A DNA stretch of 64,000 bases. It comes from an uncultured Actinomycetes bacterium. GTDB taxonomy: Bacteria > Actinomycetota > UBA4738 > HRBIN12. The notes under the pieces are model-generated. The model was given only the letters and a program-made list of their open reading frames with translations, did not search any database and was not told the DNA's origin. The position numbers were made by a program, and so were the translations under genes. The stretch spans positions 256,001-320,000 of the forward strand of contig CAVPIB010000004.1 in assembly GCA_963704885.1 (NCBI GenBank), read 5' to 3'. Shown here one piece after another: positions 1 to 64,000 of this stretch (the first letter of the stretch is position 1; each line of letters starts with the position of its first letter).

Positions 1-1829
1 TGTCCCAGGTCGACAATCGTCTCACCGTTCGTCTGGCCACCGTTGCGGGCGTCTGGGGTGTGACGTTCGTGGTCGTGCTCGTGAACGCCCTCGTGTTGCA
101 GGCGGTCCTCGGTGGTGGGGGAGGGGTGCGGAGGCTCGCCCGCGTCGGCATCGCCCTCATCTTGGTCGCCGTCCCCGTGCTGATCCCGTTCTCGGTTCCC
201 CTTGGATCGGACCTGGACGTCGCGGCCCTGCAGGTGGATGTGCGTCTAGCCGCCCAGGGCTCGACCACCGACGAGGACCTAGGCGTCGCCAACCTGCACA
301 TGGCGCTCCACGCAACCCTGGCTGAGGATCCGCCGGACCTGGCCCTGTGGGGCGAGGGCGCGCTCGACCCGGGAGCCGCCAACGATCCCGGGACCCTGGA
401 CGCCGTCGGCCGCACGATAGCTGAGGTGGGTTCACCGACCATCGTCGGCTCCGTGCCGGATGACCCCGACGGGAGTCAGCACACGAGCGTCCTGGTCTTC
501 GACGCCTCAGGGATGCAGGTCGACCGCTACGACAAGGTCCATCTGGTCCCGTTCGGGGAGTACGTGCCGTGGCGGGGATCCCTGGACTGGATGTCCGCGC
601 TCGAGCAGATCCCCGTGGATCGAACACCTGGGGAGATGATCCGCGCGGTCTCCGATGATGGGCTCCCACCCGTCGGCACCCCGATCTGCTTCGAGAACAG
701 CTTCCCCTCGCTCACGAGGCAGTTCGTGCGCGCGGGCGCGGAGTTCTTGGTCGTCCCCGTGAACAATGCCTCTTACGGGATGACCGCCGCCTCTGCTCAG
801 CACCTCCAGATGAGCCGGATGCGCGCCGTGGAGACCGGCCGATGGGTCATCAACGCCGCCGTCTCCGGCATCACGGCGTTCGTGGACCCTTCCGGGAGAG
901 TGGTGGCCGAGGCCGGCCTGTTCGAGTCGGCCATCGTACGCCACACCATCCGAACATCGAAGAGCACCACGCCGTACGTCGGCCTGGGGGATTGGTTGCC
1001 GTGGCTGTGCCTGGCCTTCGTGGTCGGCTCGATCCTCGTTCCGCGAACACGGGCGTCTGCACGGGGTGCGCCGGCTCCCCTCTCGCCTGATCACCGGAGA
1101 ACGCTGGTGATCTTGCCGACCTACGACGAGCGGGACACCATCGAATGGGTCCTGGCGCGGCTCCTGGCGCTCCCGGAGCATGTCGACATCCTGGTGGTCG
1201 ACGACTCCTCGCCCGACGGCACCGGCGAGTTGGCACAGGCCGTGGCCGCGACCGAACCACGCGTTCGACTCCGCTCGCGTCCAACCAAGTCCGGCCTGGG
1301 CAGCGCGTACCTGGCCGGTTTCAAGGTCGCCATCGATGGCGGATACGACCTGATCGTGGAGATGGACTCCGACCTCTCGCACCAGCCGGAGGAGCTCCCT
1401 GCCCTCCTACGAGCCGCAGGCGATTCGCACGACCTCACGGTAGGCAGTCGTTACATACCCGGCGGTTCGGTTACCGACTGGAGCGCCCTCAGGGTTGGCT
1501 TGTCCCGTGCGGGCAACCGCTATGCGAGGTTCATGTTGGCGCTGCCCGCGCACGACGCCACCAGCGGGTTCCGGGTCTACCGGCGCGCCCTGCTCCAGGA
1601 GCTGGCCTCTCTGCCCCTGCACTCCGAGGGGTACGGCTTCCAGATCGAGCTGGTGATGCGTGCCTGGCATGCCGGATGGGATATCGGCGAAGTCCCGATC
1701 ACGTTCCGCGAGCGCGAGCACGGTCGCTCGAAGATCTCCCGGAGGATCGTGGCCGAGGCGCTTTGGCTCGTGACGGTCTGGGGTCTCAAGGCTCGGTTCC
1801 GTGGCTCTCCCCGCGTTCAGCAGGCCTAA
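1..1829 (+). CDS. lnt: Apolipoprotein N-acyltransferase fused to polyprenol-monophosphomannose synthase (Lnt-Ppm1), 5' end truncated by the window
   Basis: Frame is open from the window edge (SQVDN...LATVAGVWGV). Nitrilase-fold triad motifs WGEGA, YDKVHLVPFGEY and PICFE are followed by GT2 motifs VILPTYDE, VVDDSSPDGT, EMDSDLSH and FREREHGRSK. Confidence 0.92.
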   Translation, partial: SQVDNRLTVRLATVAGVWGVTFVVVLVNALVLQAVLGGGGGVRRLARVGIALILVAVPVLIPFSVPLGSDLDVAALQVDVRLAAQGSTTDEDLGVANLHMALHATLAEDPPDLALWGEGALDPGAANDPGTLDAVGRTIAEVGSPTIVGSVPDDPDGSQHTSVLVFDASGMQVDRYDKVHLVPFGEYVPWRGSLDWMSALEQIPVDRTPGEMIRAVSDDGLPPVGTPICFENSFPSLTRQFVRAGAEFLVVPVNNASYGMTAASAQHLQMSRMRAVETGRWVINAAVSGITAFVDPSGRVVAEAGLFESAIVRHTIRTSKSTTPYVGLGDWLPWLCLAFVVGSILVPRTRASARGAPAPLSPDHRRTLVILPTYDERDTIEWVLARLLALPEHVDILVVDDSSPDGTGELAQAVAATEPRVRLRSRPTKSGLGSAYLAGFKVAIDGGYDLIVEMDSDLSHQPEELPALLRAAGDSHDLTVGSRYIPGGSVTDWSALRVGLSRAGNRYARFMLALPAHDATSGFRVYRRALLQELASLPLHSEGYGFQIELVMRAWHAGWDIGEVPITFREREHGRSKISRRIVAEALWLVTVWGLKARFRGSPRVQQA

Positions 1830-1855
1830 CGCCCATAATGGATATTATGTCACCT
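1828..1855. other. dif-like XerC/XerD chromosome dimer resolution site
   Basis: AACGCCCATAA-TGGATA-TTATGTCACCT has the 11-6-11 layout of E. coli dif (GGTGCGCATAA-TGTATA-TTATGTTAAAT). It is an AT-rich patch at the point where gene orientation switches. Confidence 0.85.
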
Positions 1856-1869
1856 TGAACAGAGAGGAC

Positions 1870-2094
1870 TCACCGTTCGTTGCCGTGGCGGTAGTCACCT
1901 GTGGCGCGGGCCAGGAGTTGCTGAACCCCCTCCGTGTCGGCCGAGCGGAGCTTCGCGGCGAGAGCCTCGGCCGCACGGCCGGCCACCGTTGTGACGGTGC
2001 GCCCGCCGCGATCGATCAGGATCCGACCGTCCTTGGTCGTGCGATACGCGAAAGGATCCTCCGAGAGCCGCCTTGACGATCCCGATCGGCTCAT
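1870..2094 (-). CDS. Small hypothetical protein (74 aa)
   Basis: MSRSGSSRRLSEDPFAYRTTKDGRILI...LLARATGDYRHGNER. The ATG overlaps the gcvPB stop (ATGA coupling). Confidence 0.7.
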   Translation of the reverse strand: MSRSGSSRRLSEDPFAYRTTKDGRILIDRGGRTVTTVAGRAAEALAAKLRSADTEGVQQLLARATGDYRHGNER

Positions 2095-3593
2095 CGCGAG
2101 GCGCCGTGGCCGTCCGCGCTCCAACGCAACTTGAGGTGTCGGGCGGCCCTGGCTTCATCGAGGCGACGGACCGGTGTCGTGGTCGGAGCCTCGTGGAGCA
2201 GATCCGGATCTGTCCGCGCTTCCCAGGCAGCCTGACGGAGCGCCGCGCCGAAGGCCTCCAACGTCTCCTTCGTCTCGGTCTCGGTGGGCTCGATCATCAT
2301 CGCCTCATCCACCACGAGCGGGAAGTAGACGGTAGACGGGTGGTAACCGAGGTCGATCAGGCGTTTGGCCACGTCCATCGCCCGGATGTCGGTCGTCTCC
2401 TTCAGGAGGCTCGCCGTCGCCACGAACTCGTGCATGGGACGCCCGTCGGGGAACGCGAGCGGGAACTCTTCGGCGATGAGAGCTGCCAGGTAGTTCGCGT
2501 TCAGGGCCGCAAGCTCGCTGACCGCCTTCAGGCCGTCGGCCCCGTGCAGGAACACGTAGGCGTAGGCCCGAACCAACACCGCGATGTTGCCGTTGAAGCC
2601 GTGGAGCCGTCCGATCGAGCGCGGTCGCTCGTGATCCCATCCGAACTCACCCGTCACCTCGTCCTGCTCCACGAGGGGTGAGGGAAGGAACGGGACCAGC
2701 TCCTCGACCACACCCACGGGACCGGCGCCCGGCCCTCCCCCGCCGTGAGGCGTCGCGAAGGTCTTGTGGGTATTGATGTGCACGATGTCGAACCCCATGT
2801 CGCCAGGGCGGCAGCGGCCCAAGATCGCGTTCAGGTTCGCTCCGTCGTAGTACACGAGTCCGCCAGCGGCGTGCACGAGCCGCGCGATCTCCTCGATCTC
2901 CTGCTCGAACAGCCCGAGCGTGTTCGGATTGGTGAGCATGAGTCCCGCCACCTCGTCGTCAACCAGCTTCGCGAGCGCCCGCACGTCGACCAGACCCCTG
3001 GCATCCGACGGCACCGGCAGGGCTTCGAACCCGGCCAAACGCACACTCGCGGGGTTGGTCCCATGCGCAGAGTCGGGGATGATCACCTTCGTCCGTCCAC
3101 CGCCATGCTCGGCGTGGAAGGCCCGCATGATCAACAGACCTGTCATCTCGCCGCAGGCGCCCGCCGGCGGTTGCAGCGTCGCCCGCGCCATCCCCGTGAT
3201 CTCGCAGAGCGCATGCTCCAGGCGCCACAGCAGCTCCAGCGCACCTTGAGCCGTGTGGTCGGGCTGGAGTGGATGCAGACGCTGGAACCCTGGGAGCGCC
3301 GCCACCGTCTCGGCGACCTTGGGGTTGTACTTCATGGTGCACGAGCCCAACGGATAGAACCCGGTGTCGAGTCCGTGGTTCATCTGCGACAGACGGGTGT
3401 AGTGGCGAACCAGGTCGACCTCGGACACCTCGGGGAGGCCGGGTGCGACCCGGCGTCGATCGCCCTGCGGGACGGGGATGTCGGGGACATCGAGCGGAGG
3501 AAAGCTGTAGGCCGTTCGCCCCGGCCGGGAGCGATCGGCGATCGTGCCGACCCCCTCGGCCGGTCCCTGTCGACGGATCGGCGCTCCTATCAC
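2091..3593 (-). CDS. gcvPB: Glycine dehydrogenase (decarboxylating) subunit 2
   Basis: PLGSCTMKYNP, HINTHKTF (PLP lysine), PHGGGGPGAGP, IEPTETE. Confidence 0.96.
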   Translation of the reverse strand: MIGAPIRRQGPAEGVGTIADRSRPGRTAYSFPPLDVPDIPVPQGDRRRVAPGLPEVSEVDLVRHYTRLSQMNHGLDTGFYPLGSCTMKYNPKVAETVAALPGFQRLHPLQPDHTAQGALELLWRLEHALCEITGMARATLQPPAGACGEMTGLLIMRAFHAEHGGGRTKVIIPDSAHGTNPASVRLAGFEALPVPSDARGLVDVRALAKLVDDEVAGLMLTNPNTLGLFEQEIEEIARLVHAAGGLVYYDGANLNAILGRCRPGDMGFDIVHINTHKTFATPHGGGGPGAGPVGVVEELVPFLPSPLVEQDEVTGEFGWDHERPRSIGRLHGFNGNIAVLVRAYAYVFLHGADGLKAVSELAALNANYLAALIAEEFPLAFPDGRPMHEFVATASLLKETTDIRAMDVAKRLIDLGYHPSTVYFPLVVDEAMMIEPTETETKETLEAFGAALRQAAWEARTDPDLLHEAPTTTPVRRLDEARAARHLKLRWSADGHGASR

Positions 3594-4912
3594 GACAACA
3601 CCAGTTCGAGCGCCTCGCAGAATCGGTCGATCTCGCCCTTGGAACGGCGCTCCGTGACGGCGATCGACATCGCGTGTCCGCCAGCGTCCGCCATGGGCAC
3701 GCCGCCCAGGAAGCCGTGCTCGAGCAACGCGTCGCGGACGTCGATGGCCTTACGAGGCAGCGTGACCGTGAATTCCTTGAAGAAGGGGGCTGCCGGGAAC
3801 AAGAGGTCGATGCCGTCGATCTCGGTCAGGCGCGCCGCCGCGTAGGCGGTCTTCGACGCGCACTGCCTCCCTAGCTCCGAGAGTCCGCCGGGCCCGAGCC
3901 ATCCCAGGTAGATGGTTGCAGCGACCGCCATGAGCGTCTGGTTCGTGCAGATGTTCGAGTTGGCCTTCTCTCGGCGGATGTGCTGTTCGCGGGCCTGGAG
4001 GGTGAGCACGTAGCCGGTCGTGCCGTCCACGTCGATCGTCTCGCCGACGATGCGGCCAGGCATCCTCCGAACATCGTCCATCCGGGCCGCGATCAGGCCG
4101 AGGTAGGGACCACCGTAGTTGAGATGGTTGCCCAGGCCCTGACCCTCGGCCACAGCGATGTCTGCCCCCAGCTCCCCCGGCGGGGCGAGGATCCCCAGCG
4201 AGAGCGGGTCGAACACTTGGACCGCCCGCGCTCCCCCGTCGTGCGCCAGGCCGAACAGTTCACGGACGGGCTCCAGCACCCCGTAGACGTTCGGGTGCTG
4301 GACGACCACCGCGGCCACGTCCGGCCCCACCTCAGGTGCTCCTCCCCGACCCTGCACCAACGGGAAGACCTCGGGCTCATACCCCGCTCCCCTGCCATAG
4401 GACCGGAGGGTCTCGAGCAGCCGCTGATCGACCCCTGCCGAGACCAACACCCGTCCTCGTCCGTGTCCCCGCGCCATGTTCACGGCCTCCACCAGGGCGG
4501 TAGCCCCGTCGTAGAGCGAAGCGTTGGACACCTCGAGCGCCGTCAGCTCGCAGATCATCGATTGGAACTCGAACAGGGTCTGGAGGACGCCCTGCGAAAG
4601 CTCCGGTTGGTAAGGGGTATACGAGGTATAGAACTCCGATCGCCCCGTCAGCGCCCAAACGATGCTGGGCACGTAGTGGTCGTAAGCGCCACCTCCCGCG
4701 AAGCACACGAGGTCGTCCATGCTCCGGTCGTTGGCCGCCAGCACGCCCATGTCGGCCACGAGCTCCATCTCGGAGATCCCGGGCTCGAGCGCGAGCGGCC
4801 GATCGAGCCGAACCCCGGCCGGGATGTCGGAGAACAACTCGTCCATGCTCACGATCCCGAGCGTGGCGAGCATCTCCCGGACGTCGTCGTCGGTGTGCGG
4901 GGTGAACCTCAC
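3590..4912 (-). CDS. gcvPA: Glycine dehydrogenase (decarboxylating) subunit 1
   Basis: FTPHTDDDVREML, YTPYQPELSQG, NASLYDGATA, REQHIRREKANSNICTNQ. The GTG at 4912 lies 7 nt after a TAATAT -10 box. Confidence 0.95.
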   Translation of the reverse strand: MRFTPHTDDDVREMLATLGIVSMDELFSDIPAGVRLDRPLALEPGISEMELVADMGVLAANDRSMDDLVCFAGGGAYDHYVPSIVWALTGRSEFYTSYTPYQPELSQGVLQTLFEFQSMICELTALEVSNASLYDGATALVEAVNMARGHGRGRVLVSAGVDQRLLETLRSYGRGAGYEPEVFPLVQGRGGAPEVGPDVAAVVVQHPNVYGVLEPVRELFGLAHDGGARAVQVFDPLSLGILAPPGELGADIAVAEGQGLGNHLNYGGPYLGLIAARMDDVRRMPGRIVGETIDVDGTTGYVLTLQAREQHIRREKANSNICTNQTLMAVAATIYLGWLGPGGLSELGRQCASKTAYAAARLTEIDGIDLLFPAAPFFKEFTVTLPRKAIDVRDALLEHGFLGGVPMADAGGHAMSIAVTERRSKGEIDRFCEALELVLS

Positions 4913-4952
4913 GCCCGGAATATTACGGTCGCGGGTGCCCGGCGGCCGTTGG

Positions 4953-5324
4953 TCAGCCCGACTCGTCCTCCAGCCCGTACTTCGTGACCAAAGAGAGGTA
5001 GTCGCGCTGATAGAAGACCTTGCACCGGATCTCGGGGTAGCGCTCACGCAGTCGGCGCACCTTGCGGTTCTTCTTGGTAACGAGCTTCTGGTTGAGCGTG
5101 GTTATCTCGATGTAGAGGTCGTACGTAGGAAGATAGAAGTCGGGCGTGAACCGCTGCAGGACGTTGCCGTTCGTGTCCCAGTCGATGTCGAACGACGTCG
5201 GCTCGTACTCCCACTCGATCTCGTAGAAGTCCAGCAACTGCGCGAATTGACGTTCGCTCGCGTGGGCGAATGGGGTGCTGTCGCTCTTGCCGAGTTCGTC
5301 GGGAGCGGCGGGCTGAGCGCTCAC
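4953..5324 (-). CDS. Hypothetical protein with a PD-(D/E)XK-like nuclease fold
   Basis: FAHASERQFAQLLDFY..WEYEP...FTPDFYLP..LYIEITT...KKNRK. The GTG overlaps the merR stop (GTGA). Confidence 0.75.
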   Translation of the reverse strand: MSAQPAAPDELGKSDSTPFAHASERQFAQLLDFYEIEWEYEPTSFDIDWDTNGNVLQRFTPDFYLPTYDLYIEITTLNQKLVTKKNRKVRRLRERYPEIRCKVFYQRDYLSLVTKYGLEDESG

Positions 5325-5785
5325 GACCCTCCGGCTGCCGAACGCCCGGTCTTCCGCGTTGCCAGGGCCCCCTCGAGGTCGTCCCACACCTTGTCCAATG
5401 CGATAGCGAACACGCCCTGCCCCTTGTTGAGGAGGTCGATCACCGCCTCAGGCGAGTGTGCCTCGTAGACCCCCTTGCCGTCGGACATCAGCGTCACCCC
5501 GTGGGTCGGGCGGTCCATCTCTTGGAGGTATTCGATCGCCTTGCGCACGCGCTGGAGCGAGATCCCGGTATCGAGCAGGTTCTTGATGACCCGCAACGAG
5601 ACCAGGTCCTGGAAGGAGTACAGGCGCTGGGTCCCCGATCCGTGGGCGTCGCGGACGGATGGGGTTACCAGATCCGTTCTGGCCCAGTAATCCAACTGGC
5701 GGTAGGTGATGCCGACTATCCGGCAGACATCCGGAACGCGATAACCCTGATCTCCGGCGACTCGGTAGCCCTGTTCGCTCATCAC
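5321..5785 (-). CDS. MerR-family regulator (Rv1830-like)
   Basis: GITYRQLDYWART.LV.PSVRDAHGSGTQRLYSF.D and GQGVFAIA. Confidence 0.92.
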   Translation of the reverse strand: MMSEQGYRVAGDQGYRVPDVCRIVGITYRQLDYWARTDLVTPSVRDAHGSGTQRLYSFQDLVSLRVIKNLLDTGISLQRVRKAIEYLQEMDRPTHGVTLMSDGKGVYEAHSPEAVIDLLNKGQGVFAIALDKVWDDLEGALATRKTGRSAAGGS

Positions 5786-5873
5786 AGCTCCGTAATTACG
5801 TGGGTGTGGCGCTGAGCTTAGGTGGGCTCCCGGGGCCTGTCAACGGGGGGACACGACCTTCCCCCGTTCGGGG

Positions 5874-5900
5874 CTCAAGGAGGCCATGGGAGCCGCCGAT
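5874..5900 (+). promoter_or_regulatory. Putative FliA/WhiG (sigma-28 type) promoter
   Basis: CTCA-N17-GCCGAT, ending 47 nt upstream of the CAP gene ATG. Confidence 0.5.
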
Positions 5901-5947
5901 GGTCCCTAGACAGGAAGGACCACACCCGGATGTGCATAAGGGGCGAC

Positions 5948-6454
5948 ATGGGCAGCGAGCGCATACGAGATCGGCTCCATCCACGATCGGCGGTCGTCGC
6001 GACCGCGATCGCCGTCACGGTGCTCGTGGGCCTCATCCCCTCACCCGTTCGGGCGACCCCCCGACCTGCCCCCGTCGACACGCGGAGCGAAGTCGGAGCG
6101 GAGGCCTGGCAGCTCTTCCGTGCAACCAATGCGAGCCGTGGACGTTTCGATGTCCCCAAACTCAGACTGAACCGCGAGATGTCCCAGGTGGCACGGCGCC
6201 ACAGCCTGGCGATGGCCCGTGGAGGCGAGCTGTTCCACTCCGGCGACGTAGATGTCTACCTGAACGGGATCTCGTGGCACACCTGGGGCGAGAACGTCGG
6301 CTTCACCCCTGGAGGCGTGAAGAGCATCCAGGACGCCTTCATGAAGAGCGCACCTCACCGGACCAACGTGCTGAGCCGCGCGTTCCACCGCGTGGCGATC
6401 GGGGCGGTCAGGGTGGACGGCGTGTTGTGGGTGACGGTCTTCTTCTACGGCTGA
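5948..6454 (+). CDS. Secreted CAP (SCP-like) domain protein
   Basis: Signal-peptide-like N-terminus. Motifs TNASR, ARRHSLAMA, GENVG, FMKSAPHRTNVL and AIGAV. AAGGGG lies upstream of the ATG at 5948. Confidence 0.85.
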   Translation: MGSERIRDRLHPRSAVVATAIAVTVLVGLIPSPVRATPRPAPVDTRSEVGAEAWQLFRATNASRGRFDVPKLRLNREMSQVARRHSLAMARGGELFHSGDVDVYLNGISWHTWGENVGFTPGGVKSIQDAFMKSAPHRTNVLSRAFHRVAIGAVRVDGVLWVTVFFYG

Positions 6455-6481
6455 GAAAGGCCGCGATCCGTCACGCCGAGG

Positions 6482-6955
6482 CTATCCATCGAAGTCCTCC
6501 GGCTTGACGTTGTCCAGGAACTCCCTGAACTTCTCCACCTCTTCATCCTCGTCACCCGGGATCAGGATCGACGCCTCCGCCAACACGTCTTCGTGCGCGA
6601 AGATCGGGGCCGACATCCTGACCGCGAGCGCGATCGCGTCCGACGGTCGAGATGAGACCTCGAAGCTATCCTCGCCCTTCAGGAGATGGATCGTGGCGAA
6701 GTACGTGCTTTCGCGGAGCTCCGTGACCTCGATCCGCTGCACCTCGACCGTCAGGTCCTCCAGGATCGTCTTCATCAGGTCGTGGGTCATCGGCCGCGGG
6801 GTCTGGACCCCTTGCAGCGAGAGCGCGATCGCCGCCGCCTCCGCGGCTCCGATCCAGATCGGGAGGTAGCGCTCGCCGCCCCGCTCCCGCAGCAGCACGA
6901 TCGGCTGGTTCGAGGGCAGCTCCACGCGTACACCGGTCAGTTCCATCTCGATCAT
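6482..6955 (-). CDS. Bifunctional nuclease family protein (DUF151, Rv1829-like)
   Basis: LPIWIGAAEAAAIA, PRPMTHDL, SRPSDAIALA, VEKFREFLD.V.PEDF. Confidence 0.93.
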   Translation of the reverse strand: MIEMELTGVRVELPSNQPIVLLRERGGERYLPIWIGAAEAAAIALSLQGVQTPRPMTHDLMKTILEDLTVEVQRIEVTELRESTYFATIHLLKGEDSFEVSSRPSDAIALAVRMSAPIFAHEDVLAEASILIPGDEDEEVEKFREFLDNVKPEDFDG

Positions 6956-6998
6956 GGGCTCACCCGCACTGTAGAGGCGGCCTCATGGACGGGCAACC

Positions 6999-7575
6999 TC
7001 ACGGCGATGTGAGCAACGGCGCGAGCACGTCGGGATCCTCACGGAGCGCTTTGAGGTCGTCGACGGCCAGGATGTCGGCCAGGTTGCGGTACCGCTCCGC
7101 GAAGTCCAGTCCGTATCCGACGACGAACCGATCGGGGCAGTCGAAGCCCGTGTAGCGAACCGAGAGCGGCGCGATACGCCGGACCGACTTGTCGAGCAGC
7201 GCACAGACCTCGAGCGAGGCGGGGGCGCGAGCGCGCAGGACCGACATGAGGTACGAAAGCGTGAGGCCCGTGTCCACGATGTCTTCGATGAGCAGCACGT
7301 CGCGCCCGGCCAGGTCCACGTCGAGATCGAGGAGGATCTGCACGCGGCCCAGCGATTCCTCGGCGTCCCCGTAGCGGCTTATGGCCATGAAGTGCACCTC
7401 CAGGGGGATGGGCAAGTGCACGGATCAGGTCCGCGAGGAACACGGTTCCGCCCTTCAGGACCGAGACGAGGACGGGTTCCCGCTCCGCGTAGTCCCCGGT
7501 TATGGCGCGGCCGAGCTCCTCGACGCGGCGGCGGATGTCCTCGCGTCCGTACAGGACGCTCGCGACCTCCGTCAT
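6999..7575 (-). pseudogene. hpt: Hypoxanthine phosphoribosyltransferase with a +1 frameshift near 7403-7424 (pseudogene, sequencing error or recoding)
   Basis: The N-half (MTEV...VLKGGTVFLADLIRA) and the C-half (PLEVHFM...LLIEDIVDTGLTL...FVVGYGLD) are in different frames, offset by one extra base. Confidence 0.85.
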
Positions 7576-7626
7576 CGGCCCGGAGCCTAGCAGTCCCGAC
7601 CCCAAGGATCCGGGAACCACAGCGGA

Positions 7627-8904
7627 TCAGGCCGCGACGGCGCGGAACGCGGACGTGAGCGCGTCGGCTACAGCGCCCGCGGCTCGCTCCCACCAAGGAG
7701 CATCCTCGATCGGAGGAGGAGGAGGCACCGACGACACCACGAGAGGCACACGCCCCACGGTGAGACCGGGGATGGTCACCTTGAGCGCCGCTACGCGCTC
7801 CCCCGGCGTCGGCGGGTAGGCGACGCCGGGCCGCACGATGATCTGCAGTCTCGTGGCCCCGACCGAGGCGGTGGGCACGAGCGCCTCCAGATCGCCCCCG
7901 GTCTCGACAGGGACGCTTCCTCCGGGGAGCGTCACCACGCCGGCCGGCTCGCCGGCCGACACGAACGTGTGCCGCGTGAACGCGGAGAACCCGTGGTTGA
8001 GGAGCGCGGCGGCGTCGGAGAATGCGTCGTTCGGAGCGCCGAGCACGACCGCGACCAGTCTCCGGCCGTCCCGTTCCGCGGAGGCGACGACACAGAAACC
8101 CGCTCGCGACGTGAACCCGGTCTTCACTCCCGTCGCACCCGGGTAGAGCCACAGCAGCGCGTCCCGGTTCTGGATCTGGCGATCGATGCCGTCGGGGCCT
8201 GGGATCGTGTGGAACCGTGAGGCGGCGACGGCCGAGAACCCGGCGGTCCTCATCGCGGCTCGGGTAAGGATCGCCAGGTCGCGGGCGGTGGAGAGGCCGC
8301 GGTCGTCCAGTCCGTTCGGCGAGAAGAAGCGAGTGTGACGCATGCCCAGCCGGAGGGCGCGTGCGTTCATCCTCTTCACGAAGCGAGCTACCGATCCGTC
8401 GACGTGATCGGCGAGTGCGACGGCGGCGTCGTTGGCCGACTGGAGCAGGAGCGCGTAGAGGAGGTCTCGGACCGAGATCTGCTCCCCCTCGCGGAGCCCG
8501 AGCGCCGATATGCCCGATAGGTCGTCCTCTGCGATGACGGCGTCAGTGGCGACGGTCACGATGTCGGTCAGGTCGGCGCGCTCCAACACCAGGACCGCGG
8601 TCATGATCTTCGTGAGGCTTGCGATCGCGCGCTCGGCATCTGGGTTCTCGACGAACAACACTTGGCCGCTGTCTTGGTCTATGAGGATCGCGGACGCCGC
8701 GGAGAGCTCGGGCGTGGACAGAGCGTCGGTGGGCGTGTGCAGGACCTGTGGGAACGGGGACAGTGAGCCGTCGGGCGGGACCGGCGTAGGCGGTGGACCG
8801 GCGGCGAGCTGCGCCCCCGCCCAGCCGCTCAGCGCGGACATCACCGCCAGGGTGAGTAACACCATCAGGGCGGTGCGGCCCACCCTCGGCCGGCGGGGTA
8901 TCAC
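7627..8904 (-). CDS. D-alanyl-D-alanine carboxypeptidase (peptidase S11)
   Basis: SxxK (ASLTK), SxN (SAND) and KTG (VKTGFT) motifs, plus an N-terminal signal peptide. Confidence 0.92.
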   Translation of the reverse strand: MIPRRPRVGRTALMVLLTLAVMSALSGWAGAQLAAGPPPTPVPPDGSLSPFPQVLHTPTDALSTPELSAASAILIDQDSGQVLFVENPDAERAIASLTKIMTAVLVLERADLTDIVTVATDAVIAEDDLSGISALGLREGEQISVRDLLYALLLQSANDAAVALADHVDGSVARFVKRMNARALRLGMRHTRFFSPNGLDDRGLSTARDLAILTRAAMRTAGFSAVAASRFHTIPGPDGIDRQIQNRDALLWLYPGATGVKTGFTSRAGFCVVASAERDGRRLVAVVLGAPNDAFSDAAALLNHGFSAFTRHTFVSAGEPAGVVTLPGGSVPVETGGDLEALVPTASVGATRLQIIVRPGVAYPPTPGERVAALKVTIPGLTVGRVPLVVSSVPPPPPIEDAPWWERAAGAVADALTSAFRAVAA

Positions 8905-9629
8905 GCGCTGTGGAGGTGACCCCGCAGGTTCGCTCGCAGGAGCGCCTGCTTGAACTTCCGGGACGTCACCGCCAGATCGCCGAGCGCCTGAGAGGCGGCG
9001 CGGCGGGCGTCGGGGTTCTTCTGTCGAAGCGTCGGCGCAACGATCGTCTGGAAGAAGTCCGATTCCCGTTCCTCGAAATGCTTGTACATCGTCAGGTGAC
9101 GCGGTTCCACCCCGAACCGGAAGAAGTCCTTAACGATCGAGAGCACGATGTAGTCGTCTCCGTCGTAGTAGCGGGCTCCGTCGGGGCCGTGCGAGCACAC
9201 GATGCCGAAGGATTCGAGCTCCTTGATCCGATCGCGCTCGACACCGGTGGCGGCCGACATCTCCTCGAGCGACATCTGCAACCCGGTCGGCGCCTCCGCC
9301 AGCTCTTCGCTGGGCGCACCGTCGCCGCCCGACCCGCCGTCCGATCCGGCACCGTCCTCATCGAGTCCGTCTCCGTCGCCCCCCTGACTGAGGAGGCGCT
9401 CCTTGATCACCTTCAGCGGCAGGTACTCATCGCGCTGCATCCGCAGGATCGACTTCAGGCGATCGACGTCGTCCACGTAGAACTTCCGGTACCCCGACGG
9501 CGTGCGCTCCGGTTCGATCAACCCCTCGGCTTCCAAGAACCGGATCTTCGAGATGGTGATGTCGGGGAACTCGGTCTTCACCGACACCAACACCTCCCCG
9601 ATCGACTGGTAGTTGCGTGTGCCCGCCAT
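8901..9629 (-). CDS. MerR-family regulator (Rv1828/FtsR-like)
   Basis: SIGEVL...FPDITISKIRFLEAEGLIEPERTPSGYRKF...YLPLKVIKE and GVEPRHL. A GTG at 9635 is an alternative start. Confidence 0.9.
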   Translation of the reverse strand: MAGTRNYQSIGEVLVSVKTEFPDITISKIRFLEAEGLIEPERTPSGYRKFYVDDVDRLKSILRMQRDEYLPLKVIKERLLSQGGDGDGLDEDGAGSDGGSGGDGAPSEELAEAPTGLQMSLEEMSAATGVERDRIKELESFGIVCSHGPDGARYYDGDDYIVLSIVKDFFRFGVEPRHLTMYKHFEERESDFFQTIVAPTLRQKNPDARRAASQALGDLAVTSRKFKQALLRANLRGHLHSA

Positions 9630-9636
9630 CGTCACA

Positions 9637-10098
9637 TCACTCCCCCGCAACGAAGAACACCAGCTTGAACATCCCGATCTGCACCTCATCACCCGATGCG
9701 AGCTTCGTCTCCTCGACCTGCTCGCCGTTCACGTACGTCCCGTTCAGGCTGCCGGAGTCTCGAACGAAGAACGAGCCATCCTCGTGCCGAAGGATCGACG
9801 CATGGGCGCGCGACACGGTGATGTCGTCCAGGAAGACATGGCTATCCGTGTTGCGACCTACCGATGTCTCGTCGCGTTCGATCAGGAACGTCGACCCTGC
9901 GTTCGGACCACGCTTCACCAGAAGGAGACCCTGCCCTGCTTCCAGCTCGTCATGAGGGAACGGGAAGTCACCCTGACCCTCATCGTCGCTCTCGACTGGG
10001 GTGAGAGTGACCGTCGGGTCATCCTTCAGGGGACGACCACACTCCGCGCAGAAACGCGCGTCGTCGCGATTGGGATGTCCACAGTGGGTGCAGAACAC
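9637..10098 (-). CDS. Zinc-ribbon + FHA domain protein (GarA/OdhI-like)
   Basis: CxxC...CxxC at the N-terminus, then LVKRGPNAGS, GR..DS.VFLDDITVSR.HA and GSLNGTYVN. Confidence 0.92.
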   Translation of the reverse strand: MFCTHCGHPNRDDARFCAECGRPLKDDPTVTLTPVESDDEGQGDFPFPHDELEAGQGLLLVKRGPNAGSTFLIERDETSVGRNTDSHVFLDDITVSRAHASILRHEDGSFFVRDSGSLNGTYVNGEQVEETKLASGDEVQIGMFKLVFFVAGE

Positions 10099-10175
10099 CG
10101 TCAGGTCTCCCTCGAACCCGGCCTCATGCGAAGGATAGAGGTTGGGGAAGACCCTCGACCCTGTACCGCGCGTGG

Positions 10176-10204
10176 ACGTTATCGCAGCACATCCAGAGGG
10201 TCAA
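10176..10204 (-). promoter_or_regulatory. Sigma70-type promoter of the garA operon
   Basis: TTGACC-N17-TAACGT on the minus strand. Confidence 0.65.
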
Positions 10205-10267
10205 CCGTGCCTAGGGGCAACCCTCGACCCTCGACGACCCCAACGCTCCACCATGGGTGGACGACCT

Positions 10268-10651
10268 CTACGCCCCTTCGACGAAGGCTCTATACGCATC
10301 GGCTTCCATCAGTCCGTCGAACGCCGCGGGGTCGGCCGGGTCCACGAGGACGAGCCATCCGTCCCCGTAGGGTTGCTCGTTCACGAGCTCGGGATGCTCG
10401 TCCAGCAGCGGGTTCCGCTCGACGATGGCTCCATCGACGGGGCAGAAGACGTCGGACACGGACTTCGTTGACTCCACCTCACCGAAGGTTCGGTGAGCCT
10501 GAACGGTAGCGCCGACCTCGGGGAGATCTACGTAAACCACATCGCCCAAAGCGTCCTGGGCATAGTCCGTGATCCCGACGCGGATCCGGTCACCCTCGGC
10601 CCGTGCCCACTCGTGCTCTTCGGTGTAGCGGAGTTCCTGCGGGTATTCCAC
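10268..10651 (-). CDS. gcvH: Glycine cleavage system H protein
   Basis: YTEEHEW, VGITDYAQDALGDVVYV, EVESTKSVSD (lipoyl lysine). GTG start with an upstream AAGGAG. Confidence 0.95.
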   Translation of the reverse strand: MEYPQELRYTEEHEWARAEGDRIRVGITDYAQDALGDVVYVDLPEVGATVQAHRTFGEVESTKSVSDVFCPVDGAIVERNPLLDEHPELVNEQPYGDGWLVLVDPADPAAFDGLMEADAYRAFVEGA

Positions 10652-10716
10652 GTGGCTCTCCTTCTGTGCGTGAGGTCGACGGCGGCAACGATAGCTCCTG
10701 GCGCCCCCCGGGTGTC

Positions 10717-11304
10717 CTAGCGCTGCTTCGCGAGAGTTCTGCGGATGTCGCCGACGTACATGCCTGCCGCCACGTAGGACTCCGTGATGCCCACCGCGAA
10801 CGCCCCCCACCCGAGCACTAGGAGCGCAGGGCCGAGAGGGAGCTCGAGGTTGCCCCAGGCGATACTGGGGATGGCGCACATCAGCGTGAAGGTCGCCACC
10901 TTGCCGATCGTCCGAACCTCGATCCTCAGATGGTGTCTGGTCAGGAGCACCGCACCAACCAGGAGGATCGCCGCGTCCCTGGCCAGGACCAGGAGCGCCG
11001 CCCACAGCGGGAACACGCCGCGCACCACGAGGGCGATCGAACCCGCCGCGATCGCCAGACGGTCTGCCGTTGGGTCCAGGACCTTGCCCAGCTCGGAGAC
11101 CTGTCCGGTCCGCCTGGCAACCCATCCATCGACCCAGTCGGTCGCCATGACGGCGGCGAACAGGACCAACCCCCAGGTCGTGGTCGACGGGCGGACGATC
11201 AGGATCACGAACGCCGGTATGAGCAGGATGCGCAAGGACGACACGAGGTTCGGGATGGTGAACACGTCCGACGACGCCCGGTCGGAGTCGTTCGTCCCCT
11301 TCAT
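10717..11304 (-). CDS. CDP-alcohol phosphatidyltransferase (PgsA2-like)
   Basis: TIPN..S.LR and TDWVDGWVARR.GQVSELGKVLDPTADR. Confidence 0.92.
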   Translation of the reverse strand: MKGTNDSDRASSDVFTIPNLVSSLRILLIPAFVILIVRPSTTTWGLVLFAAVMATDWVDGWVARRTGQVSELGKVLDPTADRLAIAAGSIALVVRGVFPLWAALLVLARDAAILLVGAVLLTRHHLRIEVRTIGKVATFTLMCAIPSIAWGNLELPLGPALLVLGWGAFAVGITESYVAAGMYVGDIRRTLAKQR

Positions 11305-11307
11305 CGG

Positions 11308-11381
11308 TCGGGACGGCGGGACTTGAACCCGCGACCCCTGGTCCCCCAGACCAGTGCGCTACCAGACTGCGCCACGTCCCG
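11308..11381 (-). tRNA. tRNA-Pro(GGG)
   Basis: Acceptor stem CGGGACG/CGTCCCG, anticodon arm CTGGT-CTGGGGG-ACCAG, T-loop GGTTCAAGTCC. The 3' end reads A-CCG, so CCA is not encoded. A TACGAT -10 box lies just upstream. Confidence 0.96.
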
Positions 11382-11455
11382 AAGGCGCCATCGTATCAAG
11401 GTGGAGCCCACGGACCCTGCAGTGACCAGCGAGGACGCCACTAGTCCGTCCCAGA

Positions 11456-12769
11456 CTAGCCGCGCCTCGATCCTCCGCCGCGCTTACGCGGACGGAACGT
11501 CAGCCGGATCGGTATGCCGTTCCACCCGAACGTACGTCTCAAGAGATTCTCCAGGTAGCGCTGGTACCCGGGGTCCGGCTCACGTGCACCTCCGAAGATC
11601 ACGAAGCTCGGCGGACCGGCCGAGACCTGGGTGGCGTAGTGGAGAGAACCGGCGTTCCGCGCGGTGGGACGGCGAGCCTGCGCGTCCTGGAGGACCTCGT
11701 TCACCTTGGCGGTCGGAACGCGGCGGCTCCATCGTCCATGCAGGTCCAGCAGGATCGGAGGCAGGCGGTGGACGCCCTGACCCTTCGTGGCGGAGGTCCG
11801 GATCGCCTCGGCCGCGGCGAAGAGGCCGACGTCTTCCTGCAGACGCTTGAACGTTCGGTCCTTCTCCTCGACCAGATCCCACTTGTTCGCGGCCACGAGC
11901 AGGCCTCGACCAGCCTCCATCACTCGGACGGCGATCTTCTTGTCCTCAGACGTGAACCCCTCAGGAGCCTCGATCACCAGGACGGCCACGTGTGCCCGAT
12001 CGATAGCGCGAGTTGCCCGCACGAAGCTGTAGAACTCCAAGCCCCGCACCTTGGTCTGGCGACGCATGCCGGCGGTGTCGACGAACCGCACCGGCCCGTC
12101 CGGCCACTCGAGGACCGCATCGACGCTGTCTCGGGTGGTCCCGGCTTCTTCGAAGACCACCGAACGCTCCTGTCCCACCAGGGAGTTGAAGATGGACGAC
12201 TTGCCCACGTTCGGCCTGCCGACGAGCGCGAACCGTGGCTCCTCGGCAGGTTCATCGATCGGCTCCGGGGTGTGGGGTAAGAGCTGGATCATCCGATCCA
12301 GGAGGTCGCCCGCTCCCCGCCCGTGCATCGCTGACACGGGCATCGGCTCGCCGAGTCCCAAGGAGTACAGAGCCGAAGCGTCGGCCTCGTCCCGATCCGA
12401 ATCGACCTTGTTCGCTACCAGGAGTACCGGGGTGGTGGCTCGCCGCAGCCGGCGAGCCAGGCTGGCGTCCTCGCTCGTGGCGCCCGCTTGCGCATCCACG
12501 ACCAGCAGGACGACGTCCGCCTCGGTTGCGGCTCGTTCGGCCTGTCCGGCGACGAGCGACTCGATCCCCCTCGCGGCGTGCGTGTACCCGCCGGTGTCGA
12601 CCAATATGAACCGCCGGCCGCGCCAGGAAGCCTCCATCTCCACCCGGTCGCGCGTTACCCCGGGGGTCTCGTGTGCGATCGTCTCACGCCGACCGAACAG
12701 TCGGTTCACCAAGGTGGACTTCCCGACGTTCTGGCGACCGACTACCGCCACCTTGGGAAGGCGCGTCAT
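11456..12769 (-). CDS. der: Ribosome biogenesis GTPase Der/EngA
   Basis: Two G domains: GRQNVGKS/DTGG/NKVD and GRPNVGKS/DTAG/NKWD. Confidence 0.96.
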   Translation of the reverse strand: MTRLPKVAVVGRQNVGKSTLVNRLFGRRETIAHETPGVTRDRVEMEASWRGRRFILVDTGGYTHAARGIESLVAGQAERAATEADVVLLVVDAQAGATSEDASLARRLRRATTPVLLVANKVDSDRDEADASALYSLGLGEPMPVSAMHGRGAGDLLDRMIQLLPHTPEPIDEPAEEPRFALVGRPNVGKSSIFNSLVGQERSVVFEEAGTTRDSVDAVLEWPDGPVRFVDTAGMRRQTKVRGLEFYSFVRATRAIDRAHVAVLVIEAPEGFTSEDKKIAVRVMEAGRGLLVAANKWDLVEEKDRTFKRLQEDVGLFAAAEAIRTSATKGQGVHRLPPILLDLHGRWSRRVPTAKVNEVLQDAQARRPTARNAGSLHYATQVSAGPPSFVIFGGAREPDPGYQRYLENLLRRTFGWNGIPIRLTFRPRKRGGGSRRG

Positions 12770-13425
12770 CGGGCGACCTCCGGTAGCCGCGTGAACACGA
12801 CGGCCAGCGCGGCTTCCAGGGTCTCGCTCACGGTCTTATCGCCGGTGTCCAGGACCTCAGCACCCGGTGCCGGCTCGAACGGATTCACGACGGAGTCCCT
12901 AGCGTCGCGCTGGTGCAACGCTGACCCGACCGCGGGATCCGCCGCGCCGCGCTCTGCCGCGCGTCGCTCGATCCGCGTGTCGGCGGATGCTGTCAGGAAC
13001 AGCTTCACCGGAGCGTCGGGGAACACGATCGTGCCGATGTCTCGGCCTTCGACCACCGCATCAGGAGACCCGAGCGCACGCTGCGCCCGGCGCATGAGCT
13101 CCCGGACCTGCGGATGCCTCGCGACCTGCGAAACGTGCTCTTCAACCCGATCGCTCTCCAGGGCCGACGAAGGGGGGGAACCCTCGACCTCGAGCTCGGG
13201 AGACGCACCAGCTCCCAGGCTGAACCTCAACTCTCGCGTGAGCTCCGCGAGAGCGTCGCCGTTGCCTGGATCCACCCCCGCCTCGATCGCGGCGAGCGTC
13301 AGCGCTCGATACATGACGCCCGTGTTCACGTACGGCACACGGAGTTCACGTGCGAGGCCGCGAGCGAGCGTACTCTTGCCCGATCCGGCCGAGCCGTCGA
13401 TCGCTATCACGCGGAGGTCGGTCAT
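12766..13425 (-). CDS. cmk: Cytidylate kinase
   Basis: IAIDGSAGSGKST, TGVMYRA, VEGRDIGTIVFPDA. ATGA overlap with the aroA stop. Confidence 0.95.
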   Translation of the reverse strand: MTDLRVIAIDGSAGSGKSTLARGLARELRVPYVNTGVMYRALTLAAIEAGVDPGNGDALAELTRELRFSLGAGASPELEVEGSPPSSALESDRVEEHVSQVARHPQVRELMRRAQRALGSPDAVVEGRDIGTIVFPDAPVKLFLTASADTRIERRAAERGAADPAVGSALHQRDARDSVVNPFEPAPGAEVLDTGDKTVSETLEAALAVVFTRLPEVAR

Positions 13426-14795
13426 GACACCGGCTCCGCCGTCGCACCCAGCCCTCGGACGACAGCCAGGAACCCTGGGAACGACACATCGGCGGCCTCC
13501 ATGCCCGACACCTCGCACGGTGCGTCTGCGCGAAGGGCCGCCACCGCGAACGCCATGGCCAGGCGATGATCCCCTAGGGGATCCGCGACCCCACCTCGCA
13601 ATCCTATCCCGGAGACGACCAGGTCCTGGTTCTCGACCCCCGCGTGGCCACCCAATGCCACGATCCCACGAGCGATGCCGGCCAGCCGGTCACTCTCCTT
13701 GACGCGGAGCTCCCCCACCTCCGCGAACCAGGTCTCCCCTCGGCAGTGGGCTGCAAGTAGCGCGAGGACGGGGACCTCATCGATGATCAGGGGTAGTTCG
13801 TCGGCGCCGACCTCGGTGCCTACCAGCTCGGCGTTTGGGCCGACCCATAACTCGCCGATCGGCTCACCCAGCTCATGCCGCTCCACGGTGATCCGGGTTC
13901 TGACCCCCATCCGAGATAGGACCTGTAGGTAGTGCAGGCGACTCGGGTTGAGGCCGACCCCCGCGATCGAGAGCTCGGCGCCGGATAGAGCGGCAGCGGC
14001 CACCAGGAAGGCGGCCGATGAGGGATCCCCCGGCAGTGTGGCCGCGAAGGCCTCGTGTTCAGATCCCCCTCGAACGGAGATGGTGGAGCCCTCGACGCTC
14101 ACAGGAAGGCCCAGGGCAGCGAACGCACGCTCCGTGTGATCGCGGGTGGGGGCGGGCTCGGTCACGGCGGTCGTGTCCTCGGCGCCCAAACCTGCGAACA
14201 GGATGGCGCCCTTCACCTGGGCCGAAGGAAGTGCAAGCACGCTCGCGACGCCATGAAGATGCCGGCCTTCGACCGTGATCGGTGCGTGTCCGTCGGTGGT
14301 GCGAACGACCGCACCCATCTCTCGAAGCGGTACGGCGACGCGTTCCATCGGGCGGGCGGAGAGGCTCCGGTCACCGGTCAGTGTCGACCTGAACGGCGCC
14401 GTCGCGAGCGCTCCCACCATCAACCGCATCGCAGTGCCGGAATTGCCGCAGTCAAGATCGGTGGGAGGCTCGACCAAGCCGGACCACCCCTCACCCTCGA
14501 CCTCAAGGACCTGCTCGGAGGGATCGGGGTCGTAGGGGTTCCACGTGGAACCGTGACCCTCGGCGGCTCCCCCAACGTTCCCGGCCCAAGCCTCGAGTGC
14601 ACGTCTAGCCCGGCCCGACACCTTCGCCAGACATGCGGCGGTCGACCGAACGTCGAGCGACGGTGGAAGGCCCACTAGACGGCTGGTGCCGCGAGCCGTG
14701 GCGGCCAGGATCAACCAGCGGTGCGCGATGGACTTGTCCCCGGGCACGCGCACGTTCCTCGATGTGATGGGTCCCGGCGTGACGCGAACGCGCAT
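13422..14795 (-). CDS. aroA: EPSP synthase with an in-frame insertion near the N-terminus
   Basis: VPGDKSIAHR, DCGNSGTAMR, SAQVK, RDHTER, ELRVKESDR, DHRLAM. Confidence 0.95.
   Translation of the reverse strand: MRVRVTPGPITSRNVRVPGDKSIAHRWLILAATARGTSRLVGLPPSLDVRSTAACLAKVSGRARRALEAWAGNVGGAAEGHGSTWNPYDPDPSEQVLEVEGEGWSGLVEPPTDLDCGNSGTAMRLMVGALATAPFRSTLTGDRSLSARPMERVAVPLREMGAVVRTTDGHAPITVEGRHLHGVASVLALPSAQVKGAILFAGLGAEDTTAVTEPAPTRDHTERAFAALGLPVSVEGSTISVRGGSEHEAFAATLPGDPSSAAFLVAAAALSGAELSIAGVGLNPSRLHYLQVLSRMGVRTRITVERHELGEPIGELWVGPNAELVGTEVGADELPLIIDEVPVLALLAAHCRGETWFAEVGELRVKESDRLAGIARGIVALGGHAGVENQDLVVSGIGLRGGVADPLGDHRLAMAFAVAALRADAPCEVSGMEAADVSFPGFLAVVRGLGATAEPVS
14537..14552. other. parS-like palindrome (ParB binding site)
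   Basis: GGTTCCACGTGGAACC is a perfect 16-bp inverted repeat whose core fits the parS consensus GTT(T/C)CACGTG(A/G)AAC. Confidence 0.7.
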
Positions 14796-14805
14796 CGTCA
14801 ACCTC

Positions 14806-15906
14806 TCAAGCCAGGCGGACGGGATCGAAGGACCGCGACGCCAGCACGTGGAGGGCGACATCTGCTGAAAGAGCCGCGACCGTGAGATGCACCGTGCCGC
14901 GCCCGCCCTCGGGCGAGTGCACGATCTGCAGGTCCTCGATGTTCACCTGGCCCTCCGCGAGTGCCGATGTGAGCTCGGCGAGCGCGCCGGGACGGTCCGG
15001 GATCGGGACCTGGAGCACCGCCACCCCCGCCCGGATCTGCGGCTTGGCGGCCAATCTCAGGCGCGCCCGCTTGGCACTGTCGAACGTCTCCTCGATCGAG
15101 TCGGCTTGTCCCTGAAGGACCTGATCGCGGAGGTCCTGCAACCTGGCGGAGAACAGGTCGATCGCCTCGGCGATGGCCTCACGGTTGGCGAGGAGGATCT
15201 GGCTCCAGAGCGCGGGGTTGGACGAGGCCAGTCGGGTGAGGTCGCGGAACCCCCCCGCAGCCAGAAGGAGGATCTCTGGCTCGTCGGCCTCTTCGGTCGC
15301 GGCGAGCGCCATCAGGGCCGTCGAGGCCACCTGGGGCAGGTGGCTCACGAACGCCACCAACCGGTCGTGGCGAGTCGGGGACATCCGAACCGGGCGTCCG
15401 CCGATCCGCTCGATCCAGGCCTCCAGCCCCTCGATAGAGGAGGCGTCCACATCTTCGTCGGGAGTGAGCACCCACACGATGCCGTCGACCACCGAGGGCG
15501 ACGCATGCTCGGGCCCCGATCGTTCGGATCCGCCCATCGGGTGGCCGCCGATGTACCGTTCCGCGGCCGCCTTCCCCTGCGTCCGTCCGACCTCGCGCAC
15601 CAGGTGCCCCTTGATGCTTCCAACGTCGGTGACGATCGCCGTCGGCTCCGCCTGTAGCGCCCTAGTCACGAGCTCCGGCGTGGCCGGGATCGGGGCGCAT
15701 ACGACCACGATGTCGGCGTCGCGCACCGCCTCCGCGAAGGTCGGGGCGATCTGCATGTCGGTACGTTCGGCCGCACGGGCCGCGGTCTGGACGTCGGCAT
15801 CCCAGCCGCTCACCCTGCACCCCACGCGCGCCGAGGCCATGGCGATCGACGTCCCCATCAGGCCGGTGCCGATGACGGCGATCCGCTCAGCGGGGGTCGA
15901 GGTCAT
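14806..15906 (-). CDS. tyrA: Prephenate dehydrogenase with C-terminal ACT domain
   Basis: GTGLMGTS, TDVGSIK, GGHPMGGSE, HDRLVAFVSHLP, PDRPGALA. Confidence 0.93.
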   Translation of the reverse strand: MTSTPAERIAVIGTGLMGTSIAMASARVGCRVSGWDADVQTAARAAERTDMQIAPTFAEAVRDADIVVVCAPIPATPELVTRALQAEPTAIVTDVGSIKGHLVREVGRTQGKAAAERYIGGHPMGGSERSGPEHASPSVVDGIVWVLTPDEDVDASSIEGLEAWIERIGGRPVRMSPTRHDRLVAFVSHLPQVASTALMALAATEEADEPEILLLAAGGFRDLTRLASSNPALWSQILLANREAIAEAIDLFSARLQDLRDQVLQGQADSIEETFDSAKRARLRLAAKPQIRAGVAVLQVPIPDRPGALAELTSALAEGQVNIEDLQIVHSPEGGRGTVHLTVAALSADVALHVLASRSFDPVRLA

Positions 15907-16252
15907 CGCGCAGCGACTCCGCGCCGTCGAGGTAGACGTGGACTATGTCGTCGAGGGCGCGCTCTGAGTGGAAGTGGGCCAAGACGCGCACGACCGAGGG
16001 CATCGAACCCTCGACCGGGATCTCCCGGGCACACATGAGCGGGACGAGACCCAGACCCATCCCGCGGGCAGCCTCGGCCGGGAACCCCGAGCGAAGATCG
16101 TCCGTGACCGTGAACAGGATGCTGATCAGTTCAGCGTGATCCACGTCGTTGCGCTCGAGCAATGCCTGCAGGAGCCGTCCCGTGGCGGCGAGCAGCGTAT
16201 CTGCGTCGTCTCGAGCGACGACGATGGCCCCGCGGGCCGCGCGAACACGCAT
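15887..16252 (-). CDS. aroH: Chorismate mutase, AroH type
   Basis: VRAARGAI, SILFTVTDDL...FPAEAAR, HVYLDGAESLR.DL. GGGAGG lies upstream of the ATG at 16252. Confidence 0.9.
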   Translation of the reverse strand: MRVRAARGAIVVARDDADTLLAATGRLLQALLERNDVDHAELISILFTVTDDLRSGFPAEAARGMGLGLVPLMCAREIPVEGSMPSVVRVLAHFHSERALDDIVHVYLDGAESLRDDLDPR

Positions 16253-16294
16253 CTGGGCGTCCCTCCCCAAGGCGGTCGCCTCGGAGCGACAAGG

Positions 16295-17017
16295 CTACAT
16301 GCCGGCGGCGCGCCAGAGCCCGCGGACCTCCTCGAGCGTGAGCTCTCGGATCGCCCCCGGCGCTAGCCGTCCCAGCCGCACCGGTCCTATCCTCAGTCGC
16401 ACGAGCCGCGTGACCGGGAGGTCGACCGCAGCCAGAAGCCGCCGGACCTCGCGCTTGCGGCCTTCGGTCATGACGAGACGGACGGCACCGCGCCCGCCAC
16501 TCGCGGCCACGATCCTCGCCGACTTGGGGGTGGCCGGCCCGTCATCAAGCTCAACGCCACGCCTCAGTCGTGCGATCTGGCGCTCGGAGGGCGTACCGTC
16601 GACCTCGGCCAGGTACTCCTTCTCGATCGCGTAGCGTGGGTGCAGGAGTCGATTGCCCAGCTCTCCGTCGTTGGTCAGCAGGAGCAGCCCTTCCGAGTCG
16701 CGGTCGAGCCTCCCGACCGGAAACACACGAGGTCCGTCCGTGGGCAAGAGGCCCCGCATGTCGGGACGACCTTGAGGATCGCGCATGGTCGTGACGACCC
16801 CAGTGGGTTTGTGGAGCGCGTAGTACCTCACGTTCGGGTCGAGGTTCACGGTCACTCCGTCAACGGCGACCAGATCCGTCTCGGCCTCGACGCGATCCCC
16901 GAGCGTTGCGACCGTCCCGTTCACGCTGACCCGGCCCTGCGCGATCAGCTCCTCACAGGCCCGGCGGGAGCCGAAGCCGGCACGCGCCAGTGCGCGCTGC
17001 ACGCGCTCTTCGGGCAT
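16295..17017 (-). CDS. rluB: S4-domain pseudouridine synthase (RluB-like)
   Basis: ERVQRALARAG.GSRR, VGRLDRDSEGLLLLTNDG, EGRKREVRR. Confidence 0.9.
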   Translation of the reverse strand: MPEERVQRALARAGFGSRRACEELIAQGRVSVNGTVATLGDRVEAETDLVAVDGVTVNLDPNVRYYALHKPTGVVTTMRDPQGRPDMRGLLPTDGPRVFPVGRLDRDSEGLLLLTNDGELGNRLLHPRYAIEKEYLAEVDGTPSERQIARLRRGVELDDGPATPKSARIVAASGGRGAVRLVMTEGRKREVRRLLAAVDLPVTRLVRLRIGPVRLGRLAPGAIRELTLEEVRGLWRAAGM

Positions 17018-17021
17018 GGAC

Positions 17022-17669
17022 TCAGGCCGGTTCGTCGCCGCTGGGAGCGGAGACGTCGCCGACCTCGCCGCCGCCTTCGTCGTCCTCGGGCACATCCGAT
17101 GGGGCCGCGATCCCCTCGACCGCGGATGATGCGTCGTCCAGGTCGGCTCCAAGCAGGGGTGCCAGCGACGGCAGCGACGCCAGCGACGGCAGCCCGAGCC
17201 GCTCCAGGAAGCCTGGCGTGGTGCCGAACAGGACGGGGCGGCCCGGCGTCTCCTCTCGGCCCGCCTCCTCGACCAGCCCTCGATCCACCAGCGCTCGCAG
17301 GACGCCGTCGGAGTTCACGCCACGGATCGCAGATACCTGGTGCCGAGTGACCGGTTGCTTGTACGCGACGATCCCGAGCGTCTCCAGCGCCGCCTTCGTG
17401 AGACGAGCCTGGCGCGACGACAAGACGAACTGCTCCACCACCGGAGCCGTATCAGGGTGGGTGAACAGGCGCCAACCACCCGCGACGTTGCGCAGGACCA
17501 AGCCGGACCCTCGCTCCTCCAGGTCCCGGGCCAACTGATCACACAGACCCTCGGCCGTGCGGCGGTCTACCTCGAGCGCCTGCGCCAGCACCGACGCGGT
17601 GAGGGGCTCGTCCGAGACGAAGAACAGAGCCTCTATGGCTCTGGTGTCCAAGGCCGCCACATCGCTCAT
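17022..17669 (-). CDS. scpB: SMC-Scp complex subunit ScpB
   Basis: IEALFFVSDEP, LTKAALETL.IVAYKQPVTR...IRGV, GRPVLFGTT..FL. Confidence 0.95.
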   Translation of the reverse strand: MSDVAALDTRAIEALFFVSDEPLTASVLAQALEVDRRTAEGLCDQLARDLEERGSGLVLRNVAGGWRLFTHPDTAPVVEQFVLSSRQARLTKAALETLGIVAYKQPVTRHQVSAIRGVNSDGVLRALVDRGLVEEAGREETPGRPVLFGTTPGFLERLGLPSLASLPSLAPLLGADLDDASSAVEGIAAPSDVPEDDEGGGEVGDVSAPSGDEPA

Positions 17670-17670
17670 C

Positions 17671-18420
17671 TCAGGACTTCCACTCGACCTCGATCTCCCC
17701 GAACGTCGGCCCCTGCTGGAGCTCGACCTTCCCTTCACGGTACAGCTCGAGTATGGCGAGGAAGCGCACCACGACGTGGATACGATCGGGGCAGTCGGCC
17801 ACGAGATCCCGGAAAGACGCGGGTCGCCCGAACCCCACCATGCGCTCCTGCACCGCGCTCATGGCGTCCTCGACCGAGTACCGGATCGGCGTCACGTGGG
17901 AGAGATCGAGGGTGGGCGGAGGACGGAGCAGTTGGGCGGCCACGCGTGCGAGGTCGACGGGTACCGTGCCCACCAGTGGGTCCGGGTACAGGTGCGAGTA
18001 CTCGGGCCCCGGTCCAACGTCGCGCGCGAAGTAGCCGGCCTCGTCCTCCAGACGTCGGGCCAACTCCACCGCCACCCGGCGGAACGCCGCTAGCTCCAGG
18101 CTCCTCGCGTATGCGAGGTCGGGAGAACCGCCAAGCAGATCGTCCTCGTCGGGCTCGCGGTGCCGGGGCATCAGCCTGCCGACCTTCAGCTCCAGAAGCA
18201 TCGCGCAGATCGCTAAGAACCAGGTCGCCTCCTCCAGGTTCCAGCCCTCCGCCTCCTTCGCGTGGGCGAGGTAGCTGTCGGTCACGGTCGCGACGGGTAC
18301 GTCGCACACATCGACCTTCTGCTCCAAGATGAGCTCCGCCAGCAACCGGAAAGGTCCAGTGAAGATGGGCAGTTCCACCGCGAAGCTTCCGGTCGGCGGA
18401 GCGTCCGTGTCCTTGCTCAT
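17671..18420 (-). CDS. scpA: Segregation and condensation protein ScpA
   Basis: FTGPFRLL, LLELK, VVVRFLAILELYR...Q...FGEI. Confidence 0.92.
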   Translation of the reverse strand: MSKDTDAPPTGSFAVELPIFTGPFRLLAELILEQKVDVCDVPVATVTDSYLAHAKEAEGWNLEEATWFLAICAMLLELKVGRLMPRHREPDEDDLLGGSPDLAYARSLELAAFRRVAVELARRLEDEAGYFARDVGPGPEYSHLYPDPLVGTVPVDLARVAAQLLRPPPTLDLSHVTPIRYSVEDAMSAVQERMVGFGRPASFRDLVADCPDRIHVVVRFLAILELYREGKVELQQGPTFGEIEVEWKS

Positions 18421-19430
18421 GTGAGATGCATACCGGCGCGAACGGCCGCCATGGTGTCGGAGACGACAGGACGGACGCGTTCCACGCCCCCGGCAAGCGC
18501 CTGCTCTACGAGCTCGGGGGCAGAAGCCATCTCTGCGCGCCGCTCGCGGAACGGTCGGAGCTCCTCGACGATCCGGTCAGCCAGGTTGGTCTTGCAATCG
18601 ACACAGCCGAGCTCGCCGGTGCGGCAATGCTCGTCCGTCCACTCCAAGATGTCCTGAGAGAACTTACGGTGCAACGCGAATACCGGGCAGATCTCCGGAC
18701 GACCCGGATCGCCTTTACGGAGCTTCTGCGGGTCGGTGATGAAGGAACGGACCTTGGCGCGGATCGCGTCGGGCTCATCCATGAGGTCGATCGTGTTGTC
18801 CAGCGACTTGGACATCTTGCGTCCGTCTGAGCCGGCGATCAGCGGCGTCTCTGACAGGAGCGGTTGAGGCTCTACCAAGACATCGCCGTACAACCGGTTG
18901 AAGCGCCGCACGATCTCCCGCGAGATCTCCAGGTGCGACACCTGATCCTCCCCCACGGGCACCAGCTCGCCTCGCACGATCGTGATGTCCACCGTCTGCA
19001 GCACCGGGTACCCCAGCAGGCCGAGGTTCGCGATGTCGCGCTCCGCCATGTCGCGCAAACGCTCCTTGAACGTCGGGACGCGCTCCAGCCAGCCGAGCGG
19101 CGTGATCATACCGAGGAGGAGCGCCATCTCCGCCACTTCCGGTAGGTCGGACTGCCGGTAGATCACCGATCGCTCCGGGTCGATCCCGGCAGCCAGAAGG
19201 TCGAGGACCAACGCCTCGACGGCCGAAGGGAGGGTGTCGGTCCGATCATAGTGCGTCGTCAGCATGTGCCAGTCGGCGACGAAGTAGAAGCACTCGTAGC
19301 CCTCGCTCTGCAGACGAACCGCGTTCCCGACGTTGCCCGCCCAATGGCCGACATGCAGAGGCCCGGTCGGTCGGAACCCTGTCAGCACACGTGGGCTGCG
19401 GGCGGATGAGGTGGGGGTGGATCGGTCGAT
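18417..19430 (-). CDS. trpS: Tryptophanyl-tRNA synthetase (first canonical start is GTG at 19388; possible ATC start at 19430)
   Basis: GFRPTGPLHVGH, YPVLQ, VPVGEDQ, KMSKS. Confidence 0.93.
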   Translation of the reverse strand: MDRSTPTSSARSPRVLTGFRPTGPLHVGHWAGNVGNAVRLQSEGYECFYFVADWHMLTTHYDRTDTLPSAVEALVLDLLAAGIDPERSVIYRQSDLPEVAEMALLLGMITPLGWLERVPTFKERLRDMAERDIANLGLLGYPVLQTVDITIVRGELVPVGEDQVSHLEISREIVRRFNRLYGDVLVEPQPLLSETPLIAGSDGRKMSKSLDNTIDLMDEPDAIRAKVRSFITDPQKLRKGDPGRPEICPVFALHRKFSQDILEWTDEHCRTGELGCVDCKTNLADRIVEELRPFRERRAEMASAPELVEQALAGGVERVRPVVSDTMAAVRAGMHLT

Positions 19431-19473
19431 GTGGGCAAGGATAGCGCGGCCTCGCGGTCGGACCGTGGAGGCG

Positions 19474-20124
19474 CTAGACGCTGATGCAACCCGAGCCCGC
19501 GAGGAGCCGGCAGAGCGAGTTCACGAGGGAGTACACGATCGACGTGAGCGGTCCGGCGAAGAGGAAGAGCAGGACCAGCGCGAACAGGGCGAGGTACTGA
19601 TCCGCGTTGCGGTACATCTCTCGTGCTTTCGGAGGAAGCGCCAGCGCCACCAGGCGCGCGCCGTCGAGCCCCGGGAGCGGGAGCAGGTGGAACACAGCCA
19701 CGCAGAGGTTCGCGAAGAGAAGCGCCCGCAGCATTAGGCCGACCTCACCCCCGAGTCCCGCGCGGACGAGCATGGCGACGGCGGCGGCGACCACGACGTT
19801 CGCCGCCGAGCCGGCGAACGCGGTGATCACCGTGTCGCGCGTCCGGTTACGGAAGTAGTTCGGATCGATCGGGGCGGGTTTCGCGTACGCCACGGGGGGA
19901 GGCAGGAACGACGATGCCGTCGCCCAGAGCAGGAGGATGAGCCCCGGGAGGACGCCGCTGCCGAACGGCTCGAACCATACCTTCGGGTTGAGGGACAGCC
20001 GGCCCCACAACCGGGGCGTGGGATCACCCAGACGCGATGCCGTGGAGGCTCGAGCGTACTCCCGCGCATCCATCGCGACGAGCAGAGAGACCGCGAGGTA
20101 GCCCGCGAAGCGAAGGGCCGTCAT
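19474..20124 (-). CDS. Site-2 protease (M50) family homologue lacking the HExxH motif
   Basis: LGDPTP...GRLSLNP, YAKPAP, AGSAAN and LLPLPGLDG are present, but REYAR stands where HExxH is expected. Confidence 0.85.
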   Translation of the reverse strand: MTALRFAGYLAVSLLVAMDAREYARASTASRLGDPTPRLWGRLSLNPKVWFEPFGSGVLPGLILLLWATASSFLPPPVAYAKPAPIDPNYFRNRTRDTVITAFAGSAANVVVAAAVAMLVRAGLGGEVGLMLRALLFANLCVAVFHLLPLPGLDGARLVALALPPKAREMYRNADQYLALFALVLLFLFAGPLTSIVYSLVNSLCRLLAGSGCISV

Positions 20125-21449
20125 GAAGCGTCGCCCACGCTCAGCCAACGATGGATCAAGTCGGGCGGTTGCACGGGGCCGTCCACGAAGCCGAGAGCCG
20201 CCAGACTGTGGCGGATCGCCCCCTCCGCATCGTCCGGCGTCCGCGCGTGAACCTCACCCAGGTGCTCGCCCGCCGTGACCAGGTCACCGATCTTGGGGCG
20301 CAACACGATACCGACGGCCGGATCGATCGGGTCGCCCTTACGCATGCGGCCGGCGCCGAGCGCGCCGCTGGCCAGCCCGATCGCCTCGGCGTCCACGGCA
20401 GCGAGAGTACCCGCTCGATCGGCAACGATGGGCACCACGATCGGCGCGCGCGGCAGGAGTCCGACAGGGTCGTCGACCACATGCGGGTCCCCACCCTGGG
20501 CTTCGACCATCCGGCGGAAGCGCTCCAGCGCCTCGCCCCCGTCGAGAGCGCGCTCGGCGCGTTCGATGGCCTCGACGTGCTCCACGGCCTCAGTCGCCTC
20601 CAGGGCTCGGGCCGCGAACCACACCGCGAGCTCGCGGAGGCGCCCGCGGAACTCCCCGCGGAGCAGCGCCACGGCCTCCACGACGTCGAGGGCGTTGCCC
20701 ACGGCATCACCGAGAGGCTGCGACATATCCGTTACCGCCGCCCCGGCCCGTCTCCCCCATCCTAGAGCCAGCGACAGGCACACCTCGGCCAACGCCCGCG
20801 CGTCCTCAGGCGACTTCATGAACGCCCCCGAGCCCGCCTTCACGTCCAGCAGGATCAGATCCGTCTGGACCACCAACTTCTTCGACATCACGCTCGCCGC
20901 TATCAACGGGATCGAGGGCACGGTGGCGGTGGCGTCGCGCAGGGCGTAGAGCGCCCCGTCAGCTGGAACCAGGTTCGGTGACTGAGCTGCGACCGCGCAT
21001 CCGACCTCGGCGACCTGGCGGGCCATCGCCTCAGGGTCCAGGTCTGTCCGCAGGCCCGGGATCGACTCGAGCTTGTCGAGCGTTCCTCCGGTGTACGCCA
21101 GACCGCGGCCCGATAGCTTCGCGACCGCCAGGCCGAGCGCCGCGGCCAGCGGTGCGAACACCAACGTGACGCCGTCAGCGACCCCTCCCGTGGAATGCTT
21201 GTCCACAGCGGGTCTCCCGAGCTCTCCGAACGAAACCCGATCTCCCGAGTCGACCATGGTGCGTGTGAGCGCCAGGGTCTCGGCATCGTCCATGCCCCGC
21301 AACAGGCATGCCATCAAGAAGGCCGCCGCGAGGGCGTCCGTGACTTCCCCCCGCGTATAGGCTCCGACGAACTCCTCGATCTCTTGGGGATCAAGCGTCT
21401 CGCCGTCGCGCTTGCGGGCGACGACGAGACGGGGGTCATCGAGTGTCAC
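20121..21449 (-). CDS. pdp: Pyrimidine-nucleoside/thymidine phosphorylase
   Basis: DKHSTGGV, KLSGRGL..TGGTLDKLESIPG, LYALRDATATV, SVMSKK. Confidence 0.93.
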   Translation of the reverse strand: MTLDDPRLVVARKRDGETLDPQEIEEFVGAYTRGEVTDALAAAFLMACLLRGMDDAETLALTRTMVDSGDRVSFGELGRPAVDKHSTGGVADGVTLVFAPLAAALGLAVAKLSGRGLAYTGGTLDKLESIPGLRTDLDPEAMARQVAEVGCAVAAQSPNLVPADGALYALRDATATVPSIPLIAASVMSKKLVVQTDLILLDVKAGSGAFMKSPEDARALAEVCLSLALGWGRRAGAAVTDMSQPLGDAVGNALDVVEAVALLRGEFRGRLRELAVWFAARALEATEAVEHVEAIERAERALDGGEALERFRRMVEAQGGDPHVVDDPVGLLPRAPIVVPIVADRAGTLAAVDAEAIGLASGALGAGRMRKGDPIDPAVGIVLRPKIGDLVTAGEHLGEVHARTPDDAEGAIRHSLAALGFVDGPVQPPDLIHRWLSVGDAS

Positions 21450-21512
21450 GCGAGACCTCCCGTCCGCATGGAGACCAGATGGAGATCATCCTCCGACGAA
21501 GGCTAGACCGCT

Positions 21513-22697
21513 TCATACATCGAACCCGATAAGGTCGGTGAAGCTCGAACCCTCCAGACCTTGTACGTCTACACCCAACAGCGCCGCGATCGTATGGCCC
21601 AGGTCGCCGAACGATCCCCTGGTGCCGATCTCGTACGGTCCCCCATCGAGACCGGCCGCGAGGAGTGGGGTGCGCTCGCGAGAGTGATCGGTAGGCGGAG
21701 TGGTGGGATCACATCCGTGGTCGCCGGTGATGAACATGATCCCGCCGTCGAGAGCGTCCACCAGCTCCGGAAGGCGAGCGTCGAAGGCCTCCGCCGCCAC
21801 CGCATATCCCCGCGGATCGTTGCGGTGCCCGTACTTCGAGTCGAAGTCGACCAGGTTCGTGAACACGAACGTATGCCCTGGACGCCGGAGATACTCGAGC
21901 GTCAGATCCACGCCGTGGTCGTTGGAGTCCGAGTACCTACCCTCGGTGATCCCCTGGCCGCAGAAGATGTCGCGGATCTTGCCGACGCCCAAGACCGTCA
22001 CGCCCGCCTCTTCCAGGTGGTCCAGGATGGTTCGGGACGGAGGCGGAAGCGAGAAGTCCCTGCGCTCGGGGCTCCGCACGAAGCGACCGGGCTCTCCGTC
22101 GAACGGCCTTGCGATCACCCGCCCGACAGAGTGTTCGCCCGTGAGCAACCGGCGCGCCACGCGACACCACTCGTACAGCATGGAGAGAGGAACGATCCCC
22201 TTGTGGCACGCGACCTGGAAGACGGAGTCGCCGCTGGTGTAGACGATAGGCTGCCCCGTCCGCAGATGCTCCTCTCCGAGCTCCTCGATGATCTGCGTAC
22301 CCGACGCCCGCACGTTGCCCAAGATCTCTCGCCCTACGGTCTCCTCGAACTGGTGGACTATCTCGGGCGGGAACCCGTCCGGATAGAGCGGGAACGGATG
22401 ATCCAGCCTGACGCCCATCATCTCCCAGTGCCCCGTGGTGGTGTCCTTGCCGGCCGAGCGCTCGGTCGCTCTTCCGTAGGCGCTCCCAACCTGCGCGCGG
22501 GGCGCGACCCCTTCGATCGCCGTCAGGTGGCCCAGCCCCAGCGCTTCGAGGTTGGGCAGCCGCAGTCCCCCCACGGCGCGGGAGGTGTTCCCCAGGGTGT
22601 CGGAGCCGTCGTCGCCGTAGGCTGAAGCGTCGGGAGCATCGCCCACTCCCCACGAGTCGCAGATGACCAGCAGGACACGGGGAACGCGAACCTGCAT
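21513..22697 (-). CDS. deoB: Phosphopentomutase
   Basis: DSWGVG, GKDTTTGHWE, VYTSGDSVFQ, NLVDFDSKYGHR, GDHGCDPT, DHSRE. Confidence 0.95.
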   Translation of the reverse strand: MQVRVPRVLLVICDSWGVGDAPDASAYGDDGSDTLGNTSRAVGGLRLPNLEALGLGHLTAIEGVAPRAQVGSAYGRATERSAGKDTTTGHWEMMGVRLDHPFPLYPDGFPPEIVHQFEETVGREILGNVRASGTQIIEELGEEHLRTGQPIVYTSGDSVFQVACHKGIVPLSMLYEWCRVARRLLTGEHSVGRVIARPFDGEPGRFVRSPERRDFSLPPPSRTILDHLEEAGVTVLGVGKIRDIFCGQGITEGRYSDSNDHGVDLTLEYLRRPGHTFVFTNLVDFDSKYGHRNDPRGYAVAAEAFDARLPELVDALDGGIMFITGDHGCDPTTPPTDHSRERTPLLAAGLDGGPYEIGTRGSFGDLGHTIAALLGVDVQGLEGSSFTDLIGFDV

Positions 22698-23053
22698 CAC
22701 GCCGAGACACTCTTGTGCTTGCAGTCGATGCACAGCAGGGCCGCCGGCAGCGTCTCCAGGCGCTCACGCCCGATCGGGTTACCGCACCGCTCGCACGAGC
22801 CGTAGGCTCCGCCGTCGAGCTTCACCAGTGCGCGTTCGACGTCGCGGAGGTTCGAGCGGAGCGCCTCAACCACCGAGATCAAGCGCGATCGCTCCTCGGT
22901 GCTGTGCGAGCGATCCGCGAACCCCGAATCGTCGACGAAGGCGACCTCGTCGGAATCGGGATCGGCTCCCCGTTCTGAGATCTCACTACGCAGCTGATGG
23001 CGCTGCTCTTCGAGCTGGGCCCGCAGGCCCGCGAAGGACGCCGGGTCCGCCAT
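22697..23053 (-). CDS. TraR/DksA C4 zinc-finger protein
   Basis: Coiled coil followed by YGSCERCG.PI..ERLETLP...LCIDC. Confidence 0.88.
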   Translation of the reverse strand: MADPASFAGLRAQLEEQRHQLRSEISERGADPDSDEVAFVDDSGFADRSHSTEERSRLISVVEALRSNLRDVERALVKLDGGAYGSCERCGNPIGRERLETLPAALLCIDCKHKSVSA

Positions 23054-23054
23054 G

Positions 23055-23999
23055 TCATCTCCCTCCGTTCGGCCCGCGACGCGCGCGGGGATGCGACGAG
23101 TAGTACACCTCACGCAGGTGCTCCTTGGTCACCAACGTGTATATCTGCGTGGTCGCGACACTTGCATGGCCGAGGAGCTCCTGCACAACTCGAACGTCCG
23201 CTCCACCCTCCAAGAGGTGCGTCGCGAACGAATGCCGCAACGTATGAAGCGTAACGCGCCGACCGATGCCCGCGGCCGTCACATGGGTCGAGAGCAGTCG
23301 CGCGCAGCTCTGCCGGGTCAGACGCCCGCCCCTTGTGTTCAGGAACAAGGCCGCGCGGCTCGCGCGTGACGCGAATTCCGGCCGGGAACGGCTGAGGTAG
23401 GCACCCACCGCCTCCCGAGCCATCTTGCCTACGGGGACCTCGCGCTCCTTTCCGCCCTTTCCCAAGACGCGGACGGAGCCCTCCTCCAGATCGATGTCGT
23501 CCACATCCAGCCCGACGAGCTCTGAGATCCGGAGCCCCGCTCCGTAGAGGAGCTCCAGGATCGCCCGGTCGCGAAGGCCGGCTGAAGTCCGGGGATGTGG
23601 TGACTCGAGCAGGCGGATGATCTCACCCAGCGGGAGGGGATGCGGCAACGACCGGGGCAGCTTGGGCTGCGTCACCGCCGAGGCAGGATCGCGATCTGCC
23701 CCGCCCTCTCGCAGGATGAAGCGATGGAACGACCGAACCGAGGATGAGGCTCGGGCGACCGAACGGGCGCTGTAGGGACGCTCATCCTTCCCCCAGGTCG
23801 AGGCTGAGACCGAGGCGACGAACGAACGAACCGTCGACGGCTCGACCTCACCGGGCGTACGCACCTCGCGGGCGGTGCAGAACGCCACGTACCGACGCAG
23901 GTCCCTGCGATAGGCGGCGAGCGTGTTCGGAGACAAGCCCCGCTCCACCGTGAGGTGATCCAGGTACCGATCGAGCCACGTCGCCAAAGGATCCGCCAT
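23055..23999 (-). CDS. xerD: Tyrosine recombinase XerD
   Basis: [58 protein letters not shown]. Confidence 0.95.
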
Positions 24000-24018
24000 G
24001 GCTCCGCCCCGCCGACGG

Positions 24019-25143
24019 TCAGCCGAGCCCGTCGACCAGCGTGGCGAGCGAGGTGAACGGAAGCCCGTGAGCCTGGGCGACCGGAGCGTTCGTCACGTGC
24101 CCGCCGTAGGCGTTCACGCCCAAGGCGAGCGCCGCGTCCGCACGGATGGCATCCTCCAGACCCAGGTTCGCGATCTCTATCGCGTATGGGGTCGTCACGT
24201 TCGTGAGCGCGTATGTCGAGGTCCTTGGCACAGCTCCCGGCATGTTGCCGACGCAGTAGTGGACGACGTCGTGACGTACGAACGTGGGATCGGAGTGGGT
24301 GGTCACGTGCGAGGTCTCGAAGCACCCGCCTTGATCGATCGAGATATCCACGACCACCGAACCGGCGGGCATCGCGGCGACCATCGCCTCCGTCACCAAG
24401 TGAGGCGCCTTGGCACCCGGAACCAGGACCGCTCCGATCACCAGGTCCGCGCTCGTGATCAACTGCTCCACGGCCAGGCGGCTGGACATCACGGTGAGTA
24501 TCCGTCCGCGCCAGATCTGATCCACGAAGCGCAGCCGTTCCACGTTCTTGTCCACGATGGCGACCTCGGCTTCCATCCCCGCCGCGATCCACGCCGCGTT
24601 GGTGCCGGCCATGCCGGCCCCCAGGACCACGACACGTGCAGGGGCCACGCCGGACGCCCCGCCCATCAACACGCCACGTCCTCCCTTCGGCCGTTCCAGG
24701 TTGGTGGCCCCACAGTGAGGGGCCATACGCCCGGCGATCTCAGACATGGGCGCGAGGAGCGGTAGGCGGCCGTCGCCGGTCTGGACCGTCTCGTATGCCA
24801 CGGCCGCGATCCGGCGATCGAGCAGGAATCGGGTCAGCACCTCGTCGGCGGCGAGATGCAGGTAGGTGAACAGGGTCTGACCCTCTCGTAAGCGGTCGTA
24901 CTCGGCGGGCTGCGGTTCTTTGACCTTCATGATCATGTCCGCCGCCGCGAAGACCGCGTCTGCGTCGGCCAGGATCTCGGCGCCTGCGGAGGCGAACTCC
25001 CCGTCCGATAGGGAGGAGCCTTCGCCGGCGCCGGATTCCACCACCACCCGATGGCCGGCGTGCACCAGCTCGCGAACACCCTCCGGGGTGGCTGCCACCC
25101 GGTTCTCGTTGTCCTTGACCTCGGTCGGGATCCCTACGATCAT
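24019..25143 (-). CDS. ald: Alanine dehydrogenase
   Basis: [43 protein letters not shown]. Confidence 0.96.
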
Positions 25144-25199
25144 CCGTGCCCCTTGCGCTCCTGGGGAAGCCTACCCGAGCCTCATTCGAGCCCTGTCGC

Positions 25200-25715
25200 T
25201 CACGGGAGCGCAGGCCGTCCGTCGGCCAGTAGAAGGGCGAGGGCGGTCTTGGCGTCACGGACTCGACCGGCTCGCGCCGAGGAGACCATCTGGCCGAACG
25301 GCACCCGGCTCACCTCGATCCCCTGCTCCGCGGGGGCATCCGGTTCCGCGTTCGTCCGCGCCCAGAACAGGTGTACGTACTCATCGGTGAAGCCTGCCGA
25401 CGAGTAGTAGCCACCAAGGAACTCGATGGTTCGATGCCTGAATCCGGTCTCCTCGAAGAGCTCTCGACCGGCGCAGGTGAGTGCGTCTTCTCCGTCGACG
25501 TCCAGCAGCCCCGCGGGGATCTCGGTCAGCGGCTGACGGATCGCGGGCCGGAACTGCTTCACCAAGAGTACGTCGTCATCCGGCGTGATCGGCAGAACCG
25601 CGGCTGCTCCCGGGTGATGGACGACCTCGTACGGAGGATGTCCTTCCCAGTCCTCGACGTCCAAACGAACGACTCTCCCCCGGAACGCCGACTGGCTCCC
25701 TCGGGGCTCGGCCAT
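25200..25715 (-). CDS. NUDIX hydrolase (ADP-ribose pyrophosphatase-like)
   Basis: HPGAAAV, QFR, EIPAGLLD...RELFEETG, DAKT. Confidence 0.9.
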   Translation of the reverse strand: MAEPRGSQSAFRGRVVRLDVEDWEGHPPYEVVHHPGAAAVLPITPDDDVLLVKQFRPAIRQPLTEIPAGLLDVDGEDALTCAGRELFEETGFRHRTIEFLGGYYSSAGFTDEYVHLFWARTNAEPDAPAEQGIEVSRVPFGQMVSSARAGRVRDAKTALALLLADGRPALP

Positions 25716-25727
25716 CGGCGCTACGAC

Positions 25728-27404
<1,677 letters not shown>

Positions 27405-27443
27405 CTAGATCGAGTCGCGAACTTCCCTTCCTGCTCAGTTCGT

Positions 27444-28184
27444 TCAATCCGGGAGCCTTCCCAGCCGGTCGAACCATCGCAGCGCCGACACCGCGTCGAT
27501 GGGGCGGGACAGCGTCAGCGTGTCCGCCAAGACGTTGAGCGTGACCGCCGCCAACGCCGCGACCACCAGCCACGCGCCCGTGAGCACCGCAAACAGGCCG
27601 AGCCCGATGCTGAAGCCAAGGAGGTTGGCACCGCCGTCTCCCAGCATCGCGCGCTCGCGAAGGTCGGGCCACAGAGCGAGCAGGGACCCGGCCGCCATAC
27701 CTGGCAGGGTGGGTATCAGCCAGATCGGGGCAGATGCGACGCCCAGCATGGCGACGAGCCCAAACTTGAGCGCCCGGCCCGGACGCACGTCGAGCCCGTT
27801 CCAAAGGTTCGCACAGCCGGCCACGAGGATGACGCCGGCGATACCGCCCACTCCCTTCGTTCCACCCAGGAGCGTCACCGAAACGATCGCGGCCGCGGCC
27901 ACCACGACGAGCTTCGCGATGCCGGTCGTCACGCGTCCTGACAACAGGGCCGAGAGATGGTTACGAACACCTCTGGTCGCATCCGGAGACAGGTCGTCCA
28001 CGAGGCCGGCGCAGAAGACCGCTAGAGATGCGGCAGCTACTCCCCATCCTGCGCGACCAACGGCTGGGGTCGCGGTGATGGCGGCGACCGCGACGGAGGC
28101 CGCCGCGCAGGCCACCAAGAGGATCCCGAGCGTGCGAGGCACCATGGCGCCTCGATGGTTCGCGACCGACAGCCGGATCCTCAC
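27444..28184 (-). CDS. MraY/WecA-like (glycosyltransferase family 4) membrane protein
   Basis: Multiple transmembrane segments with GLVDD, NLWNGLDVRPGR and MLGDGGAN. Confidence 0.8.
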   Translation of the reverse strand: MRIRLSVANHRGAMVPRTLGILLVACAAASVAVAAITATPAVGRAGWGVAAASLAVFCAGLVDDLSPDATRGVRNHLSALLSGRVTTGIAKLVVVAAAAIVSVTLLGGTKGVGGIAGVILVAGCANLWNGLDVRPGRALKFGLVAMLGVASAPIWLIPTLPGMAAGSLLALWPDLRERAMLGDGGANLLGFSIGLGLFAVLTGAWLVVAALAAVTLNVLADTLTLSRPIDAVSALRWFDRLGRLPD

Positions 28185-28867
28185 CGTGGTCGCGCCACGC
28201 GGACCAGGGCAGCTCGGGCGATCTGCACACCCTGGCTACCTCGATGCAAGAAGCCCCTCAGGGTCCGCCGGGTCGCCCGGTGCGTGAGTCCCGGCACCGG
28301 TACCTCGACAACGCGGAAGCCCGCCCGCACCGCATCGATCGTCATGGCCGTCTCGACGCCGAAACCGCCAGCCAGCGGTCGGACGGCGGCAAGGCAGGCC
28401 GCTGTGATCGCCCTTTGACCCGACAGCGGTTGCTCTGCTTCGAACCCCGACAACCGGTAGATCGCCAAGGCTGCTGCGCGTTTGACCGTGCCGAGGCCGC
28501 CCCCTCCTTGCGGGGGGAGCAACGCCACGGCCAGATCGGCACGCCCGTCCTTGACCACTTCGACGACGACACGAAGACCCTCCGCGCTCCCTCCGAGGTC
28601 GGCGTCGGCGAACAGCCAAACGTCTGCCGGAGGGAGCCGCCGCAGGGCTCCCTCCATGGCTCCCCCTTTGCCGATGCCACCCGGGATCCGTAGCACGCTA
28701 GCCCCAGCAGCGAGCGCCTCCGCCGCGGTGTTGTCCGACGATCCGTCATCGACCACCACGATCTCGGCCGGCCCCCAACGGGCGATGGCCAGGACGGTTC
28801 GCCGGATGGTGGCCTCCTCGTCGCGGGCCGCGATCAACGCGACGACCCTCGGTCCCTCCGATGTCAT
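28181..28867 (-). CDS. Glycosyltransferase family 2
   Basis: IAARDEE, VVDDGSSD, GKGGA, DAD, LSGQRA, FGVE. Confidence 0.88.
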   Translation of the reverse strand: MTSEGPRVVALIAARDEEATIRRTVLAIARWGPAEIVVVDDGSSDNTAAEALAAGASVLRIPGGIGKGGAMEGALRRLPPADVWLFADADLGGSAEGLRVVVEVVKDGRADLAVALLPPQGGGGLGTVKRAAALAIYRLSGFEAEQPLSGQRAITAACLAAVRPLAGGFGVETAMTIDAVRAGFRVVEVPVPGLTHRATRRTLRGFLHRGSQGVQIARAALVRVARPR

Positions 28868-29796
28868 ATCGGCTGCGGCAGCAGGCGCGTGGCACCCGGC
28901 TTCACGCCGTAGTCGCCTCCCGTCCCTAGCACGATCGCCGAACGCAATCCGAGCGCCATGGCCGAGGCGCCGACCGGCCGGTCGACGTTGTCGACGGTCA
29001 CGATCGGATCCGACGAAGCATCGAGCACCGAGCGGACCGCCAACATGAAGCCGTCGTCCGCGTCCAGGCTCTCGCCGACGCCCTCGACGACCTCGAGAGC
29101 GGCTAGTTCCTCCACCAGCGGCACCATGAAGTCGATCGAAGCCGGGGACAGCTCGCCGCTCGCTCCGCCGACCACCACGACCAACTGACCCCGCCCTCCG
29201 ATCTCGCCGAGCGTTGCGTCCCTTATCTCGGGAGCCGACGCCGTGAGGAACCCCTGCGAAAGCATCTCGCCCAACAGGTCCACCCCGCTGGGATCAAGGG
29301 CCGGATCGGTCGCCAGCCGGCCCGCCAGCGCACCTCCGGCCGCGGCCGTCAGGGCTTGAGCAGGGGTGTCGTCCGGTAGCGACAGGATGGCCGCCAGGTC
29401 ACGTTCGGCACTCGGCGTCTGGGCGGCCATGGTGGGCTGCACGGTGAGGGTCGTGATCACGTTCGCCCCGGCCAGGTCCAACGCCATCCGGGTCTCCGCG
29501 GAAGCGCCGCCGTCCACTCCCTCCTGAGTGACCACGATCACTTGGACGCCGATCAGCGTCGAATCGACCAGGTACGGCATCGCCTGCTCCGCGAAAGCGT
29601 TCATCCTCGCGAGCTCATCCTGATGCTCCTGATCGGCACCACGCAGCTCGTCAAGACGCGCAGTTAGGTCCGTCGTCTGCGACCTCAAACTGCGCACGAG
29701 GTTGTCGTTGAGCACCGTGGTGCCGGTCAGCACGCCCAGGCCGAAGGCCAAGAACACGGCGACGATCGAGATCAGGTGGTAGCGCCACGAGATCAC
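28864..29796 (-). CDS. steB: SteB/MctB-family protein
   Basis: ISWRYHLISIVAVFLAFGLGVL.G N-terminus, TVDNVD and YGVK. GTGA-coupled to steA. Confidence 0.85.
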   Translation of the reverse strand: MISWRYHLISIVAVFLAFGLGVLTGTTVLNDNLVRSLRSQTTDLTARLDELRGADQEHQDELARMNAFAEQAMPYLVDSTLIGVQVIVVTQEGVDGGASAETRMALDLAGANVITTLTVQPTMAAQTPSAERDLAAILSLPDDTPAQALTAAAGGALAGRLATDPALDPSGVDLLGEMLSQGFLTASAPEIRDATLGEIGGRGQLVVVVGGASGELSPASIDFMVPLVEELAALEVVEGVGESLDADDGFMLAVRSVLDASSDPIVTVDNVDRPVGASAMALGLRSAIVLGTGGDYGVKPGATRLLPQPI

Positions 29797-31010
29797 AGCA
29801 GTTCCTTGACGTGGAACAGCCATTGCCGTACCTGTTCCACGAGCAGATCCCAGTAGAGCCGCAGCGACGGTGAGAACCACACCACCACGAACATCGCGAA
29901 CAGCGCCGAGCCAACCAGCAGGAGGGTATCGAGGGCCCGGAAACCGCGCCCCTGATAGATGCGCGACACACCTTTGGCATCGACGAGCGTCTCTCCCACA
30001 CGCAGACGCACCAGGAAGGTGCTCGCCATGCCGCCTCTGCCCTTGTCGAGGAACTCGCGAAGGTTCCCGTGGGTGCCTACGGCCACGATCAGATCTGCCC
30101 GCTTCTCGTGCGCCAACAGGAAGGCCACATCCTCGCTCGTGCCCGCCGACCTCACCACCACGAACGGAACGCCCAGGGTCTCCAGTCGCTCAGCTCCCGG
30201 GGCACGCCCGTCCGAGTAGGCGTGAACGATGAGCTCGGTCGGTTGGCGTCGACGTCTTGACCTCAAGGCCAACTCCAGAGCCCGGTCCGACACGCTGTCC
30301 ATATCACCCAAGATCAGATCGGGGGTGTACCCCTCGTCAAGGAGGGCGTCGGCGCCTCCATCGACCCCCAACAGAACCGGGCGTACATCGCCTATATAGC
30401 CGCGCAGTGCGGCCAGGTCCTCCCGATAGCTGTACCCACGAACCACGACCAACACCGGACGGCCCGCCATCGTGTGGCGGATGTCTGGGAGTCCCGATCC
30501 CCCGAAGAGCATGTCCCGCTCCTCGTGCATGTAGGTCAGGGTGTTGCGCGCGAAGCTCGCGAAGCTCTCTTCGACCGCCTCGTCGGCATCCTCCATGGCT
30601 TGCAGGATGGACGCCTCGGTCTGGCGAACGCCCACGGCGACCAGACCATCCCCGACGTAGATACGGTCACCATCCAGTCGCAGGACGTCGCCTTCGCGAA
30701 CCTTGTCCAGCAGCAATGGCCCGACCCTGTCGATCAAGGGGATCCCCGCTTCGCCCAGGATCAACGGCCCCAGATTGGGGTATCGCCCACTGATGGAGGC
30801 GGCCGCATTCAGGACGGCCGAGACCCCAGCGTCCACCAGTGCCTCCGCGGCGACGCGATCCAGATCCTCGTGGTCGATCACCGCCACGTCCCCCGGCCCT
30901 GCACGCGGGACCAGATCCTTCGTTCGCCGATCCACCCGTGCGATGCCGGCCGTCTGGCGCCCTCGGCGCGATGGACGTCGTCGCAGACCTCGAGTCCTGG
31001 GCGTTGACGT
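29793..31010 (-). CDS. steA: SteA-family protein (thiamine-pyrophosphokinase-like); probable ACG start at 31010, first canonical start at 30935
   Basis: GIARVDRRTK.L, SISGRYPNLGP, GVDGGADAL, HAYSDGRAPG, STFLVRLRVG..LVDAKGVS. Confidence 0.88.
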   Translation of the reverse strand, partial: TSTPRTRGLRRRPSRRGRQTAGIARVDRRTKDLVPRAGPGDVAVIDHEDLDRVAAEALVDAGVSAVLNAAASISGRYPNLGPLILGEAGIPLIDRVGPLLLDKVREGDVLRLDGDRIYVGDGLVAVGVRQTEASILQAMEDADEAVEESFASFARNTLTYMHEERDMLFGGSGLPDIRHTMAGRPVLVVVRGYSYREDLAALRGYIGDVRPVLLGVDGGADALLDEGYTPDLILGDMDSVSDRALELALRSRRRRQPTELIVHAYSDGRAPGAERLETLGVPFVVVRSAGTSEDVAFLLAHEKRADLIVAVGTHGNLREFLDKGRGGMASTFLVRLRVGETLVDAKGVSRIYQGRGFRALDTLLLVGSALFAMFVVVWFSPSLRLYWDLLVEQVRQWLFHVKELL

Positions 31011-31119
31011 GTGCGGTCCCTCCTCGGCGGGTTCAGCTGGCGATCCCGCCCGCCGCGGGTCACCACGCAGGGTAGCCGACCTTCAACCGAATCGCCTGGA
31101 GGGCTCAGGGAGGTCCAGC

Positions 31120-32766
31120 TCAGATAGGTCCGGCCCTGGAGGACGAGGCTGCCGCCAACAGCTCCTCCGCGTGCGTGACGGCTCCCTCGCTCCCCGTGAG
31201 CCCGGCGAGCATCCTCGACAGCTCCTGGACGCGCTCGTCGTCTGACAGGACGCGCAGGTGAGCCTTGCCAGCCTGTTTGGCCACCACGATGTGCCTGTCG
31301 GCGAAGCAAGCGATCTGCGGTAGATGCGTCACGACCAGGACCTGGCGCCCACAGGCCAGACGCGCCAGCCGGCGGCCGACCGCCAGCCCCGCTTCGCCTC
31401 CGATCCCCGCGTCCACCTCGTCGAAGACGAGCGTCGGCACCTCATCCACGTCGGCCAGGACGCTCCGGCACGCGAGCATGGTCCTGGACAACTCGCCCCC
31501 GGAGGCGGCCTTCGCCAGCGGCGCGAGTCGCTGTCCCGTCGAGGGCGCCAGTCGGAGCTCGACCCGTTCCTCGCCGGCGGGTCCCGGGTCGGTCGTCTCC
31601 AGCCACACTTCGACCACTGCGCCGGGCATCCCGAGCTCGTGCAACTCCCGCTCCAGGGCTTCCGCCAATCCTGGCGCCGCCCTCGTGCGCCCAGCCGTGA
31701 CCGCCGATGCGCGATCCTCGAGCTCGTTCGTGAGGTGATCGACCTCGCTGGTCAACTCCGCCAGTCGTTCGTCCGCCGTCGCGAGCGTCGCGAGTCGCTC
31801 TGACGCGAGGCCGAGGAAGGCCCGCACTTCGTCGTCGGTGGCCCCGTACTTGCGTTGGAGACCCTTCAGGGCGGCCAGGCGTTCGCGAACCCCCTGGAGT
31901 GCGTCCGGATCGACGACCAGCGACTCGCGATAGGCCCGCACGTCACGGGCTAGCTCGGAGAGCTCAGCCGCGGATCCACGAGCGCGTCCCCCCAGAGGCG
32001 AGGCCTCCCGATCATGCCGGGCGGCATCCTCCAGGAGCGCCGCGGCCGCGGCCGCCTCGTCGGCGGGCGACGTCTCCCCGGTCAGGATCTGCTCTGCGGC
32101 GGCGGCCCGCTCCAGCAGTCGCTCGACATGCGCCAGGCGTGATTCCTCGCCGGTGAGATCCTCCGTTTCGCCCGACCGTGGCCCGACGGCTTCGATCTCC
32201 CGAACCTGGTAGTCGAGCAGCCCGATCTCTCGTTCGCGTTCGCGGGCAGCCTCCGTGAGCTCCTTCAGAGCCGCGTTCGCAGACCGCCATCCGTCCCACG
32301 TTTGCCGGTACCTCGCCAAAGCCACCACGTGCGCGTCGCCTGCGAACCGATCGAGGAACTCGGTCTGGATCGACGCCGAGAGCAGCCCTTGAGCCTGACC
32401 CTGTCCATGGACCTCTACCAGCGAGGCGCCCAGCGAGCTCAGGACCGAAGCCGTAGCCATCTGTCCTCCTACCCTCGCTGAGCTCTTCCCGTCGGCACCG
32501 ATCGATCGCGCCAGCACGAGTTCGCCGTCCTCGGCCCACTCCTCGGTCCCCTCGGGCGCGTCGAACCTGACCTGGACGCGTGCGGCACCGGCGCCGTCAC
32601 GCACGAGAGATCCGGTTGCCCTGGCCCCCAGGGCGAGAGAGAGCCCCACCGTCACCATGGTCTTTCCGGCCCCGGTCTCGCCGGTGAGAACGTTCAGGCC
32701 GGGGTGCAGCTCAAGATCGAGGTCGTCGAAGACCCCCAGACCCGTGATGTGCAGCTCCCGCAGCAC
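31120..32766 (-). CDS. recN: DNA repair protein RecN
   Basis: LTGETGAGK, ASGGELSR, LVFDEVDAGIGG, VTHLPQIA. Confidence 0.95.
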   Translation of the reverse strand: MLRELHITGLGVFDDLDLELHPGLNVLTGETGAGKTMVTVGLSLALGARATGSLVRDGAGAARVQVRFDAPEGTEEWAEDGELVLARSIGADGKSSARVGGQMATASVLSSLGASLVEVHGQGQAQGLLSASIQTEFLDRFAGDAHVVALARYRQTWDGWRSANAALKELTEAAREREREIGLLDYQVREIEAVGPRSGETEDLTGEESRLAHVERLLERAAAAEQILTGETSPADEAAAAAALLEDAARHDREASPLGGRARGSAAELSELARDVRAYRESLVVDPDALQGVRERLAALKGLQRKYGATDDEVRAFLGLASERLATLATADERLAELTSEVDHLTNELEDRASAVTAGRTRAAPGLAEALERELHELGMPGAVVEVWLETTDPGPAGEERVELRLAPSTGQRLAPLAKAASGGELSRTMLACRSVLADVDEVPTLVFDEVDAGIGGEAGLAVGRRLARLACGRQVLVVTHLPQIACFADRHIVVAKQAGKAHLRVLSDDERVQELSRMLAGLTGSEGAVTHAEELLAAASSSRAGPI

Positions 32767-32775
32767 TCTCGGATC

Positions 32776-33630
32776 CTAGTCCGCGGTACCGACATCGCCG
32801 GCGTATCCCGCGCCGCCGCCCGGATCACCCGGCAGCTCGAACTTCTCGCGAACCCGCGTGAGGAAGGCCGGGGCGCCGCGCCGCCGCACCAGGCGCGCGG
32901 GCCTATCCGCCGCCCGGATCAGGACCCTGCTGCCCACGGGGATCTCCACGCTTTGTCTACCATCGGCAGTGATCAACCCCGGCTCGTCGCCGACCACCTC
33001 CAGGACCACTCGCTGTTCCGCACCCAACACGAACGAGCGGTCGAACACCATGTGAGCCGCGACCGGGGTGAGGACCAAGCACGGCACGTCGGGGCTAACG
33101 ATCGGGCCGCGGGTCGAGAAGGAGTACGCGGTGGAACCGGTGGGCGTCGCAACGACGACGCCGTCCGCCGAGAAGGTCGTTACGTAGGCACCATCCACCT
33201 CGACCGCTAAGCGAACCAGCCGATGCCGGGCTCGCTTCTCCACCATGATCTCGTTCAACGCCCATTGCGCTTGGAACTCGACGCCCCCTGCCGGCTCCGC
33301 GGTCGCGGCCAGTCGCTCCTCGATGGCGGCGTCGCCGTCAAGGGCTCTAGAGATCAGATCGAACGCCTCACCCGGCTCCACCTCCGTCAGGAACCCGAGC
33401 CGCCCGACCTTAACCCCCAAGACCGGACAGCCCGCCTGAGCGGCGACGTGAGCCCCTCGCAGGAACGTCCCGTCCCCACCGACAGAAACCACCAGGTCCA
33501 GCGCCTCCTCCCCTGCTCCCGCCGCCTTGACGACGACCGCGCCCTCGGATGCGAGCTCCGAGCTGAGGACGTCGGCCGCGGCCATGGCCGCCTCGCGCCC
33601 CTCGTGCACGACGAGCCCGACCACTCTCAT
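32776..33630 (-). CDS. nadK: NAD kinase
   Basis: GGDGTFL, GRLGFLT, ALNE, DGVVVATPTGSTAY. Confidence 0.95.
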   Translation of the reverse strand: MRVVGLVVHEGREAAMAAADVLSSELASEGAVVVKAAGAGEEALDLVVSVGGDGTFLRGAHVAAQAGCPVLGVKVGRLGFLTEVEPGEAFDLISRALDGDAAIEERLAATAEPAGGVEFQAQWALNEIMVEKRARHRLVRLAVEVDGAYVTTFSADGVVVATPTGSTAYSFSTRGPIVSPDVPCLVLTPVAAHMVFDRSFVLGAEQRVVLEVVGDEPGLITADGRQSVEIPVGSRVLIRAADRPARLVRRRGAPAFLTRVREKFELPGDPGGGAGYAGDVGTAD

Positions 33631-34424
33631 CGACGGAGCCTCTCACCCTCACCGATCGCCTGATCGAGGTCCACGACGCCTTCCGGCGCCCCCTTTCGAC
33701 CGCGCATGAGGAACTCCACGTTGCCCGCCGGTCCCACGAGCGGAGAGACCATGACACCTACGACGCCCATCCCGTTGACGAGGCAGGCATCCGTCACCTC
33801 GCCCAGCACGCGTCGCCAAACGAGCGGGTCCCTGACCACGCCTCCCCGGCCCACGTGGTCCGGACCGGCCTCGAACTGGGGCTTCACCAGGAGCACCAGA
33901 TCGGCGGCCGGCGCGGCCACGCGCGAGAGCGCCGGCAGGACAGCTCTCAGGGAGATGAACGAGAGGTCGGCGACGATCAGCTCGGGAGCGAACGCCAGGT
34001 GGGTGGGGTCTAGGTTGCGGGCGTTCGTTCGCTCCATGACGAGGACCCGAGGATCCGTCCTCAGCTCCCAGGCTAGCTGCCCGTACCCGACGTCGACGGC
34101 GATGACCCTTCCCGCGCCCGCCCGGAGCAAGCAATCGGTGAACCCTCCCGTCGACGCCCCGGCATCGAGGCAATCGCGACCGCTCGGATCGATGCCGAAA
34201 CGGTCGAGCGCCGCCTGGAGCTTGTCTCCACCTCTGGACACGAACCGTCGAGGGGACGCCGTCATATGGAGCGGCTCGTCGTCTGAGACGAGCGACGCCG
34301 GCTTCGTCGCGGGGTGGCCGCTCACCATCACCAGGCCTGCGTCGACCGCTGCCTGGGCCTCGGTGCGACTCGTCACCAACCCCCGGCGAACTAGCTCCGC
34401 GTCGAGACGCCGCCGAGCCGCCAT
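33627..34424 (-). CDS. tlyA: TlyA rRNA 2'-O-methyltransferase
   Basis: RLDAELVRRGL, FVSRGGDKL, DAGASTGGFTD, LVKPQFE, GNVEF. Confidence 0.94.
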   Translation of the reverse strand: MAARRRLDAELVRRGLVTSRTEAQAAVDAGLVMVSGHPATKPASLVSDDEPLHMTASPRRFVSRGGDKLQAALDRFGIDPSGRDCLDAGASTGGFTDCLLRAGAGRVIAVDVGYGQLAWELRTDPRVLVMERTNARNLDPTHLAFAPELIVADLSFISLRAVLPALSRVAAPAADLVLLVKPQFEAGPDHVGRGGVVRDPLVWRRVLGEVTDACLVNGMGVVGVMVSPLVGPAGNVEFLMRGRKGAPEGVVDLDQAIGEGERLRR

Positions 34425-34431
34425 CGGCCGC

Positions 34432-34809
34432 TCAGGCGTTGCCAGTGGCCGCCGGCTTCTTAGCCGCGGGCCTGCGGGCGGCGGGCTTCTTGGCACCCGA
34501 CTTCCGCCCGGAGGCGGTCATCCCCGCGCGCCGTTCCAGCTCGCGAACCCGCTTCTTCAACGCGTCAACCTCGGGTCGCGATGCCACACCCATCGACGTC
34601 AACTGGTTGGAGATCTCGCGCCCGATGAAGTCGCGTAGCCGGTCGCGGTAGCGCTGGGACCACTCCAGCATGTCGGCGGCCAACCTCGCCACCTGCTCCT
34701 TCGCGGTTCCCGGGTCGGACAGGCTCTTCGCGAGCTCCTGGGCCTTGGCCGGCGTCAGGTTGCCTATCGTCGCCTCGATGCTCTTGCGGACTTCGTCGAG
34801 AGTGGTCAT
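34432..34809 (-). CDS. Hypothetical phasin-like coiled-coil protein with a Lys/Ala-rich tail
   Basis: GVASRPEVDALKKRVRELE followed by KKPAA/RRPAA repeats. AAGGAG ribosome-binding site. Confidence 0.75.
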   Translation of the reverse strand: MTTLDEVRKSIEATIGNLTPAKAQELAKSLSDPGTAKEQVARLAADMLEWSQRYRDRLRDFIGREISNQLTSMGVASRPEVDALKKRVRELERRAGMTASGRKSGAKKPAARRPAAKKPAATGNA

Positions 34810-34865
34810 AGCATCTCCTTGAGTAAGCGAGCACCGCGGTCGTTCCTCAGCATACCGCCGCCCTA

Positions 34866-35663
34866 TCAGGGCTCATCCGGCCTGGCGTCGAAGAGCGCCG
34901 AGAGATCGGCGCCGACGAAGGTCGGGAGGAAGGGCGATCCGGCCAGATCGTCGCGCCGGGTGACACCGGTGAGGACGAGCAGTGAATCCCATCCGAGCGC
35001 GGCCGCGCCTGCGATGTCGGTCTCGAGTCGATCGCCGATCAAGAGCGGCTGTCCCCCGCCCGCCCTGGCCAGAGCCGACCGCAGGATCGGCGGATGCGGC
35101 TTCCCCACGATCTCCGCTCTGATCCCGGTCGTCGTCTCGATGGCGGCCAGGAGGGCACCCGCCCCTGGCCACCGTCCATCGGGCGCCGGGTAGGAGGCGT
35201 CCGCGTTCGTCGCCACCAGCCATGACCCGCGCTCCACGAGCAGGGAGGCCCTCCGCAGCTTGTCGTAGTTCGCCTGCCGATCCCACCCCACGACGACGCT
35301 ATCCGAGCGCTCCGCGTCCGCGGCGGCCAGCGCGATCCCGACGCTCGTGAGCGCCTGTCGGACACCCTCCTCTCCGATCACGAACGCGTCGGTCACTCCA
35401 CGGGCTACCAGGAGTTCGGCGGTCGCGAGCGCCGAAGTCTCGACCTCGTCGGCTCTGGCCTGGACACCGACCGCGATGAGCGCCGCCGCCACCGCCTGGG
35501 CCGTGCGGCTCGAGTTGTTCGTCACGAACGCGACCCGCCTGCCGAGGGCGCGGAGCCGATCGATCGCTTCAGCGGCGCCCGGGATCGGGTCGGACCCCCT
35601 ATAGAGAACCCCGTCCAGATCGAACAGGAACGCCTCGTACCTGTCGGCCAGGATGGCCATCAT
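34866..35663 (-). CDS. HAD-IIA family hydrolase (NagD-like)
   Basis: FDLDGV, TNNSS, GKP, IGDRLETDI. Confidence 0.92.
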   Translation of the reverse strand: MMAILADRYEAFLFDLDGVLYRGSDPIPGAAEAIDRLRALGRRVAFVTNNSSRTAQAVAAALIAVGVQARADEVETSALATAELLVARGVTDAFVIGEEGVRQALTSVGIALAAADAERSDSVVVGWDRQANYDKLRRASLLVERGSWLVATNADASYPAPDGRWPGAGALLAAIETTTGIRAEIVGKPHPPILRSALARAGGGQPLLIGDRLETDIAGAAALGWDSLLVLTGVTRRDDLAGSPFLPTFVGADLSALFDARPDEP

Positions 35664-35764
35664 GTCGTCGATCGCCCGAGCGCGAGGTGCTCGTAGTCAT
35701 CGCTCGGATCAAGGATGACGGCTTTCGCGAACTCACTCCGAACCAGGCGGTCGCGGCCGGTCAT
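35660..35764 (-). pseudogene. Short ORF or TPR-gene remnant (34 aa)
   Basis: MTGRDRLVRSEFAKAVILDPSDDYEHLALGRSTT resembles one TPR repeat, and its stop overlaps the HAD start. Confidence 0.45.
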
Positions 35765-35835
35765 GCGCGACGCCCGGCCGCGCGCGTGCGGGCCGAAGAC
35801 CTCCTGCTTTGGGTCGTCGCTGTTATACAGGGGGT

Positions 35836-37008
35836 GTGCCTCGCGTCTTCCCGTTCCCTTCGTTGGTCTACGATCCCGCCGTCGCCGGTCCGCTCGACCG
35901 CGTGACCGCGCCGCCGTACGACGTTATCAGCGAGGCCCGCCGGCGAGAACTCCAGACGGAGCCGCGGAACATCGCTCAGATCGACCTGGCCATCGGGCCG
36001 GGCTCAGAGGGAGACCGCTACCGGGCGGCGGCAGAGCTGCTCCATCGATGGACGGCGGAAGGTGTGCTTCGGCGTGAGGAGCCGGCGTTCCACGCCTATG
36101 AGATGCGGGTCGGGCGCGACGCCGCGATGTGCCGGGTCCGCGGTGTCTTCGCGGCGATGGAGCTCGAAGAGTGGGGCGGGAACGTCCTACCCCACGAGGA
36201 GACGATGCCGGGACCGATCGAGGACCGTCTCCGCCTGCTCCGAGCCGCGCGGACGCATCTGTCGGCCGTGTACGGCATCGTGACCGGCCCGTGTCCTCCC
36301 CTCGTGGATCTCCTGGACCGAACCGTGCGAGAACCACCCTCAGGCGAAGCTGTCGATGAGCAGGGCGTACGCCATCGCCGCTGGCGCATCATTGAGGAGC
36401 AGCCGGTCTCGGCATGGCTCGAGAACCAGACCCTCCTGATCGCCGATGGCCATCATCGCTACGCAACGGCGCTCGCGTACCGGGACGAGATGCGAGCCGC
36501 CTCCGGTCCCGGTCCGTGGGATCGCCTCCTCACCTTCATCGTCGACGCTGGTTCTGAGCATCTAACGGTGGCTCCGTTCCATCGAGTGCAACTCTCGGGC
36601 GCGCCGATGGCGGTGGGTGCCCCTGTTGGCTCGCTCGAAGAGGCGCTCGCCGCGTGCTCTGACGACGACACCGTGGTGGGCTTAGTCGTACCCACGGAGG
36701 ACGACATCGAGGTCCGGGTGGTGAACCTGAGCGGCGAACCACCCGCGGTTCGGGCTCTACATGCGGAGCTGATCGATCCAGCACTGCCGCCCACAGCGTT
36801 CCGGTACACACCGGATGCCGAAGAGGCGGCGGCGGCGGTGCGAGGCGGGATCGCTACCGCGGCCTACCTCCTGCCACCGACCACACCGGACCGCGTTCGG
36901 GAGGTCGTGCAGCGGGGCGAGCGACTGCCGCAGAAGTCCACATACTTCTGGCCCAAACCTCGAACCGGGATGGTCCTCATGCCGCTCGAGTCCCTCACCC
37001 CGGTCTAG
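35836..37008 (+). CDS. DUF1015 family protein
   Basis: APPYDVIS, LPHEET, IADGHHRY, LPQKSTYFWPK. Confidence 0.9.
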   Translation: MPRVFPFPSLVYDPAVAGPLDRVTAPPYDVISEARRRELQTEPRNIAQIDLAIGPGSEGDRYRAAAELLHRWTAEGVLRREEPAFHAYEMRVGRDAAMCRVRGVFAAMELEEWGGNVLPHEETMPGPIEDRLRLLRAARTHLSAVYGIVTGPCPPLVDLLDRTVREPPSGEAVDEQGVRHRRWRIIEEQPVSAWLENQTLLIADGHHRYATALAYRDEMRAASGPGPWDRLLTFIVDAGSEHLTVAPFHRVQLSGAPMAVGAPVGSLEEALAACSDDDTVVGLVVPTEDDIEVRVVNLSGEPPAVRALHAELIDPALPPTAFRYTPDAEEAAAAVRGGIATAAYLLPPTTPDRVREVVQRGERLPQKSTYFWPKPRTGMVLMPLESLTPV

Positions 37009-37325
37009 GGGTCTCCCACCGCTGCCTCGAGCTTCTTGATCCCCGTCGCGACCACCTCCGTGAGGCTCCGCGCTCCAGCCCCGCTCCGGTAGAACCGGCG
37101 AGCGAGTGTGCCATACACCAGCACATCATCACCCTTTCCGATCCCCTTCAGCGCCCGTTTGCCGACCGCCGTGTGCCACACGGCCACCGGGAGGGGGAGG
37201 AGGCGCTTGCCCGCCTCCGGAACGGAGAGCCGGAGCTCGGTTACCTCATCGCCCGACGGCATCCGGCGCTCGACCGGCTCTGCCGCCACGGTCCCCGCGA
37301 GGACGACGACGTTCACCGTCACCAT
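37005..37325 (-). CDS. Short single-stranded DNA-binding protein (OB fold without acidic tail)
   Basis: NVVVLAG...RRMPSG...KGDDVLVYGTL.RRF...TEVVA. GAGGAGG ribosome-binding site. Confidence 0.82.
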   Translation of the reverse strand: MVTVNVVVLAGTVAAEPVERRMPSGDEVTELRLSVPEAGKRLLPLPVAVWHTAVGKRALKGIGKGDDVLVYGTLARRFYRSGAGARSLTEVVATGIKKLEAAVGDP

Positions 37326-37392
37326 GGCTCCTCCTCATCCGACGGACACGCTAGCAGCGGGTACCGACACGACCGGCCGTAGACTCGCGACC

Positions 37393-38343
37393 GTGGGGAT
37401 CGTCACGTTCGTCGTCGCGCCTGGCATCACCGCTATCGACACGTTCATGGGGGGACGCGAGCGCTACACGGCCGCCTATCTGCTGAACGCGACCGAGCCC
37501 GCGCTGGTCGAGACCGGTCCCGGCACGTCCGTCGAGCCCGTGACGCGAGCGCTCGACGCGCTCGGGATCGGGTCGGACGCGCTAGCCCACGTCGTACTCA
37601 CGCACATCCACCTGGATCATGCGGGAGGCGTCGGCGCCCTCGCCGCCGCGTTCCCGCGGGCGACCATCTGGGTCCACGGACGCGGGGCACGCCACCTTGC
37701 CGAGCCGGCTCGGCTTGTCGCGAGCGCCACCCGCGTCTACGGAGCGGACCGTATGGCCACCCTGTTCGGACCCGTGGAACCCGTTCCGGCAGACCGCATC
37801 CAGGTCTTCGATGGCGGCGCGTCACTGGATCTTGGCGGGCGATCGCTCACTGCCCTCGATACCCCGGGACACGCCTCGCATCACCTGGCGATCGTCGATT
37901 CCGCAACCGGCGTCGTCTTCACCGGCGATGCCCTCGGCATCCACGTTCCGGCTCTGCCCATCCTCCGGCCGGCCACGCCCCCACCGGACTTCGATCTCGA
38001 CCTGGCGATCGCTAGCATCGAGCGCATCCGGTCGGTCGACCCATCGACCCTGCTCTTCGCCCACTTCGGTCCTATCGCGGACGTCGAGAGGACCTGCGAC
38101 CTCGCCGTCAGGAAACTACGTACCTGGACGACGACGGTGGAGCGCGCGATGGAGCGCACCAGCGACGTCGACGAGATCGTCGAAGTGCTAGCCCGCGAGG
38201 CGGCCGCCGAGATCGTGACCGGAGCCGAAGCCCAGCTTGACCTGGATCGCCTGGAGACGCTCGCCGGGATCCGCATGAACGCGCTTGGGATCATGCGGTA
38301 TCTAGCGCAGCGTGCCGAGCTGGAGCGTCGTCAGCCCAACTGA
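37393..38343 (+). CDS. MBL-fold metallo-hydrolase
   Basis: THIHLDHAGG, TPGHASHH, FTGD, FAHFG. The GTG lies 7 nt after TAGACT. Confidence 0.9.
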   Translation: MGIVTFVVAPGITAIDTFMGGRERYTAAYLLNATEPALVETGPGTSVEPVTRALDALGIGSDALAHVVLTHIHLDHAGGVGALAAAFPRATIWVHGRGARHLAEPARLVASATRVYGADRMATLFGPVEPVPADRIQVFDGGASLDLGGRSLTALDTPGHASHHLAIVDSATGVVFTGDALGIHVPALPILRPATPPPDFDLDLAIASIERIRSVDPSTLLFAHFGPIADVERTCDLAVRKLRTWTTTVERAMERTSDVDEIVEVLAREAAAEIVTGAEAQLDLDRLETLAGIRMNALGIMRYLAQRAELERRQPN

Positions 38344-39020
38344 GCCAGCCGTTCGGCGGCGTCGAAGGCGCTCGTGTCGTGGCGCATGACCTTGCGGAAC
38401 TCCTCGGCAGCCTCCGCCTTGCGTCCGGCGCGAGCCAAGATGTCGCCCCGCACGTACCAGAGCCTGAGCGTGTACGTCTCCGAGATGTCATCCCGGGTCT
38501 TAGCTCGCCCCAGGAAGGCCAGCGCCTCCGCGAAACGTTTCTGGTCGGCCAACGCAGACGCCGCCACTATCACTGCCTCCGCTTTGGCATCGTTGGGGGC
38601 CGTGCCCCGCAGCTCCTCCTCGGCCAACGGAACGGCGTCCGCTGGACGTCCCAGGCCGCGGAGGCAGTCGGCGATCAGGTGGTTCTGGTCGACCCGCCCC
38701 GTGATCCGCTTGTAGGCCTTCAACTCCGTCATGGCCTCACTCCATCGCTCCTGGCCGTACAACGCCAGGCCGAGCACCTCTCGCACAGCGGCCGACCGGG
38801 GGGCGAACCTCTTGGCCTTCTCCGCCTCCGCCGCCGAACCCCCCGCATCCCCTCGCTCGAGAAGCTCGATAGCTCGCGACAGCCGAGCGATGGCGTTCTG
38901 CTGATCCGATGGACGCGCCGTGCTGCGGACCTCTTCGAGGATGTCTCGCGGAAGCTGACTGTTGGTCGGACCGGGACGGCGTTGGCCCCCGCCAGAGCGG
39001 GGGCGAAGTGGTTTGGGCAT
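38331..39020 (-). CDS. Tetratricopeptide-repeat protein
   Basis: AAVREVLGLALY, ADCLRGLGRP, RLWYVRGD.L...GR..EA. Confidence 0.85.
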   Translation of the reverse strand: MPKPLRPRSGGGQRRPGPTNSQLPRDILEEVRSTARPSDQQNAIARLSRAIELLERGDAGGSAAEAEKAKRFAPRSAAVREVLGLALYGQERWSEAMTELKAYKRITGRVDQNHLIADCLRGLGRPADAVPLAEEELRGTAPNDAKAEAVIVAASALADQKRFAEALAFLGRAKTRDDISETYTLRLWYVRGDILARAGRKAEAAEEFRKVMRHDTSAFDAAERLAQLG

Positions 39021-39040
39021 CGATGCTCCAGGGTACGAGA

Positions 39041-39075
39041 AACGGAACGGGCCACCCTTCCGGGTAGCCCGTTCC
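39041..39075 (-). terminator. rRNA operon terminator hairpin
   Basis: GGAACGGGCTACCC-GGAA-GGGTGGCCCGTTCC then GTTTC, immediately after the 5S gene. Confidence 0.75.
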
Positions 39076-39081
39076 TAACGA

Positions 39082-39202
39082 TGTTCCGGCGACGACCTAC
39101 TCTCCCACCCAGTCGCCCAGGCAGTACCATCGGCGCTGGAGGGCTTAACTTCCGGGTTCGGGATGGGACCGGGTGTTTCCCCTCCGCCATAGCCACCGAA
39201 AC
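39082..39202 (-). rRNA. rrf: 5S rRNA
   Basis: CACCCGGTCCCATCCCGAACCCGGAAGTTAAG...GATGGTACTGC...GGGAGAGTAGG. Ends approximate. Confidence 0.96.
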
Positions 39203-39289
39203 GGTGTCTCGGATCCGCTCCTCGGATCCGACGAAGTTGAGGGTGTGGCCCTCGAGCAGAGCTCGGGAACCGATAGCGAGCGCGAGCGA

Positions 39290-42396
<3,107 letters not shown>

Positions 42397-42618
42397 TAGA
42401 TGCTCGCGCTCGCTATCGAGTTCTCAAGGTGCTCGAGGGCTCGCACCCTCAAAGCTGAACAGTGTGTCCACAGGGCGGCCCCGACGTGCAGCCCGGTCGC
42501 TCGCGAACGAGCTACTGAGGTTGGCGGCCGGAGGGCCACATGAATAGCCAGTGAATCGACCTGGAGTCTTGCCGGGTTACCGGAGCCCGAGCGGGCTCCC
42601 CCGGAAGTGCCAAAGGCT

Positions 42619-44150
<1,532 letters not shown>

Positions 44151-44346
44151 GAGATCCGAAGACCCCGAGCCCGAAGGACCGGGGGTTCGTTTCCATGTTG
44201 GAGTCGGTCGCTTCCGGATGACACTCCATGGCGACCGGTTCAGCTGATCCCGCCCGATTGTCCGGACGGTTTCAGTACTACTCGTCTGCTGTACGTCGAA
44301 GGCACGGCGGAACCGCGCCTCCCAGCTGACGGGTTGGCACTGGCTT

Positions 44347-44374
44347 TTGACACACTGTTCAGTTCTCAAGGTGC
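44347..44374 (-). promoter_or_regulatory. rrn leader boxA-like element and processing-stem arm
   Basis: GCACCTTGAGAACTGAACAGTGTGTC. GCACCTTGAGAAC recurs in the spacer at 42420-42432, and the arm is complementary to the spacer near 42455-42468. Confidence 0.7.
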
Positions 44375-44437
44375 GAGGAGACGCGGAGTCCCGCCTTGAA
44401 GTGCAGGAAGCACTCTGGCGGGGCGCGCCGGATAGGT

Positions 44438-44465
44438 ATGGTAACAGCACTGGCGAAGCCGTCAA
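44438..44465 (-). promoter_or_regulatory. rRNA operon promoter
   Basis: TTGACG-N16-TACCAT with a TG extension, just downstream of the tyrS stop. Confidence 0.65.
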
Positions 44466-44472
44466 CCGCCGA

Positions 44473-45681
44473 CTAGCAGAGGCGGCCGAACCAACGGCGT
44501 CCCACCTGCAACACCTTCCCCAGGTACTCATCCCGAGGGGCCTCGAAATCGGGATCCGTCACGGCTTCGGAATCCAATCGGACCCCGCCCTGCTGGAGCA
44601 TCCTGCGGGCTTCGGAGTTGGATGAGGCGCGGCCCAGCGCCACTAACAACCTGGGCAGCCACACCACGTCGTTATCGTCCGCCGCCTCGGCTGGGATGGG
44701 GGTGTCCTCAACCGTCTCGGGGAGTGCGTGGTCTCGGTGGACCCGGTTGAACGCCCCCTCGGCGTGCGGGCCAGCTTCCGGCCCGTGGTACAGATCCACC
44801 ACCAAGCGTGCCATGATGCGCTTCAGGTCGGCGGGGAGCCTCGATCCGTCCGCCAAGCCACGCTCAAGCGCATCGACCTCATCAGGTGGCACCGGCGTGC
44901 AGAGCCGGAGGTACTTGCCGATCAGCTCATCCGGGATACGCATGAGTTTGCCGAACATCTCCGCAGGCTCGTCCGTGATCCCCACGTAGTTCCCAAGCGA
45001 CTGGCTCATCTTCTGGATGCCGTCCAGTCCTTCGAGCAGCGGCACTGTCATGACGAGTTGCGGCTCCTGCCCCCACGAACGCTGCAGCTCGCGTCCAACT
45101 AGGAGGTTGAACAACTGGTCGTTCCCACCCAGCTCGACATCAGCCTCGACGGCGATCGAGTCGTACCCCTGGAACAACGGGTACATGAACTCCGTGATGG
45201 AGATCGGCCGCCCGGCCGCGTACCGGTTGGCGAAGTCCTCCCGTTCCAGCATCCGAGCCACCGTGTAGGACGACGTGAGCCGGAGGACGCCCTCCATATC
45301 GATCGGCTCGAGCCATTCGGCGTTGTACCGGATCTCTAAGCGTTCCTTCGACAGGATCATCGAGAACTGGTCCAGCAGGCGATCGGCGAACGACCGGACG
45401 ACCTCCTTGTCCAGACGTGGCCGGGTCTCAGACCTCCCTGAAGGATCGCCGACCCGGGCCGTGAAGTCGCCCACGATCAACACCGCGGTGTGCCCGGCAT
45501 CCTGGAACTGGCGGAGTTTTCGGAGGACCACCGCCCATCCCAGGGTCACGTCTGACGCCGTGGGATCGAGGCCGAGCTTCACGCGGAGCGGTCGGCCAAG
45601 CCCGAGCTTCTCCTCGAGGCCACCTTCGGGAACGACCTCCGCGGTCCCGTCCCTCAGCAGGGCGAGGATATCCGGAGCCAT
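44473..45681 (-). CDS. tyrS: Tyrosyl-tRNA synthetase
   Basis: VKLGLDPT, YPLFQGYD, GGNDQLFN, KMSQS, C-terminal S4 domain. Confidence 0.95.
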   Translation of the reverse strand: MAPDILALLRDGTAEVVPEGGLEEKLGLGRPLRVKLGLDPTASDVTLGWAVVLRKLRQFQDAGHTAVLIVGDFTARVGDPSGRSETRPRLDKEVVRSFADRLLDQFSMILSKERLEIRYNAEWLEPIDMEGVLRLTSSYTVARMLEREDFANRYAAGRPISITEFMYPLFQGYDSIAVEADVELGGNDQLFNLLVGRELQRSWGQEPQLVMTVPLLEGLDGIQKMSQSLGNYVGITDEPAEMFGKLMRIPDELIGKYLRLCTPVPPDEVDALERGLADGSRLPADLKRIMARLVVDLYHGPEAGPHAEGAFNRVHRDHALPETVEDTPIPAEAADDNDVVWLPRLLVALGRASSNSEARRMLQQGGVRLDSEAVTDPDFEAPRDEYLGKVLQVGRRWFGRLC

Positions 45682-45731
45682 GGGAACCGGATGCTACCAG
45701 CGCACCCGAGGGCCAAGGGTAGACTCGCTCG

Positions 45732-47975
45732 ATGAGGAGGAGCCGGGGACTCACCCTCGTCATCGCCATGCTCGCGCTCGTCGCGTCCGCCTGTGGGTCG
45801 CTGCCGCGGTTGTCCGACTACCGCGAACGATCGATCCCGCTCGCGCAGACCTCGTTCCTGTTCGCCTCCGACGGCAGCCTGATCACCGAGCTCCACGCGG
45901 GCGAAGATCGTGTGGTGCTCTCCCGCGCCCAGATACCGCAGGCTGTCCGCGATGCGGCGATCGCGGTGGAGGACAAGCGATTCTTCTACCACCACGGGTT
46001 CGACCTGCGGGCGATCATCCGAGCCGCCTACGCCGACGTCTCGGCCGGGGAGATCGTCGAGGGAGGCTCCACGATCACGCAGCAGCTCGTGAAGCAGCTC
46101 TACGTGGGCGACGACGAGACCTTCCGCCGGAAGACCGACGAGGCCATCCTGGCGTGGCAGCTGGAGGATCGCCTCACGAAGGACCAGATCCTGACGAAGT
46201 ACCTGAACACCGTGTACTTCGGTCAGGGTGCGTATGGGATCCAGGCCGCCGCACGCTCATACTTCGCGGTCGACGCGAAGGATCTGACCCTCGCGCAGAG
46301 CGCACTGTTGGCCGGCTTGATCCGCGCGCCCAACGACTTCGACCCCTTCGTACATCCCGTGCACGGTCGTATCCGTCGCAATCAGGCTCTCAAGGCCATG
46401 TTCGACCAGGGGTTGATCTCCCAAGCCCAGCACGACGCGGCCGTCACGGAGCCGATCGAGCTCCATCCGTCCACCTCCGAGGAGCGCTATCCGTATCCGT
46501 ACTTCGTCGACTACTTCAAGCAGTGGTTCCTGTCTAACCCTGCTTTCGGTGAGACGCGGGAGGATCGCTACAGGCTCCTGTTCACCGGGGGATTGAGGAT
46601 CACCACCACGCTCGACCCGCGGATGCAGTCCGCAGCACAGACTGCCGTTCGCTCGATCCTGTCGTACCCGGGCGATCCAGCCGGAGCCATGACGGTGATA
46701 GATCCTCGGACGGGATACGTGCGGGCGATGGTCGGGGGGAAGGACAACGACTACTGGGACGCCGAGTCCGGAGACGGCCGCGTGAACCTGGCCACGGGTG
46801 GCAGCACCGGACGACAAGCAGGGTCGTCGTTCAAACCGTTCGCGCTGGTGGCCGCGCTCGAGAACGGGATCTCCCCTGACACAGCGTTCCCCGCGCCATC
46901 CTCTATCCAGATCCCCTTGGACAACGGACAGGTTTGGGATGTCACGAACGCGGAAGCCAGCGCCTACGGAAGCCTGACGCTCGAGCAGGCCACGATCTCG
47001 TCCGTGAACACGGTGTACGCCCAGCTGATCGAGTTCCTGGGCCCGCAGACAGTGGTCGACACCGCGAGGCGGATGGGTATCCGCTGCTGCCTGCGGGCTA
47101 CCCAGCCCAAGCGTCCGCTCCTCCCCTACCTGTCGGCGGTGCTCGGGACCAACGAGGTCAACACGCTCGAGATGACCTCCGCCTACGGGACCTTGGCGAC
47201 GGGGGGTCAGCATGTGAACCCCGTCCCGGTGATCAGCATCACCGACTCGCAGGGAGGCCTGCTCTGGCAGGCGAGCCCGAAGCCGCTCCAGGTGATCGAC
47301 CCGGCCGTCGCGTCAGCCGCCGATCAGATCCTTCAGAAGGTCGTGCTCTATGGGACCGGGGCTGCGGCCAACATCGGCCGGCCCCAGATCGGTAAGACCG
47401 GGACCGCTCAGAACTACCACGACGCGTGGTTCGTAGGCGCCATCCCTCAGCTCGTGGCGGCGGTCTGGGTCGGTTTCCCGCAGGGGCAGATCTCTATGGC
47501 TCCTCCCACCACGCGTATCACCGTCTTCGGCGGAACCTGGCCCGCACAGATCTGGCGCAACTTCATGCTGAAGGCGGCGCTTACCTTCGAGGTTCGCGAG
47601 TTCCCGACGCCTGAGGTGAACTATGTCGCGGTGGCAGTCGATGTGACCCAGGAGCCGTACTGCCTGCCGAACCAGTACACGTTGCCTCAGAACATCCAGA
47701 TCCTGGAGTTCATCGGAGGCACCGAACCCACTCAGACCTGCACCACGCCGACGTCGCTCCAGGCGGTCAACGTGCCGTCGGTCGTGGGTCTCTCACAGGC
47801 GGCGGCCATGACGCTCCTGGGCGACGCTGGGTTCTACGTTCACGTCCTGGTCGAAACATCCACCCAGCCCCCGGGGACCGTGATCTCACAGAGCCCAGCC
47901 GCCGGGGTGAGCGCCTATCAAACGAGCGCCGTTACCATCACCGTCTCGATAGACCTGACGACGCCGAGCACTTAG
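45732..47975 (+). CDS. Class A penicillin-binding protein (transglycosylase, transpeptidase, PASTA) with a lipobox-like N-terminus
   Basis: LVASAC, EDKRF, GGSTITQQL, GSSFKPF, SVN, KTG, and C-terminal VPSVVG. Confidence 0.94.
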   Translation: MRRSRGLTLVIAMLALVASACGSLPRLSDYRERSIPLAQTSFLFASDGSLITELHAGEDRVVLSRAQIPQAVRDAAIAVEDKRFFYHHGFDLRAIIRAAYADVSAGEIVEGGSTITQQLVKQLYVGDDETFRRKTDEAILAWQLEDRLTKDQILTKYLNTVYFGQGAYGIQAAARSYFAVDAKDLTLAQSALLAGLIRAPNDFDPFVHPVHGRIRRNQALKAMFDQGLISQAQHDAAVTEPIELHPSTSEERYPYPYFVDYFKQWFLSNPAFGETREDRYRLLFTGGLRITTTLDPRMQSAAQTAVRSILSYPGDPAGAMTVIDPRTGYVRAMVGGKDNDYWDAESGDGRVNLATGGSTGRQAGSSFKPFALVAALENGISPDTAFPAPSSIQIPLDNGQVWDVTNAEASAYGSLTLEQATISSVNTVYAQLIEFLGPQTVVDTARRMGIRCCLRATQPKRPLLPYLSAVLGTNEVNTLEMTSAYGTLATGGQHVNPVPVISITDSQGGLLWQASPKPLQVIDPAVASAADQILQKVVLYGTGAAANIGRPQIGKTGTAQNYHDAWFVGAIPQLVAAVWVGFPQGQISMAPPTTRITVFGGTWPAQIWRNFMLKAALTFEVREFPTPEVNYVAVAVDVTQEPYCLPNQYTLPQNIQILEFIGGTEPTQTCTTPTSLQAVNVPSVVGLSQAAAMTLLGDAGFYVHVLVETSTQPPGTVISQSPAAGVSAYQTSAVTITVSIDLTTPST

Positions 47976-48576
47976 GGGATGCGGGTCGCTTCAACGATAC
48001 GTACGGGTCGTCGCGGATCGAGTAGCGCCACTGGCGTTCGACGCCGACGCGGATCCCTACTCGCGGCCCGGTAGCGATCGCATCCCTTGGGACGGGCGCT
48101 CCCTCCTCGATCCACACGTCGCCCCCTTCGACGAGGTCCATACCGTCGAGGGTGCGATCGACGCCGAACGCCTGGCACAGTCGAGCTGGTCCAGAACAGA
48201 GCTCGCGTACCCGCTCGCGCCCCCGCCTTGCCCGCATCTCGTCGTGGCCTTCCAGCGGCTCCGCAGCCCGGAGGAGGACGGCCGTACCCTCCCCTTCGCG
48301 ACCCACGACCACGTTCATGCACTGATGTATGCCATAGACGAAGTAGACGTACAGGCACCCAGGCGGCCCGAACATGACGGCGTTCCTTGCGGTGGGCCCG
48401 CGGAAGGAATGACTGGCTGGGTCGTCGGAAGTGTAGGCCTCGGTCTCCACGATCCGAGCCGCGAGACGAGTGCCCTTGGGACCCGCCCTGACCAGGGTTC
48501 GGCCCAGAAGATCGGGCGCGACCTCAGTGGCCACTCGGCCGTAGAAGCTCCTGGGCAATCGGCGACCCCCGCTCAG
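47938..48576 (-). CDS. mpg: 3-methyladenine DNA glycosylase (start uncertain: CTG 48576, TTG 48558 or GTG 48624)
   Basis: RIVETEAY, DPASHS, YVYFVYGIH.C.N, AVLLRA.EP, SGPARL, GPRVGI. Confidence 0.92.
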   Translation of the reverse strand: MSGGRRLPRSFYGRVATEVAPDLLGRTLVRAGPKGTRLAARIVETEAYTSDDPASHSFRGPTARNAVMFGPPGCLYVYFVYGIHQCMNVVVGREGEGTAVLLRAAEPLEGHDEMRARRGRERVRELCSGPARLCQAFGVDRTLDGMDLVEGGDVWIEEGAPVPRDAIATGPRVGIRVGVERQWRYSIRDDPYVSLKRPASPKCSASSGLSRR

Positions 48577-50297
48577 GCCGGGCGCTCCTTTCGGAGGAAC
48601 CGACGGAGCTTCGCGAGAGGCCACGTGTTGATGACGTCGTCATCGGTGAGCCAGCCGCGCTGGGCGGTGGCTACGCCGTAACGCATGAGCGGAAGATGAA
48701 CGGCAGCGTGGGAGTCCGTGTTCACCGCGAACTTCACGCCGTAGCGCCTGGCCCACAGGATGTGCTCGTCCTTCAGATCGAGGCGCTCCGGGAACGAGTT
48801 GACCTCGAGGGCGGTGCCTGTTCTGGCGGCGGCCTCGAACACCGCTTCGAGGTCCACGTCGATAGGCGGGCGCTTGCCGATGAGCCGTCCCGTCAGATGA
48901 CCGATCACGTTCACGAACGGGTTCTCCATCGCGCGGATCACACGCCGAGTCATCTCGTCGCGCGGTTGGGTGAAGTGAGAATGGACGGAGGCGACCGTCA
49001 CATCGAACCCTGCGAGGAACGCATCGGGCCAATCGACGCTCCCGTCCGCGTCGATGTTCAGCTCTGCGCCGTGGAGCAGCGTCATGTCGAACGCCGGCTG
49101 GAGCGCCTGGATCCTGGCTCGCTGCGCGAGGATCTTCTCGTCGGTCATGCGCTGCATGGCGAGGTTCGGCGCATGATCGGTGACGGCGAAGTAGGCGTAC
49201 CTCAGCGCCTTCGCGGCGTCGAGCATCTCTTCCAGCGATGCCAGGCCATCCGTCAGGTTGGTGTGCGTGTGGAGGTCGCCGCGGATCCGACGCTGCTGTA
49301 TCACCTTCGGGAGCTCGCCGGCGAGCGCCGCCTCGACCTCGCCTCGATCCTCTCGGAGCGTCGGCTCGATGTAGGGAAGCCCGAGCCGCTCATACACCTG
49401 CTCCTCGGTCTCGGCGGCGAGCAGCTCCCCACTCTTCGCGTCGAACAGACCGTATTCGTTCAGCTTGAGGCCCTCGCGGACGGCCATCTCTCGGATGCGG
49501 ACGTTATGGGCCTTGGATCCGGTGAAGTAGATCATGGCCGCCCCCCAGACCTCGGGCGCCACCACGCGCAGATCCACCTGCAACCCGCGATCGGTCACGA
49601 TCGATGACTTCGTGTCGCCCTGAGCGAGAATCTGCTTGACCGAGGGAAGCACCACGAACGTCTCCATGATCGGCACCGGGTCCGTGCTCGCCACCAGGAG
49701 GTCGACGTCGCCGATGGTCTCCCTCATGCGCCGGAGCGACCCGGCGAAGGCGGCTCGACGTACCTGCTTCATCGCGGTGAGCTGCGCGAGCATGGCCTCA
49801 GCCACACCGATGGCGACGCTCACCAGAACCCGGCCGCCCGAAGCCGAGAGTTGCTGGAGGCCGCTCAGGATGTTGTCCTGAGTGCGCTTGCCGAACCCCT
49901 TGAGTCCTGCGACCCGATCGTCGTCGATGGCTCGTATGAGCCCCTCCACCGAGTCGACGCCGAGCTCTCGGTGAAGCACCATGGCCTTCTTCGGCCCCAG
50001 ACCGGGGATGGACATCAGCTCGCGGACGCCCGAAGGGATCTGGGCTCGCAGCTCCTCCAGATCGGCGAAGGTCCCCGTCTTGAGGATCTCGAGCACCTTC
50101 TCCCCGATCGACTTACCCACGCTCGGGATCTCCAGGATCGCCTTGAGATCCAGTCCCGACACGTCCTCGTGGAACCCGCCGACGGCCCGGGCGGCCTTCT
50201 CATACGCGCGCGGTTTGAAGCGATCCTCCGACAGGATCGAGAGGAGGTCCGCGAATTCGAGGAGAGCTTGTTCGACGTCGTCGTTGGCCCGGGCCAC
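48573..50297 (-). CDS. polX: DNA polymerase X with PHP domain
   Basis: GSLRR.RETIGDVD, QVDLR, YFTGSKAHN, GDLHTHT, TDH, NTDSH. Confidence 0.95.
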   Translation of the reverse strand: MARANDDVEQALLEFADLLSILSEDRFKPRAYEKAARAVGGFHEDVSGLDLKAILEIPSVGKSIGEKVLEILKTGTFADLEELRAQIPSGVRELMSIPGLGPKKAMVLHRELGVDSVEGLIRAIDDDRVAGLKGFGKRTQDNILSGLQQLSASGGRVLVSVAIGVAEAMLAQLTAMKQVRRAAFAGSLRRMRETIGDVDLLVASTDPVPIMETFVVLPSVKQILAQGDTKSSIVTDRGLQVDLRVVAPEVWGAAMIYFTGSKAHNVRIREMAVREGLKLNEYGLFDAKSGELLAAETEEQVYERLGLPYIEPTLREDRGEVEAALAGELPKVIQQRRIRGDLHTHTNLTDGLASLEEMLDAAKALRYAYFAVTDHAPNLAMQRMTDEKILAQRARIQALQPAFDMTLLHGAELNIDADGSVDWPDAFLAGFDVTVASVHSHFTQPRDEMTRRVIRAMENPFVNVIGHLTGRLIGKRPPIDVDLEAVFEAAARTGTALEVNSFPERLDLKDEHILWARRYGVKFAVNTDSHAAVHLPLMRYGVATAQRGWLTDDDVINTWPLAKLRRFLRKERPA

Positions 50298-50307
50298 GGT
50301 CGACGCC

Positions 50308-51228
50308 TCAAGCCAGGTCGAAGAGGAAGAGCAGGAGTGCCTTCTGCGTGTGCAAGCGGTTCTCGGCCTGATCCCACACGGCTGAGCGAGGGCCGTCGAT
50401 CACCTCGTCCGTTATCTCCATGCCACGATGGGCCGGGAGGCAGTGCAGGACCACGACCTCGGGAGAGGCCGTGCCCACGAGCTTCTCGTCGATCTGATAG
50501 CCGCGGAACACCAGCTCCCGCTCGTCTGTCTCGGCCTCCTGACCCATGCTTGCCCAGACGTCCGTGTACAGAACATCGGCATCGCGGGCCGCGTCCATGG
50601 GATCGTGAAGCACCTCGACGGCCCCACCGGTCTCCGAGGCGATCTCCGCGGCCCGGTTGACCACTTGTGGGATGGGCTCGAAGCCCGGAGGCACTGCCAC
50701 CCGCACCCGCATGCCTACCTTCGCGCCCGCCAGCAGGAGCGAGTGGGCCACGTTGTTCCCATCGCCTAGATAGCTGAGCGTTCGACCATCCAGGCCACCC
50801 AGACGCTCCCGAACGGTGAACAGGTCTGCGAGCGCCTGGCAGGGATGTTCGAAGTCGGAAAGGGAATTGATCACGGGGATAGTCGCCGCCGAAGCCAGCA
50901 GCTCGAGTCGCTCCTGCTCGAAGGTCCGCAGGACGATGGCGTCGACGTATCGGCTGAAGACGCGGCCTGTGTCCTCGATCGTTTCGCCGCGACCGAGTTG
51001 CAGGTCGGAGGAGGAGATCACGAGCGGATGGGCACCCAACTCCGCCACGCCCACCTCGAAGGACACGCGGGTCCTCGTAGAGGGCTTCTCGAAGACGAGC
51101 GCTACGGAGCGACCCCGCAGCCGGTCGGCGTATGCGGCCGGATCCGCCTTGACACGTTCGCCCAGGTCCAGGATCGCGATGAGCTCCGAGGGAGACAGAT
51201 CGTCGACCGACAGGTAGTTGCGTGCCAT
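50308..51228 (-). CDS. argF: Ornithine carbamoyltransferase
   Basis: FEKPSTRT, HPCQALAD, TDVWASMG, HCLPAHRG. Confidence 0.96.
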   Translation of the reverse strand: MARNYLSVDDLSPSELIAILDLGERVKADPAAYADRLRGRSVALVFEKPSTRTRVSFEVGVAELGAHPLVISSSDLQLGRGETIEDTGRVFSRYVDAIVLRTFEQERLELLASAATIPVINSLSDFEHPCQALADLFTVRERLGGLDGRTLSYLGDGNNVAHSLLLAGAKVGMRVRVAVPPGFEPIPQVVNRAAEIASETGGAVEVLHDPMDAARDADVLYTDVWASMGQEAETDERELVFRGYQIDEKLVGTASPEVVVLHCLPAHRGMEITDEVIDGPRSAVWDQAENRLHTQKALLLFLFDLA

Positions 51229-51239
51229 CGGCGGCGAGT

Positions 51240-53615
51240 CTATACCGACGCCGACCTGATCTCTCCGCCGAACCGTTCGCGTATCTGCGACACGATCCGC
51301 TCCACCGCTTCATCCGCTTCTTGACTCTCCAGCGTGCGCTCGGATGCACGCAGATCCAGCGCGAAGCTCAGGCTCTTCTTCCCTGCTTCGAGTGGCGGAC
51401 CCGACCAGACGTCGAAGAGCTCACAGGCTGCCAAGAGATCGCCACCCGCCTTGCGGATGGCGCGCAGGACCTCGCCGGACGCCACCTCTTCATCGAGCGC
51501 GAAGCTCAGGTCCCTGCGGACGGGGGGGAACCGGGGGACATCGCGAACCGCGATGGTCGACGGAGCGCTGCCGAGCAGCGCGGCCAACTCGACCTCGCCC
51601 ATGGCGATGCGGCCGGGGACATCAAGGGAGTGCGCAACCCTCGGGTGGATCTCGCCGACGACCCCGGCCCGCTCACCGCCAACCATGACGAACGCGGACC
51701 GGCTTGGATGCAGAGGGGAACCTACCGGCTCCCCCAGCGACCACTCGACGCCGAGGTCGCGCATGAGAGCCTCCACGACCCCCTTCGCGTCGAAGAAGTC
51801 GTACTCCCGTCGGCCCGTCCATCCCACCTCTGCCATCCCGGTCATCGCGAACGCCACCTTCGAGCGCTCCTCAGGCACACCCCCAACGAGGCGGAAGACG
51901 GTCCCGACCTCGAACAAGGCCGCGCTCCTCACTTGCCGGTAGACGTTCCGACGGAGCGCTTTCAGCAGTCCCTGAGTGAGGCGGGTCCGCAGCCACCTCT
52001 CCTCGGCCTGCAAGGGATTCGCTATGGCGATGGCATCGGCATCACCGGTGAGCTCCAGGTCCTGGTCGGAAGCGAACGGGAACGAGCGGATCTCCCTCAG
52101 GCCGGCACGCATGAGCGACCCTTGAACGCGCTCTCGGAACGCGTAGTCACGGGGCGTCCCGCCCGCCTGACGCACCGCCGGAGTGGTGGAACCGACGCGC
52201 TCGTACCCCTGGACCCGAACGACCTCTTCGATCAGGTCGACCTCTCGCTCGATGTCGACGCGGTATCCAGGAACCTCCACAGTGACCTCGTCTCCGTGGG
52301 TCTCGGACGGCATCATCAGCCGGTTGAAGACCGCCACGGCGTCCGTCGCCGCGACGTCGTAGCCGATCAGCGAGGACGCGCGGCTCGCACGCATCGTGAC
52401 GCGACGCCGCTCGGGGGCGGCCCCCACGTCGATCGTGCCCGCGAGCACCTGCGCTCCGCACCACTCGGCGATCAGGCGGGATGCTCTGTCAGCGCCGACG
52501 GTCACCCCCTCTGGGTCGACTCCGCGCTCGAACCGCATCGAGGCCTCTGTCGACAACGCGATCCGCCGGCGCGTCCGTTGGATGCCACCACGTTCGAACG
52601 CCGCGGCCTCCAGCAGGATGTCCGTGGTGCCGTCGGAGACCTCCGCGAGGGCACCTCCCATCACCCCCGCGACCCCCAGCGGGCGCTCGGTGTCGCAGAT
52701 CAGGAGATCATCGGGTGTGAAGGTCCTTTCGACGTCGTCGAGCGTCACCATCCGCTCCCCATCGGTCGCCCGACGCACGACGATCCCCGGTCCCTTCAGG
52801 AGGGCCAGATCGAACGGGTGGAGCGGTTGCCCGATCTCGATCATCGCGTAGTTCGTGGCGTCCACGGCCGCCGATATCGGGCGCATCCCCGCGGCGGTCA
52901 GACGTGCTTGGATACGGATGGGAGACGCCGTGTGCTGGACGTTCCTTAGGATCCGCGCGGTGTAGCGAGGACACCCGAAGCTGTCGAGGACCTCTACGGT
53001 AGCGACGTCTTCGGTCCGCTCGTCGCCCTCACGCACATCGATATCAGGCGACGTATACGGGACACCTGTCGCCGCAGCAACCTCCCGCGCCACGCCGATC
53101 ACGGACAGGAAGTCCGGTCGGTTGGGGGTAACCTCGATATCAAGCACCGCGTCGTCCAGTCCGAGGGACGACTTGAGATCGTCACCGGGCGTCATGTCCG
53201 CCGGCAGCAAGAGGATGCCCTCGTGCGTCGGGGCGATCCCCAGCTCCATCGGCGAACAGAGCATGCCTTCGGATATGACTCCCCGGATCTCTCGTGCAGC
53301 AAGCGGGGCGGGCAACGCGGGCACGCGCGCGCCCGGACCGGCGAGTGGGACCAGGTCGCCGGGCCGCATGTTCCGGACGCCCACGACCACCTCTCGCTCG
53401 GACGATCGCGTGGAGACCCGCGCAAGACATAGCTTGTCTGAACCTGGATGGTCGCGGACCTCCAGGACCGTGGCGACCACGACTCCTTCCAACCCGTCCC
53501 AGGGCCGATCGATCCGCTCTACCTCCGCGCCCTTCGCGGTAAGGATCTCGGCCAGCTCCTCGGCCGACAGCTCCGTCGGGCAGAACTCGCGCAACCACGA
53601 CAGGACGACTTTCAC
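51240..53615 (-). CDS. pheT: Phenylalanyl-tRNA synthetase beta subunit
   Basis: VLSWLREF, SEGMLCS, VTPNRPD, RFERGVD, DLIEEVVR. GTGA overlap with the pheS stop. Confidence 0.95.
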   Translation of the reverse strand: MKVVLSWLREFCPTELSAEELAEILTAKGAEVERIDRPWDGLEGVVVATVLEVRDHPGSDKLCLARVSTRSSEREVVVGVRNMRPGDLVPLAGPGARVPALPAPLAAREIRGVISEGMLCSPMELGIAPTHEGILLLPADMTPGDDLKSSLGLDDAVLDIEVTPNRPDFLSVIGVAREVAAATGVPYTSPDIDVREGDERTEDVATVEVLDSFGCPRYTARILRNVQHTASPIRIQARLTAAGMRPISAAVDATNYAMIEIGQPLHPFDLALLKGPGIVVRRATDGERMVTLDDVERTFTPDDLLICDTERPLGVAGVMGGALAEVSDGTTDILLEAAAFERGGIQRTRRRIALSTEASMRFERGVDPEGVTVGADRASRLIAEWCGAQVLAGTIDVGAAPERRRVTMRASRASSLIGYDVAATDAVAVFNRLMMPSETHGDEVTVEVPGYRVDIEREVDLIEEVVRVQGYERVGSTTPAVRQAGGTPRDYAFRERVQGSLMRAGLREIRSFPFASDQDLELTGDADAIAIANPLQAEERWLRTRLTQGLLKALRRNVYRQVRSAALFEVGTVFRLVGGVPEERSKVAFAMTGMAEVGWTGRREYDFFDAKGVVEALMRDLGVEWSLGEPVGSPLHPSRSAFVMVGGERAGVVGEIHPRVAHSLDVPGRIAMGEVELAALLGSAPSTIAVRDVPRFPPVRRDLSFALDEEVASGEVLRAIRKAGGDLLAACELFDVWSGPPLEAGKKSLSFALDLRASERTLESQEADEAVERIVSQIRERFGGEIRSASV

Positions 53616-54658
53616 GCCACGCCCTCGAACTGCTCCAGGAAGCGGACGTCCCCTTCGACGAAGAGACGCATGTCGGGTACGCCGTACCGGATCATGGCCA
53701 CCCTTTCGATCCCCAACCCGAACGCGAATCCTGTGTAACGCTCGCTGTCGTATCCGCAGTTCTCGAGGACCTTCGGGTGGACCATGCCGGCGCCGAGTAG
53801 CTCGATCCAGCCGTTGCCGCACGTCCGGCATCCCGCGCCGTCGCAGACGAAGCACGACACCGCCACCTGCGCGCCCGGCTCGACGAACGGGAAGTAGTCG
53901 GGGTTGAGCCGAACACGTCGGTCTGCGCCGAACATCTCGCGCGCGAACGCCTCGAGCGTGCCCTTCAGATCGGCGAACGAGATCCCCTCATCGACCGCCA
54001 GGCACTCCACCTGATGGAATACCGGCAGGTGCGTGGCATCCGGCGTCTCCTGGCGGAACACGCGTCCGGGACACACGATGTGGATGGGGGGGCCCTCGGC
54101 CTCCATCGTTCTGATCTGAGCTGCCGACGTCTCGGTGCGGAGCAGCATCCCCGGCAGGTCGATGTAGAGCGAATCCTTCATGGTTCGGGCCGGGTGGTCG
54201 GGCGGGATGTTCAACGCCTCGAAGTTGTGCCAGTCATCCTCGATCTCAGGGCCCTCGACGACCCGGTAGCCCATCCGCGTGAAGACCTCGACGATGCGTC
54301 GTTCGACGATGGCAAGAGGATGGAGCGAGCCGTTGGGCGGTCGCCTGCCGGGGAGAGAAACGTCCACAGCATCTGCCTCGAGCAGATGAGCTTCCGCGCT
54401 GATCTCGAGATCGGTGCCGCGTCGCTCGATCGCGGTGTGCAACGCATCACGAGTCTCATTCGCCAGTGCGCCCAGTGCCTTGCGGTCGTCATGGTCGAAG
54501 CTCCCCAGCGCCCTCTGTACCTCGGAGAACCGCGTCTTACGCCCGAGCACGGCGACCCTCGCCGCGTCGAGCTCATCACGCGTGCCCGCAGCGGCCACGG
54601 CCGCCAAGCCTCGTGTTCGTTCTTCCTCAAGGATCGAGCGTGCCTGCTGAGGGTCCAT
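53612..54658 (-). CDS. pheS: Phenylalanyl-tRNA synthetase alpha subunit
   Basis: NFEALNIPPDHPAR, FHQVE, FPFVEP, GFAFGLGIER. Confidence 0.96.
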   Translation of the reverse strand: MDPQQARSILEEERTRGLAAVAAAGTRDELDAARVAVLGRKTRFSEVQRALGSFDHDDRKALGALANETRDALHTAIERRGTDLEISAEAHLLEADAVDVSLPGRRPPNGSLHPLAIVERRIVEVFTRMGYRVVEGPEIEDDWHNFEALNIPPDHPARTMKDSLYIDLPGMLLRTETSAAQIRTMEAEGPPIHIVCPGRVFRQETPDATHLPVFHQVECLAVDEGISFADLKGTLEAFAREMFGADRRVRLNPDYFPFVEPGAQVAVSCFVCDGAGCRTCGNGWIELLGAGMVHPKVLENCGYDSERYTGFAFGLGIERVAMIRYGVPDMRLFVEGDVRFLEQFEGVA

Positions 54659-54688
54659 CAGGCCGCCGAGTCTAACAAGGCACCCTGT

Positions 54689-56119
54689 TCAGCCTGCCTG
54701 CGGTAGAGGCAGCTCGAGATGGAACGACAGTCGCCCCCCGTCGACCTCCCCCCACGCGCGCCCTCCCTGTGCCCGCGCGACCCCTCGGGCGACGAACAGG
54801 CCTATCTTGCTGCCCGATCCCGTCCCCGGGCGACGCGCCACGAACAGCCCCTCCACGTCGTCGGGCGTGAGGTCGGTCCCGTCGCGCCAGACGCGGAGCC
54901 GCAGGACGTCGCCATCGCGCTCCCCGTCGATCGCGATCGGCCCCTCGCGTCCCCACCACACGAGCGCCTCAACGAACGAGAGCAGCGCCGACTTCAGCCG
55001 CGCGGGATCCACCACCAACGACCCGCCGGTTCCCAGCCACCGGATCTCCGGGTGCTCGGGGTCTCGACGCTGCGACTCGATGATGGTCTCGGCGAGGTCG
55101 GAGAGTTCGACCCGCTCGGGGAACATCTCCAGCGTGCCGGCCGCCACCCGGCCCGCATCGACCAGTAACCGGAGGATCGTGTCCATCCGATCAGCATCGA
55201 ACACGATACCCTGCAGCATCAGCGAACGCTGCTCGGGGGTCATCGACTCCCATCGCTTCTCCAGGGCGTACCCGAACCCCTTCATGGCGGTCAGCGGCGA
55301 ACGGATATCGTGAGCGGCCGCCGCGACGATGGTCTCTAGCGGGACGGCGCCGCTGCGGTGTTGGCGTGCCCATTCGAACAGACACACAGTGGCGGCGGCC
55401 GCGAGGTTCAACGACTCGGCCTTACCGCGGTGTGGGATGCGAACGGTCCCGTCGACGGCCTTCAAGACCTCGGACGGCAGTCCATGAGCCTCGTTGCCGA
55501 AGACGAGGGCCAAGGGGCCACCCAGATCTGTTGCGTACAGATCGTCGGCTCCCCTGGCATCCATCGCGAGGATCCGCCGACCTTGCTCATGAGCCAGCTC
55601 CAGCACCTCCAGGGTGGGAACGGCCCTAGCGATCGGCAGATGGAAGACGGATCCGGCCGAGGAACGCACCGTCTTGGGGTTGTAGACGTCTACCGAGCTC
55701 GAGGTGAAAACGATCCCGGACGCGCCGGCGGCGTCGCAGGAGCGCAGGACCGTCCCCGCGTTGCCCGGGTCACGCACCTCGTGGAGGACAACGAGACAAC
55801 CGTCGGTCGGCAGAGTCTCCAAGGCGGTGTCGACGAATGCCGCGATCCCGACGATCCCTTGAGGCGTTACCGTCGACGTCAGCTTGGCCATGACGTCGGC
55901 ACTGACCGCGTGGACCTCTACTCCTTGTTGCCGCGCCCGGATAGCGAGGGGATCCGACGCGTCGCCGACGAAGAGCTCTCTGAGATGGCCGGGTTGTTCG
56001 AGCGCCTCGCCGACGCCCTGAGCGCCCTCGACCAGGAAGCGGCGATCCTCCTCGCGGAACGCACGCTTCTTCAGGCGAACGGCGGCGGCGACCTTCGGGT
56101 TCTTTGCGGACGTCAGCAC
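54689..56119 (-). CDS. SpoU/TrmH-family RNA methyltransferase fused to HisKA and a degenerate HATPase_c domain (476 aa)
   Basis: SPOUT motifs FLVEG, DPGNAGTVLR, VFGNEAHG and AESLNLA are followed in frame by an H-box (AHDIRSPLTAMKG) and a GHKL-like C-terminus (GSKIGLFVARGVARAQGG). Confidence 0.9.
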   Translation of the reverse strand: MLTSAKNPKVAAAVRLKKRAFREEDRRFLVEGAQGVGEALEQPGHLRELFVGDASDPLAIRARQQGVEVHAVSADVMAKLTSTVTPQGIVGIAAFVDTALETLPTDGCLVVLHEVRDPGNAGTVLRSCDAAGASGIVFTSSSVDVYNPKTVRSSAGSVFHLPIARAVPTLEVLELAHEQGRRILAMDARGADDLYATDLGGPLALVFGNEAHGLPSEVLKAVDGTVRIPHRGKAESLNLAAAATVCLFEWARQHRSGAVPLETIVAAAAHDIRSPLTAMKGFGYALEKRWESMTPEQRSLMLQGIVFDADRMDTILRLLVDAGRVAAGTLEMFPERVELSDLAETIIESQRRDPEHPEIRWLGTGGSLVVDPARLKSALLSFVEALVWWGREGPIAIDGERDGDVLRLRVWRDGTDLTPDDVEGLFVARRPGTGSGSKIGLFVARGVARAQGGRAWGEVDGGRLSFHLELPLPQAG

Positions 56120-56201
56120 GGCATCCCATCGGGCTCGAGACGCCCGCAGTCTACGGCTGCAGCCGAGATGGAGGTGTGGGAAGCCCCGCCCGCGGGCGAG
56201 A

Positions 56202-56567
56202 TCAGCCGGCCGCTGGAAGGGCGGACTTGGCCGTTTCGACCAGCGAGGCGAACGCTGTCGGATCATTGACTGCGAGATCGGCGAGGATCTTCCGGTCCAC
56301 CTCGACCCCTGCGACCTTCAGCCCGTTCATGAACCGCGAGTACGGGATCCCGTGCGGGCGAACCGCCGCGTTGATCCGGGCGATCCACAGTCTGCGGAAC
56401 TGCGCCTTGCGGTCGCGTCGATCACGATAGGCGTAGTTGCCGGAGTGCATGACCTGTTCCTTGGCCACGCGGTAGCGCGTCCGACGACTCCCCGTGTAGC
56501 CCTTCGCTTTGGCCAGGACCTCACGGCGTTTCTTCTTCGCATGGACCGATCGTTTCACCCGTGCCAT
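56202..56567 (-). CDS. rplT: 50S ribosomal protein L20
   Basis: MARVKR...[25 protein letters not shown]. Confidence 0.97.
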
Positions 56568-56571
56568 CAGC

Positions 56572-56763
56572 TCACGCTCCCAGGAGGCGCTTGATCTTCT
56601 TGCGCTCGCCCTTCACCTCGGACATCCCTTCGACCCGGCGTCGCCGGCTCGAACTCTTCTTGGTCAGCATGTGGTTGCCTGTGGCCTTGCGATGGAGCAC
56701 CTTGCCGTTGCGGGTGATCCGGAACCGCTTGGCGGCCGAGCGATTCGTCTTCATCTTCGGCAT
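56572..56763 (-). CDS. rpmI: 50S ribosomal protein L35
   Basis: MPKMKT...AKRFRIT..GK, H.LTKKS. Confidence 0.96.
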
Positions 56764-56768
56764 CATCG

Positions 56769-57323
56769 TTACCCTTCGTCGGACGCGGCCTCGGTGGAGC
56801 GGGGCTCGAGGTGCTTCTTGCTGGGCCCGATCACCATGACCATGTTCCGCCCTTCCTGCTTCGGCATCGAATCCACGACGATGCTTTCCCCAAGCTCCTG
56901 GATCAACCGGTCCAAGATCTTGCGACCGAGATCCGTGTGCGCCATCTCGCGCCCCCGGAACATGATCGTGATCTTGACCTTGGCGCCGGCCCGCAGGAAC
57001 CGCTCGACGTGGCCCTTCTTCGTGTCGTAATCGTGTCGGTCGATCTTCGGACGGAACTTGATCTCTTTGACTTCGACCCGCGACTGCTTCTTACGGGCCT
57101 CTTTCTGGCGGATGTCGCGTTCGTACTTGTACTTCCCGTAATCCATGATGCGGCACACCGGCGGATCGGCCTGCGGCGCAACCTCCACTAGATCCAGGTC
57201 CAGGTCTTTCGCCTGACGCAGCGCATCTTGGGTGGATACCACTCCGATCTGCGCGCCGTCGGCCCCCACCAGACGAACCTGTGGAGACCTGATCCGGTCG
57301 TTGATCCTCGGATCAGTCGAGAC
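56769..57323 (-). CDS. infC: Translation initiation factor IF-3 (probable GTC start)
   Basis: xSTDPRINDRIR...VRLVG, LDLVEVAP, MDYGKYKY, KEIKFRPKI, MFRGRE. Confidence 0.95.
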   Translation of the reverse strand, partial: VSTDPRINDRIRSPQVRLVGADGAQIGVVSTQDALRQAKDLDLDLVEVAPQADPPVCRIMDYGKYKYERDIRQKEARKKQSRVEVKEIKFRPKIDRHDYDTKKGHVERFLRAGAKVKITIMFRGREMAHTDLGRKILDRLIQELGESIVVDSMPKQEGRNMVMVIGPSKKHLEPRSTEAASDEG

Positions 57324-57342
57324 CCCGCATCACCTCTTTCAG

Positions 57343-57408
57343 AAAACAAGCACCGGTCGAGCCGGTGCGCGAAAGCGACAAGTCCTGCACTGCTGACCAG
57401 GAAGTATA
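57343..57408 (-). promoter_or_regulatory. infC-rpmI-rplT promoter and leader with a terminator-like hairpin
   Basis: TATACT at 57403-57408, then GCACCGG-CTCGA-CCGGTGC-TTGTTTT at 57343-57368. Confidence 0.6.
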
Positions 57409-57449
57409 GGCGTCGCCCCGGCTCCGTGTCGACGCCGGCCGAGCGGCCG

Positions 57450-57800
57450 TCACCAATCGGCCTCGAGCGGGCGCCCGTATGCATCTTCGAGCCGCTGCGA
57501 ATCGTCCTCGGTGGTGTAGCCGTAGGCGATCTCGAGGACCCGGCCACGCGTCACTCCCACGCACCGGATCCGATGCGTTTCCTCCGCGGCGACCATGAAT
57601 TCCTCACCGGGCTGAGCTTCCACTATCCGGTTGCCGATCTCGATGGTAAGCCCCGCATCCAGCACCACCCACATCTCGTCGCGCATCCGGTGGTAGTGCA
57701 CGCTCGTTTCCTGCCCCGGCTCGACGGTTATCACGCGCACGGAGGCCGGTTGGTTGAGGGCATGGGTCGCAACCTTGCCCCACGGTTTGTCGACTATCAT
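57450..57800 (-). CDS. Cupin protein (mannose-6-phosphate isomerase type II C-terminal-like)
   Basis: DKPWG, SVHYH..RDE.W, HRI, LEIAYG...EDD..RLEDAYGR. ATGA-coupled to ribH. Confidence 0.85.
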   Translation of the reverse strand: MIVDKPWGKVATHALNQPASVRVITVEPGQETSVHYHRMRDEMWVVLDAGLTIEIGNRIVEAQPGEEFMVAAEETHRIRCVGVTRGRVLEIAYGYTTEDDSQRLEDAYGRPLEADW

Positions 57801-58279
57801 CCGGCCTCCTGAGGTTCGGGCAGGTCGCTCATGAGCGAGACCATGGTGAGCACGGCGTCCGCCGCCTCCCATCCTTTGTTCCCGTGACGACCACCGGCTC
57901 GATCCTCGGCTTGAGCCATCGTTTCGACCGCAAGCACCTCGAAGATCACCGGAAGGCCTGTATCGCGTGCCACGTCGGCGATCCCCCGCGCGGCTTCGTT
58001 CGCCACGAGCTCGAAGTGCGCCGTCTCACCGCGAACGATCGCCCCCAGGCAGATCAGCCCGTCGTACCTGCCGCTCGAGGCCATCCGTCGAGCCACCGGC
58101 GGGATCTCGAAGGCACCGGGTACCCACGCGAGGTCGACGTCGGCCTCGCCCACACCCCGTGCCGATAGACCCGCCTGAGCCCCCTCTACCAGCTTGCTGG
58201 TGACGACGTCGTTGAATCGCGCGGCGACGATCCCGATGCGCCGGCCGCTCCCGTCTGGATCACCCTCGTACGTGTTCAC
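57797..58279 (-). CDS. ribH: Lumazine synthase
   Basis: [24 protein letters not shown]. Confidence 0.96.
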
Positions 58280-59553
58280 CGCTCCACCGTGGCACCCGTG
58301 ATGGGCATCGTCTCCGGTAGGTCGTCGAGGAGATGACCCATCTTCTCTCGCTTGGCTCGTAGGTACCCGATGTTCTCGGGCGTCGGGGCCGTCTGGATCG
58401 GGATCCGATCCGAGATCGACAATCCATACCCCTCGAGCCCCGCGCGTTTGGCTGGGTTGTTGGTGAGTAGGCGCATGCTTCGCACCCCCAGGTCGACCAG
58501 GATCTGCGCGCCGATACCGTAGTCGCGGGGATCGGCCGAGAAGCCCAGCTCCAGGTTCGCCTCGACGGTGTCCCGTCCCTGGTCCTGGAGCTCATAGGCG
58601 CGGAGCTTGTGCGTCAACCCGATCGCGCGCCCCTCGTGTCCCCGCACGTAGAGGACGACCCCTCGGCCTTCCTGAGCGACCATCTCCAAGGCCCGGTCGA
58701 GCTGTGCACCACAGTCGCAGCGAAGGGAGCCGAACACGTCTCCTGTTAGGCATTCCGAATGGACGCGCGTGAGCACCTCGGCGCCGTCGCCGATCTCACC
58801 GAGGACGAGGGCGATGTGCGTCCGGCCATCCACCAGACTCTCGAACGCGTAGGACCGGAACTCGCCGTGAGGGGTGGGGATGGTGGTCTCGGCGACCCTC
58901 GCTACCAGGACCTCGTGGGCCCTGCGGTATGCGATCAGATCCGCGATGGAGATGATCTTCAGACCGTGCGTCCTCGCGAATCCTACGAGATCGGGTAGAC
59001 GGGCCATCGTTCCATCGTCGTTGACCGTCTCGCACAAGACGCCGGCCGGGTAGAGCCCCGCCAGGCGAGCGAGATCAACCGAGGCTTCGGTGTGCCCGGC
59101 ACGTTTGAGTACTCCGCCCTCACGGTAGCGCAGAGGGAAGATATGCCCAGGTCGTGAGAGGTCCTCGGGTCCGGTGGCCGGATCGATAACCGTGCGGATA
59201 GTGGTGGCCCGGTCGGCGGCCGAGATCCCGGTAGTCACATCTCTCCTGGCGTCGATAGACACTGTGAACGCCGTCCGCTGATGATCCGTGTTGGCCGCCA
59301 CCATGAGGGGGATCTGGAGCTCGTCCAACCGCTCCCCCTCCACCGGCATGCAGATCACCCCGCTCGAATGCCGGACTATGAACGCGATAGCTTCCGGCGA
59401 AACCTTCTCGGCAGCCATGATGAGATCACCCTCGTTCTCGCGATCCGCGTCGTCGACCACCACCACGAGTCGTCCCGCTCTGATGTCGTCGACGGCCTCG
59501 GGGATCGACGCGAACACGGAACGATCGACGTCTGTCTGTGCGTGCTCGCTCAT
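58276..59553 (-). CDS. ribBA: DHBP synthase / GTP cyclohydrolase II
   Basis: [26 protein letters not shown]...RCDCG, LLTNNP.K. Confidence 0.96.
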
Positions 59554-60134
59554 ACGGGATGTCCTTCCATCAGTCGCTCGACATACTTCGCGATCACATC
59601 CACTTCGATGTTCAGCCGGTCGCCCGGGACGGAGGAGCCAAGGGTGGTCGCCCCAAGGGTGTGGGGGATCAGGGCGATATCGATCTCGTCATCCTCGATC
59701 CTCGCCACGGTGAGACTGATCCCGTCCACCGCGATCGAGCCCTTCTCCACGACGTAGCGGATGAGCCCCCGAGGCACTCGGAGCGTGAGGACGGCACCAC
59801 GATCGTCGGGCGTCAGGCGGATGATCTCTCCCACGCCGTCGACATGGCCTTGCACCAGATGACCACCGAGCCTCGCGGACAGCGTCACCGGTCGTTCGAG
59901 GTTCACGGCATCACCTGGCCTGAGTCGGCCGAGGCTCGATCGGGCGAGTGTCTCCGAGGAGAGTTCGAAACCCAGCCCCTCTCCACCGTTGGTCACGACG
60001 GTCAGACATACGCCGTTCACCGCGATCGAGTCGCCCACCTGACCACCCGACTCGATCGATCGGGAGGCTACGGACAATCGGTTGCCCTCCAAGGTCCGAA
60101 CCTCGGCGCACTCCTCAATGATCCCGGTGAACAT
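59550..60134 (-). CDS. ribE: Riboflavin synthase
   Basis: [32 protein letters not shown]. Confidence 0.96.
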
Positions 60135-61218
60135 CTGCCACCACCTTCAGGTCCTCGCCGAGACGCTCGAAGCTCACGATGTCCACATCCAGCGCTTCGC
60201 CGATGGTTGCGACACCGTCCCCCATCAACACCCCGGGGGCGTCGGCGCCACCGACGAGCTTGGGCGCCAGGTACAGCACGAGCCGATCGACGCAGCCAGC
60301 CTGCACGAACCCCCAGGCGAGAGATCCGCCGCCTTCCACGAGCACGCCCTGTGCATCACGCTTGCCCAGACGCGCCAGAAGATCCGGAAGGGACACCCCT
60401 CCCGCGGGATCGCGCTCGACGAGCTCGACGTCGGCACCCGCCGCCACCCAGGCGTCGACCCGGTCGGGCTCCACGTCATCGGTCGTGGCCACCAGGGTCT
60501 CTGCCTCGTGATCGAAGAGCTGAAGCTCTGCTGGGACTCGCCCCGTGGCGTCGACGACCACGCGTAGAGGCGGCAGCCCCGAGTAGCCGGGATCGCGAAC
60601 GGTAAGCGATGGATCATCGGCGATCGCCGTGCCGGCCCCCACGACGATCGCGTCGGCGTTCGCGCGGAGCCTCTGGACGTCGGCTCGGGCCGCCTCGCCA
60701 GTGATCCATCTCGAGGACCCATCCCGCGCCGCGATCCTTCCGTCGAGAGAGGCTGCCATCTTCAAAGTCACGAACGGGAGTCCGGTCGTCACGTGTCGTT
60801 CGTAGGCCTCGTTGAATCTCCGCGACTCCAGCTCCAGGGGACCCACGGTGACGTCGATCCCGGCCGCTCGGAGCCGAGTGAACCCCCGGCCGTCCACGAT
60901 GGGATTCGGATCGCCCGTCGCCGCGACCACATGCGAAACTCCGGCACGGATCACGGCGCCCGTGCATGCGGGCGTGCGGCCGACGTGATCGCACGGCTCG
61001 AGCGTGCAGTACAAGGTGGCACCGCGAGCGCCTTCCCCCGCCGATGCCAGAGCCATCACCTCGGCGTGCGGGGTACCTGGCCCTTCGTGCCAGCCTTCGG
61101 CCACGACGACCCCGTCTCGGACGACGACGGCCCCGACGAGGGGGTTCGGGGAGACGTGCCCTCTAGCGCGCTCTGCCAACCTGAGCGCTCGGGCCATATG
61201 GATCTCATGTTCCGTCAC
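60115..61218 (-). CDS. ribD: Riboflavin biosynthesis deaminase/reductase
   Basis: PNPLVG, HAE, TLEPCDH..RTPAC, SLDG.IA, VEGG. Confidence 0.96.
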   Translation of the reverse strand: MTEHEIHMARALRLAERARGHVSPNPLVGAVVVRDGVVVAEGWHEGPGTPHAEVMALASAGEGARGATLYCTLEPCDHVGRTPACTGAVIRAGVSHVVAATGDPNPIVDGRGFTRLRAAGIDVTVGPLELESRRFNEAYERHVTTGLPFVTLKMAASLDGRIAARDGSSRWITGEAARADVQRLRANADAIVVGAGTAIADDPSLTVRDPGYSGLPPLRVVVDATGRVPAELQLFDHEAETLVATTDDVEPDRVDAWVAAGADVELVERDPAGGVSLPDLLARLGKRDAQGVLVEGGGSLAWGFVQAGCVDRLVLYLAPKLVGGADAPGVLMGDGVATIGEALDVDIVSFERLGEDLKVVADVHRDH

Positions 61219-61288
61219 CGGTCACCCCCATCGGGGGCGAGGTGGGAACGCGAGGCGCGCGACCCACGCTCAACGCGGATCGCTACAC

Positions 61289-61415
61289 CCGTCTCCTCCC
61301 ATCCCGACTCTCACGGTCGGTTCCGGAATCTCACCGGATCAACCTTCGCGTGGCTCGCGAAGGGTCGCGGACTGTCACCGCCGGTGGGGAATCGCACCCC
61401 GCCCCGGAAACGAGC
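61289..61415 (-). ncRNA. FMN riboswitch (RFN element)
   Basis: CGGGGCGGGGTGCGATTCCCCACCGGCGGT...AGTCCGCGA...GATCCGGTGAGATTCCGGAACCGAC.GT...AGTCGGGATGGGAGGAG. A TATACT -10 box lies at 61428-61433, and a hairpin at 61222-61240 sequesters the ribD SD. Confidence 0.95.
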
Positions 61416-61471
61416 TATCTGCGGCCAAGTATACGAGGGCTGGGGCGGTGAGGCGAGATCGGTTCGCCCCG

Positions 61472-62401
61472 TCAGGGCGCGCGGCGATCGATCGCGAACG
61501 AAGACCCGAGATCCCGTTTCGCGAACTGCTTCATCTCGGTCGCGACCGCTACCGCCTCGCCGTAGTGGGCGAAGCCGCGTCGGGCCGTGGTCGCGATGCC
61601 GACGGAGATCGCCACCAGGGGGACGTCCTGCATCTCTCCCTTACGGTCTTCCATCCGGATGAACCCACGCTCGAGGTCCTCGGCCTCGTAGAACTCGGTG
61701 CGCGCTTCGTCGAACCGTAAACAGATCCTCTGAGCGACCTGCTCCGCGACGTCAGGATCGACGACCGCGACGAAGTCGTCGCCGCCCACGTGGCCGACGA
61801 ACCCCTCTCCTGGATCGGACTCAACAACCGCGTCCTGGATTATCCGGGCAGTCGTCTGGATAACGCGGTCACCCCGGACGAAGCCTTTCTGGTCGTTGTA
61901 GGTCTTGAAGTTGTCCAGATCGCAGTACAAGACGGCGAAGGGTCGCGCCTCCCGCACCTGCCGCTCGATCTCCTCTTGGATCCTGATGTTCCCCGGAAGG
62001 CCAGTGAGCGGCGAGAGGTTGCGCATCTCCTTGGCTCGTCGAAGGGTGCCCTTCACGCGGGCCAGTAGCTCGATCGGATCGAAAGGTTTGATGATGTAGT
62101 CGTCGGCCCCCGACTGAAGACCAGTGACCTTGTCGGCCGACAGTGCTTTGGCGGTCAACATGATGATGCTGGTGTTCGCGGTCTGCGGGTTCTTCCGCAG
62201 GCGTTGGGCGACCTCGAACCCATCGATCCGCGGCATCATCACATCGAGCAGAACGAGGTCCGGGCGAAGCTCCGCGGCGCGCTCGAGCGCCTCCTCGCCA
62301 TCGCCCGCCACCGCCACGTTGTAGCCCGCGGATCGCAGGTTCACCTCGACGAACCGCGCGATGTCCGGATCGTCGTCGACGACGAGGATGGTCTCAGGCA
62401 C
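61472..62401 (-). CDS. Response regulator with a GGDEF-family domain (GGDDF motif)
   Basis: Receiver domain VVDDD, LLDVMMP, KPF. Output domain PLTGLPGN, DLDNFK.YND, GHVGGDDF. Confidence 0.9.
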   Translation of the reverse strand: MPETILVVDDDPDIARFVEVNLRSAGYNVAVAGDGEEALERAAELRPDLVLLDVMMPRIDGFEVAQRLRKNPQTANTSIIMLTAKALSADKVTGLQSGADDYIIKPFDPIELLARVKGTLRRAKEMRNLSPLTGLPGNIRIQEEIERQVREARPFAVLYCDLDNFKTYNDQKGFVRGDRVIQTTARIIQDAVVESDPGEGFVGHVGGDDFVAVVDPDVAEQVAQRICLRFDEARTEFYEAEDLERGFIRMEDRKGEMQDVPLVAISVGIATTARRGFAHYGEAVAVATEMKQFAKRDLGSSFAIDRRAP

Positions 62402-63063
62402 TAGGCGGCCTCCCCGCGCGCGATCGCCGCGAGTTCCCTGGCGGCCTGCGCCGGATCCGGAGACCTGAACAGCGCCGACGCCGCCACGAGGACCGTAGCC
62501 CCGGCATCCACCGCACGCTTCGCGTTGTGGGCCTTCACGCCGCCGTCGATCTCGATCGCGGTGTGAAGGCCCCGGCGCTCCACTTCGTCCCTAGCTGCTT
62601 CCAGACGCGGATAGATCTCCGGGTTCAGCTCTTGCCCTGCCCATCCGGGCCTGATGCTCATGAGCATCAGGTCGTCCAGCTCTTCTAGGTGAGCGAACGA
62701 CGCCTCGACGCGAGTCTCGAGGTTGAGCGTCATCCCCACCCGCAATCCGGCCCCACGCGCCTTCGCGATGATGGGCGCCGGATCGTCTACGGCCTCGTGG
62801 TGGAACGAGACGATATCCAGTCCTGCCTCAGCCAGCTCGTCGAACAGCCCCTCAGGCGATTCGACCATCAGGTGCCCGTGCAGGACGAGGTCCGTCACGG
62901 GTCTCAGCGAGGCCACTACCACCGGTCCGATCGTTATCGGCGGCACGAAATGAGCATCCATGATGTCGATGTGGATGGCTTCGGCATAGGGTTCGATCAG
63001 CTTGACCTGATCGGCCAGATGGGCGAAGTCGGCAGCCAGGATCGATGCGGAAAGCGTGGCCAT
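62401..63063 (-). CDS. rpe: Ribulose-phosphate 3-epimerase
   Basis: SILAADF, HIDIMDAHFVP, HLMV, IEIDGG. Confidence 0.95.
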   Translation of the reverse strand: MATLSASILAADFAHLADQVKLIEPYAEAIHIDIMDAHFVPPITIGPVVVASLRPVTDLVLHGHLMVESPEGLFDELAEAGLDIVSFHHEAVDDPAPIIAKARGAGLRVGMTLNLETRVEASFAHLEELDDLMLMSIRPGWAGQELNPEIYPRLEAARDEVERRGLHTAIEIDGGVKAHNAKRAVDAGATVLVAASALFRSPDPAQAARELAAIARGEAA

Positions 63064-63085
63064 CGCCGCGTATCGTACCCGCCGG

Positions 63086-64000
63086 TCACTGGCGTTTCGT
63101 GAAGGCTGCCACGAACATCCCGTCCGAACCGTGCCGATGAGGCCACAGTCGCAGACGAGGAGCGGGGCCGTCCGGTCCCTGGATCGTGACCGGCTGCAGC
63201 TCGGGGCGATGGCGGACGAGCGCGTCGCAAACCGCGTCCGTCTCGGCTCGAGGGAACGTGCACACGGAGTAGACGAGGCGGCCGCCCGGATCCAGAGCAT
63301 CGGCCGCGGCCGCCGCGATGCGGACCTGGAGCTTGGCGAGCCTCGATAGCTCGGCCCTCTGTGGCCGCCAGAGCAATTCCGGGCGTCTACGTGCCGACCC
63401 GATCCCCGAGCACGGGGCGTCCACGAGGACACGATCGAATCCGTTCCGGAGCGCGGGCGCGGTGGCGTCTTGAGCGAACGCCAGGACCCGCACCCCCAGT
63501 CGCCGCGCGGTTCGGCGAACGAGAGCCACCCGCTCGGGGTGCACATCGCTCGCGACCACGCAACCCGACTCCCCGACCAGGCAGGCGGCATGGCAGGTCT
63601 TGCCGCCGGGAGCCGCACAGACATCGAATACACGGTCGCCCGGGCGGGGGGAGAGCGCAGACATGACGAACGCCGACGCCTGATCCTGGACGGCGAACCA
63701 CCCATCCGTGAAGCCGGGCAGCCGAGCGGGATCGCCGCCGTCCAGCAGGAGGCAGTCGGGGTGTAGAGCAGCGGGTCGGGGGTCGAGACCGCCCGCTCGA
63801 AGGGTCTCGCTCAGAGCGGAGACCGACGTTCGGCAGGTGTTCGTTCGGAGGCTGAGCCAACCACGCTCGCCGAGACCCTCTGCGGCGAGCTCCGCGTCGT
63901 CCCCCAGCAGCACGCGTAGTTCCCGTACCGCCCATGGCGCGAGCCCCGTTCTGGCCGAGACGTCCTCCTCCGCATCGCCCAGGGGTGGCGAAGGAGGATC
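63086..64000 (-). CDS. rsmB: 16S rRNA m5C967 methyltransferase RsmB/Sun, 5' end truncated by the window
   Basis: VQDQAS, DVCAAPGGKT, LVDAPCSG.G, LVYSVCT, DGMF. Confidence 0.92.
   Translation of the reverse strand, partial: DPPSPPLGDAEEDVSARTGLAPWAVRELRVLLGDDAELAAEGLGERGWLSLRTNTCRTSVSALSETLRAGGLDPRPAALHPDCLLLDGGDPARLPGFTDGWFAVQDQASAFVMSALSPRPGDRVFDVCAAPGGKTCHAACLVGESGCVVASDVHPERVALVRRTARRLGVRVLAFAQDATAPALRNGFDRVLVDAPCSGIGSARRRPELLWRPQRAELSRLAKLQVRIAAAAADALDPGGRLVYSVCTFPRAETDAVCDALVRHRPELQPVTIQGPDGPAPRLRLWPHRHGSDGMFVAAFTKRQ

What the first reader, a model, noticed from the sequence alone, without database searches (positions are those of the whole stretch)
54689..56119. RNA methyltransferase fused to a histidine-kinase-like module with a degenerate ATPase domain
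Seen: one unbroken 476-aa frame joins a complete SpoU/TrmH domain (ending FEWARQ near 55360) through about 10 residues to a DHp helix with an intact H-box (AHDIRSPLT, His codon 55310-55312). The GHKL-like domain that follows has lost the ATP-binding residues: the N-box reads SFVEALVWWG (no Asn), G1 reads WRDGTD instead of DxGxG, and G2 is distorted (GSKIGL). There is no PAS or transmembrane sensor domain and no adjacent response regulator. Known: a SpoU gene between rplT and pheS is common in actinomycetes, and ChpT and Spo0B are phosphotransferases with exactly this His-intact, ATPase-dead layout. From memory, some actinomycetes carry a separate kinase gene here, which needs checking. Inference: this could couple rRNA methylation, or SAM/ribosome status, to a phosphorelay, either as phosphorylation-controlled methylation or with the SPOUT domain acting as the sensor.
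Basis: partly seen in the sequence, partly recalled or inferred. Interest (0 to 1): 0.85.

Follow-up and report, generated by a model that had tools for sequence, protein, structure and literature searches.

The report
rRNA methyltransferase fused to dead kinase
A ribosomal-RNA methylating enzyme is joined in one protein to a histidine-kinase module that has kept its phosphorylatable histidine but lost its ATP pocket; related bacteria carry the same two parts as neighbouring or fused genes, which points to an undescribed link between ribosome modification and a developmental signalling pathway.

Summary
Window 54689-56119 (-) is one 476-aa gene: L30e-like RNA-binding domain, complete SpoU/TrmH (SPOUT) methyltransferase, six-residue linker, HisKA helices with an intact H-box (His270), then a HATPase_c-like domain without ATP-binding residues.

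It is not an artefact. By my count 133 of 151 genomes of this uncultured soil actinomycete class carry it full-length. Both halves have dN/dS of about 0.04-0.22. In 90 distinct orthologues His is kept in 89, the N-box Asn in 0, and the G1 Asp is Arg in all 90.

The kinase half descends from the orphan kinase that lies between the SpoU gene and pheS in other Actinomycetota; in Streptomyces that position is OhkA (SCO1596). Split forms (PAS-containing or minimal) and fused forms with an intact ATPase exist, and fusion arose more than once (AU p = 4.7e-5). OhkA's reported partner OrrA has a 75%-identical orthologue here with its receiver residues intact.

Best reading (about 0.5): a dimeric rRNA 2'-O-methyltransferase whose kinase-derived tail cannot autophosphorylate and acts on OrrA as phosphatase, phosphotransferase or binder, with the SPOUT domain as input. 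No function was tested.

The parts
54689..56119 (-). Whole gene: 476-aa SpoU methyltransferase fused to a pseudo-histidine-kinase (GTG start, stop codon included)
   Evidence: orthologues begin at the same position
55838..56101 (-). L30e-like RNA substrate-binding domain (residues 7-94)
   Evidence: Pfam MRM3-like_sub_bind 59.9 bits and SpoU_sub_bind 37 bits
55355..55795 (-). SPOUT (SpoU/TrmH) catalytic knot domain, residues 109-255, with all three motifs (R116-D-P-G-N-A-G...R126; G208-N-E-A-x-G-L; E235-S-L-N)
   Evidence: Pfam 129.6 bits; motif residues kept in 88-90 of 90 orthologues; Foldseek TM 0.88 to RlmR 9h1k
55340..55354 (-). Short linker (residues 256-260) between the last SPOUT helix (239-254) and DHp helix 1 (261-289)
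   Evidence: AlphaFold2 secondary structure
55139..55339 (-). DHp / HisKA two-helix hairpin (residues 261-327)
   Evidence: Pfam HisKA 32.3 bits; helices 261-289 and 295-327; predicted four-helix-bundle dimer contacts 260-329
55310..55312 (-). Codon of His270, the phospho-acceptor position of the H-box AAAHDIRSP
   Evidence: His in 89 of 90, Asp271 and Arg273 in 90 of 90 orthologues
54707..55117 (-). CA-like (HATPase_c fold) domain without nucleotide-binding residues (residues 335-471)
   Evidence: Pfam HATPase_c 28.2 bits against a cut-off of 26.4; folded alpha/beta domain with block pLDDT mostly 87-96; Foldseek HK853 TM about 0.75
54950..54979 (-). N-box remnant SFVEALVWWG; the Mg-ATP Asn position (residue 385) is Ala
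   Evidence: position 385 is Ser 42, Ala 37, Asn 0 of 90; W388 in 87 and W389 in 83 of 90
54872..54889 (-). G1-box remnant WRDGTD; the adenine-binding Asp position is Arg412
   Evidence: Arg in 90 of 90 orthologues; aligned with D of DxGxG in intact relatives
54797..54814 (-). G2-box remnant GSKIGL (GxGLGL in intact relatives)
   Evidence: Lys438 in 82 (+5 Arg) of 90
56202..56567 (-). rplT (L20), upstream neighbour, 82 nt before the gene
56572..56766 (-). rpmI (L35)
56769..57269 (-). infC (IF3); a promoter-like site at 57403-57432 and a hairpin at 57350-57368 lie upstream
53612..54658 (-). pheS, downstream neighbour, 30 nt after the stop; no terminator-like site between
51240..53855 (-). pheT (ORF limits; true start is probably near the end of pheS)

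Best explanation
The gene encodes a homodimeric, bifunctional protein.

N-terminal half. This is an active SpoU/TrmH-type 23S rRNA 2'-O-methyltransferase. Its closest solved relatives are the A-loop enzymes RlmR (Um2552) and RlmP (Gm2553).

C-terminal half. The last knot helix of the methyltransferase runs, after a six-residue break, into a DHp four-helix bundle and a CA-like domain. These derive from the OhkA-type orphan histidine kinase that other Actinomycetota encode right beside this methyltransferase gene. In this class the nucleotide pocket has been rebuilt: Asn to Ser/Ala, Asp to an invariant Arg, Gly to Lys. The protein therefore cannot phosphorylate itself from ATP. The H-box His is kept.

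Inferred mechanism:
- The module still docks the OrrA-type NarL response regulator. It removes or accepts that regulator's phosphoryl group, that is, it acts as a phosphatase or by reverse phosphotransfer, which are the ATP-independent activities of a HisKA kinase.
- The SPOUT domain stands where a sensor (PAS) domain normally stands. Its state (SAM/SAH bound, or engaged with unmethylated pre-50S rRNA) sets the conformation of the His-bearing helices.
- The level of phosphorylated OrrA would thus report ribosome-assembly or methylation status.

Shown here: the architecture, conservation and selection, loss of the ATP motifs, descent from the neighbouring kinase, a dimer model, and the presence of an intact OrrA orthologue. 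Inferred: the partner, the phosphatase or transfer chemistry, and the direction of signalling.
For: (1) The fusion is real and conserved.
- All 120 best database hits carry SpoU_methylase plus HisKA.
- By my count of the rows, 133 of 151 class genomes have a match covering both halves, 129 of them without any stop.

(2) Both halves are under purifying selection. Over 28 pairs within the genus, dN/dS is 0.035-0.216 in the N half and 0.068-0.199 in the C half. The DHp is the most conserved part among the seven same-genus loci (84-89% identity against 70-78% in the methyltransferase parts).

(3) In 90 distinct orthologues:
- His270 in 89, Asp271 in 90, Arg273 in 90.
- N-box Asn in 0, G1 Asp in 0 (Arg in 90), Lys438 in 82.
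- This is a new conserved motif set, not decay.
- The SPOUT motifs are kept in 88-90.

(4) Descent from the neighbouring kinase.
- The order infC-rpmI-rplT-SpoU-[kinase]-pheS is found in a Streptomyces genome, in Acidimicrobiales, in G219 and in G500.
- The best hit of the C half in 5 of 5 such genomes is that neighbouring or fused kinase.
- All degenerate modules form one clade (SH-aLRT 100). Its sister is the minimal split kinase of G219 (support 83).

(5) The fusion is recurrent.
- 24 of 120 listed relatives of the G500 protein are SpoU fused to a kinase with an intact HATPase_c.
- These fall in several places of the kinase tree.
- One clade holding all fused forms is rejected (lnL difference 92.5, p-AU 4.7e-5).

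(6) The dimer model scores ipSAE 0.61, 0.61 and 0.62, against a best control of 0.01. Partner pLDDT is 83 and the runs agree in at least 90% of contacts. The tool's mark was reached by 20 of 30 solved homodimers and 1 of 23 solved monomers. The interface is continuous from the SPOUT domain (123-161, 228-255) into the DHp (260-329).

(7) A candidate partner exists.
- OhkA = SCO1596 pairs with OrrA = SCO3008 (review PMC9739842, passages).
- SCO1595 is pheS (PMC10771440).
- The regulator at the sco3008 position of a Streptomyces genome has a 75%-identical orthologue in this genome, against 45% for the next best hit. It lies in the same comF-hpf-orrA-secA order. Its residues D9, D10, D55, T83 and K105 are intact.

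(8) Co-occurrence in the phylum sample. OrrA is found in 59 of 63 genomes with a kinase next to the SpoU gene, against 7 of 45 genomes with the SpoU gene but no listed adjacent kinase.
Against: - No biochemical activity was tested.
- No complex with OrrA was modelled, because the single complex job went to the homodimer.
- The OhkA-OrrA pairing was seen only as summarised in a review; the primary papers were not available.
- The module is dispensable. Four class genomes have SpoU directly followed by pheS. The module was not found elsewhere in five SpoU-only genomes. OrrA persists in 3 of those 5.
- If the kinase is dead, the source of phosphate for OrrA in this class is unknown. No intact OhkA paralogue was found in the genome (best 38% identity).
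- The residue four positions after His is Ser (86 of 90), not the Thr or Asn of the classical phosphatase motif (motif recalled from memory). Intact relatives also have Ser.
- The dimer pass may reflect the model's memory of solved SPOUT and kinase dimers.
- Support for the sister relation to OhkA-type kinases is modest (83-87, quick tree).
- Genomes in the co-occurrence counts are kin, so the counts overstate independence. Only the 150 best kinase rows were listed, so adjacency is a lower bound.
Confidence: 0.5

Rival explanations
1. Structural or RNA-binding appendage. The kinase-derived module no longer signals. It serves only to stabilise the methyltransferase dimer, or its rebuilt, more basic former ATP pocket (Arg412, Lys438, Arg429) helps to hold rRNA or pre-ribosomes.
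For: - The new invariant or near-invariant basic residues lie exactly in the former nucleotide pocket.
- The module is fused to an RNA enzyme.
- It was lost cleanly in several lineages that keep the SpoU gene, so methylation does not need it.
- OrrA persists without it in 3 of 5 such genomes.
Against: - His270, Asp271, Arg273 and Pro275 are almost invariant, and the DHp is the most conserved region among close relatives. A mere dimer zipper would not need this.
- SPOUT enzymes already dimerise on their own (established knowledge; the interface is seen).
- The module is orthologous to a kinase with a known regulator partner that is itself extremely conserved here.
Confidence: 0.2
2. Reverse signalling of the DivL type. 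The dead kinase module reads the phosphorylation state of a response regulator (OrrA or another) and passes it backwards to switch the methyltransferase on or off. In this reading rRNA methylation is the output, not the input.
For: - A pseudokinase whose kinase domains act as a sensor of a phosphorylated regulator is described for DivL. I saw only the abstract of PMC4211667 in the listing.
- The rigid helical junction between the SPOUT domain and the DHp could transmit in either direction.
Against: - In the relatives with an intact ATPase, the SPOUT domain occupies the usual input position of an active kinase. This suggests that the ancestral flow was from SPOUT to kinase.
- The SpoU gene works without the module in lineages that lost it.
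- There is no evidence that rRNA 2'-O-methylation by this enzyme class is regulated.
Confidence: 0.15
3. Still an autokinase. ATP is bound in an unconventional way, or His270 is phosphorylated in trans by the catalytic domain of another kinase.
For: - The His and H-box are kept.
- The fold of the CA-like domain is kept, as are the G3-like Gly-Gly (G452 in 84, G453 in 88 of 90) and part of G2.
Against: - The two residues that GHKL ATPases need are absent in 90 of 90 orthologues: the Asn that holds Mg and the Asp that reads the adenine (their roles are recalled, established knowledge).
- They are replaced by conserved other residues.
- The HATPase_c score falls from about 90-97 bits in intact relatives to 28 bits here.
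Confidence: 0.1
4. Artefact: two genes joined by an assembly or sequencing error, or a decaying pseudogene tail.
For: A few relatives are broken: G001 is in three pieces, L103 stops at residue 281, and four class genomes have one in-frame stop.
Against: - The same uninterrupted frame is found in 129 of 151 class genomes from many independent assemblies and in more than 100 metagenome protein clusters.
- dN/dS is far below 1 in the tail.
Confidence: 0.01

Closest known systems
OhkA (SCO1596) / OrrA (SCO3008), orphan two-component pair of Streptomyces coelicolor
   Same: - The kinase module occupies the same genomic slot, between the SpoU gene and pheS.
- It is the best hit of that kinase in Streptomyces genomes.
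- It shares the family signature after the His, RSPLT.xKGF...L..[RK]W[DE]..[ST].[DE]Q[KR].
- An OrrA orthologue of 75% identity, in the same hpf-orrA-secA context, is present.
   Different: - There is no PAS domain.
- It is covalently fused to the methyltransferase.
- The ATP-binding Asn and Asp are lost in the whole class, so it cannot be an autokinase as OhkA is assumed to be.
- Identity of the module to the Streptomyces protein is only about 29%.
- Streptomyces phenotypes (antibiotics, aerial hyphae) need not apply to this uncultured lineage.
RlmR (Thermus thermophilus, Um2552) and RlmP/YsgA (Bacillus subtilis, Gm2553), SPOUT 23S rRNA A-loop 2'-O-methyltransferases
   Same: - They are the best structural matches of the N-terminal half: 9h1k with TM 0.88 and 34% identity, 7qiu with TM 0.87 and 31%.
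- They have the same L30e-like plus knot architecture and the same motifs. Their functions are as listed in Table 1 of PMC12123411.
   Different: - The target nucleotide here is unknown.
- No NCBIfam equivalog reached its cut-off (best RlmB model 126 bits against 160).
- None of the solved enzymes carries a kinase-like tail.
ChpT and Spo0B histidine phosphotransferases (recalled from memory)
   Same: They are kinase-derived dimers with a phosphorylatable His on a four-helix bundle and a CA-like domain that no longer binds ATP. That is the functional layout proposed here.
   Different: - No sequence or fold match to them came up: no such Pfam family, and none among the listed Foldseek matches.
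- This module is a HisKA/OhkA derivative that arose independently, and it is fused to an enzyme.
DivL pseudokinase of Caulobacter
   Same: It is a histidine-kinase-like protein that no longer works as a kinase and uses the kinase domains to read a response regulator. I saw only the abstract of PMC4211667 in the listing.
   Different: - DivL has lost the His (a Tyr in its place, recalled from memory), whereas here the His is kept and the ATP pocket is lost.
- DivL has PAS domains and no enzyme fusion.
SpoU-kinase fusions with an intact ATPase (G500/L010, P0198 and 22 further clusters), and the split minimal kinase of G219 and its family
   Same: They have the same two parts in the same order and the same genomic slot. 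G219's 227-aa sensor-less kinase is the sister of the degenerate clade.
   Different: - Their HATPase_c scores 90-97 bits, with Asn, DxGxG and GxGLGL present.
- Their linkers are 10-20 residues longer.
- They come from other lineages, for example within the Acidimicrobiales kinases.
- None is described in the papers I could search.

Membership tests
SpoU/TrmH family of SPOUT RNA 2'-O-methyltransferases | Sequence match to the SpoU_methylase profile above the curated cut-off | tested here: met
   129.6 bits against 29.7
SpoU/TrmH family of SPOUT RNA 2'-O-methyltransferases | Three conserved motifs that form the SAM-binding knot and carry the catalytic Arg/Asn/Glu-Ser residues | tested here: met
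   R116 89, D117-N120 90, R126 90, N209 88, E210 89, E235 88, S236 88, N238 88 of 90 orthologues; invariant in A1
SpoU/TrmH family of SPOUT RNA 2'-O-methyltransferases | Knotted alpha/beta fold and homodimer through the knot helices | tested here: met
   In silico only: Foldseek TM 0.82-0.89 to solved SpoU enzymes; predicted dimer contacts 123-161 and 228-255
SpoU/TrmH family of SPOUT RNA 2'-O-methyltransferases | SAM-dependent ribose methylation of a defined RNA nucleotide | not testable with these tools
   Target unknown; no NCBIfam equivalog above its cut-off
Catalytically competent HisKA-type histidine kinase | DHp domain with H-box His | tested here: met
   HisKA 32.3 bits against 26.9; His270 in 89 of 90
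Catalytically competent HisKA-type histidine kinase | HATPase_c (Bergerat) fold | tested here: met
   28.2 bits against 26.4; confident alpha/beta model; HK853 TM about 0.75
Catalytically competent HisKA-type histidine kinase | N-box Asn that holds Mg-ATP | tested here: not met
   Asn in 0 of 90; Ser 42, Ala 37; aligned with the N of ENA in intact relatives
Catalytically competent HisKA-type histidine kinase | G1 box DxGxG, with the Asp contacting adenine | tested here: not met
   Arg in 90 of 90 at the Asp position
Catalytically competent HisKA-type histidine kinase | G2 box GxGLGL of the ATP lid | tested here: not met
   GSKIGL; Lys438 in 82 of 90 where intact relatives have Gly
Catalytically competent HisKA-type histidine kinase | Autophosphorylation from ATP | not testable with these tools
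   Needs the purified protein
OhkA (SCO1596) orthologous group | Gene position between the rplT-linked SpoU gene and pheS | tested here: met
   OhkA = SCO1596 and pheS = SCO1595
OhkA (SCO1596) orthologous group | Closest relative in other genomes is the kinase at that position | tested here: met
   5 of 5 genomes. In the reverse direction the intact G219 kinase ranks the module only 5th in this genome, because the module has diverged.
OhkA (SCO1596) orthologous group | Groups with OhkA-type kinases in a tree, apart from other kinases | tested here: inconclusive
   The degenerate clade joins the split G219 kinase (support 83) within a poorly resolved OhkA-type assemblage; the outgroup is not cleanly separated
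OhkA (SCO1596) orthologous group | N-terminal PAS domain | tested here: not met
   No PAS; the SPOUT domain stands in its place. PAS is present in the Streptomyces and Acidimicrobiales forms.
OhkA (SCO1596) orthologous group | Cognate regulator OrrA present | tested here: met
   75% identical orthologue next to hpf; physical pairing not tested
ChpT / Spo0B-type histidine phosphotransferases | Homology to those families | tested here: not met
   No such Pfam family at E <= 1; none among the listed Foldseek matches
ChpT / Spo0B-type histidine phosphotransferases | His on a dimeric four-helix bundle plus a CA-like domain that does not bind ATP | tested here: met
   (in silico)
ChpT / Spo0B-type histidine phosphotransferases | Phosphotransfer between receiver domains | not testable with these tools
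   Needs biochemistry

The most novel reading that the evidence does not exclude
Across Actinomycetota, the rplT-linked SpoU rRNA methyltransferase is the physical input of the OhkA-type orphan kinase. On this reading, the unknown signal of the Streptomyces development and antibiotic regulator OhkA/OrrA is the state of ribosome assembly or methylation. The output regulator OrrA is co-transcribed with the ribosome hibernation factor gene hpf. The fused, ATP-dead form in this class would be a derived version that works as a methylation-gated phosphatase or phosphotransferase. Repeated independent fusions of the two genes would then be the Rosetta-stone trace of that interaction.
Probability: 0.3. 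Interest if true: 0.85.

Novelty: new variant of a known kind. Interest (0 to 1): 0.7.

Why it matters
Two-component kinases and rRNA methyltransferases are both textbook families, but I found no described link between them. 'SpoU' + 'histidine kinase' + 'fusion' gave 29 papers, of which 10 were listed and none was on this by title. 'SPOUT' + 'HisKA' gave 2 unrelated papers. 'SCO1597' occurs in no held paper.

The comparative data give three things.

- A candidate signal for OhkA. The data give a testable hypothesis for what the orphan kinase OhkA senses; the passages I read name no signal. It could be tested in ordinary Streptomyces laboratory strains.
- A natural pseudo-kinase series. The forms run from split with PAS, to split minimal, to fused and active, to fused and ATP-dead. 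This series shows how a kinase becomes a pseudo-kinase while keeping its His.
- A marker and an annotation fix. The fusion is a class-wide marker protein of an uncultured soil actinomycete lineage. Public annotation calls it only 'TrmH family RNA methyltransferase', so the signalling half is hidden.

If the coupling is real, it would add ribosome modification status to the inputs of bacterial phosphorelays.

Tried and rejected
- **REC-GGDEF gene as the partner.** The gene at window 61472-62401 (-) is syntenic 5-9 kb upstream across the order and is 92-95% identical within the genus. However, it persists in 3 of 5 genomes that lost the module, and it was not found at E <= 1e-40 in G037, which has the fusion. 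Proximality alone is weak evidence, so I did not adopt it.
- **RNA leader or riboswitch in front of the gene.** No Rfam match at E <= 0.1 in 51000-58500. No terminator-like or promoter-like site lies between rplT, the gene and pheS.
- **An intact OhkA paralogue elsewhere in the genome that could phosphorylate in trans.** The best hit was 38% identical, which is the generic kinase level.
- **RlmE (FtsJ) in the genome,** to judge whether the SPOUT half could be the U2552 enzyme. There were only partial or weak FtsJ matches and only two SpoU genes. This is suggestive but not decisive, so the target is left open.
- **AU test on the full 59-row tree.** The script machine gave no answer twice. I ran it on a 27-row subset with the simpler LG+G4 model. 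The group was named after the tree was seen, which weakens the p-value.
- **Primary OhkA paper** (Lu 2011, PMC3133208): not held. Zheng 2021 was not seen. Both are known to me only through the review passages.
- **Homodimer prediction.** It passed. Because SPOUT and kinase dimers are textbook structures, I use it only to show that the two interfaces are geometrically compatible.
- **Reads across the junction.** I did not map them, since more than a hundred independent assemblies already answer that question.
- **Not available or not used.** Supplementary files were not requested; Figure S5 of the OrrA preprint may bear on OrrA's distribution.
Full report
**What is there**

On the minus strand, between rplT (56202-56567) and pheS (53612-54658), lies one open frame, 54689-56119, of 476 codons. 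Pfam finds five families above their curated cut-offs:
- two overlapping L30e-like substrate-binding models (residues 7-94)
- SpoU_methylase (109-248, 129.6 bits)
- HisKA (263-325, 32.3 bits against 26.9)
- HATPase_c (371-473, 28.2 bits against 26.4)

Nothing else appears at E <= 1, so there is no PAS, HAMP or other sensor family. No NCBIfam equivalog model reaches its cut-off; the best is the RlmB model at 126 bits against 160.

**It is a real, conserved gene**

- The 120 best hits in the large protein collection are 422-502 residues long and 64-100% identical. All 120 carry SpoU_methylase plus HisKA. Where named, they are called only 'TrmH family RNA methyltransferase' or 'rRNA methylases'.
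- Among 41 related genomes, 37 have a match spanning both halves without a stop. G040 and G031 are truncated, G001 is in three pieces, and G034 (61% complete) has none.
- The class holds a single order with eight families. In a sample of 151 of its genomes, 150 have a match. By my count of the rows, 133 cover residues 1-2 to 470 or beyond, 129 of them without any in-frame stop.
- Record titles name these organisms only as 'Actinomycetota bacterium' or 'uncultured Actinomycetes bacterium', once as 'Solirubrobacterales bacterium'. Many are MAGs whose isolate codes (SMAG, MFD, AC_, ContSoil) I read, partly from recall, as soil catalogues.
- I fetched 8 loci of the genus and 20 from other genera. 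I computed Nei-Gojobori dN/dS for the 28 pairs within the genus. The methyltransferase half gives 0.035-0.216 and the kinase-like half 0.068-0.199.
- In the seven same-genus loci the DHp is the most conserved segment: 84-89% identity, against 70-78% for the methyltransferase parts and 69-72% for the CA-like domain.
- The tail is thus under the same purifying selection as the enzyme.

**The ATP pocket is replaced, not decayed**

I extracted 99 orthologous frames and removed 5 duplicates. I then dropped two frames cut by contig ends (L098, L102), one broken (L103) and the non-class L010. That left 90 distinct full-length class proteins, which I aligned.

| Position | Expected in an active kinase | Found in 90 orthologues |
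|---|---|---|
| His270 | His | His in 89 |
| Asp271, Arg273 | H-box | 90 each |
| Pro275 | H-box | 88 |
| 385 (N-box) | Asn that holds Mg-ATP | Ser 42, Ala 37, Asn 0 |
| 412 (G1) | Asp of DxGxG | Arg in 90 |
| 436-441 (G2) | GxGLGL | G-S-K-I-G-L, Lys438 in 82 and Arg in 5 |
| 388, 389 | (variable) | Trp in 87 and 83 |

The roles of the Asn and the Asp are recalled, established knowledge of GHKL ATPases. Alignment with intact relatives shows that these are the homologous positions. The SPOUT motif residues are kept in 88-90 of 90.

So the module keeps its fold and its His. AlphaFold2 gives mean pLDDT 87.5, with helices 261-289 and 295-327 and an alpha/beta domain at 335-471. Foldseek matches HK853 at TM about 0.75. 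The canonical nucleotide site has been exchanged for a new conserved set of residues.

**Where the module came from**

In a sample of 401 genomes of the phylum, 140 have a match to the protein at E <= 1e-45. Outside the class all matches but two cover only the methyltransferase half. The two exceptions and other loci give a series:
- **Streptomyces genome G338.** Gene order infC-rpmI-rplT-SpoU (281 aa) - PAS-HisKA-HATPase_c kinase (381 aa, HATPase_c 96.8 bits) - pheS. Among the 120 listed hits of its kinase, every hit that carries a name is from Streptomyces or [Kitasatospora] papulosa, at 78-98% identity.
- **Four Acidimicrobiales records (L104, L106, L109, L112).** tblastn shows the same gene order in all four. 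The PAS-containing kinase with a 93.5-bit HATPase_c and its separate reading frame were checked in L106 and the separate frame in L104.
- **G219.** The SpoU gene is followed directly by a 227-aa kinase made only of HisKA and an intact HATPase_c (96.7 bits).
- **G500.** One fused 514-aa protein with an intact HATPase_c (89.7 bits).

Further observations:
- In 5 of 5 such genomes the best hit of the window's C-terminal half is this neighbouring or fused kinase.
- A search with the G500 protein lists 24 of 120 clusters that are SpoU-kinase fusions with HATPase_c. Its kinase half is 70-75% identical to unfused Acidimicrobiales PAS-kinases.
- A search of representatives with the C-terminal half found 28 proteins below 1e-30. 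All 10 full-length representatives that I scanned are fusions. One of them (P0198) has an intact ATPase at 90 bits.
- In a quick maximum-likelihood tree of 59 kinase modules, all degenerate modules form one clade (SH-aLRT 100, stem length 1.18). The minimal G219 kinase is its sister (support 83). The intact fusions fall in at least four other places, one nested among the Acidimicrobiales PAS-kinases (support 96).
- On a 27-row subset, a single clade of all fused forms is rejected (lnL difference 92.5, p-AU 4.7e-5). The caveat is that the group was defined after I had seen the tree.

The likely path to the window's gene is: loss of PAS, then loss of the stop codon between the genes, then loss of ATP binding once, at the base of this class. 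In the G205 genome the two genes are 1 nt apart.

The module was later deleted cleanly in some class members. SpoU is directly followed by pheS in G121, G094, G112 and G107. The module was not found elsewhere in those four or in G144.

**Link to a known system**

- A review states that OhkA is SCO1596. It describes OhkA as an orphan kinase that represses antibiotic production and promotes aerial mycelium. It says the partner is the orphan NarL-type regulator OrrA (SCO3008), found by phenotypic, transcriptomic and two-hybrid work (PMC9739842, passages).
- Another paper gives SCO1595-SCO1594 as pheS-pheT (PMC10771440, passages).
- OhkA is therefore the gene next to pheS, the slot seen in G338. 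I could not read the primary OhkA papers.
- A preprint places orrA (sco3008) beside mtrAB-lpqB (sco3013-11) (10.64898/2026.01.30.702861, passages).
- In G338 the order is mtrA-mtrB-lpqB-comF-like-hpf-[REC+GerE regulator].
- That regulator has a 75%-identical orthologue in the window's genome (C1:985045-985698), against 45% for the next best hit. It lies directly after hpf and before secA, in the same comF-hpf-orrA-secA order, with the hpf stop overlapping the orrA start. The receiver residues D9, D10, D55, T83 and K105 are all present.
- At E <= 1e-65, OrrA orthologues occur in 137 of 401 phylum genomes, one per genome, including 29 of the 31 class members sampled other than the window's genome.
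- I combined in a script. Of 108 non-class genomes with the SpoU gene, 63 have a listed OhkA-type kinase match within 1.5 kb, and 59 of those 63 have OrrA. Of the 45 without a listed adjacent kinase, only 7 have OrrA.
- A further 41 genomes have OrrA but no SpoU match at the threshold used, and 38 of these have a strong kinase match.
- These genomes are kin, and only the 150 best kinase rows were visible. The figures show a clear association, not an independent statistic. They include unpublished genomes.

**How it may work**

- The homodimer prediction gave ipSAE 0.61, 0.61 and 0.62, against 0.01 for the best of three controls. Partner pLDDT was 83 and the runs agreed in at least 90% of contacts. 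The tool's calibration was 20 of 30 solved homodimers and 1 of 23 monomers reaching the mark.
- The contacts run without a break from the SPOUT dimer interface (123-161, 228-255) into the DHp bundle (260-329).
- Both interface types are textbook. The pass mainly shows that one dimer can satisfy both interfaces, and that the last knot helix is mechanically coupled to the His-bearing helix.
- The SPOUT domain thus stands exactly where the PAS sensor stands in the unfused kinases. In several lineages an active kinase has this arrangement.
- I therefore commit to the following reading (confidence about 0.5). The N-terminal half is a working rRNA 2'-O-methyltransferase. The C-terminal half is an ATP-independent remnant of the OhkA kinase that still acts on OrrA, by phosphatase activity, reverse phosphotransfer or plain binding. 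The methyltransferase domain provides the input.
- The rivals are a purely structural or RNA-binding tail (0.2), reverse signalling to the methyltransferase (0.15), a non-canonical kinase (0.1) and an artefact (0.01).

Points against my reading:
- The module is dispensable in some lineages that keep OrrA (3 of 5).
- The source of phosphate for OrrA is unknown.
- The residue four positions after His is Ser rather than Thr or Asn.
- Nothing was measured.

**The methyltransferase half**

- Its best structural matches are RlmR of Thermus (Um2552; TM 0.88, 34% identity), a Sinorhizobium rRNA methyltransferase, RlmP/YsgA of Bacillus (Gm2553), AviRb and, further off, RlmB. Their functions are as tabulated in PMC12123411.
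- The genome has only two SpoU-family genes and no full-length RlmE-like match.
- An A-loop target is therefore plausible but not shown.

**Transcription context**

The gaps are 82 nt after rplT and 30 nt before pheS. No promoter-like or terminator-like site lies in them. A promoter-like site and a hairpin lie upstream of infC, and there is no Rfam match. This fits one transcription unit, infC-rpmI-rplT-gene-pheS-pheT.

**Novelty and verdict**

- The parts and the idea of a His-intact, ATP-dead kinase relative are known. The OhkA/OrrA pair is also known.
- I found no description of any of the following in the held literature: the fusion to a SPOUT methyltransferase, its recurrence, the phylum-wide neighbourhood of the two genes, or the class-wide rebuilt pocket.
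- I rate it a new variant of a known kind, with interest 0.7.

Noticed in passing
window 61472-62401 (-): A 309-aa REC-GGDEF protein. The GGDEF match covers only profile positions 5-114 of 161. It is unusually conserved (92-95% identity within the genus, 69-89% across the order) and keeps its place 5-9 kb upstream of the fused gene, before the riboflavin operon. A paralogue of about 60% identity exists in most genomes.
   Followed up: partly
G000 C1:984632-985698 (L120 965-2160); L119 6455-8209: The ribosome hibernation factor gene hpf and the OrrA-type regulator gene are adjacent, in the order comF-like - hpf - orrA - secA, both in a Streptomyces genome and in this deep-branching class. In this genome the hpf stop overlaps the orrA start. 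The regulator is 60-100% identical across 137 of 401 phylum genomes, which is very high for a response regulator.
   Followed up: partly
window 57350-57432 (-): A promoter-like site (TCGACA, 18 nt spacer, TATACT) is followed by a GC-rich hairpin with a T-rich tail, just upstream of infC. It may be a leader or attenuator of the infC-rpmI-rplT operon. No Rfam family matched.
   Followed up: no
window 62401-63705 (-): This 434-aa ORF has ribulose-phosphate 3-epimerase only in residues 218-413. A weak FtsJ-like methyltransferase match (27.6 bits) falls at window 63227-63646 on the same strand. The ORF is probably the end of an rsmB-like gene overlapping or running into rpe, not one protein.
   Followed up: no
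G001 C3:113075-114505; L103; G062, G152, G147, G071: A few relatives have the fused gene broken: three pieces in G001, a stop at residue 281 in L103, and single in-frame stops in four class genomes. Sequencing errors and real pseudogenes were not told apart.
   Followed up: no
G051, G107, G112 (genus g33, 1.3-1.6 Mb genomes): A reduced-genome genus of the same family has lost the kinase-like module and the REC-GGDEF gene, and no OrrA orthologue was found in the three at the thresholds used. It keeps the SpoU gene directly before pheS (loci checked for G107 and G112).
   Followed up: partly
L115 (G144) 3775-6033: In this SpoU-only relative about 2.2 kb of other sequence lies between the SpoU gene and pheS. 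I did not look at its content.
   Followed up: no
phylum sample, families f18 and f16: Two families have top-scoring OhkA-type kinases (up to 481 bits) and OrrA, but no SpoU match at E <= 1e-45. Either their SpoU gene is more diverged or the kinase stands without it there. Some f16 and f9 members have the PAS-less minimal kinase.
   Followed up: no
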